A DNA stretch of 64,000 nt. Origin: a virus. Location of the stretch: positions 72,489 through 136,488 of IMG/VR virus record IMGVR_UViG_3300046779_001412; one strand, 5' to 3'. Numbering within the stretch: the first letter of the stretch is position 1; the number at the start of each line of letters is the position of its first letter. Under the pieces are notes generated by a model, which was given only the letters and a program-made list of their open reading frames with translations, had not been told where the DNA came from and ran no database searches. The position numbers and the translations under genes were made by a program. Positions 1 through 64,000 of this stretch are shown here, piece after piece.

Positions 1-551
1 ACGTCCTGGTGAATCTTATTAGCAACTGCCCACTCTTGCCAGCATGCAAAGTCCTGCTTGAGTTCTTGGTGAATAAAACGGTTAGCCAACGGAGTAGGCA
101 TGCGATATGTTACACCCTTGTCCGACTCACGGTTACCTGCTGCAATCATAACCACGTTGTCAGGTAGTTTATACTTGCCAATGCGCCGATTCAAGATTAA
201 CTGATAGGCCGCTGCCTGTACCGCAGGTGCTGCTGAGTTAAGCTCGTCCAGGAACAATACAACAATAGGATATTGTGATGCTAATTCTTCATCTGGCAAA
301 TCAATTGGAGGAGCCCAGTCCATCTTACCAAGTTCTTTGTTGTAAAACGGAATACCACGAATGTCTGTGGGCTCCATCTGACCCAAGCGAAGGTCAATCA
401 TGAAACCACGCATGTCGTTGGTTACTTGTGCTACCACATCACTCTTGCCAATACCAGGAGCTCCCCAAAGGAAAATGGGACGCTTCACTGCAAAGGCTTT
501 GTTGATGCTGCGGCGTGCTTGCTTAATAGTTACGGTACGTGTATCTGACAT
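1..551 (-). CDS. AAA+ ATPase (MoxR/CbbQ-like), runs off the window
   Basis: Manual translation MSDTRTVTIKQARRS...; Walker A GAPGIGKS, Walker B VVLFLDE, AAGN and LANRF motifs; not in ORF track. Confidence 0.85.
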   Translation of the reverse strand, partial: MSDTRTVTIKQARRSINKAFAVKRPIFLWGAPGIGKSDVVAQVTNDMRGFMIDLRLGQMEPTDIRGIPFYNKELGKMDWAPPIDLPDEELASQYPIVVLFLDELNSAAPAVQAAAYQLILNRRIGKYKLPDNVVMIAAGNRESDKGVTYRMPTPLANRFIHQELKQDFACWQEWAVANKIHQD

Positions 552-598
552 TTTGGCTCCTTGTTAACATTACATCTAGTATTATACAAAAACATGTT

Positions 599-1255
599 TT
601 AATGGTCAAACACTTTCACTCTGTTTAATTGAGTGCTGTCTGTCTTGTGTGCCTTTACTGTGCCATGTATTTGGCACTCTTTGCCAGGCTGCATGGCTTC
701 TTTGAAGGCAAAAAACACAACATGGTTACAACTGGTTTTGGCAGTGATAAAATTTAGCTGGTACTTTTCACTATATATTGTTCTCACAACGATGATATCA
801 CGGGTAATTCGCTCACCTACTGTGGCCAGTGGTTGGCTGATGGTGTCCTGCAAAAGAGTTTCTTCATAGATACTGTTTTTCCAACGAGGTATCTGGCTTA
901 CAATCACATTCATGTCTGTGGAATTTTGTCGTTCAAAATTTTCAAGAGTCAGACATTGTATTAATCTATGTTCAAAACCATTCAAGTCAGATTTCAAAGC
1001 TCTGAACATGTAACGCTTTTGCAAAAACAGTCTGGCATCGCGACCATTGGTGTAATCAAATTCAGTTAATTGTTCTAGGTCTTTTAAACCTTCTAACATC
1101 ACAGTTCTGCTAGACTTACGACCTGGACGGGCGTCGCTATCATTGCTGGGATCATAAAGCCACTCATCGTTGCGCAGATATTCGCCGTTGTTAATACGGC
1201 AAGCTCGCGCAGCCGCTGCCCAAACCTGATCAGCTGTCCATGTGGTTTTGTTCAT
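599..1255 (-). CDS. hypothetical protein with possible C-terminal OB-fold
   Basis: 218-aa ORF; C-terminus ...GTVKAHK..TQLNRVK typical of phage OB-like proteins. Confidence 0.6.
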   Translation of the reverse strand: MNKTTWTADQVWAAAARACRINNGEYLRNDEWLYDPSNDSDARPGRKSSRTVMLEGLKDLEQLTEFDYTNGRDARLFLQKRYMFRALKSDLNGFEHRLIQCLTLENFERQNSTDMNVIVSQIPRWKNSIYEETLLQDTISQPLATVGERITRDIIVVRTIYSEKYQLNFITAKTSCNHVVFFAFKEAMQPGKECQIHGTVKAHKTDSTQLNRVKVFDH

Positions 1256-1431
1256 TGCTTTCTAAAGTGTTTAAAACTAACAAGGACCGTCGTTAGTTAA
1301 GTTTAAGGTCCGCCATTTCCATCCTGCGCTTTTCCTTACCGGGATGCCATGGTCAAGCTACGGCTCTCTAACGCTAGGCGCTTGCTTTCTGCGCCAACTC
1401 ACTGTCGCTAGTGTCACAGGGCACTATAGAG

Positions 1432-1614
1432 TCAGCCTGTGCTCTGACTATACTCAATCTTGCTTAATCTATCTGCGTGAACCCATACAAACCACCCGAG
1501 TCCCAATGCACCAACTTTGACATACTCTAATCTCTTACGGAGTACTTCGCCATACACAACGCCGTGTTTTTTTGTTTTGAAAAAAACATGTTCACCTTTG
1601 TTCCAAATACGCAT
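1432..1614 (-). CDS. small hypothetical protein
   Basis: 60 aa, AGGAG RBS upstream. Confidence 0.6.
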   Translation of the reverse strand: MRIWNKGEHVFFKTKKHGVVYGEVLRKRLEYVKVGALGLGWFVWVHADRLSKIEYSQSTG

Positions 1615-1623
1615 AATTGCTCC

Positions 1624-1944
1624 TTAGGCTAATTCAAGTTCGCAAGCAGGGTAAGTAATTTTACCATCAAAGTCCAATTGGTTTTGTTCAAACTCTGTTA
1701 GGTAGTCATCTTCAACAACACTCCAATCCAGGATGTGCTCACGCACATAGTCATTGTTGGACTCAACCTTTGGACGAAGCAATTCAACAATAATACCCGG
1801 AGCATAACGAGTAGGATCAAAGTTGCGAACAACGTAATCACTCCCGCCTTTGGCTTTCCAGTAAGCCGCATCGCCGGTGCCAATAGAACCGTCTTCCATC
1901 CAGGCGTAGTTTTCGTAAACTTGAGTAGTGATTAGTAATTTCAT
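1624..1944 (-). CDS. hypothetical phage protein
   Basis: 106 aa, GGAG RBS and sigma70-like promoter (TTGACC-N17-TATAAT) upstream. Confidence 0.7.
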   Translation of the reverse strand: MKLLITTQVYENYAWMEDGSIGTGDAAYWKAKGGSDYVVRNFDPTRYAPGIIVELLRPKVESNNDYVREHILDWSVVEDDYLTEFEQNQLDFDGKITYPACELELA

Positions 1945-2030
1945 TGCATGCTCCGTGTTGTTTACTATTCTATTATTATACTAAAATGGCTATTTTTGGT
2001 CAAGAAAAAAGCGGCCCTGGGGCCGCTGTG

Positions 2031-2399
2031 TTATGCTGCTTTTTTTGCAAGTTTTGCGGCTTTGTCTGCAAACCATTCTTCCACAAACTGGTTTGGATCT
2101 TGTCCCTTGCGTGGTTTGTCACCCACACGTTTTGTTTTTGTTACAGGAACTGCAACAGTTGCAGTCTTAGCAACCTTTGCTACTTTAGCAACACGCGGCA
2201 TTTTGCCTGCTGTAATGCCTTGTGCACCAAGATAGTCAACCGCAGCTTCTTTGCCCATGCTGAATGGCAGTTTAAGCATGTTTACATCTGTTGCACCCAA
2301 CTTTGCCAGAACTGCCGCACGACCCTCGTCGTTAGCAAATTTGTAAACAGTTGCACCATTAACAACACATGTACCTGCGTAAGCAAAAAGTTTAGACAT
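2031..2399 (-). CDS. hypothetical Lys/Ala-rich protein
   Basis: 122 aa, AGGAG RBS, VAKVAKVAK repeat. Confidence 0.7.
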   Translation of the reverse strand: MSKLFAYAGTCVVNGATVYKFANDEGRAAVLAKLGATDVNMLKLPFSMGKEAAVDYLGAQGITAGKMPRVAKVAKVAKTATVAVPVTKTKRVGDKPRKGQDPNQFVEEWFADKAAKLAKKAA

Positions 2400-2473
2400 T
2401 TACAACTCCTTATTAGTTACAGTACCATTATTATATGAAAAAGGAAATAATTGGCCAACCAAAATTTTGTTGC

Positions 2474-2758
2474 TTATTCAGCAACACTTAACATATTCAT
2501 AGGAACCTTCCAAAGCCCTTGCCCCGTACTCACTGTGGCGTATTTTAATGCAACTTTTGCAACCTTGCCACGTAAAGTGATACCACGTTTGGTGCTGTAG
2601 AACTGTACATCGCTGCCTATATGTATAGCATGACGAGCTTGTTTTACTAGATTTGCTCTTGCATATCTAACAGCATCAATAATGCTGCTCAATTGCGAGT
2701 CTGTAAACGTGCCGCCTATTATTGCAGCATTGATGTCCTGGATAGAAAGTTGCGACAT
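2474..2758 (-). CDS. hypothetical phage protein
   Basis: 94 aa, GGAGG RBS, promoter upstream. Confidence 0.7.
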   Translation of the reverse strand: MSQLSIQDINAAIIGGTFTDSQLSSIIDAVRYARANLVKQARHAIHIGSDVQFYSTKRGITLRGKVAKVALKYATVSTGQGLWKVPMNMLSVAE

Positions 2759-2835
2759 AAAAAACCTCCAATAAGTCTTAATATCAACATTGTAGACTTA
2801 TTGGAGTTTATGGTCAACCGTGTGCTGTTGTGATT

Positions 2836-4131
2836 TTAGTAACGATAGGTGTCAGGTTTGAAAGGCCCTTGCACTGGCACGCCGATGTAGGCAGCTTGGT
2901 CTGCACTGAGTTCTGTGAGCTTGGCACCAACGTGTCCAAGATGCAGTCTTGCAACTTCTTCATCCATGTGTTTAGGCAGTAGATACAGTTGTCCTGCTTG
3001 GTATTTTTCGTTGTCACGATGTTGCCATAGTTCAATCTGAGCTAGGACTTGATTTGTAAAACTATTGCTCATAACATAACTTGGATGACCTGTGGCGCAG
3101 CCAAGATTAACCAATCTGCCCTTGGCCAACACAATCAAGCGTTTGCCGTTGGGGAAAATCACATGGTCTACCAAGGGTTTGATTTCTCGCCACTCAAGAT
3201 CCTGCAAGCCAGCGATGTCTATTTCACTATCAAAGTGCCCAATATTACACACAATCGCATTGTTTTTCATGCGCTCCATGTGTTCGCGTGTGATAACATT
3301 GATGTTTCCTGTGGCAGTCACGTAGATATCAGCCTTGTCAGCTGCATACTTCATGGTGGTAACTTTGTAGCCTTCCATGGATGCTTGTAGTGCGCAGATT
3401 GGATCAATTTCAGTAACCCACACAATGGCACCCAGGGCACGTAAGGCCTGTGCTGATCCTTTGCCCACATCGCCGTATCCGCAGACCACAGCGGTCTTGC
3501 CTGCGATCATGACATCTGTGGCACGTTTGATAGCGTCCACTAGACTTTCACGACAGCCATAAAGATTATCAAACTTGGCCTTGGTCACTGAATCGTTTAC
3601 GTTGATAGCCGGCAGCAACAGCGTGCCAGCACGAATACGTTCAACTAACTTGTGTATACCGGTTGTGGTTTCTTCGCTCACACCCACAATGCCTGCAATC
3701 AACTCAGGGTGCTTGTCATGTACCAGACCTGTGAGATCATGCCCATCATCCAGTAACATGTTTGGGCGCCAGTTATCAGGACCTGTTAAGGTTTGTTCTA
3801 TACACCACCAATATTCTTCTTCGGTTTCACCTTTCCAGGCAAACACAGGAATACCCTGTGCTGCCAAAGCAGCAGCCGCATGATCTTGTGTGCTAAAAAT
3901 ATTACAAGAACTCCAGCGTACTTCTGCACCCAGAGCCACAAGTGTTTCAACTAACACAGCAGTCTGAATTGTCATGTGCAGACTACCTGCAATACGTGCA
4001 CCTGCGAGTGGTTGACTGTCGCGATATTTTTCACGCACAGCCACTAGGCCGGGCATCTCATACTCGGCAATTTCAATTTCTGCTCTGCCCCATGCGGCTA
4101 GATCAATGTTGGCTACTCGGTAATCTGTCAT
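2836..4131 (-). CDS. ahcY: S-adenosylhomocysteine hydrolase
   Basis: Motifs [52 protein letters not shown]. Confidence 0.97.
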
Positions 4132-4301
4132 TATCTTGAATCCTTGCGTTCATTTTTGTTGCTTCTTGGTGGTGCCATACGACTCTGTAATTCAGCTTGC
4201 ACCATGCTACGAATAAAATGACCACGGCGATCTGCGTCTAATATTCTAGCTGCCATCATTTTACTGGGCTTGCTTAAACGAAAATGTCTGTTGGCGTTCA
4301 T
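4131..4301 (-). CDS. small hypothetical protein (56 aa)
   Basis: Manual translation [14 protein letters not shown]...NERKDSR; ATGA and TAATG overlaps with both neighbours. Confidence 0.6.
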
Positions 4302-4555
4302 CGTGTGTTTCTCCTTCGTTGTGTGTATTCAGGTGGTTGGCGTTTTAACCAGGTTCGGTCCACTTTGTCTGCTGCAATTTCATGCATAGCAGTGCTCAAA
4401 GGACTGTTGCCTTGGTTTACCATGGCAGCGTGTCCTGCTTTAAGTTCACGTATGCGTTGACCTAGCACTAATACAGTGTCAAATTGATTGCCAATTTTTT
4501 TTACAATAGCTTGGCTGCTTAAACTGACCGGATCTCTGTTGCTGTAATGTTCCAT
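4298..4555 (-). CDS. rpoZ: RNA polymerase omega subunit-like protein
   Basis: VKKIGNQFDTVLVLGQRIREL...PLSTAMHEIAADKV matches the RpoZ pattern (IGNRFDLVLVAARRARQL...ALREI). Confidence 0.75.
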   Translation of the reverse strand: MEHYSNRDPVSLSSQAIVKKIGNQFDTVLVLGQRIRELKAGHAAMVNQGNSPLSTAMHEIAADKVDRTWLKRQPPEYTQRRRNTR

Positions 4556-4606
4556 TTGGTCTCCTGTGTGATAATTATGCGCATTTGCTTCAAAGCATAG
4601 AAAAAC

Positions 4607-4628
4607 AAAGCCCGCCGGAGCGGGCTTT
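4607..4628. terminator. intrinsic terminator hairpin after groEL
   Basis: AAAGCCCGC-CGGA-GCGGGCTTT with T-rich tail on minus strand. Confidence 0.75.
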
Positions 4629-4635
4629 GAGTGTT

Positions 4636-6553
<1,918 letters not shown>

Positions 6554-6560
6554 CGTTGCC

Positions 6561-6629
6561 TTCTCCTTTTCAATATAAGCAAGAAAGTATGCACAGTCTC
6601 ACCCGAGCACTGTGCAAAGGTTATTTATA
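6561..6629 (-). promoter_or_regulatory. TATAAATA late promoter plus ROSE-like 5' UTR of groES
   Basis: TATAAATA 6622-6629; hairpin TGCACAGT/ACTGTGCA; TTCTTGCTT can pair with the SD region AAGGAGAA. Confidence 0.55.
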
Positions 6630-6723
6630 ACATAGAAATTGGGTTAAAACAACTTTTTTGGTAATTGACTGGTTACGAGTTCCAGCGGTGCTCAATTGTT
6701 GCACCCGATTTACAAAAATCATT

Positions 6724-6747
6724 AAAAAAGGCACCTAGGTGCCTTTT
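6724..6747 (-). terminator. intrinsic terminator after the porin gene
   Basis: AAAAGGCACCTAGGTGCCTTTTTT on minus strand. Confidence 0.75.
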
Positions 6748-6759
6748 AACCTTGACTAA

Positions 6760-8172
6760 TTAGAAACTTAACTGACCACGTAGCATTACTGCCTTTTCGC
6801 CATTTACACGACTACCTGATGTGCCTACAACTGCATCAAATTTAGTGTCAACGTAGTTTAGCATGAAACGCACATTGTCGTTCCAGAACCATGTTACGCC
6901 ATAAGTCATTGCAGTAGCACGATTGCTTTTGCCAGTTGCTACTGAAATATCTTCAGCATTGAATTCACTGGCACGTACAGCAACTTGCCATGCACCTGGA
7001 CCACCACTGGTTACAGCGGTGTTAGGTTTGATCCAATTGAAAATACCATTTCTGTAGTTGTGGCTTTCACCTGTTAGGTTATACACCGCTTGAACATAGT
7101 GACCTTTGATCTCTTGATCTGAACCAGTGGTAGGATCATACTTGAAATTAAACTGTTCACCTTGTAACTTTACATTCTTCCAAGCAAATGCTGCTTCAAG
7201 ACCTTGGCGTGTACGTTCTGTTTCACCACTCATTGCTGAACCTGTGAACCATGCACTTTGATTTCGTGCTTCAGTACGACCACTGGCAGCAGTAACACCA
7301 GTCTTGATGTTGCCTGTACTGTATGCGGCACCTAAGTGCGCAACAAAGTCTTTGTTCTGAATTACTTCGGCAATGTTTGTAGTTACACGACCAATGATAT
7401 CTGCACCATCAACTGTGGCAGATTTATTAGCACGACCACGACTTGCTGCTAAAGCATAAGTGAATCCAGTTGCAGGAACACCATGAATCATTACACCAGT
7501 TTCTTTTGCTGGAATCAATTCGCTGTCATTCTGACCAACTAAACTACGTTCCATAAAATCGATGTTGTTTGAACTGGTCAACTGTTCCAAACTGAATGGC
7601 ATCTTAAATGTACCAAACTGAAATTGAGCAGCAGGGTTAGCATCATAGTTTACCCAGAACTCATCAATGGTACTTGAAGTAGAACTTGCACCAACATCAT
7701 TACCAAAGTTTGCTAACAATTGATATTTGAAATCTTTGGCAATTTGTCCACGCACACCAAAACGACCTCTACGCATTTCCATTGCATCTTGGTAACCATC
7801 TGTAGTTTGACCTGATGCATAGTCTGGACTGTAGTTTCTATAATCCATGTGAATACGACCAGTAAACTGCGCAGTGGTATTACCATCTTTTGATTTGATG
7901 CCTAGACCGTTCTCCATAACAGCACCATCGTTGCTCTTGCTCAAACGATAGTTGTTGTTATCTCTCAGATCTTTGTCAATGCGACTGGAATTGAATTGTG
8001 AATTCTCCAAACGATCACGGTGTGCTGTGATGCGTGTATCATACTCTTGGCGAGTAATGATGTTCTTTTGTAGCAGCAGATCTAGTGTGTCAGTGTATTC
8101 ATCTGCCATTGCAGGTGCAATGAAGACCGACATCAAGATTGCTGCTAGTGCTAATTTTTTAAATGTTTTCAT
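6760..8172 (-). CDS. phosphate-selective porin (OprO/OprP family)
   Basis: Signal peptide, GRIHMDY, RRGRFG, FKMPFSLEQLTSSNNIDFMERS, C-terminal Phe; downstream of pstS. Confidence 0.88.
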   Translation of the reverse strand: MKTFKKLALAAILMSVFIAPAMADEYTDTLDLLLQKNIITRQEYDTRITAHRDRLENSQFNSSRIDKDLRDNNNYRLSKSNDGAVMENGLGIKSKDGNTTAQFTGRIHMDYRNYSPDYASGQTTDGYQDAMEMRRGRFGVRGQIAKDFKYQLLANFGNDVGASSTSSTIDEFWVNYDANPAAQFQFGTFKMPFSLEQLTSSNNIDFMERSLVGQNDSELIPAKETGVMIHGVPATGFTYALAASRGRANKSATVDGADIIGRVTTNIAEVIQNKDFVAHLGAAYSTGNIKTGVTAASGRTEARNQSAWFTGSAMSGETERTRQGLEAAFAWKNVKLQGEQFNFKYDPTTGSDQEIKGHYVQAVYNLTGESHNYRNGIFNWIKPNTAVTSGGPGAWQVAVRASEFNAEDISVATGKSNRATAMTYGVTWFWNDNVRFMLNYVDTKFDAVVGTSGSRVNGEKAVMLRGQLSF

Positions 8173-8237
8173 ATAAAATCCTTAAATTGTTGACAACCAG
8201 TAATGGTAACATTTCCAACTACTAGTTGTCAAGTTTA

Positions 8238-9263
8238 TTATTTCCAAACTGCTGCGCCATCAGGACCTTTGAAGTCACGACGCCAATTGTCTTGAACCAA
8301 CTTGATTACAGACTGAGGCATATGAACATACTCGAGTTCCTCACTCATCTTGGAACCATTTTTGTAGGACCAATCGAAGAACTTAAGAATAGCACGACCA
8401 GTTAAAGCATCTGCTTGCTGTTTGTGCATTAGAATAAAACTTGCACCAGTTGCTGGCCAAGCATCTTTACCTGGTTGCCAAGTTAGTAATTGATACATAC
8501 CTGGAGCATTGTTCCAATCTGCATTAGCTGCCGCTGCTTTGAATGTTGTATCGTCAGGTAATACAAAGTTACCATCGCGATTTTTTAAGGCTGCGTAGGC
8601 AATTTTATTTTTCTTTGCATAAGCATATTCGACATAACCGAATGCACCTTTGATACGCTGCACTTGTGCTGCAACACCTTCATTACCTTTACCACCCACA
8701 CCTACAGGCCATTTAACTGCTGTACCTTCACCTACAACTTTAGCAAACTCAGGATTTGCTTTGCCAAGATAATTGGTCCAAACAAAAGTTGTGCCTGAAC
8801 CATCTGCACGATGAATTACAGTAATGTTGGTTGCCGGTAATGTGATACCTTGGTTCAACTCAACGATTGCTTTGTCATTCCATTTAGTAATCTTACCTAA
8901 GTGAATACCTGCCACAACATCACTTGTTAGTTTTAATTGCCCTGGTTCTATACCATCAAGGTTAACCACAGGAACAACACCACCAATAATTGCTGGAAAT
9001 TGTACAAGACCTTCTTTGTCTAGTTCTTCTGGTTTCAATGGCATGTCACTAGCGCCAAAGTCCACTGTCTTGGCCTTGATTTGACGAATACCACCACCTG
9101 AACCAATGGATTGATAATTGAGTCCTATGCCTGTTGCTGCTTTATATGCTTCTGCCCACTTAGCATAGATTGGATAAGGGAATGTAGCACCTGCACCTGT
9201 TAAGTCTGCTGCATGGGCATTCAATGACAGTGCAGTCAATGCCGTAAACAAAAGTTTTTTCAT
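8238..9263 (-). CDS. pstS: phosphate ABC transporter substrate-binding protein
   Basis: GAGATFPYP, YQSIGSGGG, DFGASD, RADGSGTT; start moved to MKKLLF (GGAG RBS). Confidence 0.97.
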   Translation of the reverse strand: MKKLLFTALTALSLNAHAADLTGAGATFPYPIYAKWAEAYKAATGIGLNYQSIGSGGGIRQIKAKTVDFGASDMPLKPEELDKEGLVQFPAIIGGVVPVVNLDGIEPGQLKLTSDVVAGIHLGKITKWNDKAIVELNQGITLPATNITVIHRADGSGTTFVWTNYLGKANPEFAKVVGEGTAVKWPVGVGGKGNEGVAAQVQRIKGAFGYVEYAYAKKNKIAYAALKNRDGNFVLPDDTTFKAAAANADWNNAPGMYQLLTWQPGKDAWPATGASFILMHKQQADALTGRAILKFFDWSYKNGSKMSEELEYVHMPQSVIKLVQDNWRRDFKGPDGAAVWK

Positions 9264-9315
9264 GTGTAATCTCCATATTATGTGCAATGCACAATTAATA
9301 TTTAAACACATACAT

Positions 9316-9333
9316 ATTACAACTGCGTTACAA
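9316..9333 (-). promoter_or_regulatory. Pho-box-like direct repeat upstream of pstS
   Basis: TTGTAAC-gcag-TTGTAAT, 11-bp period like PhoB boxes (CTGTCAT-N4-CTGTCAT). Confidence 0.5.
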
Positions 9334-9356
9334 AAGTGGGATTTGGAGAAATTAAA

Positions 9357-9557
9357 TTACATACCGCGTGGAGAGTAATGTTGGATATAGATACAGCGTG
9401 CGCTGACTTTGTAGCCATCTGTGTACCAAGTGGCGCTGACACGAGCACGTTCACGCTGGCAGTCTTCGTAGTTATGTTGTGGGGCCTGTATAATACCTTT
9501 GCTCTGTGTTTGACCATAGGGCTGTGCAAGATACAAACTGATAACAAGAATCCACAT
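9357..9557 (-). CDS. small hypothetical exported protein
   Basis: MWILVISLYL..., two Cys, TAAATA just upstream. Confidence 0.5.
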   Translation of the reverse strand: MWILVISLYLAQPYGQTQSKGIIQAPQHNYEDCQRERARVSATWYTDGYKVSARCIYIQHYSPRGM

Positions 9558-9574
9558 GTTGATATTTATTAATG

Positions 9575-9597
9575 AAAAAGCCCGCCGAAGCGGGCCT
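9575..9597 (-). terminator. intrinsic terminator after tmRNA
   Basis: GCCCGC-TTCG-GCGGGC-TTTTT. Confidence 0.85.
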
Positions 9598-9599
9598 AC

Positions 9600-9890
9600 T
9601 ATTTTGGGTGACAAGGCATAGTTGCCTCGGAGATTAGGCTGCTAGAGCGAAAATCTCGTCGTTAGCTGCGTTTGCAGTTATCATTTTTCGCTGATTACGT
9701 CAGTCGACTCTCGTGTTGTCCACTCGCCTACTCTTGACCCTGTCGAAACCTTGACTGGCCCATCAGAAACATACTTCGTCCTGCAGTACGGTCCTTTTCA
9801 CAAAGAGTCGCACGGTCTGCAAATATGTTTCTGGTGGACCAGGTGGGAGTCGAACCCACGTCCAGAACCCTTTTTGGGTCGCTTCATACA
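9600..9890 (-). ncRNA. ssrA: circularly permuted (two-piece) tmRNA; tag ANAANDEIFALAA
   Basis: Acceptor piece ending GGTTCGACTCCCACCTGGTCCACCA (CCA at 9832) lies upstream of the coding piece starting GGGCCAG (9761); G3:U70 Ala determinant; tag frame 9675-9634; outer limits approximate. Confidence 0.92.
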
Positions 9891-9908
9891 ACAATACAAT
9901 TATTTATT

Positions 9909-10493
9909 TTATAGAACTTGTTGAATTTTGTCAAGTATGATATTGACCACTTGACTGCTGAGTACAACCTCGTAATGATTGAACGGCATTTCAATGATCT
10001 CAAAATCATCACGATAAAGCATACTCTGTAAAGTAACCACACCATCATTGGGTTCTTTGATCCAGGGACTTTGACCCACTGTGGTTACAATCTGAGTCCA
10101 GTTTGGCGGTGACGCAATCTTTCTACTGTCCTGCATTGGCGCACTCATGGTACCTATGTCTTTCATTAGTTTATTGAAAGGCAAAAAGTACTTGGCAAAA
10201 TCTGCTTGTTCACTGCCACCATAGGGTGTGCTTAGACTTACGCCACCTCGAGTGGTTTCGCGATAGTGATCCGCGAGAAACAAACTATAAATGCCACCAA
10301 GACTGTGACTTATAAAGAACAATCTTTCTGCATCATCTAGCCGGCCCATCATGTGCGCTAGATTATGAGCAAAGCCATTTTCGCTGCGATACTCCAGCAT
10401 GATGTCGGGTTCTTCGTAGTGATCCCGCACGAACTGACGAATGTAGCTAAAACTCTCCGCAGTGGCGCTGGCACCATGTATGTAAACAATCAT
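9909..10493 (-). CDS. alpha/beta hydrolase
   Basis: YIHG, SHSLGG nucleophile elbow, NDGVV, H near C-terminus. Confidence 0.85.
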   Translation of the reverse strand: MIVYIHGASATAESFSYIRQFVRDHYEEPDIMLEYRSENGFAHNLAHMMGRLDDAERLFFISHSLGGIYSLFLADHYRETTRGGVSLSTPYGGSEQADFAKYFLPFNKLMKDIGTMSAPMQDSRKIASPPNWTQIVTTVGQSPWIKEPNDGVVTLQSMLYRDDFEIIEMPFNHYEVVLSSQVVNIILDKIQQVL

Positions 10494-10496
10494 ACA

Positions 10497-10724
10497 TTAT
10501 TTGACCTTGAGCTGTTGCTCTTTGACTGCTTTGATTTTGTCTGCATCTTCTTTGGTAATGTAACGCACAGCATGATCATCAAATGGAGCAATTTTCCAGC
10601 CCCAAGATTTCCAATACTTTGCAATTAAATTGTTTACAATCAATACTCCACTGATAATCACTATACTTCCAATGGCTATTAGTATCGAGGAGGCTAAAAA
10701 TACAGCCGCTTGATCCATGTTCAT
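10497..10724 (-). CDS. small membrane protein
   Basis: N-terminal hydrophobic helix. Confidence 0.6.
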   Translation of the reverse strand: MNMDQAAVFLASSILIAIGSIVIISGVLIVNNLIAKYWKSWGWKIAPFDDHAVRYITKEDADKIKAVKEQQLKVK

Positions 10725-10751
10725 TATACTATCCTAAACTTTGATTTGTAT

Positions 10752-11348
10752 TTACACAAAATTACAACAGGCTATGTTTGAAGTGCTTTGATGCAGCAAA
10801 CGCCAGCCCTGCGATAACAACCAAGGCACAGCGGTGCCGCCCTTACCATCAAAAGCCACGCCGTCCCAGGTGCGAGTATCGTCAAAATGTATCACACACC
10901 GTTCAGCTGCAGCCGCTGCTACTAACTTGGCCTGATCTAGATGAGCTTGCTGACTATTTGCATTGTTCATTACTAGACCAAATTCTTGATATCTAGCAAT
11001 TTGCCGTTGCACATACATCGGGGGTTCGCCCTCGTAATAGTTCCAGTCAAAATTGTCAAGATAAGCCCAACAGATTTTTTCACCAGTTGGTAGTAAATGA
11101 TCAGCTAGAAAGTCTTCTCCCCGTAGCTGATGTGCATGCATATTTGCTATGTGATTTTTGTATCGGTTGATAATCTTGTGAGCTTCAGGATCGAAGTCTA
11201 CACTATGATATTGAAATTCAGGTCTTGCAGCAGCAATGCCGGCAAAGAAGTCGGTACTTCCTTCGCCGCGACCTGCACCAATTTCTACAATTGCACCCTT
11301 GAGTTGATCAAGGTATCGTGATATAAGATGATGATTTCTAGCGCCCAT
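10752..11348 (-). CDS. SAM-dependent methyltransferase-like protein
   Basis: IVEIGAGRGEGST, SVD, AYLD, HFDDT motifs; start moved to MGARNHH. Confidence 0.65.
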   Translation of the reverse strand: MGARNHHLISRYLDQLKGAIVEIGAGRGEGSTDFFAGIAAARPEFQYHSVDFDPEAHKIINRYKNHIANMHAHQLRGEDFLADHLLPTGEKICWAYLDNFDWNYYEGEPPMYVQRQIARYQEFGLVMNNANSQQAHLDQAKLVAAAAAERCVIHFDDTRTWDGVAFDGKGGTAVPWLLSQGWRLLHQSTSNIACCNFV

Positions 11349-11377
11349 GCACTGAGTATACACGATAAGTAAAAAAA

Positions 11378-11926
11378 ATGCTACCAAGAATTTACCTTTG
11401 TTGGTTTCCTTTGGTTTCTCGTTCCAAAGTGCGTTCCATGCAAACCATTACCGAATTGGTTAATCAGGCCAATGCCAGATCACCCGCGGCTTTGTCTAAA
11501 TCCATGCGACTGAATTGGATGGTCCAGGATATTAATGAAAACGGAATGCTCAAACCAGTCGTAGTTGACAATAATTGGCAAACCATAGTTGGTGATACTA
11601 GACTCATGGCTGCGGATCTTTTGCAGTGGGACCAAGTGCCTGTGCTGGCACAACTCCTACAGCCAGAAACGCAGGTAATTTCTTGTGAACAAGAATTGGT
11701 CACGTATTGCACAGTGCACACGCCATGCACCCCCAATCAAAGATCTTTGTTTACAGAGTCAGTTGACTGGGTAGACTTTGACATGCCACAGAGCCGTGAT
11801 CATTGGCATGATGCTGATCAAAGACTTGATCTAATGCAGCAATACCTTGATAGTCAGTCTGAAGACTTTGTGTTTGACCTAGCATGGTATAGATCATCAG
11901 TGGACTGGACGCAATGGTCAATATGA
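11378..11926 (+). CDS. ParB/Srx-like domain protein
   Basis: DINENGMLKPVVV...IVGDTRLMAA. Confidence 0.55.
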   Translation: MLPRIYLCWFPLVSRSKVRSMQTITELVNQANARSPAALSKSMRLNWMVQDINENGMLKPVVVDNNWQTIVGDTRLMAADLLQWDQVPVLAQLLQPETQVISCEQELVTYCTVHTPCTPNQRSLFTESVDWVDFDMPQSRDHWHDADQRLDLMQQYLDSQSEDFVFDLAWYRSSVDWTQWSI

Positions 11927-12819
11927 GCAGGTAGTTTTTCTTTGAAGCTGGCCAAGAGGGCACGGTTATGCGCAGCAGCCTGAGCTAGTCTTGCATGATT
12001 TAAGATAGCATTAAAATTTTTCATCATGTCAACTACGGTATCCATGCGCTGCCAATGATTTTCAATGCTGTCATATCTGTGATGATCAACATAATCATCT
12101 AGTACATCAAACCCATGCTCACGCAGCATACGCACAGTGCCTGGCGTACAATACACTAACCAGGGCCTAGGAGTTTGTAACACTCTAAAAATTTTCTCAC
12201 TAATGGCTATGACCCAATTGCTTACATAGGTTTCCATAACCAAGGTTATCTTACTGTCCATGGCAGCGTCATCTGGAGTCATATTCAGCAACAGTGGAAC
12301 TCTAGTTTTTAGTTCATGATGTGCATCACCAAAGCCTATTAGGTCACAATCTGCACGCACGGTGTCAAAATTTATTTTTCTTTGATCAATACCTGGATCT
12401 GGGGCATGATACAAACAATTGTAACTAACGTGGCCTTGATCCAACAAGCCATGTGAATACAGTTGGTACAACATACGCTGGCGCTCACCAGAAATACGAT
12501 TAATCATGCAATTAAAAAGTTTACTGGGCTGCTCCGTGGTATTCAAAATAGCAGCGCAATGATAGATGCCCCAGAAAAAAGGTGCTAGGTCAATCACATT
12601 ACAACTGGGTTTATGCAAGAATTGATTGTCAGTTACCACTAGAGGATAAGCATCAAGGTCCGACTGCATAATACACACAGCATCTACAGGCTTGACCAAT
12701 ATGCGAGGTGAAATCTGTTGAAATCTTTTTACAATGCTGCGTTCTTGTTGCAAACATCCTGAATACCATATAGCATCATGGTGGGTGTCAACGTGTAGAA
12801 AATTTTTAGTTGCTGTCAT
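11854..12819 (-). CDS. hypothetical protein, glycosyltransferase-like C-terminus
   Basis: LVMETY...ISEKIFR...LREHGFD; paralog of 16059-17141. Confidence 0.55.
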   Translation of the reverse strand: MTATKNFLHVDTHHDAIWYSGCLQQERSIVKRFQQISPRILVKPVDAVCIMQSDLDAYPLVVTDNQFLHKPSCNVIDLAPFFWGIYHCAAILNTTEQPSKLFNCMINRISGERQRMLYQLYSHGLLDQGHVSYNCLYHAPDPGIDQRKINFDTVRADCDLIGFGDAHHELKTRVPLLLNMTPDDAAMDSKITLVMETYVSNWVIAISEKIFRVLQTPRPWLVYCTPGTVRMLREHGFDVLDDYVDHHRYDSIENHWQRMDTVVDMMKNFNAILNHARLAQAAAHNRALLASFKEKLPAHIDHCVQSTDDLYHARSNTKSSD

Positions 12820-13228
12820 AATCTACTTCAGGCATGCTAAACAGAACAAAATTGTGTACCACAGGATTGAATCTAATCTTGAACCAACATTCTCCGGGCT
12901 CATCAAGATACCCATAGCTGCGTTTGATGCCGCCTTGTCGCAGTCTATATACTGCAAAATGATCAAGATCACGCAAGGGCTCACCTGATAGTTCTATCAG
13001 TTCTACTATTACAGCACTTTCGTGGTCACTACGGTTCAGCACTTCAATACCAATGCTGCTGATCTGTGTGATATCATGAACAAAGTCAAATCTCTCCAGC
13101 GTGGGTTCGATGATCACACGATCAACACAGGCACCCAGTATACGCCATTGTATGGCGTCAGGATTGCCTTTAGATCTTGCGTATAGCGAAAGTTTTTTGA
13201 GTATTTTTGGCTTCAAGGTATTGTTCAT
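12806..13228 (-). CDS. hypothetical protein
   Basis: Fills operon gap; start uncertain. Confidence 0.5.
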   Translation of the reverse strand: MNNTLKPKILKKLSLYARSKGNPDAIQWRILGACVDRVIIEPTLERFDFVHDITQISSIGIEVLNRSDHESAVIVELIELSGEPLRDLDHFAVYRLRQGGIKRSYGYLDEPGECWFKIRFNPVVHNFVLFSMPEVDYDSN

Positions 13229-14714
13229 ATACTGCCTGTTGTTCGCGTAACATTCGGTCTGCTTCTTGGCCGTCACGGTCTCCAAATCCTAGTTCCTGTT
13301 GCAGTTCAAGAAAGCGACGGTATCTATGAAATCTAGTTTCATATGTATTTTCTTGATTAATCGGAGTGCTCCAAAAAATATGACTCCACCCTTTGACAAC
13401 CTGCTCACGTTCAAAATGATAGTGATCACGTAGTCGTTCATCATTGGTTAGTGGCACTTGATCTCCCAAGGTAAACGGAGAGGATATGGCCACTTTCAAG
13501 GATCCATCTGCTGCCCAGTGTTGATACCTTCGCAGCAGCGCCAGGGTTTCTTGAAAATCTTCTTCGGTCTCCATGGGATAACCTGCCATGAACAACCATG
13601 TTTGTTGTATTCCGTTATCATGCAATTGATTTGCGGTGTAATCAATGTCAGCATTGCTGAACTTCTTACGCATGTCATATCGTACACGCTCACTGCCACT
13701 TTCTACACCAATGATCCATTCTTGACAGCCTGCTCTCCCGGCTAGTTCAAAATCTCTAGGTGGTTGATTCTCTTTGCCCCGAAAAATAGCATAACCACTG
13801 TAGCGTAGAGTACGTGGCAAGTGATCCGCTAGATACTGATTCATTTTGCGGTAGTTTGGTATACTACCGTTAATCAAATTTCCACTAAACCTAAAAAAGT
13901 CAATGTCAGTGCGGTGATAACTTTCGATCATCTCCTTGGCTAGTAACTCGCCATCTTTGAAGATATACTTTGGCCATAAATGTTCAACATCACAAAATGT
14001 ACATCGGCGCACACAGCCTTTACTGTCAGTTATAAGCAGATATCTATCACTAGGATTGAATCTCTGATATAAATCAAAATCATAGTTGTCCCAATTTGGA
14101 ATTGGTACTTGATTTAGATCAGCGGATGTCTGCGGAGGAGAATCTACTACACCATATAGATCTTGAGTGATTACATCAATAATAAAGCTTTCAGCATCGC
14201 CGGTTACCACACAGTCTATCATGCCATGTTCTACTAACCAGCGAGCTCTAGAGCCAGTGGTATGTGCATCACCGGTATATTCTCCCTGAGTGAGTATTTC
14301 AAGTCCACGTCCACCTGCTAGAATTTTTACTCCTGGTAGCCAGCGTCTTATGCTGTAACACATCAAAGTAAGATATGTTTCACTCATTACGCTGAACACA
14401 CTAAGACCAATAATGTCTGGATTGTAGTCACGTTTAATTTCAAGCAGACATCGCCGGTTCCAACGCAGGATGTCTATAAACACTCGACGCGGAAGCTTGC
14501 GTTCAGGATTTGGTCCTTGACTTATATAGAACAGCAATTCAGGCCAATAAGGTCGGTCCACAAACTCTGCAACAAATTCCGCTGCTAGGTCTCTAGGCAC
14601 AGCACTAATGCCGGCTTTGTTTAGGCACGCACTCAACAGCGCAGGTGCCGTGGCAGGCCATCCAGGCGTCTGGTAAGGCAAGCTCACAATCACTATCTGT
14701 TGCTTAGAGTTCAT
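13170..14714 (-). CDS. B12-binding radical SAM protein
   Basis: CVRRCTFC, N-terminal cobalamin-binding-like region (IIGLSVFS, KILAGG), GVESGS. Confidence 0.88.
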   Translation of the reverse strand: MNSKQQIVIVSLPYQTPGWPATAPALLSACLNKAGISAVPRDLAAEFVAEFVDRPYWPELLFYISQGPNPERKLPRRVFIDILRWNRRCLLEIKRDYNPDIIGLSVFSVMSETYLTLMCYSIRRWLPGVKILAGGRGLEILTQGEYTGDAHTTGSRARWLVEHGMIDCVVTGDAESFIIDVITQDLYGVVDSPPQTSADLNQVPIPNWDNYDFDLYQRFNPSDRYLLITDSKGCVRRCTFCDVEHLWPKYIFKDGELLAKEMIESYHRTDIDFFRFSGNLINGSIPNYRKMNQYLADHLPRTLRYSGYAIFRGKENQPPRDFELAGRAGCQEWIIGVESGSERVRYDMRKKFSNADIDYTANQLHDNGIQQTWLFMAGYPMETEEDFQETLALLRRYQHWAADGSLKVAISSPFTLGDQVPLTNDERLRDHYHFEREQVVKGWSHIFWSTPINQENTYETRFHRYRRFLELQQELGFGDRDGQEADRMLREQQAVYEQYLEAKNTQKTFAIRKI

Positions 14715-15708
14715 ATACCAAGGTCAAAAAATCAAATCTGTTAGTTGCATTGATATCAAAGGGACTGGCTATGTTGGTCATGGTGTATTTGCTAAGATGA
14801 TAACCAAAGTCACCAAGTATGGTATCAAACCAGGCTTTGTTCGGACACCCTACACGAGTTTCCATGTCAGTGGCATGATAGCCTTTCCAAGCCACCGTTG
14901 TATCCTCTAACCACCAATAAATTAGTGGAGCTGGGTTGTTGGCTATCGCGGGAGGATTCCAATTTTGTATGATTATAGTGTTTGGCTTATGCTTGGTAAT
15001 CGCACGCATGATACCAAAGTGATCTGTTACTATGTTCATGATAGCTGCTAGAATAACCGTATGGCGATCACGACATAGTGCTTGGGTTTGATCTAGATCA
15101 TTGATATCAGACAACACAGCTCTATATCTATCATGCGACAAGTTTAACATGCCCAACAGGTCATCAGCAATGTTTAAACAATTATTTTTGATGTTAGTCA
15201 CTATCACATGTTCTGCATGATTGTGCAAACATACCGCTCCTAGTAAACCTATGTGTGTGCCAAAGTCAACTATGTTTTTATCTTTAATAGCTGGTAGGTT
15301 ATCAATGAGAGCCAGTTTAAGTCTAATCACATCAAATGCATCTAACTGCCAGGTGGGATCACTTTGAAATTTATCAAAAGGAATTGTAGAGTCTAACCAG
15401 ATATCAGCACTGAACCCATGTTGATAATGACATTCATGTCGAATGTGTGGAGAAAGGAGATGAAAGTCGTCCGGAGACAGGCAGTCAGGCCAGCTGGCAT
15501 CACGGATGTTTTCATAGCTTCGACGCCATGCATTGAGATTCCGCAGGTCGTAGCCTGGATCACGATTGGGATTAGATCTTTCATCCAGATAGGCCTTACG
15601 ACTAGCATATTCATACAGTTTTAGATCAAACATATGATCTATCACTTGTTGATACCCCTGGGCATCAACGCCATAGGACTCTAACAGCCGTTGGTATTCA
15701 TAGTTCAT
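14704..15708 (-). CDS. methyltransferase-like protein
   Basis: KNIVDFGTHIG motif-I-like segment. Confidence 0.55.
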   Translation of the reverse strand: MNYEYQRLLESYGVDAQGYQQVIDHMFDLKLYEYASRKAYLDERSNPNRDPGYDLRNLNAWRRSYENIRDASWPDCLSPDDFHLLSPHIRHECHYQHGFSADIWLDSTIPFDKFQSDPTWQLDAFDVIRLKLALIDNLPAIKDKNIVDFGTHIGLLGAVCLHNHAEHVIVTNIKNNCLNIADDLLGMLNLSHDRYRAVLSDINDLDQTQALCRDRHTVILAAIMNIVTDHFGIMRAITKHKPNTIIIQNWNPPAIANNPAPLIYWWLEDTTVAWKGYHATDMETRVGCPNKAWFDTILGDFGYHLSKYTMTNIASPFDINATNRFDFLTLVYEL

Positions 15709-15745
15709 TGGAAATATTTACAGTGTTATTGTTGGCAACAAATTT

Positions 15746-16042
15746 TTACTGTGATTTATAGGGACGAAGAGTAGCCCCGCTTTGAACAACACAAAACATC
15801 TCTGTGCTCCAGTGCTCAACCACAGTGTAATTGCCATTTTGTGGATTCACAAACAATATGGTTTCAAGATTGACAACTTGCTCATTTATCTGCCTACTTG
15901 ACAGACCTCTTAAGGCTGGCTCTTCACCATTTTGGTCCAGCACTAACTTGATTTTGGGCCAATTATCACAATGTAGTACAGAATACACTTGCTGAGCTGA
16001 CGCTGATGTGGCAATCAGTATACCAAGGACCAGGGCTCTCAT
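15746..16042 (-). CDS. hypothetical exported protein
   Basis: Signal peptide MRALVLGILIATSASA, two Cys. Confidence 0.6.
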   Translation of the reverse strand: MRALVLGILIATSASAQQVYSVLHCDNWPKIKLVLDQNGEEPALRGLSSRQINEQVVNLETILFVNPQNGNYTVVEHWSTEMFCVVQSGATLRPYKSQ

Positions 16043-16058
16043 AATGGGCTCCAAAATA

Positions 16059-17141
16059 CTATTTAGTGGCCCATTGGCTAATTTTTTCTCTGGTTTGTTG
16101 ATTGATACGGTCACATCTTTTCACTAATGCACCTGATTTAATATATTCAAGGTTGTATGCACAGGCTTCTTTAGATCCTACGTAGATATCTTCAAGACTT
16201 TGTTCATTCAAAACATCTATGACCTTGAAAATCTCTGTGATACGCGATAAATCGCCCGCGTCTTGATCAAAGGTTAGGTCATAACCAAAGTTATTGTTGA
16301 AACCTAGATGTTGCAACCAGGCATGGCTGTGACGTTGTCCAATGGCCAAGATTGCTCTACCCGCTATCAAGGGCTTAAGAGTTTTCTCTGTCAGATACGG
16401 ACCTGGGTATTCAAATTCACGAGAGTTCCATATGGTACGATTATAATGCCATGTTTCATTGGTACAGTTTACAGCACAAAGATTAATACCAGGAACATCC
16501 CAGTTGCCATTGTCTATGGGTGCAAATCCTGGAGCAAATCCATCCCACTCGCGATTAATAAATTGAGCTTGTTCTAGCATACGAAAGTCAAGACTGTCCA
16601 AGGCTGGCCATCCTGCAGGATGCCCGTGATTATCTTCTGGCTTACGTACCTTAGCATGCCATGACAGCATCATGTGTTCATGCTTAAAGTTTTGCAGCAA
16701 ATATGCAGTGATAAATTTTTTGTATTGTGTGACTCTTGATGAAAGACTACTGAGCTTGAACCTAGGCGGTTGAATTTGATCAGGCGCACCAAACTTTGCA
16801 ATCAGGATATCTATTTGCTGATCCACTGTGGTATAGGTTTCGCATTCAAGATTACTCATGCCTAAACTTGCAGCATCACAAGGCCAATCTGTTATACACA
16901 ACACAGGTCTAGGATGAACACGCTGACACTGACGCACCAGCCAGTCTACGTCCATGTATTCTGTATGCCAAGAAAACAGATATCTGTCATAAGACAAAGG
17001 TACATCATGCTTTGGCCATTGCAGATTTACATCAATATAAGTGTTAGGTGGAGGTGATACACGGTAGATAAGTTGAAACACAGAAGACACTTGGTCTTCT
17101 GTGTTGTGTGAGGCAATTGCTTCGGGAAAAAAATCAGGCAC
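16059..17141 (-). CDS. hypothetical protein, glycosyltransferase-like C-terminus
   Basis: NET...YLTEKTLKPL...LQHLGF; paralog of 11854-12819. Confidence 0.55.
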   Translation of the reverse strand: MPDFFPEAIASHNTEDQVSSVFQLIYRVSPPPNTYIDVNLQWPKHDVPLSYDRYLFSWHTEYMDVDWLVRQCQRVHPRPVLCITDWPCDAASLGMSNLECETYTTVDQQIDILIAKFGAPDQIQPPRFKLSSLSSRVTQYKKFITAYLLQNFKHEHMMLSWHAKVRKPEDNHGHPAGWPALDSLDFRMLEQAQFINREWDGFAPGFAPIDNGNWDVPGINLCAVNCTNETWHYNRTIWNSREFEYPGPYLTEKTLKPLIAGRAILAIGQRHSHAWLQHLGFNNNFGYDLTFDQDAGDLSRITEIFKVIDVLNEQSLEDIYVGSKEACAYNLEYIKSGALVKRCDRINQQTREKISQWATK

Positions 17142-17758
17142 TAATCAACTCCATGGTTGCCATTTTTAAAGCCTATAGTACCACCTTCTGCCTCAATACG
17201 TTTGATAACATCTTCAAACAGTATAGGCGTGTAGTCTGTTTGCTCTACACACACGCAGTGATACCTAGTATCAACTACTTCCTCTTGAACTGTAAAAGGT
17301 CTAGGATCGTGTTCTGAAGTTTTTTCAACACTTACAGTTTTCATCACACGGTTAGCATGTAGATGTCCATGTATGTTAGTACCGAAACGACCAAGACTAG
17401 CCTCATGTATAGGAATATGGCTTAATATCATTCCGTTCATTACATGATATGCACGTAGTTCACGGAAGTATTTACGATATTCATCATCTCTAAAGATATC
17501 GTGGTTACCACGTATAAGCACCTTGTCACCGTTCAGTCTACCCAGTGTTACAAGTGCTTTGCGATTAATAACTACATCACCTAGATGATATACTTTATCG
17601 TTAGGACGAACACGTTCGTTCCAACGCTTGACCATTTCTTCATCCATTTCATTTGGATCAGTCCATGGTCTAAGTTTAGTCACACCATCGTTGCGCATGA
17701 AACGACATACGCCAGCATGACCAAAATGTGTATCACTAACTAAAAATACTGCTGGCAT
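17141..17758 (-). CDS. calcineurin-like metallophosphoesterase
   Basis: DTHFGH, HLGD, GNHD, SHIP, HGHLH. Confidence 0.92.
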   Translation of the reverse strand: MPAVFLVSDTHFGHAGVCRFMRNDGVTKLRPWTDPNEMDEEMVKRWNERVRPNDKVYHLGDVVINRKALVTLGRLNGDKVLIRGNHDIFRDDEYRKYFRELRAYHVMNGMILSHIPIHEASLGRFGTNIHGHLHANRVMKTVSVEKTSEHDPRPFTVQEEVVDTRYHCVCVEQTDYTPILFEDVIKRIEAEGGTIGFKNGNHGVD

Positions 17759-17912
17759 AAGCTGCTCCTTTCTTAATTTTATAGTATAGCTAATCTTGAA
17801 ATTTTGGTCAACCGTTAAATATGTTGCTGACCTATTAACCAGCTGTTAGAGGATGCTGATCTCAGGGGTTTTGCTGGTTTCTCCCAGAGCACGACAAAGG
17901 CCAAATCTAAGG

Positions 17913-18449
17913 TCAGCCTTGATTGTCTTGTTCTCGTTGTTGTTTTCTCGCAGCAGCCAGCATAAAAACTTTTTCGTTGTCGTTTGTCCAGTCTTGTGAT
18001 AAAGCTACGCCATTAACACTGTGTTTTTCTAGAGGATCAAATGATAGACCAAGACTTTCCATCATTAGATGCTTGACCAAGAGATTGGGACATCTAAAAT
18101 CTTCAGTGTCTTGAAAACCCATCATAACTCCTACTTCAACCACAGCTCCGGATCTACACACACCGGCATGACAGTGCACTATCACATTCATAGAATTATC
18201 TAGTGCGTGTTGTAAACACTGTGTTAATTGTTGAGCCTGCCCATGGCTACAGCGCCAAGATTCATCTATGCTGTTATCATTGGCTTCAATGTCTAAGAAA
18301 AAAAACTGATGTCGCTCTTTAAAAGCGTATTTTGGTTCAGGAAATTCCACACCAGGATCCACAATCTGTATCAGCATGGAATTAACACCTGGATCGTAGT
18401 GGTGTCCTCGAATGACTGCGCTTAAACTAATGTTTTGAATCCAGGGCAT
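17913..18449 (-). CDS. protein-tyrosine/dual-specificity phosphatase-like protein
   Basis: VHCHAGVCRS (CX5R); start moved to MPWIQN. Confidence 0.8.
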   Translation of the reverse strand: MPWIQNISLSAVIRGHHYDPGVNSMLIQIVDPGVEFPEPKYAFKERHQFFFLDIEANDNSIDESWRCSHGQAQQLTQCLQHALDNSMNVIVHCHAGVCRSGAVVEVGVMMGFQDTEDFRCPNLLVKHLMMESLGLSFDPLEKHSVNGVALSQDWTNDNEKVFMLAAARKQQREQDNQG

Positions 18450-18463
18450 AGATATCCTTAAAT

Positions 18464-19447
18464 ATGAATATGACTTATGACTTTGCAATAAAATTCTATG
18501 AATGTCAACCACTTGAGGTGAAATTAATAGACACACCACTTGCTCAACGCTATCTTGCTTTGCTCTATAGAAACTATTGTGTTGAACCACCAGTGGTACG
18601 TGATCAAGGCGCATTTGATCAACAGCGCCTGCAAGAGCTAGCCAATCAGTGTAGGAAAATATTTGGCTGGAATTGGGTGCATCAAGACTACACAGATCTT
18701 GCTGTGACAACTCGTATGCACAAAGATATTGAGCAGTATCTTGCACAAGGCTACAATCGCGTAGCCCCTGGTCATGATGAACTATTACATGAACTCCATA
18801 TCTGTCTCCACAGTGTGCAGTATAACAGTGAACGCACCACAATGCAACTGGAATGGTTTAACGATGATCAATTTCCAATTCAGCCAGGTGAACTAGATTT
18901 TGTACATGACAACACTCTAGGAGCCATACTGCTACAAAATGCCTATGTAGGTCATCCGCCTATGTGGTTATTTCAACAAAATGATCATATCAATGTATGG
19001 CAAACCTGTAGGTTTCATGATATAGTAAAACCCGGAATCGTAATCCAGATGCAGGGCAGCACAGAAATCTTACCACAAGAATTTGAACAAGCAGATCTAT
19101 ATTTGAACTGGTGGCGAACAGTGGCTCCGGATTTTGTTAATTATCATAGCGAGAAAAAACTACTAGACAACGCAGGCAAACCAGTGATTGGTTATGTTAT
19201 CAATCGCGAATACCTTTACAGCCTGCTAACCAAATCTAGATTTGAGCTTGAATATATTGAATTCACAGAGCAAGCTAGATTAATTGCATCAACCTGTATC
19301 TTGCCCCCACGATTGCCTCTTACCAGACAAGACTACAACAATCTAGCCGGTCCTGATTGGCCCTGTTATGATACCTGGCTTGAAACCCAAGAGCTACCAG
19401 AATTTGTAAGAGCAGAAATATTAGACATGATCGGAGTGCAAGTGTAA
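18464..19447 (+). CDS. hypothetical protein
   Basis: 327-aa ORF with TAAATA at its start. Confidence 0.7.
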   Translation: MNMTYDFAIKFYECQPLEVKLIDTPLAQRYLALLYRNYCVEPPVVRDQGAFDQQRLQELANQCRKIFGWNWVHQDYTDLAVTTRMHKDIEQYLAQGYNRVAPGHDELLHELHICLHSVQYNSERTTMQLEWFNDDQFPIQPGELDFVHDNTLGAILLQNAYVGHPPMWLFQQNDHINVWQTCRFHDIVKPGIVIQMQGSTEILPQEFEQADLYLNWWRTVAPDFVNYHSEKKLLDNAGKPVIGYVINREYLYSLLTKSRFELEYIEFTEQARLIASTCILPPRLPLTRQDYNNLAGPDWPCYDTWLETQELPEFVRAEILDMIGVQV

Positions 19448-19566
19448 AAATCATGATTATCACGATGCGCTATTACGCAATTCACACATGTAACTCTGGC
19501 ATTTATCTCATACAATAGAACTACATACTAATGCAGTATGTTAATTTTTAATCAAGGAGAACTAAC

Positions 19567-19641
19567 ATGGCATGGACTACACCTTCAGCACAAGATATGC
19601 GTTTTGGTTTTGAAATCACCATGTATATCGCTAATCGCTAA
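19567..19641 (+). CDS. pqqA: pyrroloquinoline quinone precursor peptide
   Basis: MAWTTPSAQDMRFGFEITMYIANR with E-x3-Y motif, AAGGAG RBS, terminator downstream; not in ORF track. Confidence 0.93.
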   Translation: MAWTTPSAQDMRFGFEITMYIANR

Positions 19642-19661
19642 TCGTTGTTAGTGATTAAATC

Positions 19662-19685
19662 AACCCGCTTCGGCGGGTTTTTTAT
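19662..19685 (+). terminator. intrinsic terminator after pqqA
   Basis: AACCCGC-TTCG-GCGGGTT-TTTT. Confidence 0.88.
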
Positions 19686-19763
19686 TGGTACCCCCACTCC
19701 GATTCGAACGGAGAAAACTGCTCCTTTTGAGAGAGCCGACTTTGCCAATTTGTCTATGGGGGT
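19686..19763 (-). tRNA. tRNA-Leu(CAA), short variable loop
   Basis: Cloverleaf, loop CT-CAA-AA, encoded CCA. Confidence 0.85.
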
Positions 19764-19821
19764 TTAATAATTTTTCCCACTTACTCTTATGTCTTACGTA
19801 TTATTTTCATTTTTAACTCCT

Positions 19822-19898
19822 TGGTACGGATGGAGGGATTCGAACCCTCAAAACTCGGATTTTAAATCCGATACGTATACCTGTTCCGTCACATCCGC
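19822..19898 (-). tRNA. tRNA-Leu(TAA), short variable loop
   Basis: Cloverleaf, loop TT-TAA-AA, CCA. Confidence 0.88.
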
Positions 19899-19909
19899 TA
19901 AGTAACCTT

Positions 19910-20932
19910 GTGTTAACACTGGATCAAATTCAACAAATACATGTGGAGCTTACAACTAGATGCAATGCTCGTTGTCCAATGTGTCTACGAAATTTTAGAG
20001 GATCTGATTATAATTCAGGATATCCTCTAACCGAACTAACTTTAGATCAATTCCAAAAGATCTTTACACCTAATATTATCAAGCAATTGTCACGTGGTGT
20101 AAATTTCAATGGCAATCTTGGCGACTTTGGTCTGGCTCGCGACGCATTAGAAATTACTGATTATGTTGTCACGCAGCAAGTACCTGTGCACATCAACACC
20201 AATGGTAGTATGCGATCGCCAGACTGGTGGGCACAACTAGCTCGCCCAGGTGTGAGTGTGGCCTGGGCTTTGGATGGACTTGAGGACACACATCATTTCC
20301 ATCGTCAAGACACAGATTGGCATCGAGTAATTGAACATGCTCGGGCATTTATTGCTGCTGGTGGTCGTGCAATTTGGAAGTTTATCAAATTCAAACATAA
20401 TCAACATCAAATCGCACAGTGTCGCGAGCTGGCACGTGAATTTGGATTTGCTGCGTTTGATCTTGTAAATCAAGGTAGAGATCAAAGTCCGGTGTTTTCT
20501 CGTACAGGAGAATTCAGTCATTGGATTGGTGATCCCTGGACAGAGGACGAGCCTGAAGTGCAGTCCATGTTAACCAGCATGATTCACTGGTATGATTCTA
20601 ATAGTACGTGTCATCCTCAAGACGTCGCAGATCTACAACTAAACTGCGTGCATCTTACCACACGCGAAATCTATGTTGCGGCTGATGGCACTGTGTATCC
20701 TTGTTGCTTTCTTGGATTTTATCCGCACAGCATGAAACACGCAGATAATCATCGTGTGCGTGGCTTAATATATGAAAACAATGCATTGGAACACGGGTTA
20801 GAACATGCAATGCAATGGTTTGATCGTGTGCAGCACACCTGGAAACTGCCCAATGTGGCACAGGGTAGATTGTACACCTGTGTAAATTCCTGTGCAGCAC
20901 GCTCTAATGGCGGGCGTGTGCAACCTCTTTGA
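19910..20932 (+). CDS. radical SAM protein with SPASM/twitch-like C-terminus
   Basis: CNARCPMC, INTNGS, ALDG, IYVAADGTVYPCC, terminal CVNSC. Confidence 0.9.
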   Translation: MLTLDQIQQIHVELTTRCNARCPMCLRNFRGSDYNSGYPLTELTLDQFQKIFTPNIIKQLSRGVNFNGNLGDFGLARDALEITDYVVTQQVPVHINTNGSMRSPDWWAQLARPGVSVAWALDGLEDTHHFHRQDTDWHRVIEHARAFIAAGGRAIWKFIKFKHNQHQIAQCRELAREFGFAAFDLVNQGRDQSPVFSRTGEFSHWIGDPWTEDEPEVQSMLTSMIHWYDSNSTCHPQDVADLQLNCVHLTTREIYVAADGTVYPCCFLGFYPHSMKHADNHRVRGLIYENNALEHGLEHAMQWFDRVQHTWKLPNVAQGRLYTCVNSCAARSNGGRVQPL

Positions 20933-20933
20933 A

Positions 20934-21009
20934 TGGTACCCCAGGGGAGAGTCGAACTCCCAAAATTTGGTTTCTAAGACCAACACGTATACCGTTCCGT
21001 CACCAGGGC
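20934..21009 (-). tRNA. tRNA-Leu(TAG), short variable loop
   Basis: Cloverleaf, loop CT-TAG-AA, CCA. Confidence 0.88.
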
Positions 21010-21098
21010 TTATTTAATATCTTACCAGACAGCTTAGATACTGTTCAGCCTGGCGTTGTCTATGTTCTATCATAGCAAGTAACACTTGCTGTAGCCAA

Positions 21099-21272
21099 TT
21101 ATAAATTTTTTTGCGCACTGTAGGTAAACTCTCTTTCTAGTCTTTCTATGTCTTCCGCACAGCATGGATTTTTGCTGTTGACATACCGTTCAAGGCGACT
21201 GGCATAGTCTTGACTGGGAAACATTTCAGCCAAACGATCCAATATATGTGTTATAAGTTGCGACATGGTCAT
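21099..21272 (-). CDS. small hypothetical protein (57 aa)
   Basis: Manual translation MTMSQLITHILDRLAEMF...; AAGGA RBS. Confidence 0.5.
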   Translation of the reverse strand: MTMSQLITHILDRLAEMFPSQDYASRLERYVNSKNPCCAEDIERLEREFTYSAQKNL

Positions 21273-21331
21273 TTCCTTTTTTTATATAGAATATTTATTG
21301 CAGTGCACAAAGAATTCGATATTTCAAGGAA

Positions 21332-21407
21332 TGGTGCCGACTCCTGGTTACGCTCCAGGCTCTCACGCTCTTCAGGCGTATGCTTTCACTAGATTAGCTT
21401 AGTCGGC
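21332..21407 (-). tRNA. tRNA-Phe(GAA), non-canonical T-loop
   Basis: Loop CT-GAA-GA; T-loop AGCGTAA; CCA. Confidence 0.8.
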
Positions 21408-21434
21408 AAGTGGTGGCCTGTTTCTGTGATTAAA

Positions 21435-21671
21435 CTAACGGGCCCATGTTAACACAAATATTGATCTATCTTGATCCCATTTGAATGCAACACCTAGTTG
21501 ATATGAGGATCTACTGTCATTCCATGCCCATGTCACATAGTGTTTGCCAACATGGGACTGCAGCCAGGACTCTACAAGGTCTACGCCTTGAATCCAGTCC
21601 AGCTGTGGTACGATACCAGCAGGCCACGGTACAGTGGCCGTGTACACAAAAGCATGTCTATCAACCAGCAT
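21435..21671 (-). CDS. hypothetical phage protein
   Basis: 78 aa, TAAATA upstream. Confidence 0.6.
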   Translation of the reverse strand: MLVDRHAFVYTATVPWPAGIVPQLDWIQGVDLVESWLQSHVGKHYVTWAWNDSRSSYQLGVAFKWDQDRSIFVLTWAR

Positions 21672-21683
21672 GCTCTTATTTAA

Positions 21684-21761
21684 TGGTCTCGGTGGAGAGA
21701 TTCGAACTCCCGACCCTCTGCTCCCAAAGCAGATGCGCTACCCAGGCTGCGCTACACCGAG
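21684..21761 (-). tRNA. tRNA-Pro(TGG)
   Basis: Canonical cloverleaf, CCA. Confidence 0.93.
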
Positions 21762-21842
21762 ATTATTGACGATTTATTACATACAGCAATGCCGCCATCA
21801 TTGCTATAACTATGATTGCCCCATGATTGTTCTCCGGTTGTT

Positions 21843-21918
21843 TGGTAGGGGATGAGGGACTCGAACCCCCGCATGGCGGAATCAAAATCCGCTGCCTTAC
21901 CAGCTTGGCGAATCCCCA
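21843..21918 (-). tRNA. tRNA-Gln(TTG)
   Basis: Cloverleaf, loop TT-TTG-AT, CCA. Confidence 0.92.
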
Positions 21919-21924
21919 ACAGTT

Positions 21925-22077
21925 TTAACTTGGTATGATTTTAGGAATATAAGGTACATTCCTGGGACCATGACGTTGCTCAAATAACTGTTTTGCTTCT
22001 TGTAGATCTTTCGCATACACACGATCTTTGACTTCTCCTTGAGTAGTCTTGACTGTGGTTTCATACATTGGCATAAC
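21925..22077 (-). CDS. small hypothetical protein between tRNAs
   Basis: MPMYETTVKT..., AAGGAG RBS. Confidence 0.55.
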   Translation of the reverse strand, partial: VMPMYETTVKTTQGEVKDRVYAKDLQEAKQLFEQRHGPRNVPYIPKIIPS

Positions 22078-22092
22078 ATCTCCTTGGTTACA

Positions 22093-22167
22093 TGGCCCGA
22101 CCGGCAGGAATCGAACCCACATTCTGGAGGTAGAAGCTCCATGTCCTATCCATTGAACGACGGTCGG
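22093..22167 (-). tRNA. tRNA-Arg(TCT)
   Basis: Cloverleaf, loop CT-TCT-AC, CCA. Confidence 0.9.
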
Positions 22168-22173
22168 TAATAC

Positions 22174-22249
22174 TGGAGCGGGAGGCGAGATTCGAACTCG
22201 TCTATTTCAGTTTGGAAGACTGACGTGTAACCGTAAACACTTCACCCGC
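22174..22249 (-). tRNA. tRNA-Gly(TCC)
   Basis: Cloverleaf, loop CT-TCC-AA, U73 and CCA. Confidence 0.9.
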
Positions 22250-22255
22250 TTAGAT

Positions 22256-22723
22256 CTATAATGCTCCATTGGCTATTCTATCTGCGGCGTAACTTGCAGC
22301 AAACGCCCGAGGTTTAACCAGGGGAATCACGTTGCAAGTACCTCGAATATAACCAATGGCCTGACTTATCACGCAACTGCTACCATGCTCTTCATTGGGG
22401 TTGATATCCAGATGTACTTCAACTGGAAAGTCCCCCATTACCGGTGCAAGACGTTGAAACATTTCGCTCACACGATAAACTTCATTCATCAACCTCATGG
22501 CCGGCTTGTTTAATTTGTGATCATAATCACGTTCTCTAGTTATTTCACCAAAAATTTTACAGCCGTTGTTGCCATTGATGTGAATTACCACAGCTACAGT
22601 GTATTCAGCATACCATATGCCTTTTTCACGATAACGAATGCTGTCTGCACCTAGATAGACTTTTGTACCAGTGCCACAGGCATCTACAAATTGTTTGATT
22701 TGGTCTACATTGATACGTGGCAC
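22256..22723 (-). CDS. RNase H-like YkuK-family protein
   Basis: VYLGADS, RLMNEV, EVHLDIN, ASYAADR. Confidence 0.75.
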   Translation of the reverse strand: MPRINVDQIKQFVDACGTGTKVYLGADSIRYREKGIWYAEYTVAVVIHINGNNGCKIFGEITRERDYDHKLNKPAMRLMNEVYRVSEMFQRLAPVMGDFPVEVHLDINPNEEHGSSCVISQAIGYIRGTCNVIPLVKPRAFAASYAADRIANGAL

Positions 22724-22739
22724 ATTAACTCCTTTAAGT

Positions 22740-22814
22740 TGGCCGGTCCGGAGAGATTCGAACTCCCGACAGCTGGTTTCGAAGACCAGAACTCTTCCGC
22801 TGAGCTACGGACCG
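22740..22814 (-). tRNA. tRNA-Arg(TCG)
   Basis: Cloverleaf, loop CT-TCG-AA, CCA. Confidence 0.88.
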
Positions 22815-22820
22815 ATTGTA

Positions 22821-22892
22821 TGGCGGGCCTTTGCAGGAATTGAACCTACTACTCTATCCTTTGGAGGGATACGAGATCGCCAGAGTAGACCC
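22821..22892 (-). tRNA. tRNA-Trp(CCA)-like RNA with no recognisable D-stem
   Basis: Good anticodon arm (TATCC-CTCCAAA-GGATA), T-arm and GCCA end; D region 14 nt, unpaired. Confidence 0.55.
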
Positions 22893-22900
22893 ATAAAACT

Positions 22901-22988
22901 TGGCGGAGAGTATAGGATTCGAACCTATGCGCCACTTTCGCAACGACAGTTTAGCAAACTGCTGCCTTAACCACTCGGCCAACTCTCC
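22901..22988 (-). tRNA. tRNA-Ser(GCT)
   Basis: Long variable arm, G73, CCA. Confidence 0.93.
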
Positions 22989-23032
22989 ATGTTACATTAT
23001 ACCTAGATTGGTATTTTATGTCAAAGGTTATT

Positions 23033-23106
23033 TGGTGCCCCTTGACAGAATCGAACTGCCAATCCCGGATTACAAAACCGGTGTTATGCCATTTAACTAA
23101 AGGGGC
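23033..23106 (-). tRNA. tRNA-Thr(TGT)
   Basis: Cloverleaf, loop TT-TGT-AA, CCA. Confidence 0.88.
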
Positions 23107-23244
23107 TCTTGGTCCTCTTGATCTGGTATATGTGGTACACGTTGTGCCAACCACATCCAATACCAGATCAATGGGATACAACATATAAAAAATAAAAATG
23201 GGCGCATTCTTTTAGTTAGTATGCACTGTTATTTTGGAAATATT

Positions 23245-23334
23245 TGGCGGAAGCGGTGAGATTCGAACTCACGGTACCTTTCGATACGTCTGTTTTCAAG
23301 ACAGGTGCAATCAACCGGACTCTGCCACACTTCC
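23245..23334 (-). tRNA. tRNA-Ser(TGA)
   Basis: Long variable arm, loop CT-TGA-AA, CCA. Confidence 0.92.
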
Positions 23335-23339
23335 ATCAC

Positions 23340-23413
23340 TGGTGCTCCCAACTGGTAACGATCCAGTGTCGCTACATTACCAATGTAGTGTAATGCCTTT
23401 ATACTATAGGAGC
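23340..23413 (-). tRNA. tRNA-Thr(GGT), T-loop ATCGTTA
   Basis: Loop TT-GGT-AA, CCA. Confidence 0.85.
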
Positions 23414-23414
23414 T

Positions 23415-23492
23415 TGGTAGCGATGGAGGGATTCGAGCCCCCGATCTTCCGCGTATGAAGCGGCTGCATTGAACCAACTATGCTACATCGCT
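23415..23492 (-). tRNA. tRNA-Met/Ile2(CAT)
   Basis: Loop TT-CAT-AC, CCA; Met versus lysidine-Ile not resolvable. Confidence 0.82.
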
Positions 23493-23498
23493 GTTGTA

Positions 23499-23572
23499 TG
23501 GTAGTCAGTACTGGTAACGATCCAGTGTCTCACGGTTATCAGCCGTGTGCTCTGCCCTTGAGCTAACCGACT
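23499..23572 (-). tRNA. tRNA-Ile(GAT), T-loop ATCGTTA
   Basis: Loop CT-GAT-AA, CCA. Confidence 0.85.
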
Positions 23573-23574
23573 AT

Positions 23575-23648
23575 TGGCTCCGGTGGAGGGAATCGAACCC
23601 CCACTAACGGTTTTGGAGACCGCCGCGCTGCCATTACACCACACCGGA
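23575..23648 (-). tRNA. tRNA-Trp(CCA)
   Basis: Canonical cloverleaf, CCA. Confidence 0.9.
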
Positions 23649-23656
23649 ATAACTTT

Positions 23657-23734
23657 TGGAGCATCGGGCTGGATTTGAACCAGCGAATCGAGAGTTTTGC
23701 AGACTCCGCCATTGGGCCGCTCTGGTACCGATGC
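23657..23734 (-). tRNA. tRNA-Cys(GCA)
   Basis: Loop CT-GCA-AA, U73 and CCA. Confidence 0.88.
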
Positions 23735-23737
23735 ATA

Positions 23738-24028
23738 TTAATCTTCTTCGTCAAACTCACCTGAGTTATGACAATAGCCTTTCAATGTACCTATAACCAA
23801 GTCTTGGTCGGATACCACAAACACATTGTATTCTGCACGACGAAACGGATTCATTCTAGGTATGTCTCTACGTGCGTCAGTGTCAAATGGCAAAGGTTCA
23901 ACTTTGACATTACCTGAATGCTCGTATGTCTCTGCTACACGCCCTATGATAATTCTGTTGTTATGGCAGGTTAATACAGTGGAACCTGTTTTAATTGTTG
24001 TTCCTAAAATATCTTTTAAGCCTGTCAC
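23738..24028 (-). CDS. hypothetical protein
   Basis: GTG start after GGAGG; the longer ORF-track version overlaps tRNA-His. Confidence 0.6.
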   Translation of the reverse strand: MTGLKDILGTTIKTGSTVLTCHNNRIIIGRVAETYEHSGNVKVEPLPFDTDARRDIPRMNPFRRAEYNVFVVSDQDLVIGTLKGYCHNSGEFDEED

Positions 24029-24056
24029 AAACCCTCCATTAAAGTTTTGGCTACGT

Positions 24057-24130
24057 TGGGGTGAAGTGGGGAATCGAACCCTCTCTGACTGTTTCACAGA
24101 CAGCCGTGCAGCCATTACACTAACAACACC
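24057..24130 (-). tRNA. tRNA-His(GTG)
   Basis: G-1:C73, loop CT-GTG-AA, CCA. Confidence 0.88.
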
Positions 24131-24131
24131 A

Positions 24132-24386
24132 TTAAGTTTTGTCAAGTGGAATTTCTTCCACTGGATCAGTCATAATTGATTCTACTACAAACACATCAAA
24201 CACAGCGTCATCTTCGGGATGACAAATTTCTTCTAGGAATTTGTGTCCAAATTTGGTACGCCAGTGAATAAAACGTTGCTTGTGGCTATCCCACCGTGCC
24301 ACACTGGCATTACGACAACTGCCATTATAGTACAAACCGTGTTCAAGGTCAACCTTGGCAATTTTGGGTGTATAATCTGTTAACAC
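24132..24386 (-). CDS. hypothetical phage protein
   Basis: 84 aa, AGGAG RBS. Confidence 0.65.
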   Translation of the reverse strand: MLTDYTPKIAKVDLEHGLYYNGSCRNASVARWDSHKQRFIHWRTKFGHKFLEEICHPEDDAVFDVFVVESIMTDPVEEIPLDKT

Positions 24387-24403
24387 TGCTAACTCCTAAT
24401 AGT

Positions 24404-24478
24404 TGGTGGACCGACGGGGAGTCAAACCCCGACTTCTCGGGTGCAAACCGAGTGTGCTCTCGCTATCACTATCAGCCC
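24404..24478 (-). tRNA. tRNA-Ala(TGC)
   Basis: G3:U70, loop TT-TGC-AC, CCA. Confidence 0.88.
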
Positions 24479-24484
24479 TGATAT

Positions 24485-24563
24485 TGGCTCCGCATTAGAG
24501 AATCGAACTCTACTAGCCAGTGATTAACAGTCACGCCCATGCACCTTGCTCGGGTTCTGCGGA
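24485..24563 (-). tRNA. tRNA-Asn(GTT)
   Basis: Loop CT-GTT-AA, G73, CCA. Confidence 0.85.
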
Positions 24564-24570
24564 ATTGGTT

Positions 24571-24663
24571 TGGTGGGTGTCCACGGATTTGAACCGCGAA
24601 TGTTTACCACGAGGGACCGATTTTACAGACCGGTGTAGCACACGCCATAGCTACAAGACACCC
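24571..24663 (-). tRNA. tRNA-Tyr(GTA)
   Basis: Long variable arm, loop CT-GTA-AA, CCA. Confidence 0.85.
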
Positions 24664-24666
24664 AAT

Positions 24667-24918
24667 TTAATTTTGATTTAGATCTTTGGCATCCACACAG
24701 GTGCCACCTTTGAAAACGTAGATATCGCTGTCTACGCGAATTTGTTCAAACACATGATTGTTCACACACACGTAAGGATCTTTGTGATTTTGCACAGCAT
24801 AGTACACGCCAAATCCTATGCCTGCCAGCAACATTATCACAGGCAGGTATTTCAAATACTTGACTATTTCGGGCAGCGCACTGAGAATCTGCGGAAGATT
24901 TTTAAGCAATTCCTTCAT
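24667..24918 (-). CDS. small membrane protein
   Basis: One TM helix, TAAATA upstream. Confidence 0.65.
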   Translation of the reverse strand: MKELLKNLPQILSALPEIVKYLKYLPVIMLLAGIGFGVYYAVQNHKDPYVCVNNHVFEQIRVDSDIYVFKGGTCVDAKDLNQN

Positions 24919-24947
24919 GACTGTATTTACGTCAGTGCCTGCTGATC

Positions 24948-25022
24948 TGGCGGTCCCAAGGGGTAACGATCCCCTTCTTTCAGCGTGACAGGCTGATGTG
25001 CGTCCATGAACACTTTAGAACC
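24948..25022 (-). tRNA. tRNA-Asp(GTC), T-loop ATCGTTA
   Basis: Loop CT-GTC-AC, G73, CCA. Confidence 0.85.
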
Positions 25023-25028
25023 AGATTT

Positions 25029-25178
25029 TATAGGTAAGCGCCGAGAGAATGTCAATTTAGACGTCCTGCGCTAACAGTGTCAAAGCCGAGACCAGTTATA
25101 TTAGGACTCGTCCCCGGCCGGGAGAGCCCGAATAGTGTGTGCGTCCACACACGATACCTGTATCGACGCTTAACTATA
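25029..25178 (-). ncRNA. candidate structured ncRNA in tRNA array
   Basis: Closing stem TATAGTTAAGCGTCGA/TCGGCGCTTACCTATA plus internal hairpins; no credible ORF. Confidence 0.5.
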
Positions 25179-25187
25179 AAATCTAAT

Positions 25188-25415
25188 AAATGCTCTGCGA
25201 CCCCTGGCGGTAATTATACCGTATTGCTACGGCCTCCACCCGCTCCACAACAGGGTCCGTTCTCGCATTGCCAGCGCACTTTCGGTTTAAAGTGTACCAC
25301 CCGTGCTTGTCAAGGCACTTCTCATCCTCCGGGTCAGAGTATCCAGTGACGCTGGAACGTTCTTTATGGTAGTTGGTCGCTACGCCAACTTTTGCTTTCA
25401 CAAGGATACCTTTAC
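25188..25415 (-). ncRNA. candidate structured ncRNA in tRNA array
   Basis: ATACTCTGACCC/GGGTCGCAGAGCAT closing stem and several GC-rich hairpins. Confidence 0.5.
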
Positions 25416-25483
25416 AGGTTTCGCATTATAGGTTATTTCAGCGCACAGCGAATTTCTTCACTAAACCCAAACCTTGCTACATT

Positions 25484-25548
25484 ACCATATTGAAACACAC
25501 TATGCCACGCTCTGAACCTGGACTCTTAGTAATGTGTTTTAATATGGT
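25484..25548. repeat. conserved-stem, variable-loop hairpin element, copy 1
   Basis: ACCATATTGAAACACACT...AATGTGTTTTAATATGGT; abuts tRNA-Glu CCA. Confidence 0.8.
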
Positions 25549-25619
25549 ACACGGTAGGGGAATCGAACCCCTCTTCCATCCGTGAAAGGGATGTGTCCTA
25601 ACCGATAGACGAACCGTGC
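25545..25619 (-). tRNA. tRNA-Glu(TTC)
   Basis: Loop CT-TTC-AC, CCA. Confidence 0.9.
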
Positions 25620-25624
25620 ATAAA

Positions 25625-25986
25625 ATCTTGAAGGTTCCTATAAAGCCCATCGTCACCTACAACCATTGGGTAGTTTCCTACCATCTGATCTAATGCTAAC
25701 AAGGAACTGACTGTTACATGATGCTGAAGTCATATTACTGCATCAAACCCTTGCTGAACCCTTGCGGGACGATTCGCACTTGATCGTTTTACTCAAAATA
25801 TTGAATCAGCTACTTGTTTTCCATGCAAGCCCTGAAACCGAGTTGTTACCCTGTCCATCCCTTTTATTCTGTGTCTGTGTGCAGAGGGATACTGCCTATC
25901 AGAGTCTGGGTTACCCCGCTAACGGTTTTCTGCCACCGGATCTCTATCGCTAATCAAACGCTACTTTCAGGAAAGTAGTAACCGGA
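25625..25986 (-). ncRNA. candidate structured ncRNA(s) in tRNA array
   Basis: 360 nt with hairpins CTACTTTC/GAAAGTAG, GGTAG-GAAA-CTACC, CCC-GCAA-GGG, GATGC/GCATC; no credible ORF. Confidence 0.5.
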
Positions 25987-25988
25987 AC

Positions 25989-26065
25989 TGGTTGCGGGAA
26001 ACAGGAATCGAACCTGATGTCTTTGGCTTATGAGACCAACGAGTAAACCGTTTCTCCCTCCCGCC
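25989..26065 (-). tRNA. tRNA-Met(CAT), initiator-like
   Basis: 1:72 mismatch, loop CT-CAT-AA, AACCA end; lacks the three G-C anticodon pairs. Confidence 0.8.
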
Positions 26066-26112
26066 GCTGTATTGTATTTTGTCTATTATAACAAAAAGAA
26101 TTTTATTGGTCA

Positions 26113-26188
26113 ACCATATAGAAACACACTATCCTAGATAACCTCTTTGGGACGGACTTTAACCGTTCGAAATGTGTTTTTATATGGT
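26113..26188. repeat. conserved-stem, variable-loop hairpin element, copy 2
   Basis: ACCATATAGAAACACACT...AATGTGTTTTTATATGGT; abuts tRNA-Lys CCA. Confidence 0.8.
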
Positions 26189-26261
26189 AGGTGCGGTGAG
26201 ACTTGAACTCACAACTTATCGGTTAAAAGCCGATTACTCTAGCCAGTTGAGTTACGCACCC
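26185..26261 (-). tRNA. tRNA-Lys(TTT)
   Basis: Canonical cloverleaf, CCA. Confidence 0.92.
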
Positions 26262-26293
26262 TTCATCTTGCCACTATCCATAACAGGATCTCC

Positions 26294-26518
26294 TTATTTG
26301 TTTTTTTGAAAGTACTCTTCAGCCAGTGCATCTTCTGCTAGTTCTCTAGCACGACGCTGTTCTTGCGTTTCTTCTGTTTCTAATTGTTCATTCATTTGTT
26401 TAATGTTTGACACAATATGTTCTTTGCTGCTTACTTCACCACGTAACTTAGCCAATTCTCGTTCGTATCTGGCCACAAGACCTGGTGTTACGTGTTTTTT
26501 TATCCATTCTGTAGTCAT
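26294..26518 (-). CDS. small coiled-coil protein
   Basis: 74 aa, AGGAG RBS. Confidence 0.65.
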   Translation of the reverse strand: MTTEWIKKHVTPGLVARYERELAKLRGEVSSKEHIVSNIKQMNEQLETEETQEQRRARELAEDALAEEYFQKNK

Positions 26519-26555
26519 AATTAATCTCCTGCTAGATGGGATTCTTGGATTCTAA

Positions 26556-26627
26556 ACCATATTGAAACACACTACTCTCTTTGTGGTCGCCGCCGCGGAA
26601 CGGCATCGCAATGTGTTTCAATATGGT
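26556..26627. repeat. conserved-stem, variable-loop hairpin element, copy 3
   Basis: Perfect 16-bp inverted repeat ACCATATTGAAACACA/TGTGTTTCAATATGGT, just downstream of a sigma70-like promoter. Confidence 0.8.
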
Positions 26628-26801
26628 CCCAATATTGATATTGTAAGACAATCACAAATATTGGTCAACCATATGTTGGGATCAACACCCCAACCAGGAG
26701 TCTTACCATCTGCGTTGCCGCCACAGATTTCATGTGTCCTGTCCGCCCGTTTGTGATTTTTAATGAATCACTGGTCCTCGTTACCTTAAACATCTTGACA
26801 A

Positions 26802-26960
26802 TTACAAATTAACTATTCTAGCCTCTTGTACTTGTCTAAATCCTTGTTGCATTAGCTTGGCACGCTCGAACTTAGCTTCGATCAACTTGGCCAAATCTTC
26901 TGCTGTTAAAACATGCTCCTTAAGCTGATGCAAACTTTTTTCATCTCTATTTTCTTTCAT
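26802..26960 (-). CDS. small hypothetical protein (52 aa)
   Basis: Manual translation MKENRDEKSLHQLKEHVL...; first ORF after the attenuator terminator. Confidence 0.55.
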   Translation of the reverse strand: MKENRDEKSLHQLKEHVLTAEDLAKLIEAKFERAKLMQQGFRQVQEARIVNL

Positions 26961-26970
26961 AATACCTTAT

Positions 26971-27006
26971 AAAAACAAAAAACCCTGGAGTTTTCACTTC
27001 CAGGGT
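26971..27006 (-). terminator. intrinsic terminator of the putative attenuator
   Basis: ACCCTGGA-N9-TCCAGGGT-TTTTTGTTTTT. Confidence 0.85.
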
Positions 27007-27036
27007 CTAGTAGATTGATATTGCTTGATGCTTGAT

Positions 27037-27162
27037 CTACTCAGACCCTCTGCTATCACTATTCTCGATCGCACGGGGATATCCAAACTGGAGCCATGTA
27101 GGTAGGCCTACCAACGTTGAACATTTGTGCATCTGAGATAATGAAAGTTTTGTAGTCATCAT
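27037..27162 (-). CDS. putative attenuator leader peptide (41 aa, all 20 amino acids)
   Basis: MMTTKLSLSQMHKCSTLVGLPTWLQFGYPRAIENSDSRGSE*; ATG 7 nt after a -10 box; stop codon inside antiterminator strand. Confidence 0.7.
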   Translation of the reverse strand: MMTTKLSLSQMHKCSTLVGLPTWLQFGYPRAIENSDSRGSE

Positions 27163-27169
27163 AGTGTGT

Positions 27170-27198
27170 ATTTTACATTTTTATTTATACTAGGTCAA
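27170..27198 (-). promoter_or_regulatory. sigma70-like promoter with embedded TATAAATA late promoter
   Basis: TTGACC-N17-TAAAAT; TATAAATA in the spacer. Confidence 0.7.
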
Positions 27199-27250
27199 TT
27201 GGTATTTTGGTTATTTTTTTCTTAATTTTACCAAAAATCTTGTTACTTTG

Positions 27251-27613
27251 TTAACTTTTTGGCAATCCATCTACATAACGACCAAGATCACCATACAGTG
27301 CCATCATCATGGCTTCTTTGCTGCCAAAAAACGTAATACGGCGTCTGCGATCCAGATGATAGGGCCATTCCTGACCTCGATCTAATCTCAACAGCATGCC
27401 CTGACTGATCATCTGATCTCTGGGTATTACAAACTCATGACATTCTATTTCGGCTAGATCTTGAAATATCACCAACCCACGATCAGTTAGTGCCAAGCCT
27501 CCCCTGGGCCTAATGTTACGCCACCAGGTATGCATCGCAGTATCTAGGCTCACACGATGCTGCTCGGGCAGAAGCTCTAGGATTTTTTTGGTAATGTCAG
27601 CTTTGCGATTCAC
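27251..27613 (-). CDS. hypothetical phage protein
   Basis: Operon-contiguous ORF; start uncertain. Confidence 0.6.
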   Translation of the reverse strand: MNRKADITKKILELLPEQHRVSLDTAMHTWWRNIRPRGGLALTDRGLVIFQDLAEIECHEFVIPRDQMISQGMLLRLDRGQEWPYHLDRRRRITFFGSKEAMMMALYGDLGRYVDGLPKS

Positions 27614-27917
27614 TGGCAGTTCCAGTGATTGTGGGATACACCTGATCCCCTGCACGCAGCAAAACCACTGTGAACTTGTTGGTGCGGAATTGTGTATTGA
27701 GTTTTTTAGCTAAATTGATGGCATGGCCCGGATTACTAAAACTAACTTTTTTATATTTTGGGCCAGGAAATTGCTGCAACATGTTGGCTGTTTTTAGATT
27801 GATTGGAGCATTGTCAAAAAACACAGCCCATATTCCTTCACTGGCCAATACCTGCTCTGTACGATATGTATTTTTGTCAGTTAGTTCTACTAGAATTTTT
27901 GGCTTTGGTCTAGACAC
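27597..27917 (-). CDS. hypothetical phage protein
   Basis: MSRPKPKIL...KYKKVSFSNPGHA; AAGGAG RBS. Confidence 0.7.
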   Translation of the reverse strand: MSRPKPKILVELTDKNTYRTEQVLASEGIWAVFFDNAPINLKTANMLQQFPGPKYKKVSFSNPGHAINLAKKLNTQFRTNKFTVVLLRAGDQVYPTITGTASESQS

Positions 27918-27966
27918 AGCATCTCCTTACTTCAGTTCTATATTTATGCCAAAAACCATGTAGTTT

Positions 27967-28173
27967 TTATTTAAAGCCACCGCCAGAAACTTCAATATTA
28001 ACAACATCTGGTTCTGTGCTTTTTTGCTCAGCCAACCTCTGTAGTTGCATCAAAAGTTTAGTGATGTCTGCATGTAGATCTCGTGCATCTTGCAGTGGCA
28101 TCACAAAGTCACGGGCCGCGCGACTTTCGTGAGCTTTGAGTCGATCCACAAAGCGATTGATATGCATGCTCAT
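27967..28173 (-). CDS. hypothetical phage protein
   Basis: 68 aa, ATGA overlap. Confidence 0.65.
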   Translation of the reverse strand: MSMHINRFVDRLKAHESRAARDFVMPLQDARDLHADITKLLMQLQRLAEQKSTEPDVVNIEVSGGGFK

Positions 28174-28604
28174 TGTGCTTCCTTGTCAGTGTGAAATGGT
28201 CCGTGGTATGGATAGCGTTGCAGCGTGATTAACTTGGGATTACGTATAACTTGCCAGGTGCGATTTTGCATCACTCGATACCATCCAGCTGCATACCAAC
28301 TCTTGCTTTTGCGAGTCTTAGTAAACAGCGGTAGTTGTCGGCGCACTTCATAGATTCCATTGTATGCAGCACATCCAGTATCAAACCCGTGTACTTGATT
28401 CTGTGGTTTCTTGTTGGTCTTTACAGCAGGCTCAAAGTCAATACCTATGCGCTGTTTTATCATGCGGACATTTTTGTAATTCTCCACTTGATCTAGGATT
28501 TGTACAGTGAATCCATTGGCAGTGGCCTGTATGTTTCCTATCTTTTCATCATCTTGTTTTAAGATCCAAAACCGATCAGGTACCACTGGTTTAGCAATTA
28601 TCAT
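28170..28604 (-). CDS. hypothetical phage protein
   Basis: 144 aa, operon-contiguous. Confidence 0.65.
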   Translation of the reverse strand: MIIAKPVVPDRFWILKQDDEKIGNIQATANGFTVQILDQVENYKNVRMIKQRIGIDFEPAVKTNKKPQNQVHGFDTGCAAYNGIYEVRRQLPLFTKTRKSKSWYAAGWYRVMQNRTWQVIRNPKLITLQRYPYHGPFHTDKEAQ

Positions 28605-29598
28605 TTAATGTTCCTGTATATACTGTGTTAAGCCATTGAGCATACTGTTCTGCCTGTTCGCTGATTTTTTGCAGATCGAACTTGCCACAGAATCTCATGA
28701 ATCTCACGCCCACTTGACCTATGTCTTTGTGAGCAATTTGTTCACGTATGGCGGTGTCCACTTTGTGTTTGACATCGTCCGGTTGTGCTGTGAGATCAAT
28801 TAGTTGTCGGTTGCGATTGTAGTCATCAAGTACACGGTGCTCACTGCCGTTGTGGTCTGTCCAACGCTGCAACATTAAATTGTTCCAACTATATCCACGA
28901 GCGTGTCTATCTTCAAACGCTTCCATTAATCCTACTTTGTTTTTTGTGCCCTTGGTTCTAACGCCCGGGTAGGCAGAAAACACATTGTCTGATGCATCGC
29001 CACGCATGCATTTTTCAAACAATAACCATTCTGGGTCGGGGATACGTTTAGGTTGTTTTGTTTTTTTATCTACGACTTCGCGACCACGTGCATCAAATAT
29101 GCCTTCTAGTGTGATCAATTCATCTTGAATGCCATTGAATTGATTTACATTAGGTGCTATGAGTTGCACAAAATCAGTGTCACTGCTAACGATGGTGTGA
29201 TGATCTTGGGGATGCAGATGTATCCATCTAGCAATAATATCGTCAGCTTCTGCTTCAGGGTGTCGGACTACCGAGCAATTTGTTCCTTGCTCTAGGTATT
29301 TAGTAAAGTGATCATAGGTTTCCCAAAACACTCGATCTTCTTCGGCTTCAGCTTCGGTTAGAGCAGCTCGTGCAACTGCTCTATTTGCTTTGTATGGCTT
29401 GTAGAAATCCTTCCGCCAGCTGCGTCCTTCAAGTGCGAACAAAACATGATCTGCGTTGAATTTCTTTGCTACTTTGTTGATTGCAGCAAGAGTGATGTGC
29501 AGTGCATAGCCTACCTTTTCCTCAGTGGAACTGGCTCGATGCGCAACATGTCTAGCCCGGAAAAACATGTTGGCAGTGTCAATCAGCAGATAGTGCAT
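28591..29598 (-). CDS. rnh: T4-type RNase H / 5'-3' flap exonuclease
   Basis: LLIDTAN, WRKDFYKPYKANR, EADDII, SSDTDFVQL, GDASDNV. Confidence 0.9.
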   Translation of the reverse strand: MHYLLIDTANMFFRARHVAHRASSTEEKVGYALHITLAAINKVAKKFNADHVLFALEGRSWRKDFYKPYKANRAVARAALTEAEAEEDRVFWETYDHFTKYLEQGTNCSVVRHPEAEADDIIARWIHLHPQDHHTIVSSDTDFVQLIAPNVNQFNGIQDELITLEGIFDARGREVVDKKTKQPKRIPDPEWLLFEKCMRGDASDNVFSAYPGVRTKGTKNKVGLMEAFEDRHARGYSWNNLMLQRWTDHNGSEHRVLDDYNRNRQLIDLTAQPDDVKHKVDTAIREQIAHKDIGQVGVRFMRFCGKFDLQKISEQAEQYAQWLNTVYTGTLNDNC

Positions 29599-29605
29599 GG
29601 GTCAC

Positions 29606-30298
29606 CTAGAGTTTATGATCGTGAATATATTGTAGCACATAATTCGCCCAAAAGCAATGGGCGTCTGCTCCAAAATGCCAGCTGTCAGTATTAACAGTTT
29701 CGTAACCATTTATGCGTAGCAGGGAATCATAGGTGCCCATGCCATCATAAGGCGAGATATAATGATTTTTCCAATCCAGTCGAGACTCACCTTCAAAATG
29801 ATTGTTGCCGTTGAAAAACACATGGCGTATGCCCTGATCCTGTAGTTCGCAATGAAAATGCCAGATATCCTGATGCCATTGGCGTCTGCGCTCGTGCCAG
29901 TTCATGTCCAAGATAAAGTACCTATAGCGGTCTTGATAGGCGTCTGGCACAGTGTCTGTGCCCGATGCACCCACTTGATAGTATTCACCATTAATGATCC
30001 ATTCATCACGTTCCCAGGTACTCCATTGAATAATCAACAAAGGATCTGGCGCGGTGTTTCGAGCAAGCCATTCTCTAGTGGAGCGTAGAATTCTAAGATT
30101 ACTGCTCCCGGATTCAGCATCACAGCAGTAGTCAGACTCCAGTTGCTGTGAAATCAAATAACCAAAACTCACCTGTTGATTTACAGGATGAGAACGACGT
30201 CCTAGGGCCCAATGTGCTACATCATCTTTAGCCATGCTCCAGGGACCTGCGGCTTCAGCCGCAGCAGCATGGCTGTCACCGTTGACGTAGACTACCAT
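29606..30298 (-). CDS. SGNH-hydrolase-like hypothetical protein
   Basis: NGDSH, GSSN, DSWH; paralog of 41350-42045. Confidence 0.55.
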   Translation of the reverse strand: MVVYVNGDSHAAAAEAAGPWSMAKDDVAHWALGRRSHPVNQQVSFGYLISQQLESDYCCDAESGSSNLRILRSTREWLARNTAPDPLLIIQWSTWERDEWIINGEYYQVGASGTDTVPDAYQDRYRYFILDMNWHERRRQWHQDIWHFHCELQDQGIRHVFFNGNNHFEGESRLDWKNHYISPYDGMGTYDSLLRINGYETVNTDSWHFGADAHCFWANYVLQYIHDHKL

Positions 30299-30488
30299 AT
30301 TTCAGCTCATAAAATGAATACTGCTTTGATCCTTCTCTCACCCAGATCTGTACTCGGCTATCATTGCCACTGAAGTCCCAGTCACGGCCACGTTCGCCAA
30401 GATTGCTTCTGCACCAACGTATGTGTTCCAGGATGTTCATGTCTTTGTTGGTGATATTGAATGTGCTAGCAAAGTATTGTCTACTCAT
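30276..30488 (-). CDS. hypothetical phage protein
   Basis: 70 aa, operon-contiguous. Confidence 0.6.
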   Translation of the reverse strand: MSRQYFASTFNITNKDMNILEHIRWCRSNLGERGRDWDFSGNDSRVQIWVREGSKQYSFYELKYGSLRQR

Positions 30489-30958
30489 GACTGGAGAGCC
30501 CGTTGTGTTTCTGCATGTATCACACGCTTACGCAGACTGCTACTACTAAACGAGTGATCTCGTGCGTTGAATACAATTTCAATACCGCGCTGATAACATT
30601 CAGCATCACCTGAAAACTGTTTACCTTCGTATTCTACTCCTAGCACACGAACATTCACTGGTAGGATTAGCAATAGATCAAGAAGATCTTGTTCGGTTTG
30701 ATAAACAACAACTTCATCAACATAACGACAGGCTGCTAGTTGTATCTGCCTTTCAACAATACTTTGAATAGGGTGATTTTTAGTATGAGGACGATCAATG
30801 GTTGGATCTGTTTGTAGGCCTGCGATTAAATAGTCACAATGATTCTTGGCCTCGGCCAACATGGCCACGTGTCCGGCGTGTAACATGTCAAAGGTGCTGA
30901 AGGTGATGCCTATGCGTTTGCCTTGTTCTTTAAGCGTCTTAATATGATTAAAAATCAA
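30485..30958 (-). CDS. cytidylyltransferase (TagD-like)
   Basis: FDMLHAGH, SSSSLR. Confidence 0.88.
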   Translation of the reverse strand: MIFNHIKTLKEQGKRIGITFSTFDMLHAGHVAMLAEAKNHCDYLIAGLQTDPTIDRPHTKNHPIQSIVERQIQLAACRYVDEVVVYQTEQDLLDLLLILPVNVRVLGVEYEGKQFSGDAECYQRGIEIVFNARDHSFSSSSLRKRVIHAETQRALQS

Positions 30959-31146
30959 AAGTAATCTCCTCCCACGTTAACTGCTCGCATAACATAGTTG
31001 GCCACACGCTCGGGTTCTTCGCTCCAGATCTGCTCAGGTGTCGCGTACTCAAAAGCCTGATTGGGACTTTGCCACCACTTGTAGACTAGTTCTTTATCGC
31101 CCAGAGCACTTATCAACAGCCAATTTAATCGCTCACGTGAGATCAC
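30955..31146 (-). CDS. small protein, MbcA/ParS C-terminal-like
   Basis: WWQSPNQAFEYATP. Confidence 0.5.
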   Translation of the reverse strand: MISRERLNWLLISALGDKELVYKWWQSPNQAFEYATPEQIWSEEPERVANYVMRAVNVGGDYF

Positions 31147-31544
31147 GATACCTCGCTGCGACCATTGCCAATATCAGTGGTGCGCACGTAGATACCCGAT
31201 GCACGCATGGCCTGCTCCTGTTCCCAGGTTTCCATCACAACATTTCGGCAGATATTTTGAAACCAACGATCTACAATAATATCTTCTGGTTCATTGGGTT
31301 TCATTTGATAGCCAGCACGCACTAGATACGTTATGAATTTGTCATTCCATTCAAGTTCAAAACTGCCTGAGTTGATATCTTCAGGATTGAGATCAAAACT
31401 CACAATACCCACGTAGGCTTCGCTGCGTTCTGTTGCTAGGTCTTTGGCTGTTTTCTTTTGAATAGGCGTGGCACTCTTGATTGGCTTTTTTGCAACAACC
31501 TGAGGCTCTGGCTTGTTCCCAAAAAATTTATCAAACAGTCCCAT
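31143..31544 (-). CDS. hypothetical phage protein
   Basis: Start moved to MGLFDKFF. Confidence 0.65.
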   Translation of the reverse strand: MGLFDKFFGNKPEPQVVAKKPIKSATPIQKKTAKDLATERSEAYVGIVSFDLNPEDINSGSFELEWNDKFITYLVRAGYQMKPNEPEDIIVDRWFQNICRNVVMETWEQEQAMRASGIYVRTTDIGNGRSEVS

Positions 31545-31758
31545 GATCCTGATCCTTTTGTCTACCCCACTTGATACGTAACCATATGCGTTCATGAATA
31601 TAATAATCAATGCTGAGCAAAATGTGCAGTGCTGTGGCAAAAGTTGTAGCAGACGCTACATCTTCTGTAAACAACCATGTCCAAAAAATGGTAAACAGCC
31701 AGGCTGTGATACGATAGCTTACCATTCTAGCTATAGTTCGTTGTCGAGTTTCAGTCAT
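31531..31758 (-). CDS. small membrane protein (DUF2061-like)
   Basis: ETRQRTIARMVSYR...YYIHERIW..IKWG. Confidence 0.7.
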   Translation of the reverse strand: MTETRQRTIARMVSYRITAWLFTIFWTWLFTEDVASATTFATALHILLSIDYYIHERIWLRIKWGRQKDQDHGTV

Positions 31759-31800
31759 TTTCTTGTCTCCAGATGTTGTATAAATTTGTACAAATACTTT

Positions 31801-32667
31801 TTACGTTCCCCATGCATTACGCCATATATCTACTTGCAGTCTTGGACTATATCTCCATCCTCGATCCAATGCAAGCTTTGCCACTTGTTGTGTGTTGAGA
31901 TTATACACCTGTGGAACTCCTCCCACAGGCATTAGATACACCGGACAGTTGATGTTGTGTTTGCGATATTCAGCAACAGCACGTTCAGCATCAGCAACAT
32001 CTTCGTCTGTGGCCACTACAAATTTCAAATACACTTGTCCATACAGCTGATATTGATGAACCACTTCGGGTTGTATAGCACGTTCAAACGGCTCACCTGA
32101 ACATGGCAACTTGGGACTCACACTAAAGGTCAAGTGATCAAAGTCTCGTCCATATCTTGTGAATTCTTGAAACAGATATTCTTCTACTTCAGGATAGAGT
32201 TTTTGAGTACCATTGGTTTCAAAAGTAATATGCTGAAGTCCATTGGCACGACAGCGATCAATCAGTTCCGGATAAAGTTGTTGATACGCCAGCAGTGGTT
32301 CACCACCAGTGATAATCAAATGAGACTGATTCCAAACTTTGCCCGGCAGCAAGTCATGTATTTGGCCTGCAATAGTTTCCACATTTTCTTGTTGATTGAA
32401 ACGCTTGAACTCAGGATAGATTGATGCATAGGTATCGCACCCTGTGGTAACCAGTGGCAGATCTTCAAACTTTTGATATTGATCTAGATTTTTTAAGATT
32501 TCAACTACTTCAGGATTGTGACCTTCGATGAGTTCGTCACGTGGTCTTCCAAACTTGCGACATCTAAAGTTGCAACCGTATGTACGAAAGAAAATGCTGG
32601 GCACACCAGCATACATTCCTTCTCCTTGCAGACTGTAAAAAATTTCAGTATAGGTTATCTTTTCCAT
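31801..32667 (-). CDS. queE: 7-carboxy-7-deazaguanine synthase (radical SAM)
   Basis: EIFYSLQGEG, GCNFRC...CDT, ITGGEPLL, ETNGT, SVSPKL. Confidence 0.88.
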   Translation of the reverse strand: MEKITYTEIFYSLQGEGMYAGVPSIFFRTYGCNFRCRKFGRPRDELIEGHNPEVVEILKNLDQYQKFEDLPLVTTGCDTYASIYPEFKRFNQQENVETIAGQIHDLLPGKVWNQSHLIITGGEPLLAYQQLYPELIDRCRANGLQHITFETNGTQKLYPEVEEYLFQEFTRYGRDFDHLTFSVSPKLPCSGEPFERAIQPEVVHQYQLYGQVYLKFVVATDEDVADAERAVAEYRKHNINCPVYLMPVGGVPQVYNLNTQQVAKLALDRGWRYSPRLQVDIWRNAWGT

Positions 32668-32698
32668 GTGTAGATTATACTAGAGTTAAACCGCTGTG

Positions 32699-33265
32699 TC
32701 AAATGTTTTGTGGATCCCACCATTGTTCCCAGGGAAATACCACCCAACTAGGATCTTCGTATTTGTTAATAGTACGGGCACTGTAGTTCATAGTGACTTC
32801 GGATTCGCTGCTGATGTTATCTATCAACACAGCAAATCTAACCGATTGATTCCAAATAGCTCGCCATACGTGTGTTTCATTGGGCATACATCCTGAAGGC
32901 CAATCTTTGTGAATCCAGTTAAATGTAGCGCCACTGTCGTTGATGTCATCTACAATCAAGATTTTTTTGCGCAGAGCAGGATCAGTCACGGTGCCTGATT
33001 CACCGCGTAGATCTTGGGATAGATAACCAAATGCATCTTCAGCCATCCAAAGATTGCTTTCGGGCTCAGAACGCTCATCACGCAGGCTTACCTTGAGTGT
33101 TTCCATTGGAATATTTAGGTATTGACTGATCATGTTGGCAGGAACTAGGCCACCACGTGTTAGGCCAATTACATAGTCAGGCCTCCAGCTATCTTGATTC
33201 ATTTGTCGTAGAATTTCCAGCACCATACCTTGGACTTCTGTGTCGGATATGTGTATTTTTTTCAT
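32699..33265 (-). CDS. type I phosphoribosyltransferase
   Basis: GLTRGGLVPA, ILIVDDINDSGAT, WVVFPWE. Confidence 0.9.
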   Translation of the reverse strand: MKKIHISDTEVQGMVLEILRQMNQDSWRPDYVIGLTRGGLVPANMISQYLNIPMETLKVSLRDERSEPESNLWMAEDAFGYLSQDLRGESGTVTDPALRKKILIVDDINDSGATFNWIHKDWPSGCMPNETHVWRAIWNQSVRFAVLIDNISSESEVTMNYSARTINKYEDPSWVVFPWEQWWDPQNI

Positions 33266-34047
33266 TTTTTACGTGCCTCAATTAGTAGATGCCAACCAAG
33301 ATATTCTTTCACTGCATCACGCATAGTGTCACTCATGGCAGCGAACCAGGGTTCTAGCTCATAATGACCTTGACGGTATGCAGGTACATTATACATAAAA
33401 CAGTGATCTTGTCTAGTACGTTCTATTTCAAAATAGGGTTCTAGTATGTGATGTATTTCTTCTTTGGTAAAGGCCTCTGCATAAGGGCACTCTGCCTGCG
33501 CTTCAAATTGATCAAGGCCTTTTTGAATCATGGCATGCTTCCAGGAGTTTTTAGCATACACCATAAAACGGAACTCGCCACCAGCTGCCACTAACTTGTG
33601 AATCTCTTGGATGTGTTGAGCAATATTAGGAGAATGATGTATAACACCATAACTGTACACCAGATCAAACTCGCCAAGATCCATGTGATCAATATCTAGT
33701 AGATTAACATTGTAAAATTCACCATGAAGATCTAGTGTTGTAAAACGATCACGACAGATTTGTAAACTAGCATCACTGATATCAATACCAGTGTATTCAG
33801 CGCCATGACGTACAAACTGTTCGGCATCTGTGCCAATGCCGCAGCCAATCTCCAATACTCTCCGACCTTGCCAGAGATGAAACTGTGCGAAATCAAGTAT
33901 ATGTGGCTCTACACGATATCGACGTGCAGTGACTTCTTCAAAGTAGTCTACCGACCCCATGGGCTTTTGACTGTGCCTGATGTTACAAGGTTGTCTATCC
34001 CAGTAGGCCTGTATTTTTTCCAGTAGTGCCAAATTAGATTGTGCCAT
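33262..34047 (-). CDS. class I SAM-dependent methyltransferase
   Basis: VLEIGCGIG, GIDIS, FDLVYSYGVIHH. Confidence 0.92.
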   Translation of the reverse strand: MAQSNLALLEKIQAYWDRQPCNIRHSQKPMGSVDYFEEVTARRYRVEPHILDFAQFHLWQGRRVLEIGCGIGTDAEQFVRHGAEYTGIDISDASLQICRDRFTTLDLHGEFYNVNLLDIDHMDLGEFDLVYSYGVIHHSPNIAQHIQEIHKLVAAGGEFRFMVYAKNSWKHAMIQKGLDQFEAQAECPYAEAFTKEEIHHILEPYFEIERTRQDHCFMYNVPAYRQGHYELEPWFAAMSDTMRDAVKEYLGWHLLIEARKK

Positions 34048-34867
34048 TGATTGTTCTTGTTTGTGTCATTTGTTTGTTAATATCATTCTCTGACAGTTTT
34101 ACCCAGGGATCTTGCTTGCCTGTTTTGCAGTTTTCCCACCAGGTTTGGTCAATACCTTTGCTTCGGAGTAGTTGCGAAAGACGCTCTGCGTCATTTACTC
34201 TGCGAGTATGCCATTTGTTGCTGTGAAAGTCTTCAGGATTGTTAGGCTGATTTTCCAGTTGTGGTCTATTGTTGTATGTTTCATCGTTGTTGTTGCCGGT
34301 TAAATCAAAGCGATCATGTGTGACCCAAACCGGAATACGTTCAAAGATATCCACTAGATAGGCCATCTGACTAATCCATGCGTCGCTCAGCTGATGAGGA
34401 CTCATATATCCAAACAGATCCAACCAATCTCGTGGCACTATGGGAAAAATACTATAGGGATGCTCACGGTGAGTGTGTACTGCAAGTACCTTGAATTGGC
34501 CTTGATACTTCATGATCTCTTCATCCCAGTTCTGGCTTTCCATGATAGCATCATCATTCCAAAACATCAACCAGTTACTGTTGCTTTGTTTAGACATTTC
34601 TGTAACATATTCGTTCAGACGGATATAGCCCAAGGGCTCAAACACCATGGCAGTGAAATGAGCACCTCGTTGTCGCAGCAAGGGCTCTACTTCGGTCTGC
34701 CAATAGGTGATGCCCGTGGTATCATCTTCGTCAAGACCTATAAAAAACTGTATGCGATCAAGATTCCTTGTGCGATTTACTAGACTCATGATGCTGCGCA
34801 GTAGAGCAGTGGTTCTACCTCGAGTGGGTAACAACACCGCGATGTCGTATTTTTTGCTGTCAGTCAT
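34034..34867 (-). CDS. glycosyltransferase (GT-A/GT2-like)
   Basis: VLLPTRGR, WNDD, SDAW. Confidence 0.75.
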   Translation of the reverse strand: MTDSKKYDIAVLLPTRGRTTALLRSIMSLVNRTRNLDRIQFFIGLDEDDTTGITYWQTEVEPLLRQRGAHFTAMVFEPLGYIRLNEYVTEMSKQSNSNWLMFWNDDAIMESQNWDEEIMKYQGQFKVLAVHTHREHPYSIFPIVPRDWLDLFGYMSPHQLSDAWISQMAYLVDIFERIPVWVTHDRFDLTGNNNDETYNNRPQLENQPNNPEDFHSNKWHTRRVNDAERLSQLLRSKGIDQTWWENCKTGKQDPWVKLSENDINKQMTQTRTINGTI

Positions 34868-34884
34868 TTATTTTCCTTGCTGTG

Positions 34885-35187
34885 TTATACATACCGATCA
34901 ATAAAGATTCCGCGCACTGTGTGTCTGGCCAACAGACGCTGTTCTTTTATTGACTCATAGAACTCGTAGTTCTTAATCCATTCTGTGTCTTTTTGATAGT
35001 TGTAGTTGCGCAATAATCTACGTGTTTCATTTACTTGATTAATACGCTGTTGCTCTTGATAATTAGTGTCGCTGTTCTGCTCGGCAATGCTTTTGTTCAT
35101 GGCCGCATATCTCAAACTCCATTGGCCAACTTCTTGCAGCAGCGTGTTAGATATTCGCGCTATGGGCATGTTAGTCTGGCGTACCAC
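34885..35187 (-). CDS. hypothetical protein
   Basis: Operon-contiguous ORF. Confidence 0.55.
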   Translation of the reverse strand: MVRQTNMPIARISNTLLQEVGQWSLRYAAMNKSIAEQNSDTNYQEQQRINQVNETRRLLRNYNYQKDTEWIKNYEFYESIKEQRLLARHTVRGIFIDRYV

Positions 35188-35530
35188 CTTCGCTGCCTGA
35201 ATCTTCGGGAATCTCAGGAAGGTTGTACCGTCTTTTATACTGAGAGTCTACGCTGCCCAAAGGATCAGGTGCTGCATATTGCACATTGTGTTCAACAGGC
35301 AATCCAAATCTTTTGCGGATGGCTTGTTTATCAGCCTGGCTCCCACAGCATTGTGCACATTCTTCCACTATGTATTCAGCGAACCTTCGCGCAGTGCCAC
35401 GCCAAAGATCATTGTGATAGATACTGAAGTTTGCCTGCGCTGCTATAAAGTCAAATGTATCTGGATTGTCAGGTAACAGCACCGAATAGTAGGCACTATC
35501 AAAGTCGGGGAAATCACTTGGATTCTTCAT
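35171..35530 (-). CDS. hypothetical protein (FAxxIVxECA family)
   Basis: Motif shared with 35833-36027 and 36020-36223. Confidence 0.6.
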   Translation of the reverse strand: MKNPSDFPDFDSAYYSVLLPDNPDTFDFIAAQANFSIYHNDLWRGTARRFAEYIVEECAQCCGSQADKQAIRKRFGLPVEHNVQYAAPDPLGSVDSQYKRRYNLPEIPEDSGSEGGTPD

Positions 35531-35534
35531 ATCA

Positions 35535-35828
35535 TTAAATATTTCCGTATTTGAGTAAGAAAAGACTACGGTGTTTTTCTGAATAAAAGTCTAACATTAC
35601 TGCTACTACCAGCACGTCTTTGTCATAATCAAACTGTTGATGTTCTCTCACTGTAAAGCCTAGAACTTTTTTCATGTTGCTCCGGATCAAATACACACTG
35701 GGAGGATGATCTCTTTTGATCTTTTGCCAAATGGGGTGCCAATCCCGATATGTGTAAACAATAGGCTTCACTGGTAATGTTCCATAATTTCTCGCCAATA
35801 GTTGCGTTGTGCCCAATGAACTACGCAC
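35535..35828 (-). CDS. hypothetical phage protein
   Basis: Ends FLLKYG like other small phage ORFs. Confidence 0.55.
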   Translation of the reverse strand: MRSSLGTTQLLARNYGTLPVKPIVYTYRDWHPIWQKIKRDHPPSVYLIRSNMKKVLGFTVREHQQFDYDKDVLVVAVMLDFYSEKHRSLFLLKYGNI

Positions 35829-35832
35829 ATGA

Positions 35833-36027
35833 TTATTTTAATCCAAAATGTTTGAGTATACACTCATAGGGATCATGATCTTCACGCAAGGCAATGTTTG
35901 CACATTCACGCACAATTGACTCTGCGAATATTCTATTGTACTCGGCTATCCACATATCAGGATCAAGTACACCACGAGGTACAGAGTTTTTGGCTTGATC
36001 TGCCAGTTGGCTCACAAGTTCATTCAT
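35833..36027 (-). CDS. small protein (FAxxIVxECA family)
   Basis: MNELVSQLADQ...ILKHFG. Confidence 0.65.
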   Translation of the reverse strand: MNELVSQLADQAKNSVPRGVLDPDMWIAEYNRIFAESIVRECANIALREDHDPYECILKHFGLK

Positions 36028-36223
36028 AAAATCCAAAGTGTTTGAGAATTGTTTTGTCAATCCTGCGCTGATAATGTTCGTCGGTATAAACAAGTTTGAA
36101 TTGGTCAGCACATTCTTTCACAATCAACTGGGCGAACTTTTCTTTGTCAAATGTATAAGTCTTGTTGTCCCACGAACCGTAATCTTCGCATTGATCGGCA
36201 AGTTGTTTAATTCGTTCGTTCAT
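36020..36223 (-). CDS. small protein (FAxxIVxECA family)
   Basis: MNERIKQLADQ...ILKHFG. Confidence 0.65.
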   Translation of the reverse strand: MNERIKQLADQCEDYGSWDNKTYTFDKEKFAQLIVKECADQFKLVYTDEHYQRRIDKTILKHFGFYE

Positions 36224-36717
36224 GCAAATAGATCCTCATCCCATTCACGGTGTCCTTCGCGGAACGCCATGTTAGATTGGGTTTCGCGTACCTCTACACG
36301 ATAACACCAAAGTCTTTCAGCTTCACTAGGTCCCCACATATCAGGAATATACACGCCATTGACATATTTGTAAAGCATATCGGCTAGACCTTCACACCCC
36401 AATCTTGGAAGAATAGTAAGTTTGGCCATATTCCGCTCTTGTAGCATCTTGAATGTCTCTAATTCAGGATCATCCTGTGCTACTAGCAAAGTATGATCAA
36501 ACTGATCTTCCAATATTGCTTTTAATTCTTTTAATCCACCGTAGTCGGCAGCCCAGTTACGAACGTCTAACTGGTCAGTGCCAAAGTAGAACTTCATACT
36601 AAATGCATAGCCATGTATTAAATTACAGTGACTATCCGCCCTCCATTGCCTATATGCGCAGGGAAAAGCATGGTGATACTCTTTGGTGCTGGTATATTTG
36701 TATGTAACAGGTTGCAT
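36220..36717 (-). CDS. queD: 6-carboxytetrahydropterin synthase (QueD/PTPS)
   Basis: CNLIHGY, DYGGLK, FDHTLL, VEVRET; start moved to MQPVTYK. Confidence 0.85.
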   Translation of the reverse strand: MQPVTYKYTSTKEYHHAFPCAYRQWRADSHCNLIHGYAFSMKFYFGTDQLDVRNWAADYGGLKELKAILEDQFDHTLLVAQDDPELETFKMLQERNMAKLTILPRLGCEGLADMLYKYVNGVYIPDMWGPSEAERLWCYRVEVRETQSNMAFREGHREWDEDLFA

Positions 36718-36799
36718 TGATTTTTTCCTATAAGTTAATATAGGCCTGCAGAATTTGTAAAGCGGGATGAAGAGCCAGGAAGGCCGCTGTGATTGATAT

Positions 36800-37117
36800 T
36801 TAGTCTTGTGAAAAGTCGAACTCGTCCTTAAATTGTTCTTCACCAAACCATGATGAAAATTGCTCGCTGAAGTCTTCATCTAGGTTAAGCCAATGAATAA
36901 TATCAACTTGATCTTCTTCTGACAACTCATGATACAGATCTCTGAAGTGTTGGGACTGTTCCTCGCTGGCTTCTTCTCGTTTTTCTTCAGCAGCGATCCA
37001 GTTATCCTCTTCTTCAGAGTCTCCTAGTTCATCTGCTTCAGCCCACAGACCCCATGCCAGTTGGTGAGCTTCTTCGTTGAGATTTTCAGTTAATGTCCAA
37101 GCTTCTTCTAGTGTCAT
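36800..37117 (-). CDS. acidic hypothetical protein
   Basis: 105 aa, Glu/Asp-rich. Confidence 0.6.
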   Translation of the reverse strand: MTLEEAWTLTENLNEEAHQLAWGLWAEADELGDSEEEDNWIAAEEKREEASEEQSQHFRDLYHELSEEDQVDIIHWLNLDEDFSEQFSSWFGEEQFKDEFDFSQD

Positions 37118-37701
37118 TTTGATTCCTTGTCAACTGTGTCAGGGAAAGGCCATGTTGGATCCACAGGATTTATTTTAGATAGTTCATCCAAAGTGATTTC
37201 TTCGTCCTGGGCTTCTTGGAAGTCAACAACATTACCTTGATCGTCGGCACAGATAATCTTGACTTTGTTGCCATGTTCGTCTTCAATAAGGATAGGACCC
37301 CAGACCCAGGCCTCGCATTCGTTTTGATTCCAGCCTTCTTCTTCCTCTAACACTTCATAAACACTGGATTCACCAAATCGTTCTAACAGTGCTTCCTGCT
37401 CGTCCTCGTCCATATCTTCGGGAAAGTCAAAATCTTCCCAACAACCATCGTCCATGCTTTCGAGTTCGCTGTTCACAATATTGTTTGTACAGCAGTCATA
37501 CATGTTGATACTATCGGTTTTGCTATCGCCCCCGGGAACCTGTGTAAATTCAAACTCTGGCGGATTGCTATCATCTGTTTCTACATAAAAACTACTCCAG
37601 CGAAAACCAGTTTTGCGAACAATGTTTTTCCCATCCTTGCTGTAGTATTCATGTTCTTCGCAGCATTTTTTGTAATAAGTTGAAACTTTCCAATTAGCCA
37701 T
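37114..37701 (-). CDS. acidic hypothetical protein
   Basis: Start moved to MANWKV; resembles 47840-48292. Confidence 0.65.
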   Translation of the reverse strand: MANWKVSTYYKKCCEEHEYYSKDGKNIVRKTGFRWSSFYVETDDSNPPEFEFTQVPGGDSKTDSINMYDCCTNNIVNSELESMDDGCWEDFDFPEDMDEDEQEALLERFGESSVYEVLEEEEGWNQNECEAWVWGPILIEDEHGNKVKIICADDQGNVVDFQEAQDEEITLDELSKINPVDPTWPFPDTVDKESK

Positions 37702-37715
37702 GTTGTTTTTCCTTG

Positions 37716-38615
37716 TTACGACTTGCCAGTTATTGATAGCCAAAACTTATTATACCATCTATAGATTGTTTTGTCAATGCTTTCTGGTTCAGTATTGGGG
37801 TCTGGATGTGGCTCATTGTCGTTGATTACATTATCTACTTCATGATCAACCAGTTGATTGTAAATTGTGGACTTAGCAAGTTCGTATCTTTTTTGTTTGC
37901 TTTCGCTGTGTAAAATCACTATCACAAACTCTTGTCCATGACTTTGAACCAACATGCCCACACACCATCCAGCTGAATTGGTAAAACCAGTTTTGCTGAC
38001 TTTGATTTGATCAAATTCCATCAGCAGTGGCTTGTTGGTATTGTCAATGGATATGGTACGTATTTTACGTTTGCGGTTGACTTCAAATAGCACATGTTTT
38101 CTCACACTGGTTTCCACAATAAATGGATATAGCGATGCTATTTGTACCATATTACCCACTGATCCTGCGGTGGCCTCGTTACTGGAACTTAGACCGGTTG
38201 GGTCAAAAAATCTAGTTCCAGTCATTTCAATGTCTTTGGCTTTTTGATTCATGGCCTTGATAAAGTCTTTACGACCATTGGGATAATCCCTAGCAACACT
38301 TTCTGCTGCTACATTGTCACTCCTTACCAACATGGCAGTCATGATATCACGCCGAGTGTGCTCTCCTGCTGGCAACTTGCCACCAGGTAACATCTGTATT
38401 TTTCTATCAAGATTACGATCATAGTCTAACGATACCATGGCTGTCATAAGCTTGGTGATACTGGCAATAGGCATGGTTTCATTTTGATAGCGAGCCACAA
38501 CTATTTCCTGTTTGGTTATGTTGTACACCCATATGGCCGGATAATGACCTTGAGACTTTTTGGCCCAGGCTACGGTTGAAATCAACAGCAACAGAATGGT
38601 TAGTATTTTTTTCAT
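37716..38615 (-). CDS. serine D-Ala-D-Ala peptidase (S11, PBP7-like)
   Basis: Signal peptide, ASITKLMTA (SxxK), SDN, KTGFT. Confidence 0.9.
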   Translation of the reverse strand: MKKILTILLLLISTVAWAKKSQGHYPAIWVYNITKQEIVVARYQNETMPIASITKLMTAMVSLDYDRNLDRKIQMLPGGKLPAGEHTRRDIMTAMLVRSDNVAAESVARDYPNGRKDFIKAMNQKAKDIEMTGTRFFDPTGLSSSNEATAGSVGNMVQIASLYPFIVETSVRKHVLFEVNRKRKIRTISIDNTNKPLLMEFDQIKVSKTGFTNSAGWCVGMLVQSHGQEFVIVILHSESKQKRYELAKSTIYNQLVDHEVDNVINDNEPHPDPNTEPESIDKTIYRWYNKFWLSITGKS

Positions 38616-39022
38616 GGTTTTTGGTATTCTGCCTTGCGATAATTTTGTTGTGCTGCAATCACACCACGTACACCTCCTGTGGGATCTTCACAGTCTCCCT
38701 GCCTGCGCGGTATCATGTGCACATGTGGGTACAACACAGTTTGTCCGGCTGCGGCGCCAATGTTTTGTCCGATGTTAAATGCCTCCCAGCGACCTTCCCT
38801 TACACCGGCCGTTCCAGTTTCATAAGCAGCTTGATAACAGGCAGCCAGGCAGAGCCAGGTTTCTTGTCTGGGCACAAACAACAAGTGGCCCTGAGTCACT
38901 GCGTAGGCATCTGCAAACACTACATAGTCCGGCTGCACGTCAACAACGGTCTGCCATGGAGCCACACCTGATGATCTAGCATGATCAAGATCAGAGGTCA
39001 GCACTGTGATTTTTGTAGTCAT
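38612..39022 (-). CDS. HIT-family hydrolase
   Basis: GHLLFVP, AAGQTV.YPHVHMIPR. Confidence 0.9.
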   Translation of the reverse strand: MTTKITVLTSDLDHARSSGVAPWQTVVDVQPDYVVFADAYAVTQGHLLFVPRQETWLCLAACYQAAYETGTAGVREGRWEAFNIGQNIGAAAGQTVLYPHVHMIPRRQGDCEDPTGGVRGVIAAQQNYRKAEYQKP

Positions 39023-40560
39023 ACTAGTGTACCAATTTGGATTTGTTTAACATTGGATGCGTCATGAGGCACAAGTTTATAAAATTGTTGCCTTTGAGTG
39101 TGATGTAGATTATTCATAACTATTAAATCTTTAAGTTCCTGTAAACGGCTTGATTGCCTCCATACCGGCCATAGATATTTTATAGCTGCTTCATGCACTT
39201 CTAGTTTTCTTCTAATACGTTCAGTTATAGTAAGTTCAGGATTTTCGCGGCTCCACCAAAGATGAAAGCCAGGTTCGTTGTTATGATTAAGTAGAAATTC
39301 TATACCATGTGATTCAATCATGCGTTCTACTGGAGCGCCAGGTAAGATTTCTAAACTTGCTCCAAGTTCAATTCCTATTATAGTCCCATCTGCAACATAT
39401 CGTTGCCATCTTGGAAATATTGCAAGATTGTCATAGTGGTCTTGTAGAGTTTCTGTTAGATAGCCAGTGAACATCAAAGGCATGATGTGAATTTTATTGC
39501 GACTCAGTTCCGCAAGTTGATAATCAATGTCTTCATTGCTAAACTTTTTGCCCATCTCGGCTCGAAGTCTGTCACTACCGGTTTCAAGTCCTACATATAA
39601 AATATCAGCACCTGCTTGTCGCATTAGTTCAAAGTGATCTCGCGGTAGGGTTTTTATAGTGCGGAAAATAAACTGTCCTGACCATGATATAGGTTGATCA
39701 AAGTTGTAGTTGGCCAAAGTTTCACAAAAATCTGTAAACACTTTCAAACTGCCATTTACCAAGCTGTCCGTAAAATAAAATCGAGTGACTCCATGTTCAT
39801 TGTAATTGTGTATGATTTCATTTGCTACACTTTTACCACTTCGGTATCTATATTTTGGCCAGTATCTTTCTACATCGCAGTATGTACACTTTCGAACACA
39901 GCCTCGACTCCCTGTAATGTAAACTTCACGTTTGCCTGGTTTGAGATAATCATAAAGATCTAAATTGTAGTAACTGTAGTTTGGCCAAGGCAAACTATCT
40001 AGATCATCAAGCTGATTAATATCTGTATTGTTGATACCAGGAAAGGCTGTGCCATTAAAATATGCTTCTACTGCCATTTCACCTTCGCCAACGATAAAAT
40101 CATCAATTAAGTCTTGATCTTTAAGTATAGTACCATAGCATCTGTGCGCATCTTCAAGTGTGGTAACACCCACTCCCATGCCACCTGCGAGGATTTTACC
40201 TTTGAAGAGTTTACGACATTCCTGCAAAAATTTTTCTATAAAAAAGTAATTGGCTGTACCAAAAACGCTCACTAAAAGATAATCAAAGTTCAGTGCATGA
40301 ATCTCAGCGCACTGGTGCGCTATGAAGTCAGTGATAAATTCTAGCTGATCAACTGATGGCGCAGTTGTTTGATTCCAAACGCCATCAAATCCGTGGTAGT
40401 CAATATTGTGAGATTTACAGGCATGAAAAAATTCAATGTTTAAATCAAACGCACTGACTTGATGTCCTAGATTCTCACACACTTGACATATTATAGCAGG
40501 ACCTGTGGGAGGACGATGGGGTTCTAATCGCGGAACATTAACTATTGCGGTTTTGATCAT
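39019..40560 (-). CDS. B12-binding radical SAM protein
   Basis: SRGCVRKCTYC, FTDSLVNG, GLETGS; paralog of 13170-14714. Confidence 0.88.
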   Translation of the reverse strand: MIKTAIVNVPRLEPHRPPTGPAIICQVCENLGHQVSAFDLNIEFFHACKSHNIDYHGFDGVWNQTTAPSVDQLEFITDFIAHQCAEIHALNFDYLLVSVFGTANYFFIEKFLQECRKLFKGKILAGGMGVGVTTLEDAHRCYGTILKDQDLIDDFIVGEGEMAVEAYFNGTAFPGINNTDINQLDDLDSLPWPNYSYYNLDLYDYLKPGKREVYITGSRGCVRKCTYCDVERYWPKYRYRSGKSVANEIIHNYNEHGVTRFYFTDSLVNGSLKVFTDFCETLANYNFDQPISWSGQFIFRTIKTLPRDHFELMRQAGADILYVGLETGSDRLRAEMGKKFSNEDIDYQLAELSRNKIHIMPLMFTGYLTETLQDHYDNLAIFPRWQRYVADGTIIGIELGASLEILPGAPVERMIESHGIEFLLNHNNEPGFHLWWSRENPELTITERIRRKLEVHEAAIKYLWPVWRQSSRLQELKDLIVMNNLHHTQRQQFYKLVPHDASNVKQIQIGTLV

Positions 40561-41140
40561 TGAACAGTTCTTTAATCTCTTGTATAATTTCTAGATCACG
40601 TTCATAGTGCCACCGCGCAGCAAAGCCGCTAAAGTAAGCCAAAGAGGGATCATTTGGTACTTTATATTTAGACACTATCAACCAATCGTAAACAGGGCAG
40701 TTAAATTCTATGTTACTGTATCCATTAAAAGTCATAGACTGAAAACCGCAGACTTTGGTGTATTGATCAATAAAATTTTTAGGAGTAGTGTCCTGTTGGT
40801 ACTGAGACCAAATAGTATTGAACACCAGATCGTTACGCATTAGATCAATACTAACATCATTGAATCTAATGTCCCTTAAAACAATTTCACATGATTGACT
40901 TCCATCAGGTAGTGAATCATAGACACCGGTTTCACCAAATTGTTTGCCATAATGAATCAAACTCAACGTGTTGTTTTTTGTACATAAGGGTCTAATTTTT
41001 ATGGTTTGTTCGTCAACCACTTCACTATCATAATAGACTTTATCATTGACAATTAGTTTAAATTTAGGCCAATGATTAAAAAATTTGCCTATGACATCAA
41101 GTTCAATCTCAACATAATCAGAATCTTGCACATCAAACAT
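40538..41140 (-). CDS. hypothetical protein
   Basis: 200 aa, overlaps radical SAM start. Confidence 0.6.
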   Translation of the reverse strand: MFDVQDSDYVEIELDVIGKFFNHWPKFKLIVNDKVYYDSEVVDEQTIKIRPLCTKNNTLSLIHYGKQFGETGVYDSLPDGSQSCEIVLRDIRFNDVSIDLMRNDLVFNTIWSQYQQDTTPKNFIDQYTKVCGFQSMTFNGYSNIEFNCPVYDWLIVSKYKVPNDPSLAYFSGFAARWHYERDLEIIQEIKELFNDQNRNS

Positions 41141-41372
41141 CTTCGCCCATCATCCAACGATCAACCATGGTTTCGGCTTCTTGTTTGGTCATTGCTACCA
41201 CTTTAAACCAAGCTCGTTTATGATTGGCCTTGATATCAAAAGGTACTCTGCCTCTAAACTCAAGAGGTTCATCTAGTTGTCTACTTATCTCAAAGGTTTT
41301 AAGTTGCCTAGCACGCTCTATTAATGCCGCGGCCTGAGCACGAGAATTATCATTGGGTAAAGTATCTTGCAT
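41133..41372 (-). CDS. hypothetical protein
   Basis: Start MQDTLP after GGAG. Confidence 0.55.
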   Translation of the reverse strand: MQDTLPNDNSRAQAAALIERARQLKTFEISRQLDEPLEFRGRVPFDIKANHKRAWFKVVAMTKQEAETMVDRWMMGEDV

Positions 41373-42045
41373 AAGTTTCTCTCCATAGTATGGCTGCTGC
41401 TTGATGTGCATCTTCTAATGGATGCAGACCAGGATTTGATACTGCATATCCACGCATGCGACTCCAATCTAGAAAATTATGTCCTTCCCAGGTTGATAAA
41501 TTTGGCTCTATGAGTAATTGCATCTCTTGCACGTAGTCTGGAGCATGAATCACTGTGTCCAGCATGTCTGGGTCCATGAAGGTTTGTACACAGGGAATAC
41601 CATGATGTCTAAGGTACTGTTGTGCCACCATAATGGTCTGCAGACTTCTTACCTTATTCCACAACAAACTGGCGCAGCCGTAGTCTTTGGCAAAATCCAC
41701 AACACGCTGACTCTGAGATCTATCTAACAGTGCAAAATATCGATGCGGCACACTCATAGGTCCTAGAGTGGCCCATTGTTCTTTGCCTTGGCCAAAGTAG
41801 AAGTCCCAACGATGTGCCCAAGTCCAGTTTATCACTGCTAAAACATCGTCATGACTATGATTAGCAAAGTATGATAAAATTTGCCTAGTTATAGATTCAT
41901 TTCCACAACCAGGTTCAGCGCAGGTTTTGTAATCTACGCCTAAACTTCTAGCTACTATAGCCGGCCATGCTTGTGAACCGTCATAGTTGTTGGTTAATTC
42001 AACACCATAGATAAAGCTATCACCAAATGAAACTATTTTCTTCAT
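41350..42045 (-). CDS. SGNH-hydrolase-like hypothetical protein
   Basis: FGDSF, PGCGN, LHPLEDAH. Confidence 0.6.
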   Translation of the reverse strand: MKKIVSFGDSFIYGVELTNNYDGSQAWPAIVARSLGVDYKTCAEPGCGNESITRQILSYFANHSHDDVLAVINWTWAHRWDFYFGQGKEQWATLGPMSVPHRYFALLDRSQSQRVVDFAKDYGCASLLWNKVRSLQTIMVAQQYLRHHGIPCVQTFMDPDMLDTVIHAPDYVQEMQLLIEPNLSTWEGHNFLDWSRMRGYAVSNPGLHPLEDAHQAAAILWRETYARYFTQ

Positions 42046-42410
42046 TATGGTCTAACATACTTGGCAAGATCAGGAGGAGTCCATCCTTCAGGTTTGAGAA
42101 CTTTACCATCTTCTCTTTTACAAACCTTGCCTGTGTCTTTGTCAATCTTGGCAAGATTACTGTTCAATACTTCACGCCATGCACCGTCAGCATCAACTCC
42201 TAGGCTATGAATAGCGCCTATAGTAACCACTATGAGATCAATAAGAGCGTCTAATGTTTCAACTTTGTCTTGTTTGATTATAGCGTCAGCTAGCTCGCCA
42301 CCTTCCTCTTGCATGAGATTCAAATACATATTAAGTTGATCTTGGTTAAACTTGCCTACGGTTTGATCGCAGGATAACATAAATGCCATTTGATCTAGAA
42401 ATACGCTCAT
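42045..42410 (-). CDS. MazG-like nucleotide pyrophosphohydrolase
   Basis: EEGGEL, LDALIDL, SNLAK, REDGKVLKP. Confidence 0.82.
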   Translation of the reverse strand: MSVFLDQMAFMLSCDQTVGKFNQDQLNMYLNLMQEEGGELADAIIKQDKVETLDALIDLIVVTIGAIHSLGVDADGAWREVLNSNLAKIDKDTGKVCKREDGKVLKPEGWTPPDLAKYVRP

Positions 42411-42420
42411 TGTTTTTCCT

Positions 42421-43248
42421 TTATCTTGGTGCAAATTCTTGTTGAAGTTTGATATTGTCCATGAACTCTTTTTTGACGCTGGGATCGTCTTTAAAGGCTC
42501 CGGTCAACACCGTGGTTTGTGTTAGACTGCTGTGTGCCATGATACCGCGATTTTCACAGCAACCATGTGTGGCCTGTATGTACACGCCTACATTTTTACT
42601 GCCAGTGGCTTTGCTTATCTCTCTGGCAATGTCATTGCACAGCTCTTCTTGTAGTGTACCGCGACGAGCACACCACTGAGCGATGCGAGTATACTTGCTC
42701 AAACCAATGAGCTTTTCGGCAGCAATGATTCCGATGTAAGCAACGCCAGACACAGGCTGATGATGATGACTACACATACTACGAAGCTCACTGCGAACCA
42801 CAAGCATGCCTTCATATCTATCTTCGGAATCGTTTGGGAACGCTGTGGCATCTGGTGCTGGTTCATATCTACCTGCCATTATTTCGTTAAAGTACATTTT
42901 AGCAAGACGTTGAGCTGTGCCCCGGCTGTTGGGATCGTTTTCGCGATCAATCAGCAGTCGATCAAGCACCAGTTCAAAAGCTTCTGTGGCTTCCTTGATC
43001 AAGTGTTCTTGATCCGATGGCGCAATATAATCGCTGATGTTGTCGCCAGCCCAGAAACGTTTACCATCGCGTTTCATTCTAGCACGTATTGCATCTGCTA
43101 GATATGATTCTTTGTTGGTTGTTATCTCGCCAGCTTTGACGTAGACTTTTTGTGGCAAAGGTACATATAAAGATTCAAGATCCACGGGTACAAATTCTTG
43201 GTCTTGTGTTACATTTAATACAGGATCAGGGTTGAATTCAGTTGACAA
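42421..43248 (-). CDS. folE: GTP cyclohydrolase I
   Basis: SMCSHHH, IGLSKY.R, LQE, HGCCENRG. Confidence 0.93.
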   Translation of the reverse strand: MSTEFNPDPVLNVTQDQEFVPVDLESLYVPLPQKVYVKAGEITTNKESYLADAIRARMKRDGKRFWAGDNISDYIAPSDQEHLIKEATEAFELVLDRLLIDRENDPNSRGTAQRLAKMYFNEIMAGRYEPAPDATAFPNDSEDRYEGMLVVRSELRSMCSHHHQPVSGVAYIGIIAAEKLIGLSKYTRIAQWCARRGTLQEELCNDIAREISKATGSKNVGVYIQATHGCCENRGIMAHSSLTQTTVLTGAFKDDPSVKKEFMDNIKLQQEFAPR

Positions 43249-43311
43249 TATTATTCTCCGAGTTTGAGTCGAGGATGACTAGGGTTAGTATAAAGGATAT
43301 TTAGGTCGTGG

Positions 43312-43827
43312 TCAAGATGATTTGACATTTGTTATGCCAGTAATTTGTAATGTGTATCTATCTTGCTGCCCTAGATTAGCAGCAAGATGCGGAGTCGTGC
43401 CTTGCCATGATACCCAGTCACCACACTGCCAGGCACTCACTGACTCTGTGCCTATTTGCAACACCTGGCCAAAACACCAATCTTCAGGAAACAAGATCAC
43501 TCTTGTAATTAATGCGAGATCTTCAACACCACGTCGCTGGGCATAGGTCTTATACGCATCATGATGCCAAGGTAGAAGTCTACCTGGACGCATGCGATGC
43601 ATAGCATAGACCTTGTCACTTAAATGATCAAAATTCTGTTCTAGATAATCAGTTACAACACTGGGTATGTCTCTAGCAATTGCAAGTTCCACCAGTCCGT
43701 TATATCTTTCACGATCTATTTCATAGATTGGCACAAAACCAGTATAGGGCTCTGGGTGTGTTACAAAGTCGCAGTCAAGATACCATTTTTCAAACTGCGC
43801 TAGATTGATGTGCCCATGCTGATTCAT
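43312..43827 (-). CDS. 2OG-Fe(II) oxygenase-like protein
   Basis: PWHHD...PHLAAN...RYTLQITG (HxD...H...R). Confidence 0.7.
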   Translation of the reverse strand: MNQHGHINLAQFEKWYLDCDFVTHPEPYTGFVPIYEIDRERYNGLVELAIARDIPSVVTDYLEQNFDHLSDKVYAMHRMRPGRLLPWHHDAYKTYAQRRGVEDLALITRVILFPEDWCFGQVLQIGTESVSAWQCGDWVSWQGTTPHLAANLGQQDRYTLQITGITNVKSS

Positions 43828-44744
43828 TTATCTAGTTTTCTACGCCAAATATCTATAGTCCTGGCTAATCCTATGTCAAGATCTATCTGCGGCTCCCAAC
43901 CAAGATCACGACTAATAGCAGTTGTTCCACTGTTTAACCAGTAGATCTCACCCGGACGTTTTGGCTTAGTGTTCCATTGTATGTTACCATTCCATCCAAT
44001 CATAGCGGCTATCTTGTTAGCATAATCACTAATCTTGATTGGATTGTCAGGACCCACTGTGTAGATTTTGCCTTGGTTACATTGATTTGGATTTTCAATC
44101 ACTCTTATCCAGGCTTCTAATAAGTCATCAATCCAAATGAAATTTCTAAATGGTTCAGCATAGCCAAGATTTACCACATCAGAGTTTAGAATCATCTGTG
44201 TGATAATTTGTTCGGTAACAAAAAAGTCATTGTCCGTGCGTCCATAACTATTGGTTTGTCTAATAGCAGTAAACGGCAAGTTCAATGCTCGATGAGCGTA
44301 TTCAAGATATTTTTCCACTGCGAGTTTAGCTACTGCATAAGGAGCATTGGGATTGGGAGGCGTATGCTCGTCAAAGGCCAGGCTCTGCCTAGGTGTACCA
44401 TGATCGCGTATCTCGTCACTGATTGGTTGCCAGCCATAGACTTCCATGGTACTAGCAAACACAAAGTTCTTTAGATTAGGCAATCTGCAGGCAGCATCAA
44501 TTAGATTAACGCTGCCCACATAGTTTATTTCGCTAAATGTGACTTGTTCGTAGAAACTTTTTTCAACTTCAGTTCTAGCCGCTAGATGTACAATTACGTC
44601 CGGATCGGCATTCATGAGCTCGGTTACTACATCTGCATGATGCCTAAGATCACTCTTGAGTTCAATGATTTCATGATTCAACTGCAATCGAGGAACAAGA
44701 TGCTGGCCTATAAAACCAGTGCTGCCAGTAATGAATATTTTCAT
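43824..44744 (-). CDS. NAD-dependent NDP-sugar epimerase/dehydratase
   Basis: TGSTGFIG, HLAA, YAVAK. Confidence 0.93.
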   Translation of the reverse strand: MKIFITGSTGFIGQHLVPRLQLNHEIIELKSDLRHHADVVTELMNADPDVIVHLAARTEVEKSFYEQVTFSEINYVGSVNLIDAACRLPNLKNFVFASTMEVYGWQPISDEIRDHGTPRQSLAFDEHTPPNPNAPYAVAKLAVEKYLEYAHRALNLPFTAIRQTNSYGRTDNDFFVTEQIITQMILNSDVVNLGYAEPFRNFIWIDDLLEAWIRVIENPNQCNQGKIYTVGPDNPIKISDYANKIAAMIGWNGNIQWNTKPKRPGEIYWLNSGTTAISRDLGWEPQIDLDIGLARTIDIWRRKLDK

Positions 44745-44783
44745 AAGGGGATTAGTGTGTAGATAAAATATTTAGCTAGATAT

Positions 44784-45986
44784 CTACTCACTGATTTTTC
44801 TCACATGATATTTGGCAGTGCCCACGTGATCGCGATAACGGTTACCAGATCGATTCCACTGTTCTCCATGTCCCAGTATGATGTCAACTACACGATCCAC
44901 AGTACCATCATTCCAATCTGAAATCAAGCCCATGTTGTGATGCGGTTCTAGCAACAAGGCGTCCAATTTGTGAAAAGCATCATCAATGCTCCAAGGCACA
45001 TACAAACGATTAGGATCATTGGCAAAGGTTTCTGGGAAACTACGATACGCAGGATACAGCACATTACAGCCCAGGGTATCAGCTTCACTTACAGTGTTTG
45101 AAACCCAATCTTGTAGTGCGCAATTAAACAGCACGCGAGTATCATTAAGCAGATGGTAATAATCATTTTTCTGCAGGTTTTCGTATATAGTTAACCGTCC
45201 CTGTGCTTCTAGGTGTCTAGCTCTTGTTATATATTCTTGGTTGTTGGAGCGTAATGGGCCGCCGGAGAACACGCAGAACTCCACTGGATACCAAGCCTTA
45301 TCATGCCACATATCAATCAAGTCCATGAAAAATCCTGGCTGCTTTTCTTGGTCAAATCGTGCAGCAAATCCTACTCTCATGGGACGTTGGTTGAATGGTG
45401 TGATGTTGTCAGCGCCACCAATGCGTTCAAGCACTTCCTCTTTGCCAAACGCTAGGCCAGAAATATTATAGATAGGAGCACGCCATCCAGCAATACGCAT
45501 ATGAGCAACCATTTCCTCATTAGTGGCGAGAACCCCGGTGGCGAACTCATTGACCATGTGTTCATAGAGAGCCATCCATTTCTGTAGACCCCATACATGA
45601 ACAAAATCATCAGGATCAATGGACTGAGCAAGACACCTAACAAAAACACGGGGCCGCTGATCATGAGGCACCTGATCAAATATGTAAGGTAGGCTCTCGA
45701 TACCGGGTTGAAACATGTCCTCAAAGTAGATAACATCATCATGCCTAATCTCTCCGTTTTTATGCATTTGCACTAGATTCATCATTTGGCTCATGCCAAA
45801 ATAACTTCTACCATGTGCATCAAGAACCTGCCCCACAGATATGGACTGTGAGTTGTCAATGGCAGTACCTGGAACATAAACTACATCTAGCCCACGACGT
45901 TCAAACACACGACGATTCCATTCGGTTAGTTGTAGAGTGTAACGAGCTTGATAACTTTCAAGCCCCATGTAGTAGAGTTTTCTCAT
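44784..45986 (-). CDS. glycosyltransferase (GT-B-like)
   Basis: RFDQEKQP, QDWVSNTVSEA, YRSFPE. Confidence 0.7.
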   Translation of the reverse strand: MRKLYYMGLESYQARYTLQLTEWNRRVFERRGLDVVYVPGTAIDNSQSISVGQVLDAHGRSYFGMSQMMNLVQMHKNGEIRHDDVIYFEDMFQPGIESLPYIFDQVPHDQRPRVFVRCLAQSIDPDDFVHVWGLQKWMALYEHMVNEFATGVLATNEEMVAHMRIAGWRAPIYNISGLAFGKEEVLERIGGADNITPFNQRPMRVGFAARFDQEKQPGFFMDLIDMWHDKAWYPVEFCVFSGGPLRSNNQEYITRARHLEAQGRLTIYENLQKNDYYHLLNDTRVLFNCALQDWVSNTVSEADTLGCNVLYPAYRSFPETFANDPNRLYVPWSIDDAFHKLDALLLEPHHNMGLISDWNDGTVDRVVDIILGHGEQWNRSGNRYRDHVGTAKYHVRKISE

Positions 45987-46204
45987 TACGGTCTCCCGGG
46001 TCTACGTTGGTCTTGGAACCACATGTCTTTCACTGGTTTGCCTTGGGAGAACTTCATGAACTGTTGATAAGCATAGCTTTTCCAGTTGTAAAGTTCTGCT
46101 TCGTTGTAACGATAGCCAAACTCTTGACAAAATTCAAGATAGCGTTCGAGGTCATCAAACACTTGTGTAACACGAGGGTTTGGCTTAATTACAGGCTTGC
46201 CCAT
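45986..46204 (-). CDS. hypothetical phage protein
   Basis: 72 aa, AGGAG RBS. Confidence 0.65.
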   Translation of the reverse strand: MGKPVIKPNPRVTQVFDDLERYLEFCQEFGYRYNEAELYNWKSYAYQQFMKFSQGKPVKDMWFQDQRRPGRP

Positions 46205-46214
46205 TTCAATCTCC

Positions 46215-46406
46215 TTATTGGTCTAGTGGCTTTGAATTATATTCGCGAATTAGATCAAGAACTTCAGATTCAGTATTGCAAATAACTTTACTAGTGGCCC
46301 ACTCACTTTCTTCATTGCGGCCACCAATTTCTACCATCCAACCGTTGTCGTAACGATTGATAGTAATTGATTCGTTTACTTTACTAAGTTTATTTAGATC
46401 TGGCAT
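46215..46406 (-). CDS. hypothetical phage protein
   Basis: 63 aa, AGGAG RBS. Confidence 0.65.
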   Translation of the reverse strand: MPDLNKLSKVNESITINRYDNGWMVEIGGRNEESEWATSKVICNTESEVLDLIREYNSKPLDQ

Positions 46407-46424
46407 AACATCTCCTTTTAAATT

Positions 46425-47351
46425 TTACGCAGCATCAGGGTCGTGTGCAATACCACGCCACTGTTTGATTTTTATTTCTTCTATGTCGGGAGTATCGTCG
46501 CCCCAAACTGGAACCCATCGTGTGCCAGTCCAACGTGCTGTGGTTGCACTGTAGCTTGGCCACTCGTTCTTTTTGCCTGTGTTGATTTCATAAATGCCTT
46601 CCCGCACCGGATTGACTTTTTTGGAAAACCAGTCAGTCATTTCATAAGTGCAATCATCTGAATCACGATATCGTTCCCACTTACCGTCCTTGTATGTTCC
46701 TGCTACATAGAATCCAAATTCTGAACTCTTGCCAGTGGTATCGCCGCCATAGTTATCAATGTCAACACCATCGTAACTTACACCGCAGACAACTTCACTG
46801 CCATCTACATCTTCAACATGGAAGGCTAGTTTGTTAATATCAAATGGAGCAGTGAGTTCAATCTCGCCTTCAAAGAATGTTCCCTTTTCGTTGCTGTTGC
46901 CAATGAATATTATAGTGCCTGGAGACTTGTCATCAATAAACACTGCATCTGTGTAATCAAACTCTGGACAGTCCTCGTCTTGGAAAGAGTCAAGCCCACA
47001 TTGAAATACTTCAACGCCGTTTTCATCACCAATCCATACAGTGCCACTCTGTAGTACAACTCCATTGCTATGTACCATGTCATCACACTCATACCATGAT
47101 CCAGGAGGGAATGGCCACATGTCTTCGGGTATGTTGTGTTCCGCAGCATAGTCACTGTCCCAGGCAAAGTCACTAACAGATATTCTACGACTGCGAAAGT
47201 AATCATAAATTTCACGATTCACTGTGCCCATAACAGACTCGCCTCCATATCCCCATAAGGATATTTTATAGGTACATGGAGTAAATTTCAAAGTTTCAAT
47301 GAGTTTTTCTTGCTCGGCAATAACTTCAGCAGACTTTTTTGTTCGGGGCAT
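46425..47351 (-). CDS. acidic hypothetical protein
   Basis: 308 aa, AGGAG RBS. Confidence 0.7.
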   Translation of the reverse strand: MPRTKKSAEVIAEQEKLIETLKFTPCTYKISLWGYGGESVMGTVNREIYDYFRSRRISVSDFAWDSDYAAEHNIPEDMWPFPPGSWYECDDMVHSNGVVLQSGTVWIGDENGVEVFQCGLDSFQDEDCPEFDYTDAVFIDDKSPGTIIFIGNSNEKGTFFEGEIELTAPFDINKLAFHVEDVDGSEVVCGVSYDGVDIDNYGGDTTGKSSEFGFYVAGTYKDGKWERYRDSDDCTYEMTDWFSKKVNPVREGIYEINTGKKNEWPSYSATTARWTGTRWVPVWGDDTPDIEEIKIKQWRGIAHDPDAA

Positions 47352-47360
47352 GAGAGCTCC

Positions 47361-47843
47361 TTAGATTTTGATTGATTGATAAGGTTTATGGATAGGGTAT
47401 TCAATTACACAACCATTTTCACCATCTTCGCTTACTTCAATAATAATACTGCGATTTGGGTAGCGTTTGGCAATTTCTTGATACAAATCGTCTGCGATCA
47501 TCTCGCAACTTTTGTAGTCAAGACTTAGAACGGTATCTTGATTAGAATACAGCCCTTGAAGCCAGCGTTTGAATTGGATGAACTCGATGTCCCGGTTATT
47601 GTGGAACACATCGATTGACACCCTAAAATGGAATATGTGACGGTGAGGATAACCAAGAAACGATACATCATATTCATCATTGGTTGCAAGTTTAGGATCC
47701 TCCAGTGCTGCAGGATATTTATGGATCCCTTCTCGTTGAAAAGATACCCAAATCTGTCTTTTGGCTTCCTGTAGTATCCTAGTACGTGTTTCTGCAGCCA
47801 CTTGAAGTTGTGAGTGAGTGATATCAATAGACTGATTTGTCAT
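47361..47843 (-). CDS. QueD-like T-fold protein (DpdL-like putative CDG decarboxylase)
   Basis: LGYPHRHIF (LxxxHRHxF), SCEMIA, VSEDGENG. Confidence 0.7.
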   Translation of the reverse strand: MTNQSIDITHSQLQVAAETRTRILQEAKRQIWVSFQREGIHKYPAALEDPKLATNDEYDVSFLGYPHRHIFHFRVSIDVFHNNRDIEFIQFKRWLQGLYSNQDTVLSLDYKSCEMIADDLYQEIAKRYPNRSIIIEVSEDGENGCVIEYPIHKPYQSIKI

Positions 47844-48292
47844 GAGCGTATTTGTCCTTTGTAGGGTATATCAGACTTTACTACTATATTTGTATTAAGA
47901 AAATCAACTATGTCAACTCTAAAAGGAGCATTGATCCATATCTGTGTTTCAACTAGTGTCCAGCTGCGTTGCATAGTAATTATACGCTGAACACCTCCCT
48001 TGGCTATATCTTTTTGGATACGATGTTGTGCTTTTTCATTCCAATCTGGACCTTCCCATTGAAAACCGCTTGAAATTTGGTGCTGTACATCATACCCCAA
48101 GGCAGCATCGCACTGTATAAATTTGGTATATCTGGCAAGATCTGTATCGTCAGACAGGAATGCTTGGCCCCACATAAACCATTGATCAATACGCACAGTT
48201 TGATCTCGGCTGGCTCGACTCAAGACATTATGTAGCTTTACCGATCTATCAGCTAGGCTAGTCACACGATACAGCGTTTTTGTGTCAGACAT
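47840..48292 (-). CDS. hypothetical protein
   Basis: 150 aa, operon-contiguous. Confidence 0.6.
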   Translation of the reverse strand: MSDTKTLYRVTSLADRSVKLHNVLSRASRDQTVRIDQWFMWGQAFLSDDTDLARYTKFIQCDAALGYDVQHQISSGFQWEGPDWNEKAQHRIQKDIAKGGVQRIITMQRSWTLVETQIWINAPFRVDIVDFLNTNIVVKSDIPYKGQIRS

Positions 48293-48609
48293 CAGTATTG
48301 TCTCATACTTTCCATTGTGATAATCTTGGCAAGTTCTGTGTTGAAATCTTGCTCTGATGTGATTATATAGGTCTTGTTTTCGCTGCGATCTAATTTTCTA
48401 TCATAGCTTTTGAATGTCACAAGTGATCCACCTATGACTTTTTTGAGATTGATACGCAGGCCATCACTAAGATCGTGTGGATCATCATCGCCACGTATTA
48501 CATTAGATGCTATCGCATCTGTTGGATATACACCCTCTAAGCCAATTAAATGTTTGTTTTCCCAAGCCCATTTACTTTTGCGGATAAACCACTGATCAAA
48601 CCATTTCAT
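48292..48609 (-). CDS. hypothetical phage protein
   Basis: 105 aa, operon-contiguous. Confidence 0.6.
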   Translation of the reverse strand: MKWFDQWFIRKSKWAWENKHLIGLEGVYPTDAIASNVIRGDDDPHDLSDGLRINLKKVIGGSLVTFKSYDRKLDRSENKTYIITSEQDFNTELAKIITMESMRQY

Positions 48610-49142
48610 TATATCACCTTGTCGTTGGAGTATTGACCCCAGTCAGTAAACTGCTGAGGATTCATGATGTTGTGCAATCTATGTACCCATACTCCTGGAT
48701 TTGTATCTGCAAAATCCTTGTCGTCAATTTTTAAACAAGTGTTGTAGTTCCAGAGTTGGATGTAAGGCACAGGCACTTTAATTATAGGTATAAACTGATG
48801 GCTTTCGCACAAGCCACCTTCATTGAAGTTAGCAGCATACTTAAAAGGAATGTCAAGACTACACCAGTATCCACGCATTAAAAAAGTGTGTATGACATTT
48901 TCCCAGCCCACAATATCATTGCTAGTTAGTGGATGATAGCTGTCATTGGCGCCAAAGAAAATATGTCTTACATGCTTTGAACTATCTACATAGGAATTTT
49001 GTGTGTTGAGCACATCTTCTATGTCTTGGATAGTTTGATATCCTATTACAAACAATGTTTTCATTCCATGTGCAGGCGTGTGTTCTACTTCGTTGCCAAA
49101 AAAGAACTGTGCTGTGGAATGCCCTGGTCTATTCATGGTCAT
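48609..49142 (-). CDS. hypothetical protein in the deazaguanine cluster
   Basis: EVEHTPAHG, HIFFGAN, KIDDKDF.DTNPGVW. Confidence 0.7.
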   Translation of the reverse strand: MTMNRPGHSTAQFFFGNEVEHTPAHGMKTLFVIGYQTIQDIEDVLNTQNSYVDSSKHVRHIFFGANDSYHPLTSNDIVGWENVIHTFLMRGYWCSLDIPFKYAANFNEGGLCESHQFIPIIKVPVPYIQLWNYNTCLKIDDKDFADTNPGVWVHRLHNIMNPQQFTDWGQYSNDKVI

Positions 49143-49338
49143 CGTAATTTACTCTTTCGTGGTCGTGTTCAAATTGCCGACGACGCAGGTCTCTCAATTG
49201 GTCGCGTACCAAAAGTCTGCGTTTTTTTAAATCTTGTAAACGCATGTCTTCAAATATACCAGTTTTTTCCATGGTATCAATGTGTTTGTCTAGGTCGCGA
49301 TGTTCTGTTTCTAATTGACGAATTTTATCTTGATACAT
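49129..49338 (-). CDS. DUF465/YdcH-like coiled-coil protein
   Basis: LETEHRDLDKHI...LKKRRLLVRDQL. Confidence 0.7.
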   Translation of the reverse strand: MYQDKIRQLETEHRDLDKHIDTMEKTGIFEDMRLQDLKKRRLLVRDQLRDLRRRQFEHDHERVNYDDHE

Positions 49339-49398
49339 GCAGTTTCCTGTCACAAGTAGTTCTTGCAATTTTACAACAGACCAGATATACTGTCAAGC

Positions 49399-50937
49399 TT
49401 ATTCAGCTTCAAGTTCGTCCAACTTAGATTGATCTAGATCGTTGTCAGATGTGTCTGTATCGGATGTTTCAAAAAGATTGTTAAACATTGAAGTGGCATT
49501 TACAGCTCGCTTGCCTGTAAACCCTCGAGTACCAATTACTCTTTCCCAAATACGTGCATTGTCGTTTATAATTTGCAGACTCTTTTGCCGATCGCAGGCA
49601 GCAAACACTTGGTCAATAAGCCGAGCCACATCGTAGTCTGAATTCAATGGATGTACTAGCATGTCTGGTGATGTGCCAGAATCAAACATTCGGTTAGCAC
49701 GTTGCACAGCTTCAATATGCATCCAAACGTTGTGGCCCATGAGCAGTGCATAACTGAAACTATCCCAGCTGGTTCGGCCTTCTTTGCCAATTTTGTTAAG
49801 ATCTCCGGGTTTGTAAAAACACACGTCAGATATTTTTAATCTAGCTGATATAGGCGAATCTTCAAAAGCAGGATGTATTCCTTCTTGCATCACAGCATCG
49901 CGGAATGATCTTGAATCAGTAGCAAACTTTTTGTTGTCTGCTGTGGGGCTCATTTGATAACTCCACTTGCTCCTATCTTCGGTAGTAATGGAATGATAGA
50001 GCTGACCGTTTGCTGTAGCAAGGAACGGGCTTGCACAGTCAAAACTGATAGTGAAGTCGGAGTTGTGGTACTTACGTACAGCTCGTTGGATGATTGTGAG
50101 AAGTACTGCCCATTCCAATTTACTTGTACCTAAGAAGTGCATCCAGTCATGCACGCCCTTTTCTAACAAGCCATCATGTATCAGTGTGATCAATCTTTTT
50201 CACACCAGATGTACATCACACATATTTTGTCCACCCATGCCCCAACCGTTAAAATGACGTCCGGGATACTTGGTAGGATCACAATACTGTTTCATTAGAT
50301 CATACCATGCATCAGCTTCAGTATGATTGGCACCTTGTAAAACATTCAAGAACTTAGTACCACCTTCTGCAACACCGCGTCGGTGTTTGATAAAGTATTC
50401 ATTGTTGTAATGCGTGGCTCGAACAGCGTCGTCGTAGTCTCTAATACCAGTCTTTTCAGTGGCTCCGGGTACATTGGAGGTCCACGTGGGAATGTCCAGA
50501 GTCATGCCATAGTCGGCCATGCCATCTAGCCACTTCAGTGCAGCTTCGCGTTTCTTTTGTGCTCGCGGGCATTTGGGATCTTTCCAATCACCTTCCCATA
50601 CACCCTTGGCAATCTGGAATCCACCCGAGTCGCACAGCAAAGTGGTATGATTGCCACGATTACGCATCATGTCTTCTCGAGGATCAGCCTTGGTTAAATC
50701 TAGATTAGCATGTCCTGCTGAATACAATGCCCAACGATATGGAAACAATCCTGCTTGATCATTTAGGAAATTCATCATCTCCATGTCTGGAATACCTGCA
50801 GGCATACGTGTAGCTTCTACATATTGCTCATAACGTTGACGTCCTACGTAGGTACTGTAAAAACTTGACACAGCTGGAAGAAACACAGCATAGTCGTTTT
50901 GTGCAGCAGTCAGATCATGCTGGTGGTTTATTTTCAT
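49399..50937 (-). CDS. tRNA-guanine transglycosylase / DpdA-like protein interrupted by an in-frame TGA at 50200-50202
   Basis: DSGGFQ, MTLDIP, LNVLQG, HFLGT, ISFDCASP motifs span two same-frame ORFs (...DVHLV*KRLITL...). Confidence 0.75.
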
Positions 50938-51286
50938 TAGTGGCTAGTTGCTTTACTATTTGGAATTTTTCATAGACATCGCGAAGTGCAGGCGATCGTT
51001 CAATCAGTTGTTCTAGATCTTGTTCTTCTTGTTGTTTTTGTCGTGCCCATTTAATTGCTGATTCGGCTTCTGGGCTCAAGCACACTGTGGCGTGTCCGTA
51101 ATATATGTTTAACCAGTTGTAACCATCCCATACCTGTAGACCCTGTGAGCTAGAATCAAATCTCACATCGCCAATCGTAAGAGGAGTTGCACCTACCACT
51201 CCTGATGTGTTAATATATGGGCCTGCAGATGTAGTTCCTCCTAAGATTTGAACAGACCCACCAGAAGCCGAAATCGTTTTTATCAT
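50915..51286 (-). CDS. hypothetical phage protein
   Basis: GDVRFD...LQVWDGYNW. Confidence 0.65.
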   Translation of the reverse strand: MIKTISASGGSVQILGGTTSAGPYINTSGVVGATPLTIGDVRFDSSSQGLQVWDGYNWLNIYYGHATVCLSPEAESAIKWARQKQQEEQDLEQLIERSPALRDVYEKFQIVKQLATNENKPPA

Positions 51287-52005
51287 TTTTGATGTGCAGG
51301 CATGATATAACTGTAAGTGGCCAAGCCTGAATCAACTACTATTTCAGCAGCTCCGCCGTCTGAAAATTTCACCTTCTTGTCGCCGTTGAGATTGAGAATT
51401 GATTGTACCACTGCCACTGGATAGGCCCAGGGACGTTTTAGTACACCAGATACTCCAGCATGAAACACAAAATTGCCGGCGTGCGTGCTGTGGTCACCAA
51501 ACAAGAACTTGAGATTCTGCTTGTCAACTTGTACTTGTAGCAAGGGTTCATCTGAGTTGGCCTGTGCCTGCATGCGCAGTCTTTGAATTGAAGCAACTGC
51601 GGGTTCAAACTCTACGTCCCAGTTCACGCCTTTGAATTTAACATCTTTCACTTGTTGACTCACAATGTCTGCTGACATGAATCTATAAGTGTTGTGAAAG
51701 TCGCCGGTTTGATTTTCAAAATACACACCGTCAGGATCGCCGTTGGCTTTTTTAGTAATACTGAGTTTGGCATTTTCACGATACTCAGGCAAGTTCAACA
51801 GGATCTTTAATTTACTGAGATTGGGCATGCCAAAGTGGCCGATGAATTCAGCCACTGGTGTATGGAATCGACCTTCAAGTACAACATTCTTGTTTTCTGC
51901 ATATCCGAAGATTGTGGTTTCTTTGTCAGTGCCATCAATCTTGACAAGATCAATGCAACCGAGGTCATAGGTGTGTTCAACTAAGTCTAATAATTGGTCT
52001 CTCAT
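51283..52005 (-). CDS. DNA polymerase sliding clamp (gp45-like)
   Basis: 240 aa near the polymerase; C-terminal YSYIMPA clamp-like. Confidence 0.6.
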   Translation of the reverse strand: MRDQLLDLVEHTYDLGCIDLVKIDGTDKETTIFGYAENKNVVLEGRFHTPVAEFIGHFGMPNLSKLKILLNLPEYRENAKLSITKKANGDPDGVYFENQTGDFHNTYRFMSADIVSQQVKDVKFKGVNWDVEFEPAVASIQRLRMQAQANSDEPLLQVQVDKQNLKFLFGDHSTHAGNFVFHAGVSGVLKRPWAYPVAVVQSILNLNGDKKVKFSDGGAAEIVVDSGLATYSYIMPAHQK

Positions 52006-52043
52006 GTGTTCTCCTTGTGTATATTATAACGATATTATTTAGA

Positions 52044-52988
52044 TTATCCAAGCGTCTTGGGAATTATTTTTGCCAAGGTCTGTCCACCACGCAGTGTGTT
52101 AAACTCTCCTGGTTTGGTAAGATGCATCCAAAACAAGCCAGTAGACGTGTTTTCGGTTTTCACATGTTGGTACCCTAGACTCTGTGCAAGATTTTCTAGC
52201 ATGCCGCCTGGTGTATAACAACAAAAAGAACTTTCACTTAGTTTGACGCCATAGCTTAGATCACAGTTGTTAAATGTAAAAACCAAACTACCACCAGGAC
52301 GTAGTTTGTGATAAAGTTCCACTAGATATTGGCGAATTACTTCTAATGGTCTAAAATTAAAAAAGTAGTAGGCATAAACCAGTCCCAGCTGACCATCAGG
52401 TATAAAATCAAACAAGGAAGTCTGTTGTTCTTTGACAGCATAGGTTCGTAGATGTCGTTGATATTTGGGATTAAACTGCTCCAGTGCAGGTCTAAGCAAC
52501 TCATGGTCTGTATCAACCATGTACAAAGGGTGGCATGGTACCAACCATCTAATGTGTTCTTCTTTACCAGGCCTTATACACAAGGCTGGATATCGCCAGT
52601 CCGACAGATTTTTTATACAGTGCTTCAGGCCTTCAAGTTCTGTTTCTGGGACCTGTAATCTCCGATTTAGAATATAGTCTACAGTCTCAAAAGAGGACTC
52701 CTGAGTGTACCATCTGTAGCTGCGAGCAAAGTAATCTGGTTCAACTCTTGCAATTAAATCGTTTACTCCTCGAATCACTGTGTCTAGTGTGCTTTCAAGT
52801 TGCTTTAGGCTCTGATGTACTTGGCCACAACTGGTTTCCAGTAGATGTTCGAATTCATTACGCACAGACACATCATGTCTTACATTTCTTAGCTGTAGGT
52901 CAATGTAGTTGTCCAAGGTCCAACGATATTCACGATTAGTGTTGGTCACTAGATTGTTGCGATAATGAATTAGATCGCTGAGTTTCAT
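52044..52988 (-). CDS. methyltransferase-fold protein
   Basis: LYHKLRPGGSLVFTF motif. Confidence 0.55.
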   Translation of the reverse strand: MKLSDLIHYRNNLVTNTNREYRWTLDNYIDLQLRNVRHDVSVRNEFEHLLETSCGQVHQSLKQLESTLDTVIRGVNDLIARVEPDYFARSYRWYTQESSFETVDYILNRRLQVPETELEGLKHCIKNLSDWRYPALCIRPGKEEHIRWLVPCHPLYMVDTDHELLRPALEQFNPKYQRHLRTYAVKEQQTSLFDFIPDGQLGLVYAYYFFNFRPLEVIRQYLVELYHKLRPGGSLVFTFNNCDLSYGVKLSESSFCCYTPGGMLENLAQSLGYQHVKTENTSTGLFWMHLTKPGEFNTLRGGQTLAKIIPKTLG

Positions 52989-55651
52989 GTGAATTCAAAT
53001 AGGCTTTGGAAAGTATTAGTAGTGTTGGTTGAACTGTCAATATCCCATTCCAGCACGCCTAATAGGTTGTCTAATTTGCCATCAATCACAGTGGTTTCCA
53101 TACCATTGTCATCAAATGGCAAATCCTTAAACCATTGTGGTAAATGTAGTTCATCAGTGGGATATGCAATAGATGTCCAGTCCAAGGGATTGTTTTTGAG
53201 TTTGCATACAATGACTTTTTGTCCGTCCATGATTTGCATACTGTAGTTGTCGGAGTGCATGCGCCGCATGGTGTTCCAGTTCATGGCTGCTCGCACATGT
53301 CCTGGCATGTTGGTTTTGCCTTCGCGATCTTCGGCTTTCACAAACTTGGTGAGATTGTTCACACGCTTTGGAGAACCTTTTTCCCAACCCGGACGCTCTT
53401 TAAAGTCTAACTTAAACTGCCGAATTTTTTCTATGATTTGTTCACGGCCAGCTCCTTGTAGCACTTCATTTAATACCTCACTGAGAAAATCTTGAATGAC
53501 CTTGGGAGTGTCCGAACGCTTGAGATCAAGTCCCATGGCCTTGACTTTGCCCGGACGACCATTAACATCCACACGTTTGTTTTCTTTGTCAATGTACATC
53601 ACTGCATAGCGTTTCTTTGTGATAAACAATCCCTTGGTGGCTACAAGTTCACGCCCGCCACGTATCACTGAGCCCATTTCTCTAGGCACATGAAATGCCT
53701 GCTCCATAAATCCAGGAAAACTTTCGTTGACCTGATCTGCTATGCCGTTGTAGAGTTGAATACAGGTGTCACTAGTCCATTCCATACGGCCTTCTGCTAC
53801 TTCTTTTTGCAGCACTGGCCATGCGGAAAAGTAGCAGCTATCTGTGTCACCATAGATTATTGTTTCTCCGACGTGGTCGTATCGTCCGGTGATGCATTCG
53901 TTGACGTAGGCGTCCATGTGCTTGGCGATAGCACGTCCAGTAAGAGTAGTAGACTGACCAATACGCTTATCAAAGAACCTACAACCGGGGTTAAGAATAG
54001 CGCCATAAAGGCTATTAAGATTAATCTTCTTGACAAGTTGGCGCTTGTCCCAGTATTCAAATTTTTCATCATCTACTCCTTCAAATTCTCTAGCTTTCTT
54101 CTGCATGTCTTTGCGTTCGGCATACCAACGTTTGAGCAAGCCTGGCACCACGCCTTCACGTTCATATGTAAAAATAGTGCCATTCGCAGACAGCATCCAG
54201 GGCTGACGACTGTCAAAGATCATTCGCCAGACTTCTGCAGCCGAGTGCACAGATTCCGTGCCATCCTGCCAGTCAATGATGATTTCTGTGCCACGTTGCT
54301 GTTCCATCACAGCAGTATATTCAAGAGTGCCAAACAGGCCCTCCCAGCTGGCAGCAAAGCTCATTCTTTGTTGCTGTCGCTCTTGAATATAACGATTGGT
54401 CATGTGCGGTCTAAGTTGACCAATAATGGTTTCCGGTGCCATGTTAAGAGCGCGGATTGCTGAGGGATACAGCGAGTTGATGTCAATGGAACCGATCCAC
54501 TCGTGGAGCCCTTTTTTGGGATAAGCAACATAGGCACCTGCTGCTTGCGTGTCGTCATCACTGTATCTCTCCTGTCGATTAGGTACAACCATACCACGCT
54601 CATGCGCTTCGTTGATAATGGCTTGTTCAGTAACTGCCACAGCACCCATGGTAGTGGGCAACAACACTGTGTTTTCATGCGCCAGAGTATTGGCTAGATC
54701 CAAGAACCTAAGTTTTTTGTCAAGCGAGGCTAACCCATTAACATCCTGTCGGTTGTACTCAATGAACTTGCGGAAGTCTTGATTGTAGAGTTGATCCAAT
54801 GTACCTTCATATTTGGTCTTGCCTGCTAGTTCTTCATATTCAAGTATGGAATCAAGACTGTAAGAGTGGCGCTCTTCGTAAGTGTACTTTCTATAGAGCT
54901 GCATATAATCCATGTGCACACGGCCCACCAGGTCAAACGTTAGAGCTTCTGCGCCAAAACGTTCAAAGGTACGTGACTTAGGAAACTGCCCCCATAAACA
55001 GAATTTGCGTGTGTCATCTTTACTGAGCACTCGAGTCACACGCTGCACAGTATAAGGAATATCATAGCCTTCGGAGTTCCAACCTGACAGTACATCTGCA
55101 TCATCTATGAGATCAAGAAACATCAACAGCATTTCTGCTTCGGACTCAAACAAAAACGTATTGGGGAAGTCACTAACCTGTTGTTGTGCAGTCTCCATGC
55201 TGATGCTACGAGGAGGAACTGCCATGGTCACCAATTGATCCAGCCAGCCAAGATACACTGATATTGCTGTGATAGCATTAAAGGGATCATCAGGACGACT
55301 GTACCCACGTTCCGGATCAAAGTCTACCTCGATGTCAAAAAACGCTGCGTTGAGCCTGGGCGCATCTTGACCTTTGTAGTTGTCTTCTAAACAACGAAAC
55401 ACAGGATTTATATCTGACTCGTAGCATTGTTTGCCACTTTGCATGCGAAGTTCTTTACGAAATTCTTTGTTGCTGCGTGTGGAAAATCTAGCTACTTGCG
55501 TGCCGTATATGCTTTGAAACTTACCGCGAGGATCATCATAGTAGAACACATAGTTGGCAGGATATTCTTGGTAACGACGTTCGCCATTACGCCGTTCTAC
55601 AACATGTATACGATCGTGTTCACGATCAAACAGTGCATCTACATAACTCAT
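52985..55651 (-). CDS. family B DNA polymerase (gp43-like)
   Basis: Exo FDIE, GWNSEGYD; Pol DINSLYPS, KINLNSLYG, YGDTDS, KKRY. Confidence 0.97.
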   Translation of the reverse strand: MSYVDALFDREHDRIHVVERRNGERRYQEYPANYVFYYDDPRGKFQSIYGTQVARFSTRSNKEFRKELRMQSGKQCYESDINPVFRCLEDNYKGQDAPRLNAAFFDIEVDFDPERGYSRPDDPFNAITAISVYLGWLDQLVTMAVPPRSISMETAQQQVSDFPNTFLFESEAEMLLMFLDLIDDADVLSGWNSEGYDIPYTVQRVTRVLSKDDTRKFCLWGQFPKSRTFERFGAEALTFDLVGRVHMDYMQLYRKYTYEERHSYSLDSILEYEELAGKTKYEGTLDQLYNQDFRKFIEYNRQDVNGLASLDKKLRFLDLANTLAHENTVLLPTTMGAVAVTEQAIINEAHERGMVVPNRQERYSDDDTQAAGAYVAYPKKGLHEWIGSIDINSLYPSAIRALNMAPETIIGQLRPHMTNRYIQERQQQRMSFAASWEGLFGTLEYTAVMEQQRGTEIIIDWQDGTESVHSAAEVWRMIFDSRQPWMLSANGTIFTYEREGVVPGLLKRWYAERKDMQKKAREFEGVDDEKFEYWDKRQLVKKINLNSLYGAILNPGCRFFDKRIGQSTTLTGRAIAKHMDAYVNECITGRYDHVGETIIYGDTDSCYFSAWPVLQKEVAEGRMEWTSDTCIQLYNGIADQVNESFPGFMEQAFHVPREMGSVIRGGRELVATKGLFITKKRYAVMYIDKENKRVDVNGRPGKVKAMGLDLKRSDTPKVIQDFLSEVLNEVLQGAGREQIIEKIRQFKLDFKERPGWEKGSPKRVNNLTKFVKAEDREGKTNMPGHVRAAMNWNTMRRMHSDNYSMQIMDGQKVIVCKLKNNPLDWTSIAYPTDELHLPQWFKDLPFDDNGMETTVIDGKLDNLLGVLEWDIDSSTNTTNTFQSLFEFT

Positions 55652-55832
55652 TCATTCTCCATGTGTGGTTTACAGCCCACACTGCTCTGCATGCCGTTTT
55701 TGGTCCGACGAGACCATGTATCCACCGCTAGCTCACAGAGTTTCGCAAACTGTAAACCAAGATACAGTGTTGTACCTATAATAACACCAAACCCTATCCA
55801 ATAACTAATTATGGTCGCAACCGTAATCAGCA

Positions 55833-56093
55833 TCAAAGAGTTTTACCAACCGTGGTAAGAATAGTTTCCAACAGCTCATGGTCTTGTTGCGCTTTGCCAA
55901 ATTCAGCTTTGTGCGCAATCTTGATTGCACGTTTCAAAACAGCGGGTTTTATCTCAAGTTCTTCGGCAATGGCTTTCACAGTGTCAGTGAGTCCGCCGTT
56001 GAGCGTTTCAACTTCATGCATTACCTGCATGCCTTCATTGATCAACTGTATGAGCTTGGCTTTTTGCTCAGCAGAAAAGTTCACGTTGTTCAT
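55833..56093 (-). CDS. small dsDNA-binding protein (T4 DsbA-like)
   Basis: 86-aa helical protein, AGGAGG RBS, promoter upstream. Confidence 0.55.
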   Translation of the reverse strand: MNNVNFSAEQKAKLIQLINEGMQVMHEVETLNGGLTDTVKAIAEELEIKPAVLKRAIKIAHKAEFGKAQQDHELLETILTTVGKTL

Positions 56094-56141
56094 GGTACCT
56101 CCTGGTTAAAAACGCAATTATACACAGTTACAAAAGTGCTG

Positions 56142-56804
56142 TCAATAGTCATAGCCAAAGATTCTTGGAGTTTGACAATTTTCAAATTTTACTTGTTGAA
56201 TTAAATCACGATCCGGTTGAAAAAACTCACATACTCTGGCCATATATTTGCTGTTGTTTTCTAATACGGATTTGAAATAATGCCGAGGTATGGCCTTACC
56301 ATTTTCTAAATTAGAAACATTTTGAGCCACGTGGGCATCTACATTCAATCTAAATCGTTGTTCAAAGTAGGTACTGAAATCAGATTTAAACTCTGAGTTG
56401 ATATACCAAAAGTCACAACGATGTGAGTCAAGATTCTGCAGGAAAAAGGTCTGGCGTTCAGTATGGTCATCCAATCTAACAGTATCAAATACCAGATCCA
56501 ACAAAGCCAGGTTGTTGCGCACTAGATCTAGACCAGTGTGCTGTGGCAATCGATAAGTTAACCATGTGGCTAGACCGCTTAACCAACGCTCTACCGGATC
56601 TCTCAACCATACAATGATCCTATGATCAGGATCAATCTCAGGAGGTTTATTTGGTCTAAATCCTGCTTGCCAAAAAATCTGTTTGCCCCAACTACTAGCA
56701 TTAACTGGTATATGAAGGAAGCTGCACTGATGGTCACGAGATTGCATCACACTGTGCAATGCGTGATCCGAGAAAAAATGAAATGATTTGATCATGCTGG
56801 CCAA
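56142..56804 (-). CDS. sulfotransferase-like protein
   Basis: FLHIPVNASS and LRDPVERWLSG resemble PAPS-binding motifs. Confidence 0.6.
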   Translation of the reverse strand: MASMIKSFHFFSDHALHSVMQSRDHQCSFLHIPVNASSWGKQIFWQAGFRPNKPPEIDPDHRIIVWLRDPVERWLSGLATWLTYRLPQHTGLDLVRNNLALLDLVFDTVRLDDHTERQTFFLQNLDSHRCDFWYINSEFKSDFSTYFEQRFRLNVDAHVAQNVSNLENGKAIPRHYFKSVLENNSKYMARVCEFFQPDRDLIQQVKFENCQTPRIFGYDY

Positions 56805-56835
56805 TCAATAAGTATTGATGTTATTTAGACCCTAG

Positions 56836-57570
56836 ATGAACTCCCCGTATATTAACACAAGACTGCGTATTATTGTAGCCCGCCCTGGAGCACGAGGCGA
56901 TTTCCTCGCGGGCTGGTTGGGCACACTACCGGACTCTGTGGATACTTTGTGGCGCATTGATGTTGACACTGGTCGTAGTCTTGGACTCATGACCTGCTTT
57001 AAGCACATTGATACTGAACCTGTGAGCAGTGATTGTTTAAATCAAGTGTTGGCCACAAGAAACTATCAATTAGATGCCCGCGCTCCTTGGGTATTCAACA
57101 TGGCATGCCATGGTTATCAACTAGAGCACAAGATCTCTGATGCCAGTGCTGTGCAAATCATACAGATTGTTGATGATCAACATCAGGAAAAAATTAACTG
57201 GGAATACACAGTTAAAACCTGGTTTGCTCGGGACAGACAAGAACACAACATTCGTGACAATGAATTTGGCCAAGCAGATAGAACAGCACCTAACACCACG
57301 GCGCAACAACGTGTTGATATGGTTAAACAGTTTTCAAGATCCTGTGCTAGAGTCAATGTGGATCAAGCACTCACAGGATTAGACGTAGTTAGATTTGAAT
57401 ATAAAAGATTGTTCGTACCTGGCGGCAGCCGTGAAGTAGAAAAGGCACTTGGGCTCAACATTGCTAATCACTACCATGTGTTGTGGAACACACAACTTTA
57501 TTTTGCCAACAGCAGATTAAGTTACTCAGAATTTGATTACAAATGGACACAAAAAAACTACCTGATCTAG
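56836..57570 (+). CDS. hypothetical protein
   Basis: 244 aa, PGARGDFL P-loop-like start. Confidence 0.6.
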   Translation: MNSPYINTRLRIIVARPGARGDFLAGWLGTLPDSVDTLWRIDVDTGRSLGLMTCFKHIDTEPVSSDCLNQVLATRNYQLDARAPWVFNMACHGYQLEHKISDASAVQIIQIVDDQHQEKINWEYTVKTWFARDRQEHNIRDNEFGQADRTAPNTTAQQRVDMVKQFSRSCARVNVDQALTGLDVVRFEYKRLFVPGGSREVEKALGLNIANHYHVLWNTQLYFANSRLSYSEFDYKWTQKNYLI

Positions 57571-58283
57571 CAAGTTTTGATCTAGCGTTGGGGTCAACGC
57601 TAGTGACTGTAAAGTTCCCCTTGGATTCCAACAGCATTAGACTAGCTCATATACAAACTGGCAATTTTATCAAGCTAATGACCGCCAACAGTTATGATCA
57701 TCTCATGGCAAACTTTGCTGAGTATCATAGCTGGCAATGGCAGCGATGCAATCAAGTTGGAGCCTGGGACCTACCTGAAAATGCCAGAATATTGGATCTA
57801 GGTTCCGGTCTCTCAGTCTTAGACATTATCTTGGCCCAACAAAGATCTGATCTTAGATTTTGGTTGATTGACCGTGGTGTTGATACCTATCAACCTGACA
57901 CAGTGGTAACACATGGCAACGATCATCCTTGGTATAACTCATGGATAACAGTGGAACAACAGATCACAGCAAACAATCTTGATCGCAAACGTTTTGTATT
58001 ACAACCGCCGGATGGACCTTGGCCTAGCGAACTTGACTTAATACTCAGCACATGGTGTTGGTGTTGGCATGTACCCATAGAGACCTATCTAGATTCCGTG
58101 TTGAAATCCTTGGCCCAGGGTGGACGCTTGTGTGTAGATGTTAGATATGAACACTATGATAGTATGGTTACTGAATTGTCCAAACACATGGGAACAGAAC
58201 CGCGTGTTGTGAGTTACTATGGACGCCCCTGGATTAAAGATGAACTGCCTCGAGGCTATAGATGTTGTTGGATACGTCAATAA
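57543..58283 (+). CDS. SAM-dependent methyltransferase
   Basis: ILDLGSG, DLILS, LAQGGRL. Confidence 0.75.
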   Translation: MDTKKLPDLASFDLALGSTLVTVKFPLDSNSIRLAHIQTGNFIKLMTANSYDHLMANFAEYHSWQWQRCNQVGAWDLPENARILDLGSGLSVLDIILAQQRSDLRFWLIDRGVDTYQPDTVVTHGNDHPWYNSWITVEQQITANNLDRKRFVLQPPDGPWPSELDLILSTWCWCWHVPIETYLDSVLKSLAQGGRLCVDVRYEHYDSMVTELSKHMGTEPRVVSYYGRPWIKDELPRGYRCCWIRQ

Positions 58284-58492
58284 CGTGATTTAAACACATG
58301 GTGATACGGGTGAGTTTTATTTCTGTTTGGCCTATCACCACCCACTCTTAGATACATCCCCCGGGGTAGTTTATGACAGTGTTGATTTACAAAGTATGCG
58401 ATTGCTCGGCTGCGAGTGTGAATTAAACAATCGCCATATTTGTTGCAAACATGGTACCACTCTTCATTGTCTAACCAGCGTGTGAAAATCAT
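58277..58492 (-). CDS. hypothetical protein
   Basis: 71-aa ORF. Confidence 0.45.
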   Translation of the reverse strand: MIFTRWLDNEEWYHVCNKYGDCLIHTRSRAIAYFVNQHCHKLPRGMYLRVGGDRPNRNKTHPYHHVFKSRY

Positions 58493-58588
58493 TTTTATTA
58501 TTATAGCTCACTTTGGAACAAGAGGTAGCGGTTCTAGTTCCCAGGCAGCAGCCGCCTTCGACCACAACTTACGGTCCTAAGGTGGTCA

Positions 58589-59668
58589 TCAAATTAGATT
58601 GGTTCCGCGTTCTTCAACGTAGTCTACATCAGGCACTTGCCCACGTGAACGACGTCTAGCACAATACATTTCACATGCCATGCTGGCTTCTTCCATGCTT
58701 TCAAATGCAGTTGGCAACATTTTTTCCTCCATGGTTATTCTAAAGCCATCGTCTTCGTTGCCATGTATTCGCAGCACCTTACCATCATCTGTAGTAATGG
58801 TGCGTACTGGCAAGAATTTTTCAATGTCCGGTTTGGCTATTTCCTGTTTGGCCTTGGTTATCAAAGAGCGGTCGCGGCCAACAAGTTCATCTTCTACGCT
58901 GCGTAGATAATCAGTAAGGTCACGTCTAATCTTGCCTAGCACGTCTTCAGCTGCCATCATTTGTTCTTGAACGTCATTGGTTTTTTTACCGGTAGAGGTA
59001 TCTGGTTTTTCTTTAGACAGCATATTTTGATTGATAGGAAAAGTTTGACTGGTTGGAGATTTAAATTGTCCTGTGACTCTATTGGCCAATTGCTCTCCTG
59101 GATCCATTGCATATTTGTCCGGAACCTGGGAAGGTGTACTCAAGGACATTATACCCGTTCGTGGTTCTTCATTTGTTGTTTGTTTATTATCGCGTGGGTA
59201 ACCTGTTTTGATATCCAGGCTATATCCAGACAAGCCTTGACGATCCAGGACATCACTAATAAACTTTTCAGCATCTTTGGAATTTTTAAATTTATCACCT
59301 AGATTGTATGTGCGTGTTTCACCATCAATTGTGACATACGCTACTGTTATAGGCTTTACTGGTTCAGCGGCTTGAGCAGGTGAACCCATGAAATTAGCAG
59401 CAGCCAAAGCTGCGGCAGCGGCCTTGTCTTTCCAGCCTTCTTCTACTTCAGAATCTGCACTTTCAGAAGTGCCTACTGCGTAGCCTTTCATGGGATGCTC
59501 TGGATCAGTTTTGGCGCCCAGGACAGAAATCTTGCGAGGTTTGAACAGTGCAGGCAATTGTGGCACTGCCTTTTGCTGTGGATTTAAATCTTTTGACAGT
59601 TTAGTAGGTGTGGTGCTGCTTTCTTGCACAGCATCAAACCTAGCCAAGATAGTGTAGATATCGTTCAT
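58589..59668 (-). CDS. hypothetical protein, possibly virion-associated
   Basis: Start MNDIYTIL; VEEGWKD-type segments. Confidence 0.65.
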   Translation of the reverse strand: MNDIYTILARFDAVQESSTTPTKLSKDLNPQQKAVPQLPALFKPRKISVLGAKTDPEHPMKGYAVGTSESADSEVEEGWKDKAAAAALAAANFMGSPAQAAEPVKPITVAYVTIDGETRTYNLGDKFKNSKDAEKFISDVLDRQGLSGYSLDIKTGYPRDNKQTTNEEPRTGIMSLSTPSQVPDKYAMDPGEQLANRVTGQFKSPTSQTFPINQNMLSKEKPDTSTGKKTNDVQEQMMAAEDVLGKIRRDLTDYLRSVEDELVGRDRSLITKAKQEIAKPDIEKFLPVRTITTDDGKVLRIHGNEDDGFRITMEEKMLPTAFESMEEASMACEMYCARRRSRGQVPDVDYVEERGTNLI

Positions 59669-60108
59669 GCCCTTGCGTCCTTGAGAAATGATCTCAACAT
59701 CCAACGATGCTTGCCCATGGCATCAATACGCTCGGCAATAAAGTTTGCTATACCTTCTTGCTGCTCAGCAGCAGCTTCTTGAAATGTTGTGTTTAGCAGT
59801 GGCAGGATATTGTTTGTATCTTGCAGCAGTTCTTCAAGCATTAGTTTTGCTCTTGGAACCTTGATCTGACCTTGAATAATAGAAAGTTCGCCGAAACGTT
59901 CAAAACTTCCAGGAGCATAGTCGTCAAGCACTCTAATGAATTCAGCACAGCGATCAATGGTGTTACCGTATACTTCTTCATAGATGTTACCAAAGAATTC
60001 ATGCAATTGTGCAAAGTCAGGTCCTTCCACGTTCCAGTGGAAAAACTGTGCTTTGATACTAAAAGCATAGTTTGAAGCCAATACAATTTTAAGAGATTCT
60101 GCCAGCAT
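59665..60108 (-). CDS. dps: Dps/ferritin-like DNA protection protein
   Basis: FHWNVEGPDFAQLHEFF, KHRWML. Confidence 0.9.
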   Translation of the reverse strand: MLAESLKIVLASNYAFSIKAQFFHWNVEGPDFAQLHEFFGNIYEEVYGNTIDRCAEFIRVLDDYAPGSFERFGELSIIQGQIKVPRAKLMLEELLQDTNNILPLLNTTFQEAAAEQQEGIANFIAERIDAMGKHRWMLRSFLKDARA

Positions 60109-60265
60109 TGTTTGTCCGTTTGATTTTCTTAGCTTGATATTTATGCGCTACTTGCGGCCTGCTCATGCGACTTACCATGGGCATATGACCAAGACCCTGT
60201 GCCACAGGGGAAATGCTAGCACTGGTTGTACTGACATTTTCACGTATAAACTCTATTGCCCGCAT
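60089..60265 (-). CDS. small hypothetical protein (58 aa)
   Basis: Manual translation MRAIEFIRENVSTTS... Confidence 0.55.
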   Translation of the reverse strand: MRAIEFIRENVSTTSASISPVAQGLGHMPMVSRMSRPQVAHKYQAKKIKRTNNAGRIS

Positions 60266-60268
60266 TTG

Positions 60269-60553
60269 TTATCCAATTAAAAAAGTACCGTTGCTTTTCA
60301 CACGCACCGACCCGTGCACAGCGTTCATAGTCAGAACCGTGAGATCTGCTAGACAGGGCTGTATGAGTTCAAATCTAATACGATACTTGCCCGGTACTGC
60401 TCGGATTTGAAACAATTCTTCAATATAACAGTCGGTCCAAATCCATGATCTTTCAGTGAATAGTTCGTCATTTACCCAGGCGCGATAGGTTGGTGGCAAA
60501 CCTTCCCAGCGGCAGTCTAGCTTACAGACAATTTTGACGATGTCATTGGACAT
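60269..60553 (-). CDS. hypothetical phage protein
   Basis: YRAWVNDELFTERSWIW; TAAATA upstream. Confidence 0.65.
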   Translation of the reverse strand: MSNDIVKIVCKLDCRWEGLPPTYRAWVNDELFTERSWIWTDCYIEELFQIRAVPGKYRIRFELIQPCLADLTVLTMNAVHGSVRVKSNGTFLIG

Positions 60554-62409
60554 TCCATATTTAGCTCAATATCCCGGGAGATTTCCCATGGAACCAAATT
60601 AATCCTGGCTTTGCCAAAGCCTTCTTTGCGTCTTAGAACTACATAACTGAGAAATTCATCAAGATCCTCCCATGCACTAGAATTTTCAAAACGGTACATA
60701 GAGAGTGCGGTAGTAATCACAGGTTCAAGATCTTGAATCCAACTCACAAGATTATTAGGCAACAATTCGTCAATGGCCTCAGGCTTATTAGGATCAATTA
60801 TATAAAGTTCTTGTAGTTTGACCACTTGCTCTACTAAATCGTCCGAACACACAGATCTAAACCAATCAGCAAGATAACCTAAAAATCTAGTCCGATCACG
60901 ATACATGTCTTTAACTGTTTCCCAGGTAGCATAGTATTCAATGCTTTTTCCCTGTTGATAAAAATTCACCACAGAGTCATGCAGTTGTTTTATCTGTTGT
61001 GAAAAAAATTCGTGGTGACTTAACCATTGTTCAAGATTTTGATATATGTTTTGATAGCTCCAGCCTCTACGACGTAGGTATCTAGCATATAGTTCTGTCC
61101 ATCCATGGTGATGGAAGGTTACTATCATCCAGGAAAACAATGTGGCTTTTACAAAATCCTCAGCACTCATGGTGCTGGTTTCTGTGGCAATGTGTTGCAC
61201 CTCATTAATTCCGCTGCGTTCACAGGTCCAATAGTCTGAAATCACTGTGCTGCGGATTTTGTATTGTGCGTGTTGATCAGTCAGTGCACTGTTGCGTAAT
61301 AGTTCTACTGGAAACACATACACGCAGCCGTGTTGTCCCATTTCTAATAGATCAAGATGTCCTTGTCGCCAGCTCGCTAGAGTTTCTTCTGGCAAGCCTA
61401 GTATAAGTTCTGTATAAAATGGAATTTGCCTACGATTGCATTCGTTAAACAGTTGACTAAGGTCATTGAGTCTCATGTTCTTACGACGAATCGCTTCCAG
61501 TGTTTTATCATGCATGCTCTGTACGCTGAGTGTGAGTCCGCGATTTAGGCCTGCTACAGTGAGTTGATGAGCAATGTCTAAAACAATATCATTACTGTTT
61601 TTATACCAACTAGAGTTTATCTGTTGTGGAAATCCATATTGTTGTTTGGTCTGTATAAAGTAGTCAACTATCTCACGATCACGATCAGCAAACACGCCAA
61701 AGTTGGCATCAGCTAGAGCAACAAATTCAATTTGATTACGCCCGGCCCAGTTTATTTCAGCAAATACTTTTTCTAAGGGGAATTTTTTTATTTTTGCATA
61801 GGTCAAACTACCCCAGTCGCAAAACGTACAGGCAAACGGGCAGCCACGATTGGTTTCTAAGGTCATGGCATAGTTGTAATTACGGTTCTCAATAATGGTG
61901 TCAAACACACCTGTGAGATAGGGACTGGGAATGTCAAGATCCTCCATACGGGAGGCTACATAATCACGTTTAACTCTATTATCTAGAATATCCAACAACA
62001 TAGTCTCAAAGGCCTGTTCGCCCTCATAGCGTATGGTTACGTCAATCCAAGGATGTTGTTGACGCCATTCACGGTGCACTGATTCTGTATTGGGAACATT
62101 AGGACCACCAAAGAATATCACACACTCGGGCCAACGCTGTTTGATTGCTTTGCTCAATGCTAGATTGTATTGTTCATTCCAAATGTAGGTGCTGAATCCG
62201 CACACTCTGGGATTGTCAAGACTGTTCACAACCTGATCCACAGGATCACGCAGTAACCCTAGGCCAGCTAGATGAAAGTTATCTTGAAGTCGCTCATTGG
62301 TCATGGCATAACTCCATACGCAGCCTACTGCGTAAGGAAGCCACACTGTTGTGACCGATCCATGCCCTGCCACAAAATTAGGGGCATAAAGATACACGTT
62401 TTGTTTCAT
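60517..62409 (-). CDS. B12-binding radical SAM protein
   Basis: ETNRGCPFACTFCDW, FSTYIWN, FGGPN, ELILGLPEET. Confidence 0.9.
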   Translation of the reverse strand: MKQNVYLYAPNFVAGHGSVTTVWLPYAVGCVWSYAMTNERLQDNFHLAGLGLLRDPVDQVVNSLDNPRVCGFSTYIWNEQYNLALSKAIKQRWPECVIFFGGPNVPNTESVHREWRQQHPWIDVTIRYEGEQAFETMLLDILDNRVKRDYVASRMEDLDIPSPYLTGVFDTIIENRNYNYAMTLETNRGCPFACTFCDWGSLTYAKIKKFPLEKVFAEINWAGRNQIEFVALADANFGVFADRDREIVDYFIQTKQQYGFPQQINSSWYKNSNDIVLDIAHQLTVAGLNRGLTLSVQSMHDKTLEAIRRKNMRLNDLSQLFNECNRRQIPFYTELILGLPEETLASWRQGHLDLLEMGQHGCVYVFPVELLRNSALTDQHAQYKIRSTVISDYWTCERSGINEVQHIATETSTMSAEDFVKATLFSWMIVTFHHHGWTELYARYLRRRGWSYQNIYQNLEQWLSHHEFFSQQIKQLHDSVVNFYQQGKSIEYYATWETVKDMYRDRTRFLGYLADWFRSVCSDDLVEQVVKLQELYIIDPNKPEAIDELLPNNLVSWIQDLEPVITTALSMYRFENSSAWEDLDEFLSYVVLRRKEGFGKARINLVPWEISRDIELNMECPMTSSKLSVS

Positions 62410-62416
62410 TGGTTAT

Positions 62417-62659
62417 TTAATAGGGCTGCTTTTCTGCTTCGCTTTTACAGCCTTCCCACCAGCTGTTGCTGTTGCCTGGAGGACACATAGCAGGATTGGT
62501 AATACCCCGTGCCTGCGCCCAGTTATCACCGGCTTGATGTCCTGAACAATCTTTGGTGCATGGGTATTGACGCCAGGTCAGGCCAGTGTCTAAGCCAGTG
62601 TCTACTTCAGCCATTTTGCGACGTTTTTTTGATCTGCGGACAAATTCACGAGCACGCAT
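62417..62659 (-). CDS. small Cys-rich protein
   Basis: CTKDCSGHQAG...C...EGC. Confidence 0.65.
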   Translation of the reverse strand: MRAREFVRRSKKRRKMAEVDTGLDTGLTWRQYPCTKDCSGHQAGDNWAQARGITNPAMCPPGNSNSWWEGCKSEAEKQPY

Positions 62660-62880
62660 TAGACTAACCTCGTGCCTGCGGGCATCTTTTTAACCTGTCC
62701 AATTTCGTGCGTTTTGACATTATACTGTGCTTTGATCAATGCCCGTGCCGCTGCGGCACTTGGTGCGCTGACTGTGACCGTGATACGTCCTAGATAGCCA
62801 GGTTGTTGTATTCTGACTTGAGCTTGATATACATCGTACTGTTGTACAAGATTTTCAAATAGATCATGTAAGCGCATCAA
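62659..62880 (-). CDS. hypothetical protein
   Basis: 73 aa, TAAATA upstream. Confidence 0.6.
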   Translation of the reverse strand: MMRLHDLFENLVQQYDVYQAQVRIQQPGYLGRITVTVSAPSAAAARALIKAQYNVKTHEIGQVKKMPAGTRLV

Positions 62881-62884
62881 CTAT

Positions 62885-63166
62885 TTAGTGGCTATACTGA
62901 TACCAAAAAGCCGCCCACGCTATCATGGACACGCACAACAAAGCGAATTCAACTGTGCCTCGAGGATCCTTGCGCCAATCAAACGGTTCTTTAGAAACAG
63001 GCACACGAGAAACAGTGTCAGGAAAATGCTGTGCAAACCACTGATCGGCGCTGATTGCTCCGGGAATTGATTCTACGATGGGTTGCACTGTGCTTTTTGT
63101 GTTGACTTGCTGCGCAGTGTGTTTATTGAAAAAATGTCTACGTTTTGGTAAATCAGGAAAAATCAT
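62885..63166 (-). CDS. hypothetical protein with C-terminal TM helix
   Basis: 93 aa. Confidence 0.55.
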   Translation of the reverse strand: MIFPDLPKRRHFFNKHTAQQVNTKSTVQPIVESIPGAISADQWFAQHFPDTVSRVPVSKEPFDWRKDPRGTVEFALLCVSMIAWAAFWYQYSH

Positions 63167-63404
63167 TTATGGTCTCCCATGCAGGAAAATTTGTTGGCCA
63201 CAGCAAAGCAAATACCAAATAATCATTGTTGGACACAAACTCTACATCAATAAAAAAATCCCCGCGGTTGACTGTGAATTCCAACGCGGGGTGTTGTCGT
63301 TTGATCCTGCGTAGTTTGGCTAAAATTCGGGATCGACGCAGTCTATTTCTAGCTACTGCGGTTAATCCCAAATAATAATCTACCGACCAACGTATGCGGG
63401 CCAC
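63153..63404 (-). CDS. hypothetical phage protein
   Basis: 83 aa, TAAATA upstream. Confidence 0.55.
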   Translation of the reverse strand: MARIRWSVDYYLGLTAVARNRLRRSRILAKLRRIKRQHPALEFTVNRGDFFIDVEFVSNNDYLVFALLWPTNFPAWETINDFS

Positions 63405-63411
63405 ACTTTAT

Positions 63412-64000
63412 TTACTTTTTCACGATAGTGTCAGCTACACGTCGCTGATTGGCATCAATGCTTTCGCGTAGATTAATCACTTCTTCTCGTAGTTCGTTAC
63501 CCGACTCTTGTAATTCTTGCAGACTGTCGCCTAGTTCATTGGCATAGGCTGCAACTTCTTTGATGCGCACACGATTTGACTGTGCATCTTTGGCCAACAA
63601 CTGTGACACTTCCATGGTGGCTTGGATACGCTGATCATTTGTGATATTAGTGGCTTCACGCATCATTTGCTTGAGTTCACCGTCTAACCATTCGGCATTT
63701 TCGTCAGCGATGTCAGAAATAAATGCTGCCATTTCTTCGTTGGCATGATAGAATTTTTCTGATGCTGCACCAATAGCCTTGATAGCATTGGCCATGTCCT
63801 GGGCAATGTCCACCATGCGGCGATTCATCACATTACGGTGCTGTAGATACTCCAGCTTGGTTTTGTTGATCATGCTTTCTTGGAAAGCAGCATGTTCTGC
63901 TGATTCGGGTTTCAACAAGTTCAACATCATAAGACGATTACGGTACACATCATCTGTGGTGCGCATGATCATTTCACGATTACCACCGGCATTGATTGCC
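63412..64000 (-). CDS. coiled-coil protein, 5' end outside the window
   Basis: Frame stays open to the window edge (AINAGGNREMIMR...). Confidence 0.7.
   Translation of the reverse strand, partial: AINAGGNREMIMRTTDDVYRNRLMMLNLLKPESAEHAAFQESMINKTKLEYLQHRNVMNRRMVDIAQDMANAIKAIGAASEKFYHANEEMAAFISDIADENAEWLDGELKQMMREATNITNDQRIQATMEVSQLLAKDAQSNRVRIKEVAAYANELGDSLQELQESGNELREEVINLRESIDANQRRVADTIVKK

What the first reader, a model, noticed from the sequence alone, without database searches (positions are those of the whole stretch)
25484..26627. Family of conserved-stem, variable-loop RNA cassettes attached to tRNA 3' ends and the tmRNA spacer
Seen: three dispersed elements (25484-25548, 26113-26188, 26556-26627) share ACCATATWGAAACACACT-[about 29-40 unrelated nt]-AATGTGTTTYWATATGGT. 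Two begin exactly at the encoded CCA of tRNA-Glu and tRNA-Lys; the third follows its own sigma70-like promoter. The intervening segment of the permuted tmRNA (9760-9837: CCATCAGAAACATACT...AATATGTTTCTGGTGG) has the same architecture. Inference: constant handles around variable cargo suggest processed small RNAs (guides, antisense RNAs or decoys) released during tRNA maturation, or RNase III-type processing stems. ATTGAAAC...GTTTCAAT also resembles the ends of type I-B/III CRISPR repeats, so a crRNA mimic (RNA anti-CRISPR) is possible but speculative. The copy-3 loop (CACAAAGAG) is complementary to the tmRNA-spacer loop (CTCTTTGTG).
Basis: partly seen in the sequence, partly recalled or inferred. 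Interest (0 to 1): 0.75.

Follow-up and report, generated by a model that had tools for sequence, protein, structure and literature searches.

The report
Clamp-hairpin RNA cassettes between phage tRNAs
A long RNA hairpin with a near-constant 18-base-pair stem and interchangeable tips fills the gaps after tRNA genes, and the gap inside a split tmRNA gene, in many uncultured lake phages; it is probably cut out during tRNA maturation, and what the released small RNAs do is unknown.

Summary
The window holds three canonical copies (25484-25548, 26113-26188, 26556-26627) and one diverged copy in the permuted tmRNA's intervening segment (9762-9835).

All are read on the minus strand, the strand of the 23 tRNAs. 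The stem is ACCAUAUWRAAACACAUU / AGUGUGUUUCWAUAUGGU.

The same stem encloses unrelated inserts ("cargo", 5-211 nt) in 184 elements across 120 IMG/VR phage contigs plus the window. Covariation and a strand-specific excess of G.U pairs show selection on an RNA helix.

- 103 of 182 oriented elements start exactly on the ACCA end of a tRNA.
- In 37 of 182 the next tRNA's first bases lie inside the 3' arm.

Individual cargo types are conserved. Copy 1's 22-nt cargo core occurs exactly in 52 contigs, always inside such a hairpin, behind different tRNAs or inside tmRNA genes. Related phages carry different cargos at the same position.

The element is almost absent from 185,579 bacterial species genomes (one hit). 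I found no significant match in Rfam 15 or GenBank phages, and no description in the papers I searched.

Most likely it is a spacer cassette removed by tRNA-processing enzymes, giving stem-capped small RNAs. That mechanism is inferred, because no RNA data exist. The crRNA-mimic idea and the loop-loop pairing are not supported. Earlier notes of this scan describe the same family on other DNA.

The parts
25484..25548 (-). Clamp-hairpin copy 1. 5' arm 25531-25548 (begins with the ACCA of tRNA-Glu), 29-nt cargo 25502-25530, 3' arm 25484-25501.
   Evidence: CM R1 60.6 bits on the - strand against 48.1 on the + strand. The cargo's 22-nt core occurs exactly in 52 IMG/VR contigs.
26113..26188 (-). Clamp-hairpin copy 2. 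It begins with the ACCA of tRNA-Lys(UUU) and has a 40-nt cargo. Its 3' arm abuts the promoter-like site TTGACC-17-TATAAT (26113-26085).
   Evidence: R1 61.7 bits. The cargo was found in only 2 other contigs.
26556..26627 (-). Clamp-hairpin copy 3, with a 36-nt cargo. It lies 12 nt after a promoter-like site and upstream of a 74-aa ORF.
   Evidence: R1 58.9 bits. The cargo type occurs in 15 contigs with a C-G to U-A compensatory change.
9762..9835 (-). Diverged clamp hairpin that forms the intervening segment of the permuted (two-piece) tmRNA gene. It lies between the CCA of the acceptor piece and G1 of the coding piece.
   Evidence: R1 25.3 bits, E 1.3e-4. tmRNA segments of other phages carry the copy-1 and copy-3 cargo types.
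9543..9924 (-). Permuted tmRNA gene, tag peptide ANAANDEIFALAA.
   Evidence: ARAGORN. Rfam beta_tmRNA 135.5 bits and tmRNA_permuted 125.6 bits.
25545..25619 (-). tRNA-Glu(UUC). Its 3' ACCA is the start of copy 1.
26185..26261 (-). tRNA-Lys(UUU). Its 3' ACCA is the start of copy 2.
25993..26064 (-). tRNA-Met(CAU), 48 nt downstream of copy 2 and behind the promoter-like site.
26640..26668 (-). Promoter-like site TTGACC-17-TACAAT in front of copy 3.
   Evidence: Consensus match only.
26294..26518 (-). 74-aa ORF between copy 3 and tRNA-Lys. No family match. Probably on the same transcript as the elements.
   Evidence: A homologue was found in only 1 of 120 loci.
19686..26261 (-). tRNA array of 23 ARAGORN-called tRNAs, all on the minus strand, that hosts the three canonical copies.

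Best explanation
The element is an RNA-level spacer cassette of polycistronic tRNA and tmRNA precursors in lake phages, those checked being T4-like.

Anatomy. An 18-19-bp "clamp" helix has a 5' strand that begins with the NCCA end of the preceding stable RNA. Its 3' strand ends at, or up to 3 nt inside, the next tRNA. The helix encloses an exchangeable apical cargo RNA.

Inferred mechanism.
1. RNase P cuts at +1 of the downstream tRNA or of the tmRNA coding piece. Where that tRNA starts inside UGGU, the cut removes the partner of the upstream ACCA.
2. An endonuclease cuts at or just after ACCA. Candidates are RNase E, RNase Z/BN, or RNase III acting on the helix. Short exonucleolytic trimming then frees the upstream tRNA.
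3. A stem-capped small RNA is left over. Its helix protects it from exonucleases, and its tip (the cargo) is the functional part in at least some types.

The conserved arms also serve as shared homology. Through them, cassettes are swapped between positions and between phages.

Shown: the anatomy, selection on the RNA helix, the exact junctions, conservation of single cargo types, cargo swapping, and restriction to phages.

Inferred: every cleavage step, accumulation of the excised RNA, and any cargo function.
For: (1) RNA helix.
- 94.8% of cells are paired, 8 of 19 pairs change on both sides, and 0 of 500 shuffles reach the observed values, in 60 elements with unrelated cargos.
- 92.7% are paired and 12 of 19 pairs change on both sides in 41 elements sampled by cargo, not by arms.

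(2) Strand.
- The U17.G2 asymmetry agrees with the tRNA strand in 128 of 128 elements where both are defined.
- From one search's pair table I count 209 G.U cells against 18 A.C cells in positions 1-18, leaving out position 9. The other strand would show the reverse.
- Model R1 scores the tRNA strand 7-13 bits higher than the opposite strand.

(3) Junctions.
- 103 of 182 elements share exactly 4 nt (ACCA) with an upstream tRNA. Only 3 have an upstream tRNA at another offset within 15 nt.
- The downstream tRNA starts 3 nt (33 elements) or 2 nt (4 elements) inside the 3' arm, or 2-8 nt after it (32 elements).
- 159 of 182 elements begin with NCCA.

(4) Same module in the tmRNA intervening segment, which tRNA-processing enzymes are known to remove (PMC11915505, passages read). 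Evidence: and 9 loci plus the window.

(5) Cargo conservation.
- The copy-1 cargo core is exact in 52 contigs at 53 sites, all inside a hairpin, while the arms vary.
- In the arm-selected sample, 4 of 4 clustered copies plus 2 with degenerate arms (L016, L077) have the identical 29-nt cargo. Arms of L085 and L124 differ at 6 of 36 positions (my count).
- The copy-3 cargo type shows a C-G to U-A change.
- A 37-nt cargo type shows a CCG/CGG to CGG/CCG swap and tetraloop swaps.

(6) Swapping.
- Positions with the same flanks hold different cargos, two elements, or a tRNA.
- The window and L024 have nearly identical tmRNA genes with different cargos.
- L133 carries the copy-1 cargo at the window's copy-3 position.

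(7) Confined to tRNA arrays. There are 1-3 elements in each of 9 large records, nearly all within a few kb of each other (one weaker match, 30.2 bits, lies elsewhere in G009). The own record has only the four copies.

(8) Phage-specific. The two-arm pattern hits 1 stretch among the genomes of 185,579 species.
Against: - There is no expression or end-mapping data. No RNA run holds the locus, so excision and accumulation are unproven.
- On average the cargos are no more structured than random segments of the same loci (mean z -0.44 against -0.33). They share no k-mer above shuffle level.
- The shortest cargos are 5 and 9 nt, so a cargo is not needed for the element to exist.
- No above-chance complementarity of the four window cargos to the rest of the 136-kb record, so no target is known.
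- No candidate partner protein is universal. RNase III: 0 of 8 records. TROVE: 0 of 8. YkuK-like: 5 of 7 complete records. Metallophosphoesterase: 5 of 7 complete records.
- The strong sequence conservation of the arms is not explained by what is generally known of RNase III or RNase P, which read shape more than sequence. This is my recollection, not a call.
- Part of the arm conservation follows from how the first sample was drawn, because one arm had to match the pattern exactly.
Confidence: 0.5

Rival explanations
1. It is purely a cis-acting processing, insulating or stabilising hairpin. The helix is the whole function: a dsRNA cleavage site, a folding insulator between neighbouring tRNAs, or a 5'/3' protective cap. 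The cargo is tolerated filler that drifts and is swapped.
For: - Minimal elements have loops of only 5 and 9 nt.
- The cargos have no common motif or excess structure.
- Junctions with tRNA ends are exact.
- The same module forms the tmRNA intervening segment, which is discarded.
- Copy 3 sits at the 5' end of a predicted transcript, where a stem could protect it.
Against: - Single cargo types are more conserved than the arms and carry compensatory changes.
- T-loop motifs occur in 19 of 170 cargos on the sense strand and 0 of 170 on the antisense strand, in cloverleaf-like folds.
- Most tRNA junctions in the same arrays are only 1-9 nt long and have no hairpin, so a hairpin is not generally needed for processing.
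Confidence: 0.2
2. It is primarily a DNA-level mobile or recombination cassette. Possibilities are a MITE-like element with 18-bp terminal inverted repeats, or a PeSL-like shuffling motif, perhaps driven by the homing endonucleases that sit in these arrays.
For: - Terminal inverted repeats surround unrelated interiors.
- The same cargo follows different tRNAs, and different cargos occupy the same position.
- Zinc-finger and HNH endonuclease-like ORFs recur in 20 and 15 of 121 sources.
- Two window copies abut promoter-like sites, as PeSLs do (PMC4122927, abstract and introduction read).
Against: - The strand-specific G.U excess and the fixed orientation with the tRNAs point to selection on RNA.
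- No empty site and no target-site duplication were found among 208 flank matches.
- The window/L010 indel is bounded by ACCA ends and also carries another ACCA-ended block.
- There are only 1-3 copies per large record in the 9 searched (4 in the window's record), nearly all inside the tRNA array.
- No transposase was identified.
Confidence: 0.12
3. It is a scaffold that binds one sequence-specific RNA-binding protein and tethers it to the cargo, in the manner of Y RNAs with Ro60/Rsr. Some cargos would mimic tRNA.
For: - A long conserved stem combines with a variable module.
- A subset of cargos has D-like and T-arms in cloverleaf-like folds.
- The arm sequence is far more conserved than helix stability alone needs.
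Against: - No TROVE/Ro60 gene in 0 of 8 records, 7 of them complete.
- The consensus 5' arm has no GNCGAA-type motif (motif from PMC4201824, passages read; arm).
- The T-arm comes last, as in tRNA, not first as in YrlA.
- No Rfam match reaches a gathering score; the best over an element is mir-653, 20.3 bits, E 0.68.
Confidence: 0.08
4. It is a crRNA or CRISPR-repeat mimic, that is, an RNA anti-CRISPR.
For: Some 5' arms contain AUUGAAAC, which I recall as the 8-nt 5' handle of many type I and type III crRNAs. That is recalled, not tested.
Against: - AUUGAAAC occurs in 21 of 170 arms, AUAAAAAC in 71 and AUUGAAGC in 28. The octamer lies on the most variable stem positions.
- The arms are inverted repeats, not direct repeats.
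- Placement is tied to tRNA ends.
- Cargos match nothing outside other elements in 1.2 Mb of related phage DNA.
Confidence: 0.03

Closest known systems
Intervening segment of circularly permuted two-piece tmRNA genes (Rfam RF01850 beta_tmRNA, RF04321 tmRNA_permuted)
   Same: One window copy is such a segment. It runs from the CCA of the acceptor piece to G1 of the coding piece and extends the acceptor helix. The segment is removed by tRNA-processing enzymes (PMC11915505, passages read). In other phages these segments carry the same cargo types as the tRNA spacers.
   Different: Most elements lie between ordinary tRNAs or after a promoter, not in tmRNA. The conserved arm sequence and the exchangeable cargo are not part of the Rfam tmRNA models. 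I did not examine bacterial tmRNA segments.
RNase III processing stalks (helices flanking 16S and 23S rRNA; phage T7 early sites) - recalled
   Same: A long helix, formed by sequences on both sides of an RNA, lies within a polycistronic stable-RNA transcript. The stem is 18-19 bp and more than 92% paired.
   Different: Cleavage is untested. No RNase III gene was found in 0 of 8 phage records. The stem sequence is nearly invariant across phages, whereas, as I recall, such stalks are conserved in shape. Here the helix starts exactly on a tRNA's CCA.
Phage T4 stable RNAs rnaC and rnaD (species 1 and 2) in the T4 tRNA cluster
   Same: They are non-tRNA small RNAs embedded in the tRNA cluster of a T4-type phage (annotation of NC_000866.4). 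The predicted fold of rnaC has a T-arm next to its closing stem, like the T-arm cargos here. Complete carrier records encode a T4-type Gp23 capsid protein, 4 of 4.
   Different: The T4 cluster has no clamp arms. The best R1 score there is 8.1 bits, E 0.67. T4 has two fixed RNAs, not a swappable set.
HDV-like theta ribozymes behind gut-phage tRNAs (PMC10879173)
   Same: They are phage cis elements placed directly after tRNA genes and are proposed to process the 3' trailer (passages read).
   Different: Theta ribozymes have a conserved catalytic core, and only 4.5% of their tRNAs encode CCA. Here the conserved part is a plain helix, CCA is encoded, the cargo varies, and no ribozyme family matched in Rfam.
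Regulatory RNAs cut from tRNA transcript spacers in E. coli (3'ETS-leuZ sponge) - recalled; only search listings seen
   Same: A by-product of tRNA maturation acts as an RNA in its own right.
   Different: There is no conserved clamp stem and no cassette exchange. Targets are known there and unknown here.
PeSL promoter-stem-loop cassettes of T4-type phages (PMC4122927, PMC2839356)
   Same: A conserved short regulatory motif in T4-type phages serves as a point of exchange between unrelated sequences (abstract and introduction of PMC4122927 read). Two window copies abut promoter-like sites.
   Different: PeSLs are terminator/promoter motifs that flank ORFs in hyperplastic regions. Here an inverted repeat encloses non-coding cargo, is tied to tRNA ends, and shows RNA-strand selection. 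Few elements have a promoter next to them.

Membership tests
Permuted tmRNA intervening segment | Lies between the CCA of the acceptor piece and the 5' end of the coding piece of a permuted tmRNA gene | tested here: met
   Met for 9762-9835 only. The other three copies are not in a tmRNA gene.
RNase III processing stalk | Helix of about 20 bp or more formed by flanks of an RNA in a precursor | tested here: met
   18-19 bp; 94.8% and 92.7% of cells paired; covariation above all 500 shuffles.
RNase III processing stalk | Cleavage by RNase III with 2-nt 3' overhangs | not testable with these tools
   No RNA data. No phage RNase III in 0 of 8 records.
Bacterial Y RNA / YrlA | Encoded near, or together with, a Ro60/Rsr (TROVE) gene | tested here: not met
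   PF05731 found in 0 of 8 phage records, 7 of them complete. Host genomes unknown.
Bacterial Y RNA / YrlA | GNCGAA(N)G-type Rsr-binding motif near the 5' end (PMC4201824) | tested here: not met
   The consensus 5' arm ACCAUAUWRAAACACAUU has no such motif. No Rfam match reaches a gathering score; the best over an element is mir-653, 20.3 bits, E 0.68.
CRISPR repeat / crRNA mimic (RNA anti-CRISPR) | Conserved repeat-derived handle identical to a CRISPR repeat end | tested here: not met
   AUUGAAAC occurs in 21 of 170 unique 5' arms and sits on the most variable stem positions. No comparison with real CRISPR repeats was possible.
CRISPR repeat / crRNA mimic (RNA anti-CRISPR) | Direct repeats flanking a spacer that matches a target | tested here: not met
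   The arms are inverted. Cargos match only other elements or T-arms in 1.2 Mb of related DNA, and nothing above chance in the own record.
MITE / TIR transposon | Terminal inverted repeats | tested here: met
   18-nt arms.
MITE / TIR transposon | Target-site duplication, and empty sites in relatives | tested here: not met
   Among 208 flank matches, the 10 that differed in length by more than 10 nt (those inspected) held another element, two elements, a tRNA, or in one case 327 nt of unclassified sequence; none was an empty site. The window/L010 indel is bounded by ACCA ends.
Self-cleaving ribozyme behind tRNA (theta/HDV-like) | Conserved catalytic core | tested here: not met
   Only a fully paired helix is conserved. 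The cargos share no motif. No ribozyme family matched in Rfam.
PeSL (promoter-early stem-loop) | Composite terminator/promoter motif flanking ORFs | tested here: inconclusive
   Promoter-like sites lie next to copies 2 and 3. Only 5 of 78 elements not preceded by a tRNA have a -10-like hexamer 4-14 nt upstream. The cargo is non-coding.

The most novel reading that the evidence does not exclude
The clamp stem is a sequence-specific loading handle. These phages carry a recombination-shuffled set of small RNAs, an "RNA cassette system". All are released from tRNA and tmRNA precursors and all are presented to one still-unknown host or phage protein through the same helix, with its conserved U.G pair and frequent A.C mismatch.

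The cargos would be effectors, for example tRNA-like decoys or sponges aimed at host tRNA-targeting defences. This would fit two observations: elements follow tRNA-Lys/Glu/Gln in 72 of 103 tRNA-preceded cases, and some cargos have T-arms. Shared gene order among related phages could also produce that bias.
Probability: 0.2. Interest if true: 0.85.

Novelty: new variant of a known kind. Interest (0 to 1): 0.62.

Why it matters
Large phages carry big tRNA arrays, and how these are matured is poorly known. What else the arrays encode is also unclear. T4's two stable RNAs in its tRNA cluster have, as far as I recall, had no assigned function since the 1970s.

This element is a widespread and sharply defined RNA module. 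It ties tRNA 3'-end formation, tmRNA maturation and a set of conserved small RNAs together.

- If the excised RNAs are stable, they are a new family of phage small RNAs with a ready-made scaffold.
- If they are not, the clamp is a new kind of processing signal with unusually strict sequence requirements, which implies an unknown reader.

Either way the questions are directly testable, with one transcript and a few purified RNases. The arms also give a simple search key for finding more cargos.

Tried and rejected
- RNA evidence. The look-up of sequencing runs listed 20 DNA holders in 9 studies (freshwater and lake metagenomes) and no RNA holder. There is therefore no expression evidence either way.

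- Read laying on four DNA runs at 85% likeness. It gave many joints whose ends fall in the arms, for example 25541 to 26182 and 25502 to 26554. It also gave one form with 5 letters between 26130 and 26171. These are contigs of metagenomes at low likeness with short sides, so they most likely come from related phages that share the arms. I draw no conclusion on mobility from them.

I used six-frame ORFs, Pfam, PHROGs and NCBIfam scans and tblastn instead.

- rRNA mimic or antisense idea for the copy-1 cargo. Against one actinobacterial 23S region (L189) there were only matches of 10 nt or less at E 0.29 or more. Rejected for that sequence. The true host's rRNA was not available.

- Antisense targets in the own record. 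The longest perfect complements were 10-12 nt, no longer than for shuffled cargos, which gave means of 10.6-11.3 and maxima of 13-14.

- Protospacer-like matches of cargos in 1.2 Mb of related loci. Only other copies of the same cargo or tRNA T-arms were found.

- Shared cargo motif: none above shuffle level. Excess cargo structure: none on average.

- YkuK-like RNase H-fold protein as an obligate partner. It is present in 30 of 121 sources and 8 of 14 large records, but absent from 2 of 7 complete ones. The fold search gave only generic RNase H-superfamily matches at E 1.6e-3 or more. It remains a candidate, not a finding.

- Literature. Searches found no description of this hairpin family. 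Supplements were closed and were not seen. The supplementary tables of PMC4201824 and PMC10879173 could list phage RNAs that I could not check.

- GenBank phages. The region gave only tRNA matches. Copy 1 alone gave one 23-nt hit at E 6.
Full report
**What is there.** The window is the 3' 64 kb of a 136,488-bp IMG/VR virus record that CheckV rates as 39% complete. Positions 19686-26261 hold 23 tRNA genes, all on the minus strand. A circularly permuted tmRNA gene lies at 9543-9924 (-).

Read on the minus strand, the three elements are:
- copy 1 (25548 to 25484): ACCAUAUUAAAACACAUU - 29 nt - AGUGUGUUUCAAUAUGGU
- copy 2 (26188 to 26113): ACCAUAUAAAAACACAUU - 40 nt - AGUGUGUUUCUAUAUGGU
- copy 3 (26627 to 26556): ACCAUAUUGAAACACAUU - 36 nt - AGUGUGUUUCAAUAUGGU

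The arm motif occurs 6 times against 1.44 expected, and 0 of 100 shuffles reach 6.

The ACCA of copies 1 and 2 is the 3' end of tRNA-Glu and tRNA-Lys. Copy 3 starts 12 nt after a promoter-like TTGACC-17-TACAAT. Copy 2's 3' arm runs straight into a second promoter-like site, TTGACC-17-TATAAT.

The tmRNA intervening segment reads CCACCAGAAACAUAUU - 46 nt - AGUAUGUUUCUGAUGG|G. It continues the acceptor helix of the tRNA-like domain.

**How widespread it is.** In those loci plus the window, a relaxed two-arm search found 184 elements, 172 of them unique.

Cargo length runs from 5 to 211 nt, with a median of 51.5.

A two-arm pattern scanned over one genome for each of 185,579 bacterial and archaeal species hit a single 1.5-kb MAG contig. 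Rfam 15 has no family for it. At gathering thresholds only tRNAs and tmRNA match. At E up to 10 the elements touch only a microRNA model at 16-20 bits. GenBank phage records (50,697) give only tRNA matches for the region and one chance-level 23-nt hit for copy 1.

Four of four complete carrier records that I tested encode a T4-type Gp23 capsid protein. Genome sizes of complete carriers are 160-364 kb. The DNA occurs in freshwater and lake metagenomes of 9 studies.

**It is an RNA helix, on the tRNA strand.** In an alignment of 60 elements with unrelated cargos, 94.8% of cells in the 19 proposed pairs are standard pairs. Eight pairs show changes on both sides. None of 500 column shuffles reaches the observed values, and sliding the partner by 1-3 columns drops pairing to 29-57%.

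That first sample was drawn by arm sequence. I therefore drew a second sample by cargo, taking 41 distinct elements that share copy 1's cargo. There, 12 of 19 pairs change on both sides, 92.7% of cells are paired, and 0 of 500 shuffles reach the covariation score. Examples of covarying arms are CACUAUUCUAAAACACAUU / AGUGUGUUUCAGAAUAG and CCACCAUAAAGUAUAUU / AGUAUACUUUAUAAUGG.

The helix is asymmetric. Position 17 is U.G in 120 of 170 unique elements, C-G in 30 and U-A in 18. It is never C.A on the tRNA strand. Orientation inferred from this asymmetry agrees with the strand of the neighbouring tRNAs in 128 of 128 cases.

Adding up one search's table for positions 1-18 without position 9 gives 209 G.U cells and 18 A.C cells. 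On the opposite strand these numbers would be exchanged.

The covariance model R1 scores the tRNA strand at 61.7, 60.6, 58.9 and 25.3 bits. It scores the other strand at 48.2, 48.1, 49.1 and 18.7 bits.

Position 9 is peculiar: A.C in 71 elements, G-C in 62 and A-U in 18. I have no explanation for this mismatch.

**Junctions are exact.** Of 182 oriented elements, 103 share exactly four bases (ACCA) with an upstream ARAGORN tRNA. Only three have an upstream tRNA at another offset within 15 nt. The upstream tRNA is Lys in 49, Glu in 13, Gln in 10, Leu in 8, Ile in 7 and Thr in 6. Shared gene order among relatives may inflate the Lys count.

Downstream, a tRNA begins 3 nt (33 elements) or 2 nt (4 elements) inside the 3' arm, so that UAUAU|GGU holds the tRNA's G1. 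In 32 elements it begins 2-8 nt after the arm.

159 of 182 elements begin with NCCA. Of the 78 elements with no called tRNA upstream and full flanks:
- 14 have a T-arm-like hairpin just upstream;
- 2 follow another element;
- 5 follow a -10-like hexamer;
- 57 follow other sequence, some of it recurrent between contigs.

In the own record R1 finds only the four copies. In nine large records it finds 1-3 elements each, nearly all within a few kb of one another (one weaker match in G009 lies elsewhere). Most other tRNA-tRNA junctions in these arrays are 1-9 nt long.

**The cargo.** Taken together, the cargos share no k-mer above shuffle level. They are no more structured than random segments of the same loci, with mean z -0.44 against -0.33.

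Individual cargo types, however, are conserved.
- Copy 1. The 22-nt core occurs exactly in 52 IMG/VR contigs at 53 sites, every time inside a hairpin of this kind. It follows different tRNAs, follows non-tRNA sequence, sits at the promoter-proximal position that copy 3 holds in the window (L133), or lies in the intervening segment of permuted tmRNA genes: 5 loci by pattern, and 2 more by eye. In the arm-selected sample the full 29-nt cargo is identical in the 4 of 4 copies clustered and in 2 more with degenerate arms (L016, L077), while the arms of L085 and L124 differ at 6 of 36 positions (my count).
- Copy 3. This cargo type occurs in 15 contigs, again including a tmRNA segment (L181, L182). 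It has a C-G to U-A double change in its GC-rich hairpin.
- A 37-nt type. It occurs in four different contexts. It swaps CCG...CGG for CGG...CCG and exchanges the loop tetranucleotides CUUG, AACA and UUCG, and AAAA, GAAA and UUCG, in two small hairpins.
- T-loop motifs. A GTTCRANYC motif occurs in 19 of 170 cargos on the sense strand and in none on the antisense strand. It usually lies next to the 3' arm, and several of these cargos fold into cloverleaf-like shapes closed by the clamp.
- Copy 2. Its cargo was found in only two other contigs.

**Cassettes are exchanged.**
- Positions with the same 18-nt flanks on both sides hold different cargos (L109 and L033, L117 and L034), one element or two (L029 and L072), or a whole tRNA gene instead of an element (L026 and L063).
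- The window and its close relative L024 have almost identical tmRNA genes. Their intervening cargos are unrelated (46 and 69 nt), and the inner arm pair differs in a compensatory way, U-A against C-G.
- After tRNA-Glu, L010 lacks copy 1 together with a following block of about 130 nt that itself ends in ACCA. Both ends of that indel fall at ACCA.
- I found no clean empty site and no target-site duplication.

**How it most likely works.** The steps below are inferred. The tmRNA copy gives the best lead. Its two ends are the mature CCA end and the mature 5' end of the two tmRNA pieces, and such segments are removed by tRNA-processing enzymes (PMC11915505, passages read). The spacer copies have the same geometry.

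I therefore propose three steps.
1. RNase P cuts at the downstream +1. Where that lies inside UGGU, the cut unpairs the upstream ACCA.
2. An endonuclease cuts at or just after ACCA, followed by short trimming. From my own knowledge, RNase E, RNase Z/BN and RNase III are the candidates in Gram-negative hosts.
3. The remaining helix of 14-18 bp shields the excised RNA from 3' exonucleases.

The conservation of single cargo types suggests that at least some excised RNAs are used. The conserved arms supply the homology for exchange.

What this does not explain is why the arm sequence, and not only the helix, is so constant. That points to a sequence-specific reader. None of my candidate genes is universal:
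- RNase III: 0 of 8 records;
- TROVE/Ro60: 0 of 8;
- YkuK-like RNase H-fold protein (PF04308, window 22256-22723): 8 of 14 large records and 5 of 7 complete ones;
- metallophosphoesterase (17141-17758): 5 of 7 complete records.

**Rivals.**
- A pure processing or insulating hairpin with filler cargo fits the 5- and 9-nt loops. It does not fit the cargo conservation.
- A DNA-level mobile element fits the swapping and the endonuclease-like ORFs in the arrays. It does not fit the RNA-strand asymmetry, the low copy number or the lack of empty sites.
- A Y-RNA-like tether fails the tested defining features.
- The crRNA-mimic idea fails because AUUGAAAC is present in only 21 of 170 arms and the repeats are inverted.
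- The copy-3/tmRNA loop complementarity is nominally unusual (22 of 2000 shuffles). It is absent in L024, and the 9-mer varies within the cargo type.

**Comparison with the known.** The nearest things are listed here.
- The tmRNA intervening segment. One copy is a member.
- RNase III stalks. The architecture is similar, but cleavage is untested.
- T4's rnaC and rnaD. These are non-tRNA RNAs in a T4-type tRNA cluster. The predicted fold of rnaC has a T-arm beside its closing stem, but model R1 does not hit the T4 cluster.
- Theta ribozymes behind gut-phage tRNAs.
- Spacer-derived regulatory RNAs of E. coli tRNA operons. This is recalled; I saw only search listings.
- PeSL cassettes.

None combines a sequence-constant clamp on the CCA end with a swappable set of conserved cargos.

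My literature searches found no description. Supplements were closed. Earlier notes of this same scan describe the same family on other genomes as clamp-hairpin or clamp-stem cassettes. My analysis was done independently and agrees with them.

**Verdict.** This is a real, widespread, phage-restricted RNA element for which I found no published description. The anatomy and the selection on it are well supported. The processing route and any function of the excised RNAs are inferred, and no expression data exist. I rate it a new variant of a known kind (spacer or processing helices and spacer-derived RNAs), with interest 0.62.

Noticed in passing
window 24479-24570 (-): The Tyr-to-Ala spacer folds as a cloverleaf with anticodon loop CUGUUAA (GUU, Asn-like). 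ARAGORN does not call it. The relative L010 has a called tRNA-Asn(gtt) at the same position.
   Followed up: partly
window 22815-22900 (-): The Ser(gct)-to-Arg(tcg) spacer folds into a tRNA-like shape with a GGUUCAAUUCC T-arm closed by a stem. No tool calls it as a tRNA.
   Followed up: no
window 23113-23176: A different long hairpin, with 17-nt arms that extend to about 25 bp, lies in the Ser(tga)-to-Thr(tgt) spacer. Its sequence is unrelated to the clamp arms.
   Followed up: no
window about 25850-25870 (-), inside the 373-nt Met-to-Glu spacer: The motif GGACAGGGUAACAACUC recurs, with nearby sequence, just upstream of clamp elements in L097, L126 and L017. It may belong to another conserved non-coding RNA of these arrays. 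Rfam finds nothing there.
   Followed up: no
window 25353-25483 (-): A block of about 130 nt after copy 1 is absent from L010. It starts with GGU, overlapping the clamp end as a tRNA would, and ends in ACCA, but it is not a tRNA. Earlier scan notes mention similar ACCA-ended non-tRNA segments.
   Followed up: partly
window 22256-22723 (-): A 155-aa YkuK-like RNase H-fold protein (PF04308, 2.1e-14; phrog_11311) lies inside the tRNA array. Homologues occur in 30 of 121 element-bearing sources. The AlphaFold model has pLDDT 86.5. Foldseek gives only generic RNase H-superfamily matches (EndoV, NurA, RNase HI, PIWI) at E 1.6e-3 or more. The family has no known function (PMC3985635, passages read).
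   Followed up: partly
window 17141-17758 (-), and related loci: A metallophosphoesterase (phrog_547) recurs in 30 of 121 sources, often inside the array. A Cys-phosphatase-like ORF (14 sources), an RpoZ-like 79-aa ORF (15), dCMP deaminase (17), and Zn-finger and HNH endonuclease-like ORFs (20 and 15) also recur.
   Followed up: partly
window 2836-9311 (-): A run of host-like metabolic genes: S-adenosylhomocysteine hydrolase, GroEL-type chaperonin, phosphate-selective porin O/P and a PstS-like phosphate-binding protein. The porin suggests a Gram-negative host.
   Followed up: no
window 13170-14714, 19910-20932, 31801-32667: Three radical-SAM-domain ORFs lie near or inside the tRNA array. Two pass Pfam's cut-off and one is weak. 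They might be RNA- or tRNA-modifying enzymes.
   Followed up: no
stem position 9 of the elements (for example window 25540/25492): An A.C mismatch in the middle of the helix is the commonest state, in 71 of 170 elements, ahead of G-C (62) and A-U (18). It is linked to A-U at position 8. Unexplained.
   Followed up: partly

Follow-up and report, generated by a model that had tools for sequence, protein, structure and literature searches.

The stretch of phage DNA analysed here carries, ahead of its tRNA genes, a short leader with a reading frame that uses all 20 amino acids and an end that pairs with one arm of an intrinsic terminator. Comparative analysis indicates that leaders of this kind, an all-20 peptide followed by a switchable terminator, head the rows of tRNA genes of many uncultured giant phages, where they probably let the phage read into the tRNA genes only when protein synthesis is slow. 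The leader is reasonably likely to be a ribosome-mediated (leader-peptide) transcription attenuator placed at the head of a phage 'translation island', whose members would be the tRNA array, a small ORF and an unclassified RNA ahead of it, and a tmRNA about 17 kb on.

The purpose of large tRNA arrays in phages and the timing of their expression are long-standing questions. The arrays have been explained by codon compensation, by a need to replace host tRNAs that have been degraded and by evasion of tRNA-cleaving defences, the last in PMC10264068 and PMC11464382. If the attenuator reading is true, phage tRNA arrays would be regulated by the state of decoding itself. Leader-peptide attenuation would then occur in viruses as well as cells, would control tRNA genes in addition to enzymes, and would sense the full set of amino acids instead of one or a few. 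About 90 distinct leaders with matched terminators make up the family seen in the comparison, accompanied by a family of small proteins and by an unclassified RNA motif that is widespread. Literature searches turned up no published account of an all-amino-acid leader attenuator before phage tRNAs.

Architecture of the leader and of the region behind it

The window, meaning the whole stretch of DNA that was analysed, comprises 64,000 nt of the viral record IMGVR_UViG_3300046779_001412 (positions 72,489 to 136,488), and the leader coordinates refer to its minus strand. A sigma70-like promoter at 27170..27198 scored 10/12 and is formed by TTGACC (27198-27193), a 17-nt spacer and TAAAAT (27175-27170), with a conserved TATAAATAA box inside the spacer (27189-27181). 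The ATG 7 nt 3' of the -10 hexamer opens an ORF of 41 codons (27162-27037, including the TAG stop at 27039-27037), which encodes the peptide MMTTKLSLSQMHKCSTLVGLPTWLQFGYPRAIENSDSRGSE and contains 20 amino-acid types and 33 distinct codons; the longest stretch of codons without a repeat is 30. The minimum-energy fold contains a long hairpin within the ORF, P1 (27053..27147), with a 5' arm at 27147-27127, a 3' arm at 27074-27053 and inner helices enclosed between them.

The 5' arm of the predicted antiterminator, AGGGTCTGAGTAGAT (27035..27049), takes in the last four codons with the stop and the 2 nt that follow, and it pairs with the 3' arm ATCTACTAGACCCT (27002..27015) in a helix of 14 pairs and one bulged G. 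This helix gave -18.3 kcal/mol when the leader was folded with the terminator 3' arm withheld. At 27008-27002 the antiterminator 3' arm overlaps the 5' arm of an intrinsic terminator, AGACCCTGGA / TCCAGGGTTT (27008-26999 / 26989-26980), which has a 10-bp stem and a 9-nt loop, is followed by T6-G-T5 and spans 26971..27008 in all. The two folds are mutually exclusive because the terminator has ACCCT in common with the antiterminator helix. A preliminary description of this DNA had listed the promoter with an ATG 7 nt on, the 41-codon ORF with all 20 amino acids and 33 codons, the pairing of its last codons and stop with a downstream segment, and the overlap of that segment with a strong terminator to give mutually exclusive hairpins; all four were confirmed base for base. 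The 195-nt leader RNA folded better than its shuffles (z = -3.47), and the free RNA of the window favoured the terminator over the antiterminator by about 3 kcal/mol. Between window positions 9000 and 29000 there are only two strong minus-strand terminators, that of the leader included; the next, at 9597-9578, lies behind the tmRNA.

The first gene behind the terminator is an ORF of 52 aa (ORF52; 26802..26960, minus strand) with an AAGG Shine-Dalgarno site and an ATG 19 nt after the terminator stem. As there is no room for a promoter between the stem and the ATG, ORF52 would have none of its own. One of four ORF52 homologues gave a weak match to phrog_20536 (E = 1.3e-4), a family of unassigned function; a profile search of the PDB with ORF52 returned nothing below E = 0.07, and no Pfam or PDB match suggested an RHH protein. 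The next element, ncRNA2 (approximately 26675..26790, minus strand), is a conserved unclassified RNA motif with an AACGAGG-loop hairpin, a AAACGGGCGG box and further helices. The Rfam scan of the window at gathering score found tRNA and tmRNA only. No Rfam family matched the leader or ncRNA2, and when the leader was compared with Rfam at E values up to 1 nothing was returned except a 16-bit chance match on the terminator.

The tRNA array at 19686..26261 (minus strand) contains 23 tRNAs as identified by ARAGORN, the first being tRNA-Lys at 26261-26185. A second sigma70-like promoter lies between ncRNA2 and this first tRNA (26640..26668, minus strand) and also scored 10/12, in agreement with an earlier caveat about an internal promoter near 26665. 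The type of tmRNA found in the window hints at a betaproteobacterial host.

Conservation of the leader in related phages

Relatives were collected using an unrelated downstream anchor, the ncRNA2 motif, which gave 115 distinct phage loci. The same type of terminator was present in 101 of these, and in 97 of the 101 an ORF of 25-63 codons ended 23-34 nt before the terminator, compared with 162 of 3960 random positions (4.1%). The length was mostly 41-51 codons across the family, and the expectation that the ORF, its length class and the position of its stop would be kept in relatives was therefore borne out. Frame +1 was without stops in 14 of 14 close relatives, with 1-5 stops in each of frames +2 and +3. 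Indels within the close clade preserved the frame, giving 41 or 42 codons, and the loss of one of the two ATGs was always accompanied by retention of the other. This pattern of conservation indicates that the leader ORF is real.

A promoter of the same kind was found no more than 130 nt from the ATG in 83 of 88 distinct relatives, and a TAAATA[AG] box in 72 of the 88; the scan was for sigma70-like sites, and phage-specific promoters would escape it. Starts were leaderless-like in 38 of the 83 promoter-bearing lineages, while 45 had a 5' UTR, 19 of these with an SD-like site. The leaderless transcript proposed in the preliminary description thus applies to the former lineages and not to the latter. 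With leaderless or weak-SD starts, translation of the ORF may be poor. Among 35 family representatives the ORF bodies folded better than shuffles (mean z -1.43, 16 of 35 below -1.5), and the closing helices of their hairpins differed in sequence. P1 is a candidate pause or synchronising hairpin.

In 83 of 90 distinct regions the 3' end of the ORF was able to pair with 5 nt or more of the terminator 5' arm, with a mean z of -4.7 against shuffled arms. When arms were swapped between loci the duplex averaged -10.0 kcal/mol, compared to -13.3 kcal/mol for a region's own arms, and the own arm was the better one in 87 of 93 cases. Within the close clade, 85.5% of antiterminator cells were paired, against 25-41% with the partner columns slid, and two antiterminator pairs had changes on both sides. 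In all 97 loci the stop codon was located within the antiterminator 5' strand, 23-34 nt before the terminator arm. The two arms co-vary, as had been anticipated for the antiterminator stem, indicating that the competing-helix switch is real. From the MAFFT alignment of the close clade, RNAalifold predicted no helices besides the terminator and a hairpin of 4 bp; folding of each sequence separately and swap controls were used because the middle of the ORF aligns unreliably. Of the 93 distinct regions, 62 kept the antiterminator and 32 the terminator in the minimum-energy fold of the free RNA.

A small ORF52-like gene with an SD site was located behind the terminator in 72 of the 97 loci, its start mostly 17-22 nt after the terminator with no room for a promoter, and in 15 further loci ncRNA2 was found within 60 nt. 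This spacing indicates that read-through is needed for the gene behind the terminator. No sigma70-like site scoring at least 10/12 was detected between the terminator and the first tRNA in 41 of 82 distinct loci. The window and about half of its relatives have such a promoter before the first tRNA, so the tRNAs there would not be dependent on read-through alone. Of 75 loci whose downstream sequence extends for 2.5 kb or more, 70 had at least five tRNAs on the same strand behind the leader. The description of the leader as the head of a tRNA array is upheld by these counts, but the first genes that it would gate are the 52-aa ORF and the unclassified RNA. Each refuting condition in the preliminary description that concerns sequence was checked, and the outcomes were all in favour of an attenuator.

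The ncRNA2 pattern was present in at least 120 viral contigs. It was also matched in at least 120 stretches of genome contigs; among the matches listed, only L225 and L218 had the leader, both of them contigs binned in Bacteroidota MAGs, L225 with 20 tRNAs. The other 118 stretches among the listed genome-contig matches were without a leader and were read as chance.

Leader composition and the proposed mechanism

The RNA made from the promoter would carry, at or very close to its 5' end, the 41-codon ORF in which every amino acid is used at least once. The last codons and the stop would act as the 5' strand of the antiterminator, and the 3' strand of the antiterminator would serve as the terminator 5' arm too. 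If a ribosome is absent from the first three quarters of the ORF, or is slowed there, the antiterminator would form first and transcription would read through to the 52-aa ORF, ncRNA2 and the array. If a ribosome keeps pace to the last codons or the stop, the antiterminator 5' strand would be unwound, the terminator would fold and transcription would end. A ribosome at the stop would not touch the terminator arm, since the stop is 23-34 nt upstream of it. Because the ORF has all 20 amino acids, a shortage of any aminoacyl-tRNA, or slow elongation, should raise read-through, and the outcome would be a negative feedback on the phage's own tRNA supply. Translation of the ORF, the efficiency of termination, the direction of the switch and the signal sensed are all predictions from this geometry. 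The preference of the free RNA of the window for the terminator suggests that termination without a ribosome may already be substantial in this phage.

All 20 amino acids occurred in 56 of 92 distinct leader peptides, compared with 4.4 expected, which is in keeping with the earlier proposal that amino-acid diversity is maintained in relatives. The same composition was seen in 18 of 35 clusters below 50% identity (2.1 expected, P = 2.6e-15) and in 10 of 14 clusters below 40% identity (1.2 expected). A nucleotide-shuffle control gave an expectation of 2.7 all-20 peptides of 92, the other two frames contained 2 of 92 (+2) and 0 of 92 (+3), and the composition was absent from the neighbouring ORF52-like small proteins (0 of 69). 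In the 35 representatives Trp occurred exactly once in 91%, and Cys was present in 86% (53% expected) and occurred exactly once in 74%, at relative positions scattered between 0.1 and 1.0. Three abundant residues, Asp, Glu and Val, were under-used in the leaders. Runs or enrichment of codons for one or a few amino acids were not the pattern of the family; the opposite was seen, a flattened composition. The excess over these controls indicates that the amino-acid composition of the leader is under selection.

Chance levels for the leader of the window were estimated from 12,750 segments of 41 codons taken from 51 long ORFs of the same phage. All 20 amino acids were found in 1.4% of the segments, at least 33 distinct codons in 1.3% and a run of at least 30 codons without a repeat in 0.09%, the last value matching the rough chance of about 1e-3 given in the preliminary description. 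The composition figures of the single leader are notable but not compelling, and the weight comes from the relatives. The 30-codon run did not prove to be a conserved trait, with relatives ranging from 17 to 33. Distinct codons in the leaders numbered 1173 compared with 1107 expected, so the surplus of synonymous-codon diversity is real but small. The property that appears conserved is pan-amino-acid, with a modest signal at the codon level: of the claim that codon diversity is kept instead of peptide sequence, the maintained amino-acid diversity and the drifting peptide stand, and the codon part does so only modestly.

A more specific reading, put forward tentatively, is that the leader gauges the aminoacyl-tRNA pool over the full alphabet of amino acids, with loss of any single tRNA species switching on the whole island. 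A ribosome would have to decode every amino acid to reach the end of the ORF in time for termination. Loss of tRNAs to host anticodon nucleases, to starvation or to phage-induced decay of host tRNAs would then turn on the small protein, the unclassified RNA, 20-35 tRNAs and the tmRNA, and the island would be shut off once decoding recovers. On this reading viral tRNA genes would be under a control that is homeostatic and responds to defence, conserved in a large clade of uncultured giant phages. With an assumed ribosome reach of 13 nt, stalling would leave the antiterminator free at the codons of a mean of 17.6 out of 19.1 amino-acid types. On the same assumption Glu in 15 of 35 leaders and Asp in 10 of 35 were confined to the last codons, where a stall would mask the antiterminator. 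The composition of the leader does not mirror that of the array, as the leader of the window has Phe, Asn and Val and ARAGORN found no such tRNAs. Across 18 loci with apparently complete arrays, an all-20 leader is followed by an array of 14-20 isotypes, and a leader of 18 types by one of 6 isotypes, as at L070.

The attenuator might instead gauge general translation capacity and not the aminoacyl-tRNA pool, responding to ribosome availability, transcription-translation coupling, elongation factors or inhibitors, with the all-20 composition being secondary. The geometry needs merely a late or absent ribosome, the vmlR-type attenuators are described in the excerpt of PMC9226507 as answering to translation inhibitors, and the tRNA operon of Anabaena is, from the excerpts of PMC8421152 and PMC10272220, induced by translational stress in general. 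A capacity gauge was nonetheless considered unlikely, as it does not explain the all-20 peptides (56 of 92 against 4.4 expected), the flattened composition or the way in which a single Cys is kept while its position shifts.

It is also doubtful that the ORF encodes a functional micro-protein, with the terminator as a leaky gene end and the ORF-end helix stabilising the mRNA. The conservation of the ORF, its start signals, the fixed mid position of Trp and recurrent motifs such as AI.NS and DRTPE speak for a protein. However, the conserved motifs contain fixed synonymous codons (ACA in 30/30, GAT in 35/35 and GAG in 33/34), which points to a constraint at the RNA level, and elsewhere the peptide drifts in a near-neutral manner; in close relatives there are more nonsynonymous than synonymous changes, and the differences are spread about evenly over the three codon positions. 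Pfam and PHROGs gave no family for the four leader peptides searched, and the real neighbouring small protein has no such composition. The 3' strand of the helix is common to the terminator and co-varies with it, and the next gene is without its own promoter. The pattern of substitution thus indicates that the peptide is not the object of selection. A stand-alone structured small RNA ending at the terminator, with an incidental ORF, is highly improbable: small stable RNAs do occur in phage tRNA regions, and both the 195-nt RNA (z = -3.47) and the ORF bodies (mean z -1.43) are structured, but the ORF is open in 97 of 101 loci against 4% by chance, close-clade indels preserve the frame, a start codon is always retained and the composition signal is specific to frame +1.

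Relation to known regulatory systems and to other sequences

Amino-acid operon attenuators comprise those of trp, his, leu and phe as well as the multivalent thr and ilvGMEDA leaders. The proposed phage attenuator resembles them in combining a short leader ORF with an intrinsic terminator, one strand of which is also used by an antiterminator. The stop of the leader likewise lies inside the competing structure, the position of the ribosome is predicted to decide the fold, and the hairpin within the leader could serve as a pause site. Unlike these attenuators, the phage leader has no tandem or enriched regulatory codons; every amino acid is present, the rare ones usually a single time. With 41-51 codons in most cases the ORF is longer, and what would be gated is a phage small ORF, an unclassified RNA and tRNA genes, not biosynthetic enzymes. 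An untranslated phage leader should read through, not terminate, because the hairpin within the ORF does not compete with the antiterminator.

T-box RNAs bind one uncharged tRNA directly and are not translated. The phage element is similar in being a leader RNA with a terminator/antiterminator switch that is predicted to report tRNA charging, and no T-box or other cis-regulatory Rfam family was found in the window at gathering score. The vmlR-type elements have very short upstream ORFs and a drug-dependent arrest, whereas the composition of the phage leader points to the decoding of all codon families, and its targets are tRNA genes. In Bacillus subtilis vmlR, termination is relieved when the ribosome slows on a short upstream ORF, and elements of this type, unlike the phage leader, gate bacterial resistance factors (PMC9226507). 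The likeness is that the element reports the general state of translation, which for the phage leader is a prediction.

The trn operon of Anabaena sp. PCC 7120 contains 26 tRNA genes and, according to the excerpts of PMC8421152 and PMC10272220, is silent until translational stress. Both this operon and the phage arrays are long accessory tRNA arrays, and the same excerpts describe the expression of the Anabaena operon as rising when translation is impaired. Unlike in the phage leader, its control is of a TrcR type and is placed at the promoter in PMC8421152; in the main text of that paper 'attenuat', 'leader' and 'terminator' had 0 occurrences each.

Searches of GenBank phages with blastn in distant mode gave no match for the leader region of the window or for a typical family member; a distant match nearby (~66% identity) was to the exonuclease/RNase H gene of PA5oct-like Pseudomonas phages. 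Two metatranscriptome runs yielded no usable coverage of the leader. Two error-free contigs from RNA libraries covered the upstream gene only (27504-27678 and 27325-27471), and most other pieces from the RNA runs were under 90% alike and fell on tRNA genes of other organisms. A low-depth joint in an RNA run connected 26753 to 26978, with a shorter side of 25 letters, and probably came from a relative without the 52-aa ORF.

The leader in the window

The elements of the preliminary description (promoter, ORF with its composition, helix and overlapping terminator) were all found at the claimed positions on the minus strand. The promoter TTGACC-N17-TAAAAT (27198-27170, score 10/12), which carries a TATAAATAA box in its spacer (27181-27189), is followed 7 nt later by the ATG of a 41-codon ORF ending in TAG (27162-27037) and containing 20 amino-acid types and 33 distinct codons. 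Sequence pairing gave an antiterminator helix of 14 pairs with one bulge (27049-27035 with 27015-27002), and ACCCT is common to this helix and the intrinsic terminator with its T6-G-T5 tract (27008-26980). Folding revealed a long hairpin closing most of the ORF (27147-27127 with 27074-27053). The energy of the 195-nt leader RNA was -57.1 kcal/mol (z = -3.47), equalled by 1 of 200 shuffles, and no Rfam family matched the leader.

Chance levels were obtained from 12,750 windows of 41 codons in the 51 long ORFs of the phage. All 20 amino acids were contained in 1.4% of these, at least 33 distinct codons in 1.3% and a no-repeat run of at least 30 codons in 0.09%, figures of interest that do not by themselves settle the case for a single ORF chosen by eye.

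Conservation and composition among relatives

Close relatives were collected as four loci via the upstream 134-aa protein and 14 stretches via an ORF 3'-end pattern, the columns of which carry no evidence because the pattern itself fixes them; with the window this gave 14 distinct leaders. Frame +1 was open in all 14 (41 or 42 codons), whereas frames +2 and +3 held 1-5 stops each. There were 20 amino-acid types in ten leaders and 19 in four, and 32-36 distinct codons per leader. The no-repeat codon run varied from 17 to 33, and the 30-codon run singled out in the window is not conserved. The clade has two ATGs; where the first is lost the second is kept, and vice versa. Downstream on the same strand, where sequence extends, are arrays of up to 28 tRNA genes in differing orders.

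The wider family was sampled using ncRNA2 (26675-26790, minus strand), an unclassified RNA motif which as an anchor excludes the leader and therefore provides an unbiased sample of leaders. This conserved structured block, also present in relatives L019-L130, comprises a hairpin with an AACGAGG loop, a AAACGGGCGG box and further helices, its 3' half occurring in two variants; it matched no Rfam family, and its pattern alone had matches in at least 120 viral contigs. In every relative it sits behind the terminator, preceded by the leader or ORF52 and followed by the first tRNA. Among the matches listed, 115 distinct upstream regions had at least 250 nt, and 101 of these contained a strong terminator no more than 650 nt from ncRNA2, at about 200, about 100 or about 20 nt. 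The terminator sequence is strikingly conserved across the family (GGACCC-YRGG, an A-rich 9-nt loop and a U-tract). Both the ORF and its stop position, which had been put forward as checks, were kept: an ATG-started ORF of 25-63 codons ended 23-34 nt before the terminator 5' arm in 97 of the 101 loci among the matches listed, compared with a rate of 4.1% when the identical test was applied at 3,960 randomly chosen positions in these loci.

Of 88 distinct upstream regions among the matches listed, 83 had a sigma70-like promoter no further than 130 nt from the ATG. Its -10 element ended no more than 12 nt from the ATG in 38 of the 83, and the remaining 45 had a longer 5' UTR, which in 19 cases included an SD-like site. 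A TAAATA[AG] spacer box was observed in 72 of the 88 distinct relatives among the matches listed, in some lineages at the -10 position. The TATAAATAA/TAAATA[AG] box is similar to the motif of late promoters in T4-type phages, so the sigma70-like promoter may be overlapped by a second one specific to the phage.

ORF52 (26802-26960, minus strand) is a 52-aa ORF directly behind the terminator. Of the 97 loci among the matches listed, 72 have a similar gene with an SD site behind the terminator stem, in most cases starting 17-22 nt away, and 15 more have ncRNA2 within 60 nt. The encoded proteins (40-59 aa) have a conserved motif, L-T-x-E-Q ... L-I-x-x-K-x-E-R-A, with no Pfam or PDB match and only a weak match to phrog_20536. 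A start 17-22 nt behind the stem leaves no room for a promoter; the gene or ncRNA2 right behind the terminator thus needs read-through, which means that the terminator does not just close a transcription unit. Among the matches listed, 75 loci had 2.5 kb or more of sequence beyond ncRNA2, and 70 of these carried at least five same-strand tRNA genes, with up to 35 in the available sequence. The five loci lacking arrays were read as chance pattern matches. A rule by which the leader would mirror the tRNA block behind it failed in this family.

The 97 loci yielded 92 distinct leader peptides among the matches listed, of which 56 contained all 20 amino acids; phage amino-acid frequencies at the same lengths would predict 4.4. 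Clustering at below 60%, 50% and 40% identity gave 24 of 53 (2.6 expected), 18 of 35 (2.1 expected; Poisson-binomial tail 2.6e-15) and 10 of 14 (1.2 expected). All 20 were found in 2 of 92 sequences in frame +2 and 0 of 92 in frame +3, with 2.7 expected from nucleotide shuffles, and never in the 69 distinct adjoining ORF52-like proteins of 40-59 aa (14-19 types). In 35 representatives Trp was present in 100% (64% expected) and exactly once in 91%, and Cys in 86% (53% expected), in 74% as a single residue whose relative position varied from 0.1 to 1.0; Ser reached about twice its expected count, and Asp, Glu and Val about half to two thirds of theirs. Together these counts describe a composition evened out towards 'one of each'. 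With the amino-acid sequences taken as fixed, 1173 distinct synonymous codons were counted against 1107 expected (t = 5.8), an excess that is real but small and to which local RNA constraints could contribute. The description of the ORF as 'pan-codon' is thereby amended: codon diversity is only slightly above expectation, and what relatives conserve is a pan-amino-acid content.

Proposed attenuation and alternative explanations

Stem covariation was borne out. In the close clade 85.5% of antiterminator cells were paired, compared with 25-41% when the 3' partners were slid by 1-3 columns, and pairs changed from U-A to C-G in four sequences and from G-C to A-U in one. When the terminator 3' arm was withheld, the last codons and stop region paired with 5 nt or more of the 5' arm in 83 of 90 distinct regions of the family among the matches listed; the mean number of paired nt was 7.2, against 3.7 with shuffled 5' regions (mean energy z -4.7). 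Duplexes averaged -13.3 kcal/mol with a locus's own terminator arm and weakened to -10.0 kcal/mol when arms were exchanged between loci with differing arms; the own arm was better in 87 of 93, and wholly different arms, as in loci L020, L027 and L097, were still matched by their own ORF ends. For the free RNA of 93 distinct regions among the matches listed, the minimum-energy fold retained the antiterminator 62 times and the terminator 32 times. Local folds of ten close-clade representatives gave four and six respectively. In each of the ten the antiterminator state (3' arm withheld) was less stable than the minimum-energy fold by 1.3 to 5 kcal/mol, and the terminator was predicted to form once the footprint of a ribosome at the stop was blocked.

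The best-supported reading is a putative ribosome-mediated attenuator with default read-through. The antiterminator would fold as soon as it is transcribed, and its 5' strand, which starts 7-33 nt (mean 18) before the stop, would be opened only by a ribosome that had translated the ORF to its end while keeping pace with RNA polymerase. As a ribosome at the stop would be 23-34 nt short of the terminator arm, the terminator could then fold. In the trp leader a hairpin pauses polymerase until the ribosome arrives, and the in-ORF hairpin could likewise hold polymerase. A delay at nearly any codon family would tip the balance towards read-through, since each of the 20 amino acids is represented in the ORF.

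Several points weigh against this attenuator. A stalled ribosome would leave the antiterminator free at a mean of only 17.6 of 19.1 amino-acid types (assumed reach 13 nt), Glu and Asp often being confined to the last codons, and in the window the terminator state is favoured over the antiterminator state by about 3 kcal/mol. Internal promoters also lie between terminator and tRNAs: the one claimed near 26665 corresponds to a sigma70-like site at 26668-26640 (minus strand, at least 10/12). Among the matches listed, the terminator-to-first-tRNA interval lacked a site of at least 10/12 in 41 of 82 distinct loci and of at least 9/12 in 28. Every comparative test available supported the attenuator interpretation, and an attenuator acting in tRNA supply is considered probable.

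A leader that gauges general translation capacity instead is considered unlikely. Similarly doubtful is a functional micro-protein followed by a leaky terminator. The open frame would suit such a protein, but diversity rather than peptide sequence was kept, a point that the preliminary description had set as a check: non-synonymous differences exceeded synonymous ones in the close clade (7 vs 2 between the window and relative L003), codon positions 1, 2 and 3 differed about equally, and no Pfam or PHROG family fitted the peptides. The conserved residues of the largest subfamily (35 peptides) have near-invariant codons (ACA 30/30, GAT 35/35, GAG 33/34, CCA 30/35, CAA 25/25), which in sequences this divergent indicates a constraint at the nucleotide level. 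A D-R-T-P-E stretch in the 3' third of the ORF was nearly invariant in its nucleotides, third positions included (loci L024, L030, L036, L065 and 31 others), a sign that leaders of the main subfamily may contain a conserved RNA site for pairing, pausing or binding. ORF bodies were more stably folded than dinucleotide shuffles (mean z -1.43, 16 of 35 below -1.5), and their long closing helices differ in sequence between lineages. A purely non-coding RNA is very improbable beside the conserved reading frame.

The phage leader has the structural hallmarks of leader-peptide attenuators but not their enriched regulatory codons, and the gated genes differ; by its predicted features it is attenuator-like yet outside every described attenuator family. 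In full-text searches of the accessible literature, none of the papers listed described, by title or abstract, a leader-peptide attenuator ahead of phage tRNA genes or a leader ORF composed of all amino acids. The nearest regulated accessory tRNA array in published work is the Anabaena trn operon, which is induced by translational stress via promoter repeats and the repressor TrcR (PMC8421152, PMC10272220), a mechanism different from that of the phage leader.

Source genome and neighbourhood

The IMG/VR record holding the window (136,488 bases, completeness estimate 39%) is a giant-phage fragment, and the DNA runs containing the stretch are labelled freshwater or lake metagenome. The nearest GenBank relatives are very distant: in seven records of PA5oct-like Pseudomonas phages, a 524-nt part of an exonuclease/RNase H gene is about 66% identical. 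A permuted (two-piece) tmRNA of betaproteobacterial type was identified at 9573-9948 on the minus strand (RF01850, 135.5 bits; RF04321, 125.6 bits), with the ARAGORN tag peptide ANAANDEIFALAA. The tmRNA gives a hint of the host group and of a long 'translation island'. The same permuted tmRNA occurs in the related contig L006. A terminator scan of 9000-29000 revealed only two strong minus-strand terminators, that of the leader and one closing the tmRNA (9597-9578). ARAGORN found no tRNA-Phe, tRNA-Asn or tRNA-Val in the array of the window; at 21335-21407 (minus strand), where it made no tRNA call, the Rfam tRNA model scored 43.3 bits, at the E-value threshold.

The 134-aa protein upstream of the leader (27251-27655, minus strand) matched no Pfam or PHROG family and is kept in four related contigs at 72-91% identity. 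The leader was also observed in L225 and L218, contigs binned into Bacteroidota MAGs (Haliscomenobacter sp. and uncultured Bacteroidetes), which are probably giant-phage contigs misplaced in bacterial bins. L225 represents 8 kb of a 183-kb contig and contains 20 tRNAs within those 8 kb.
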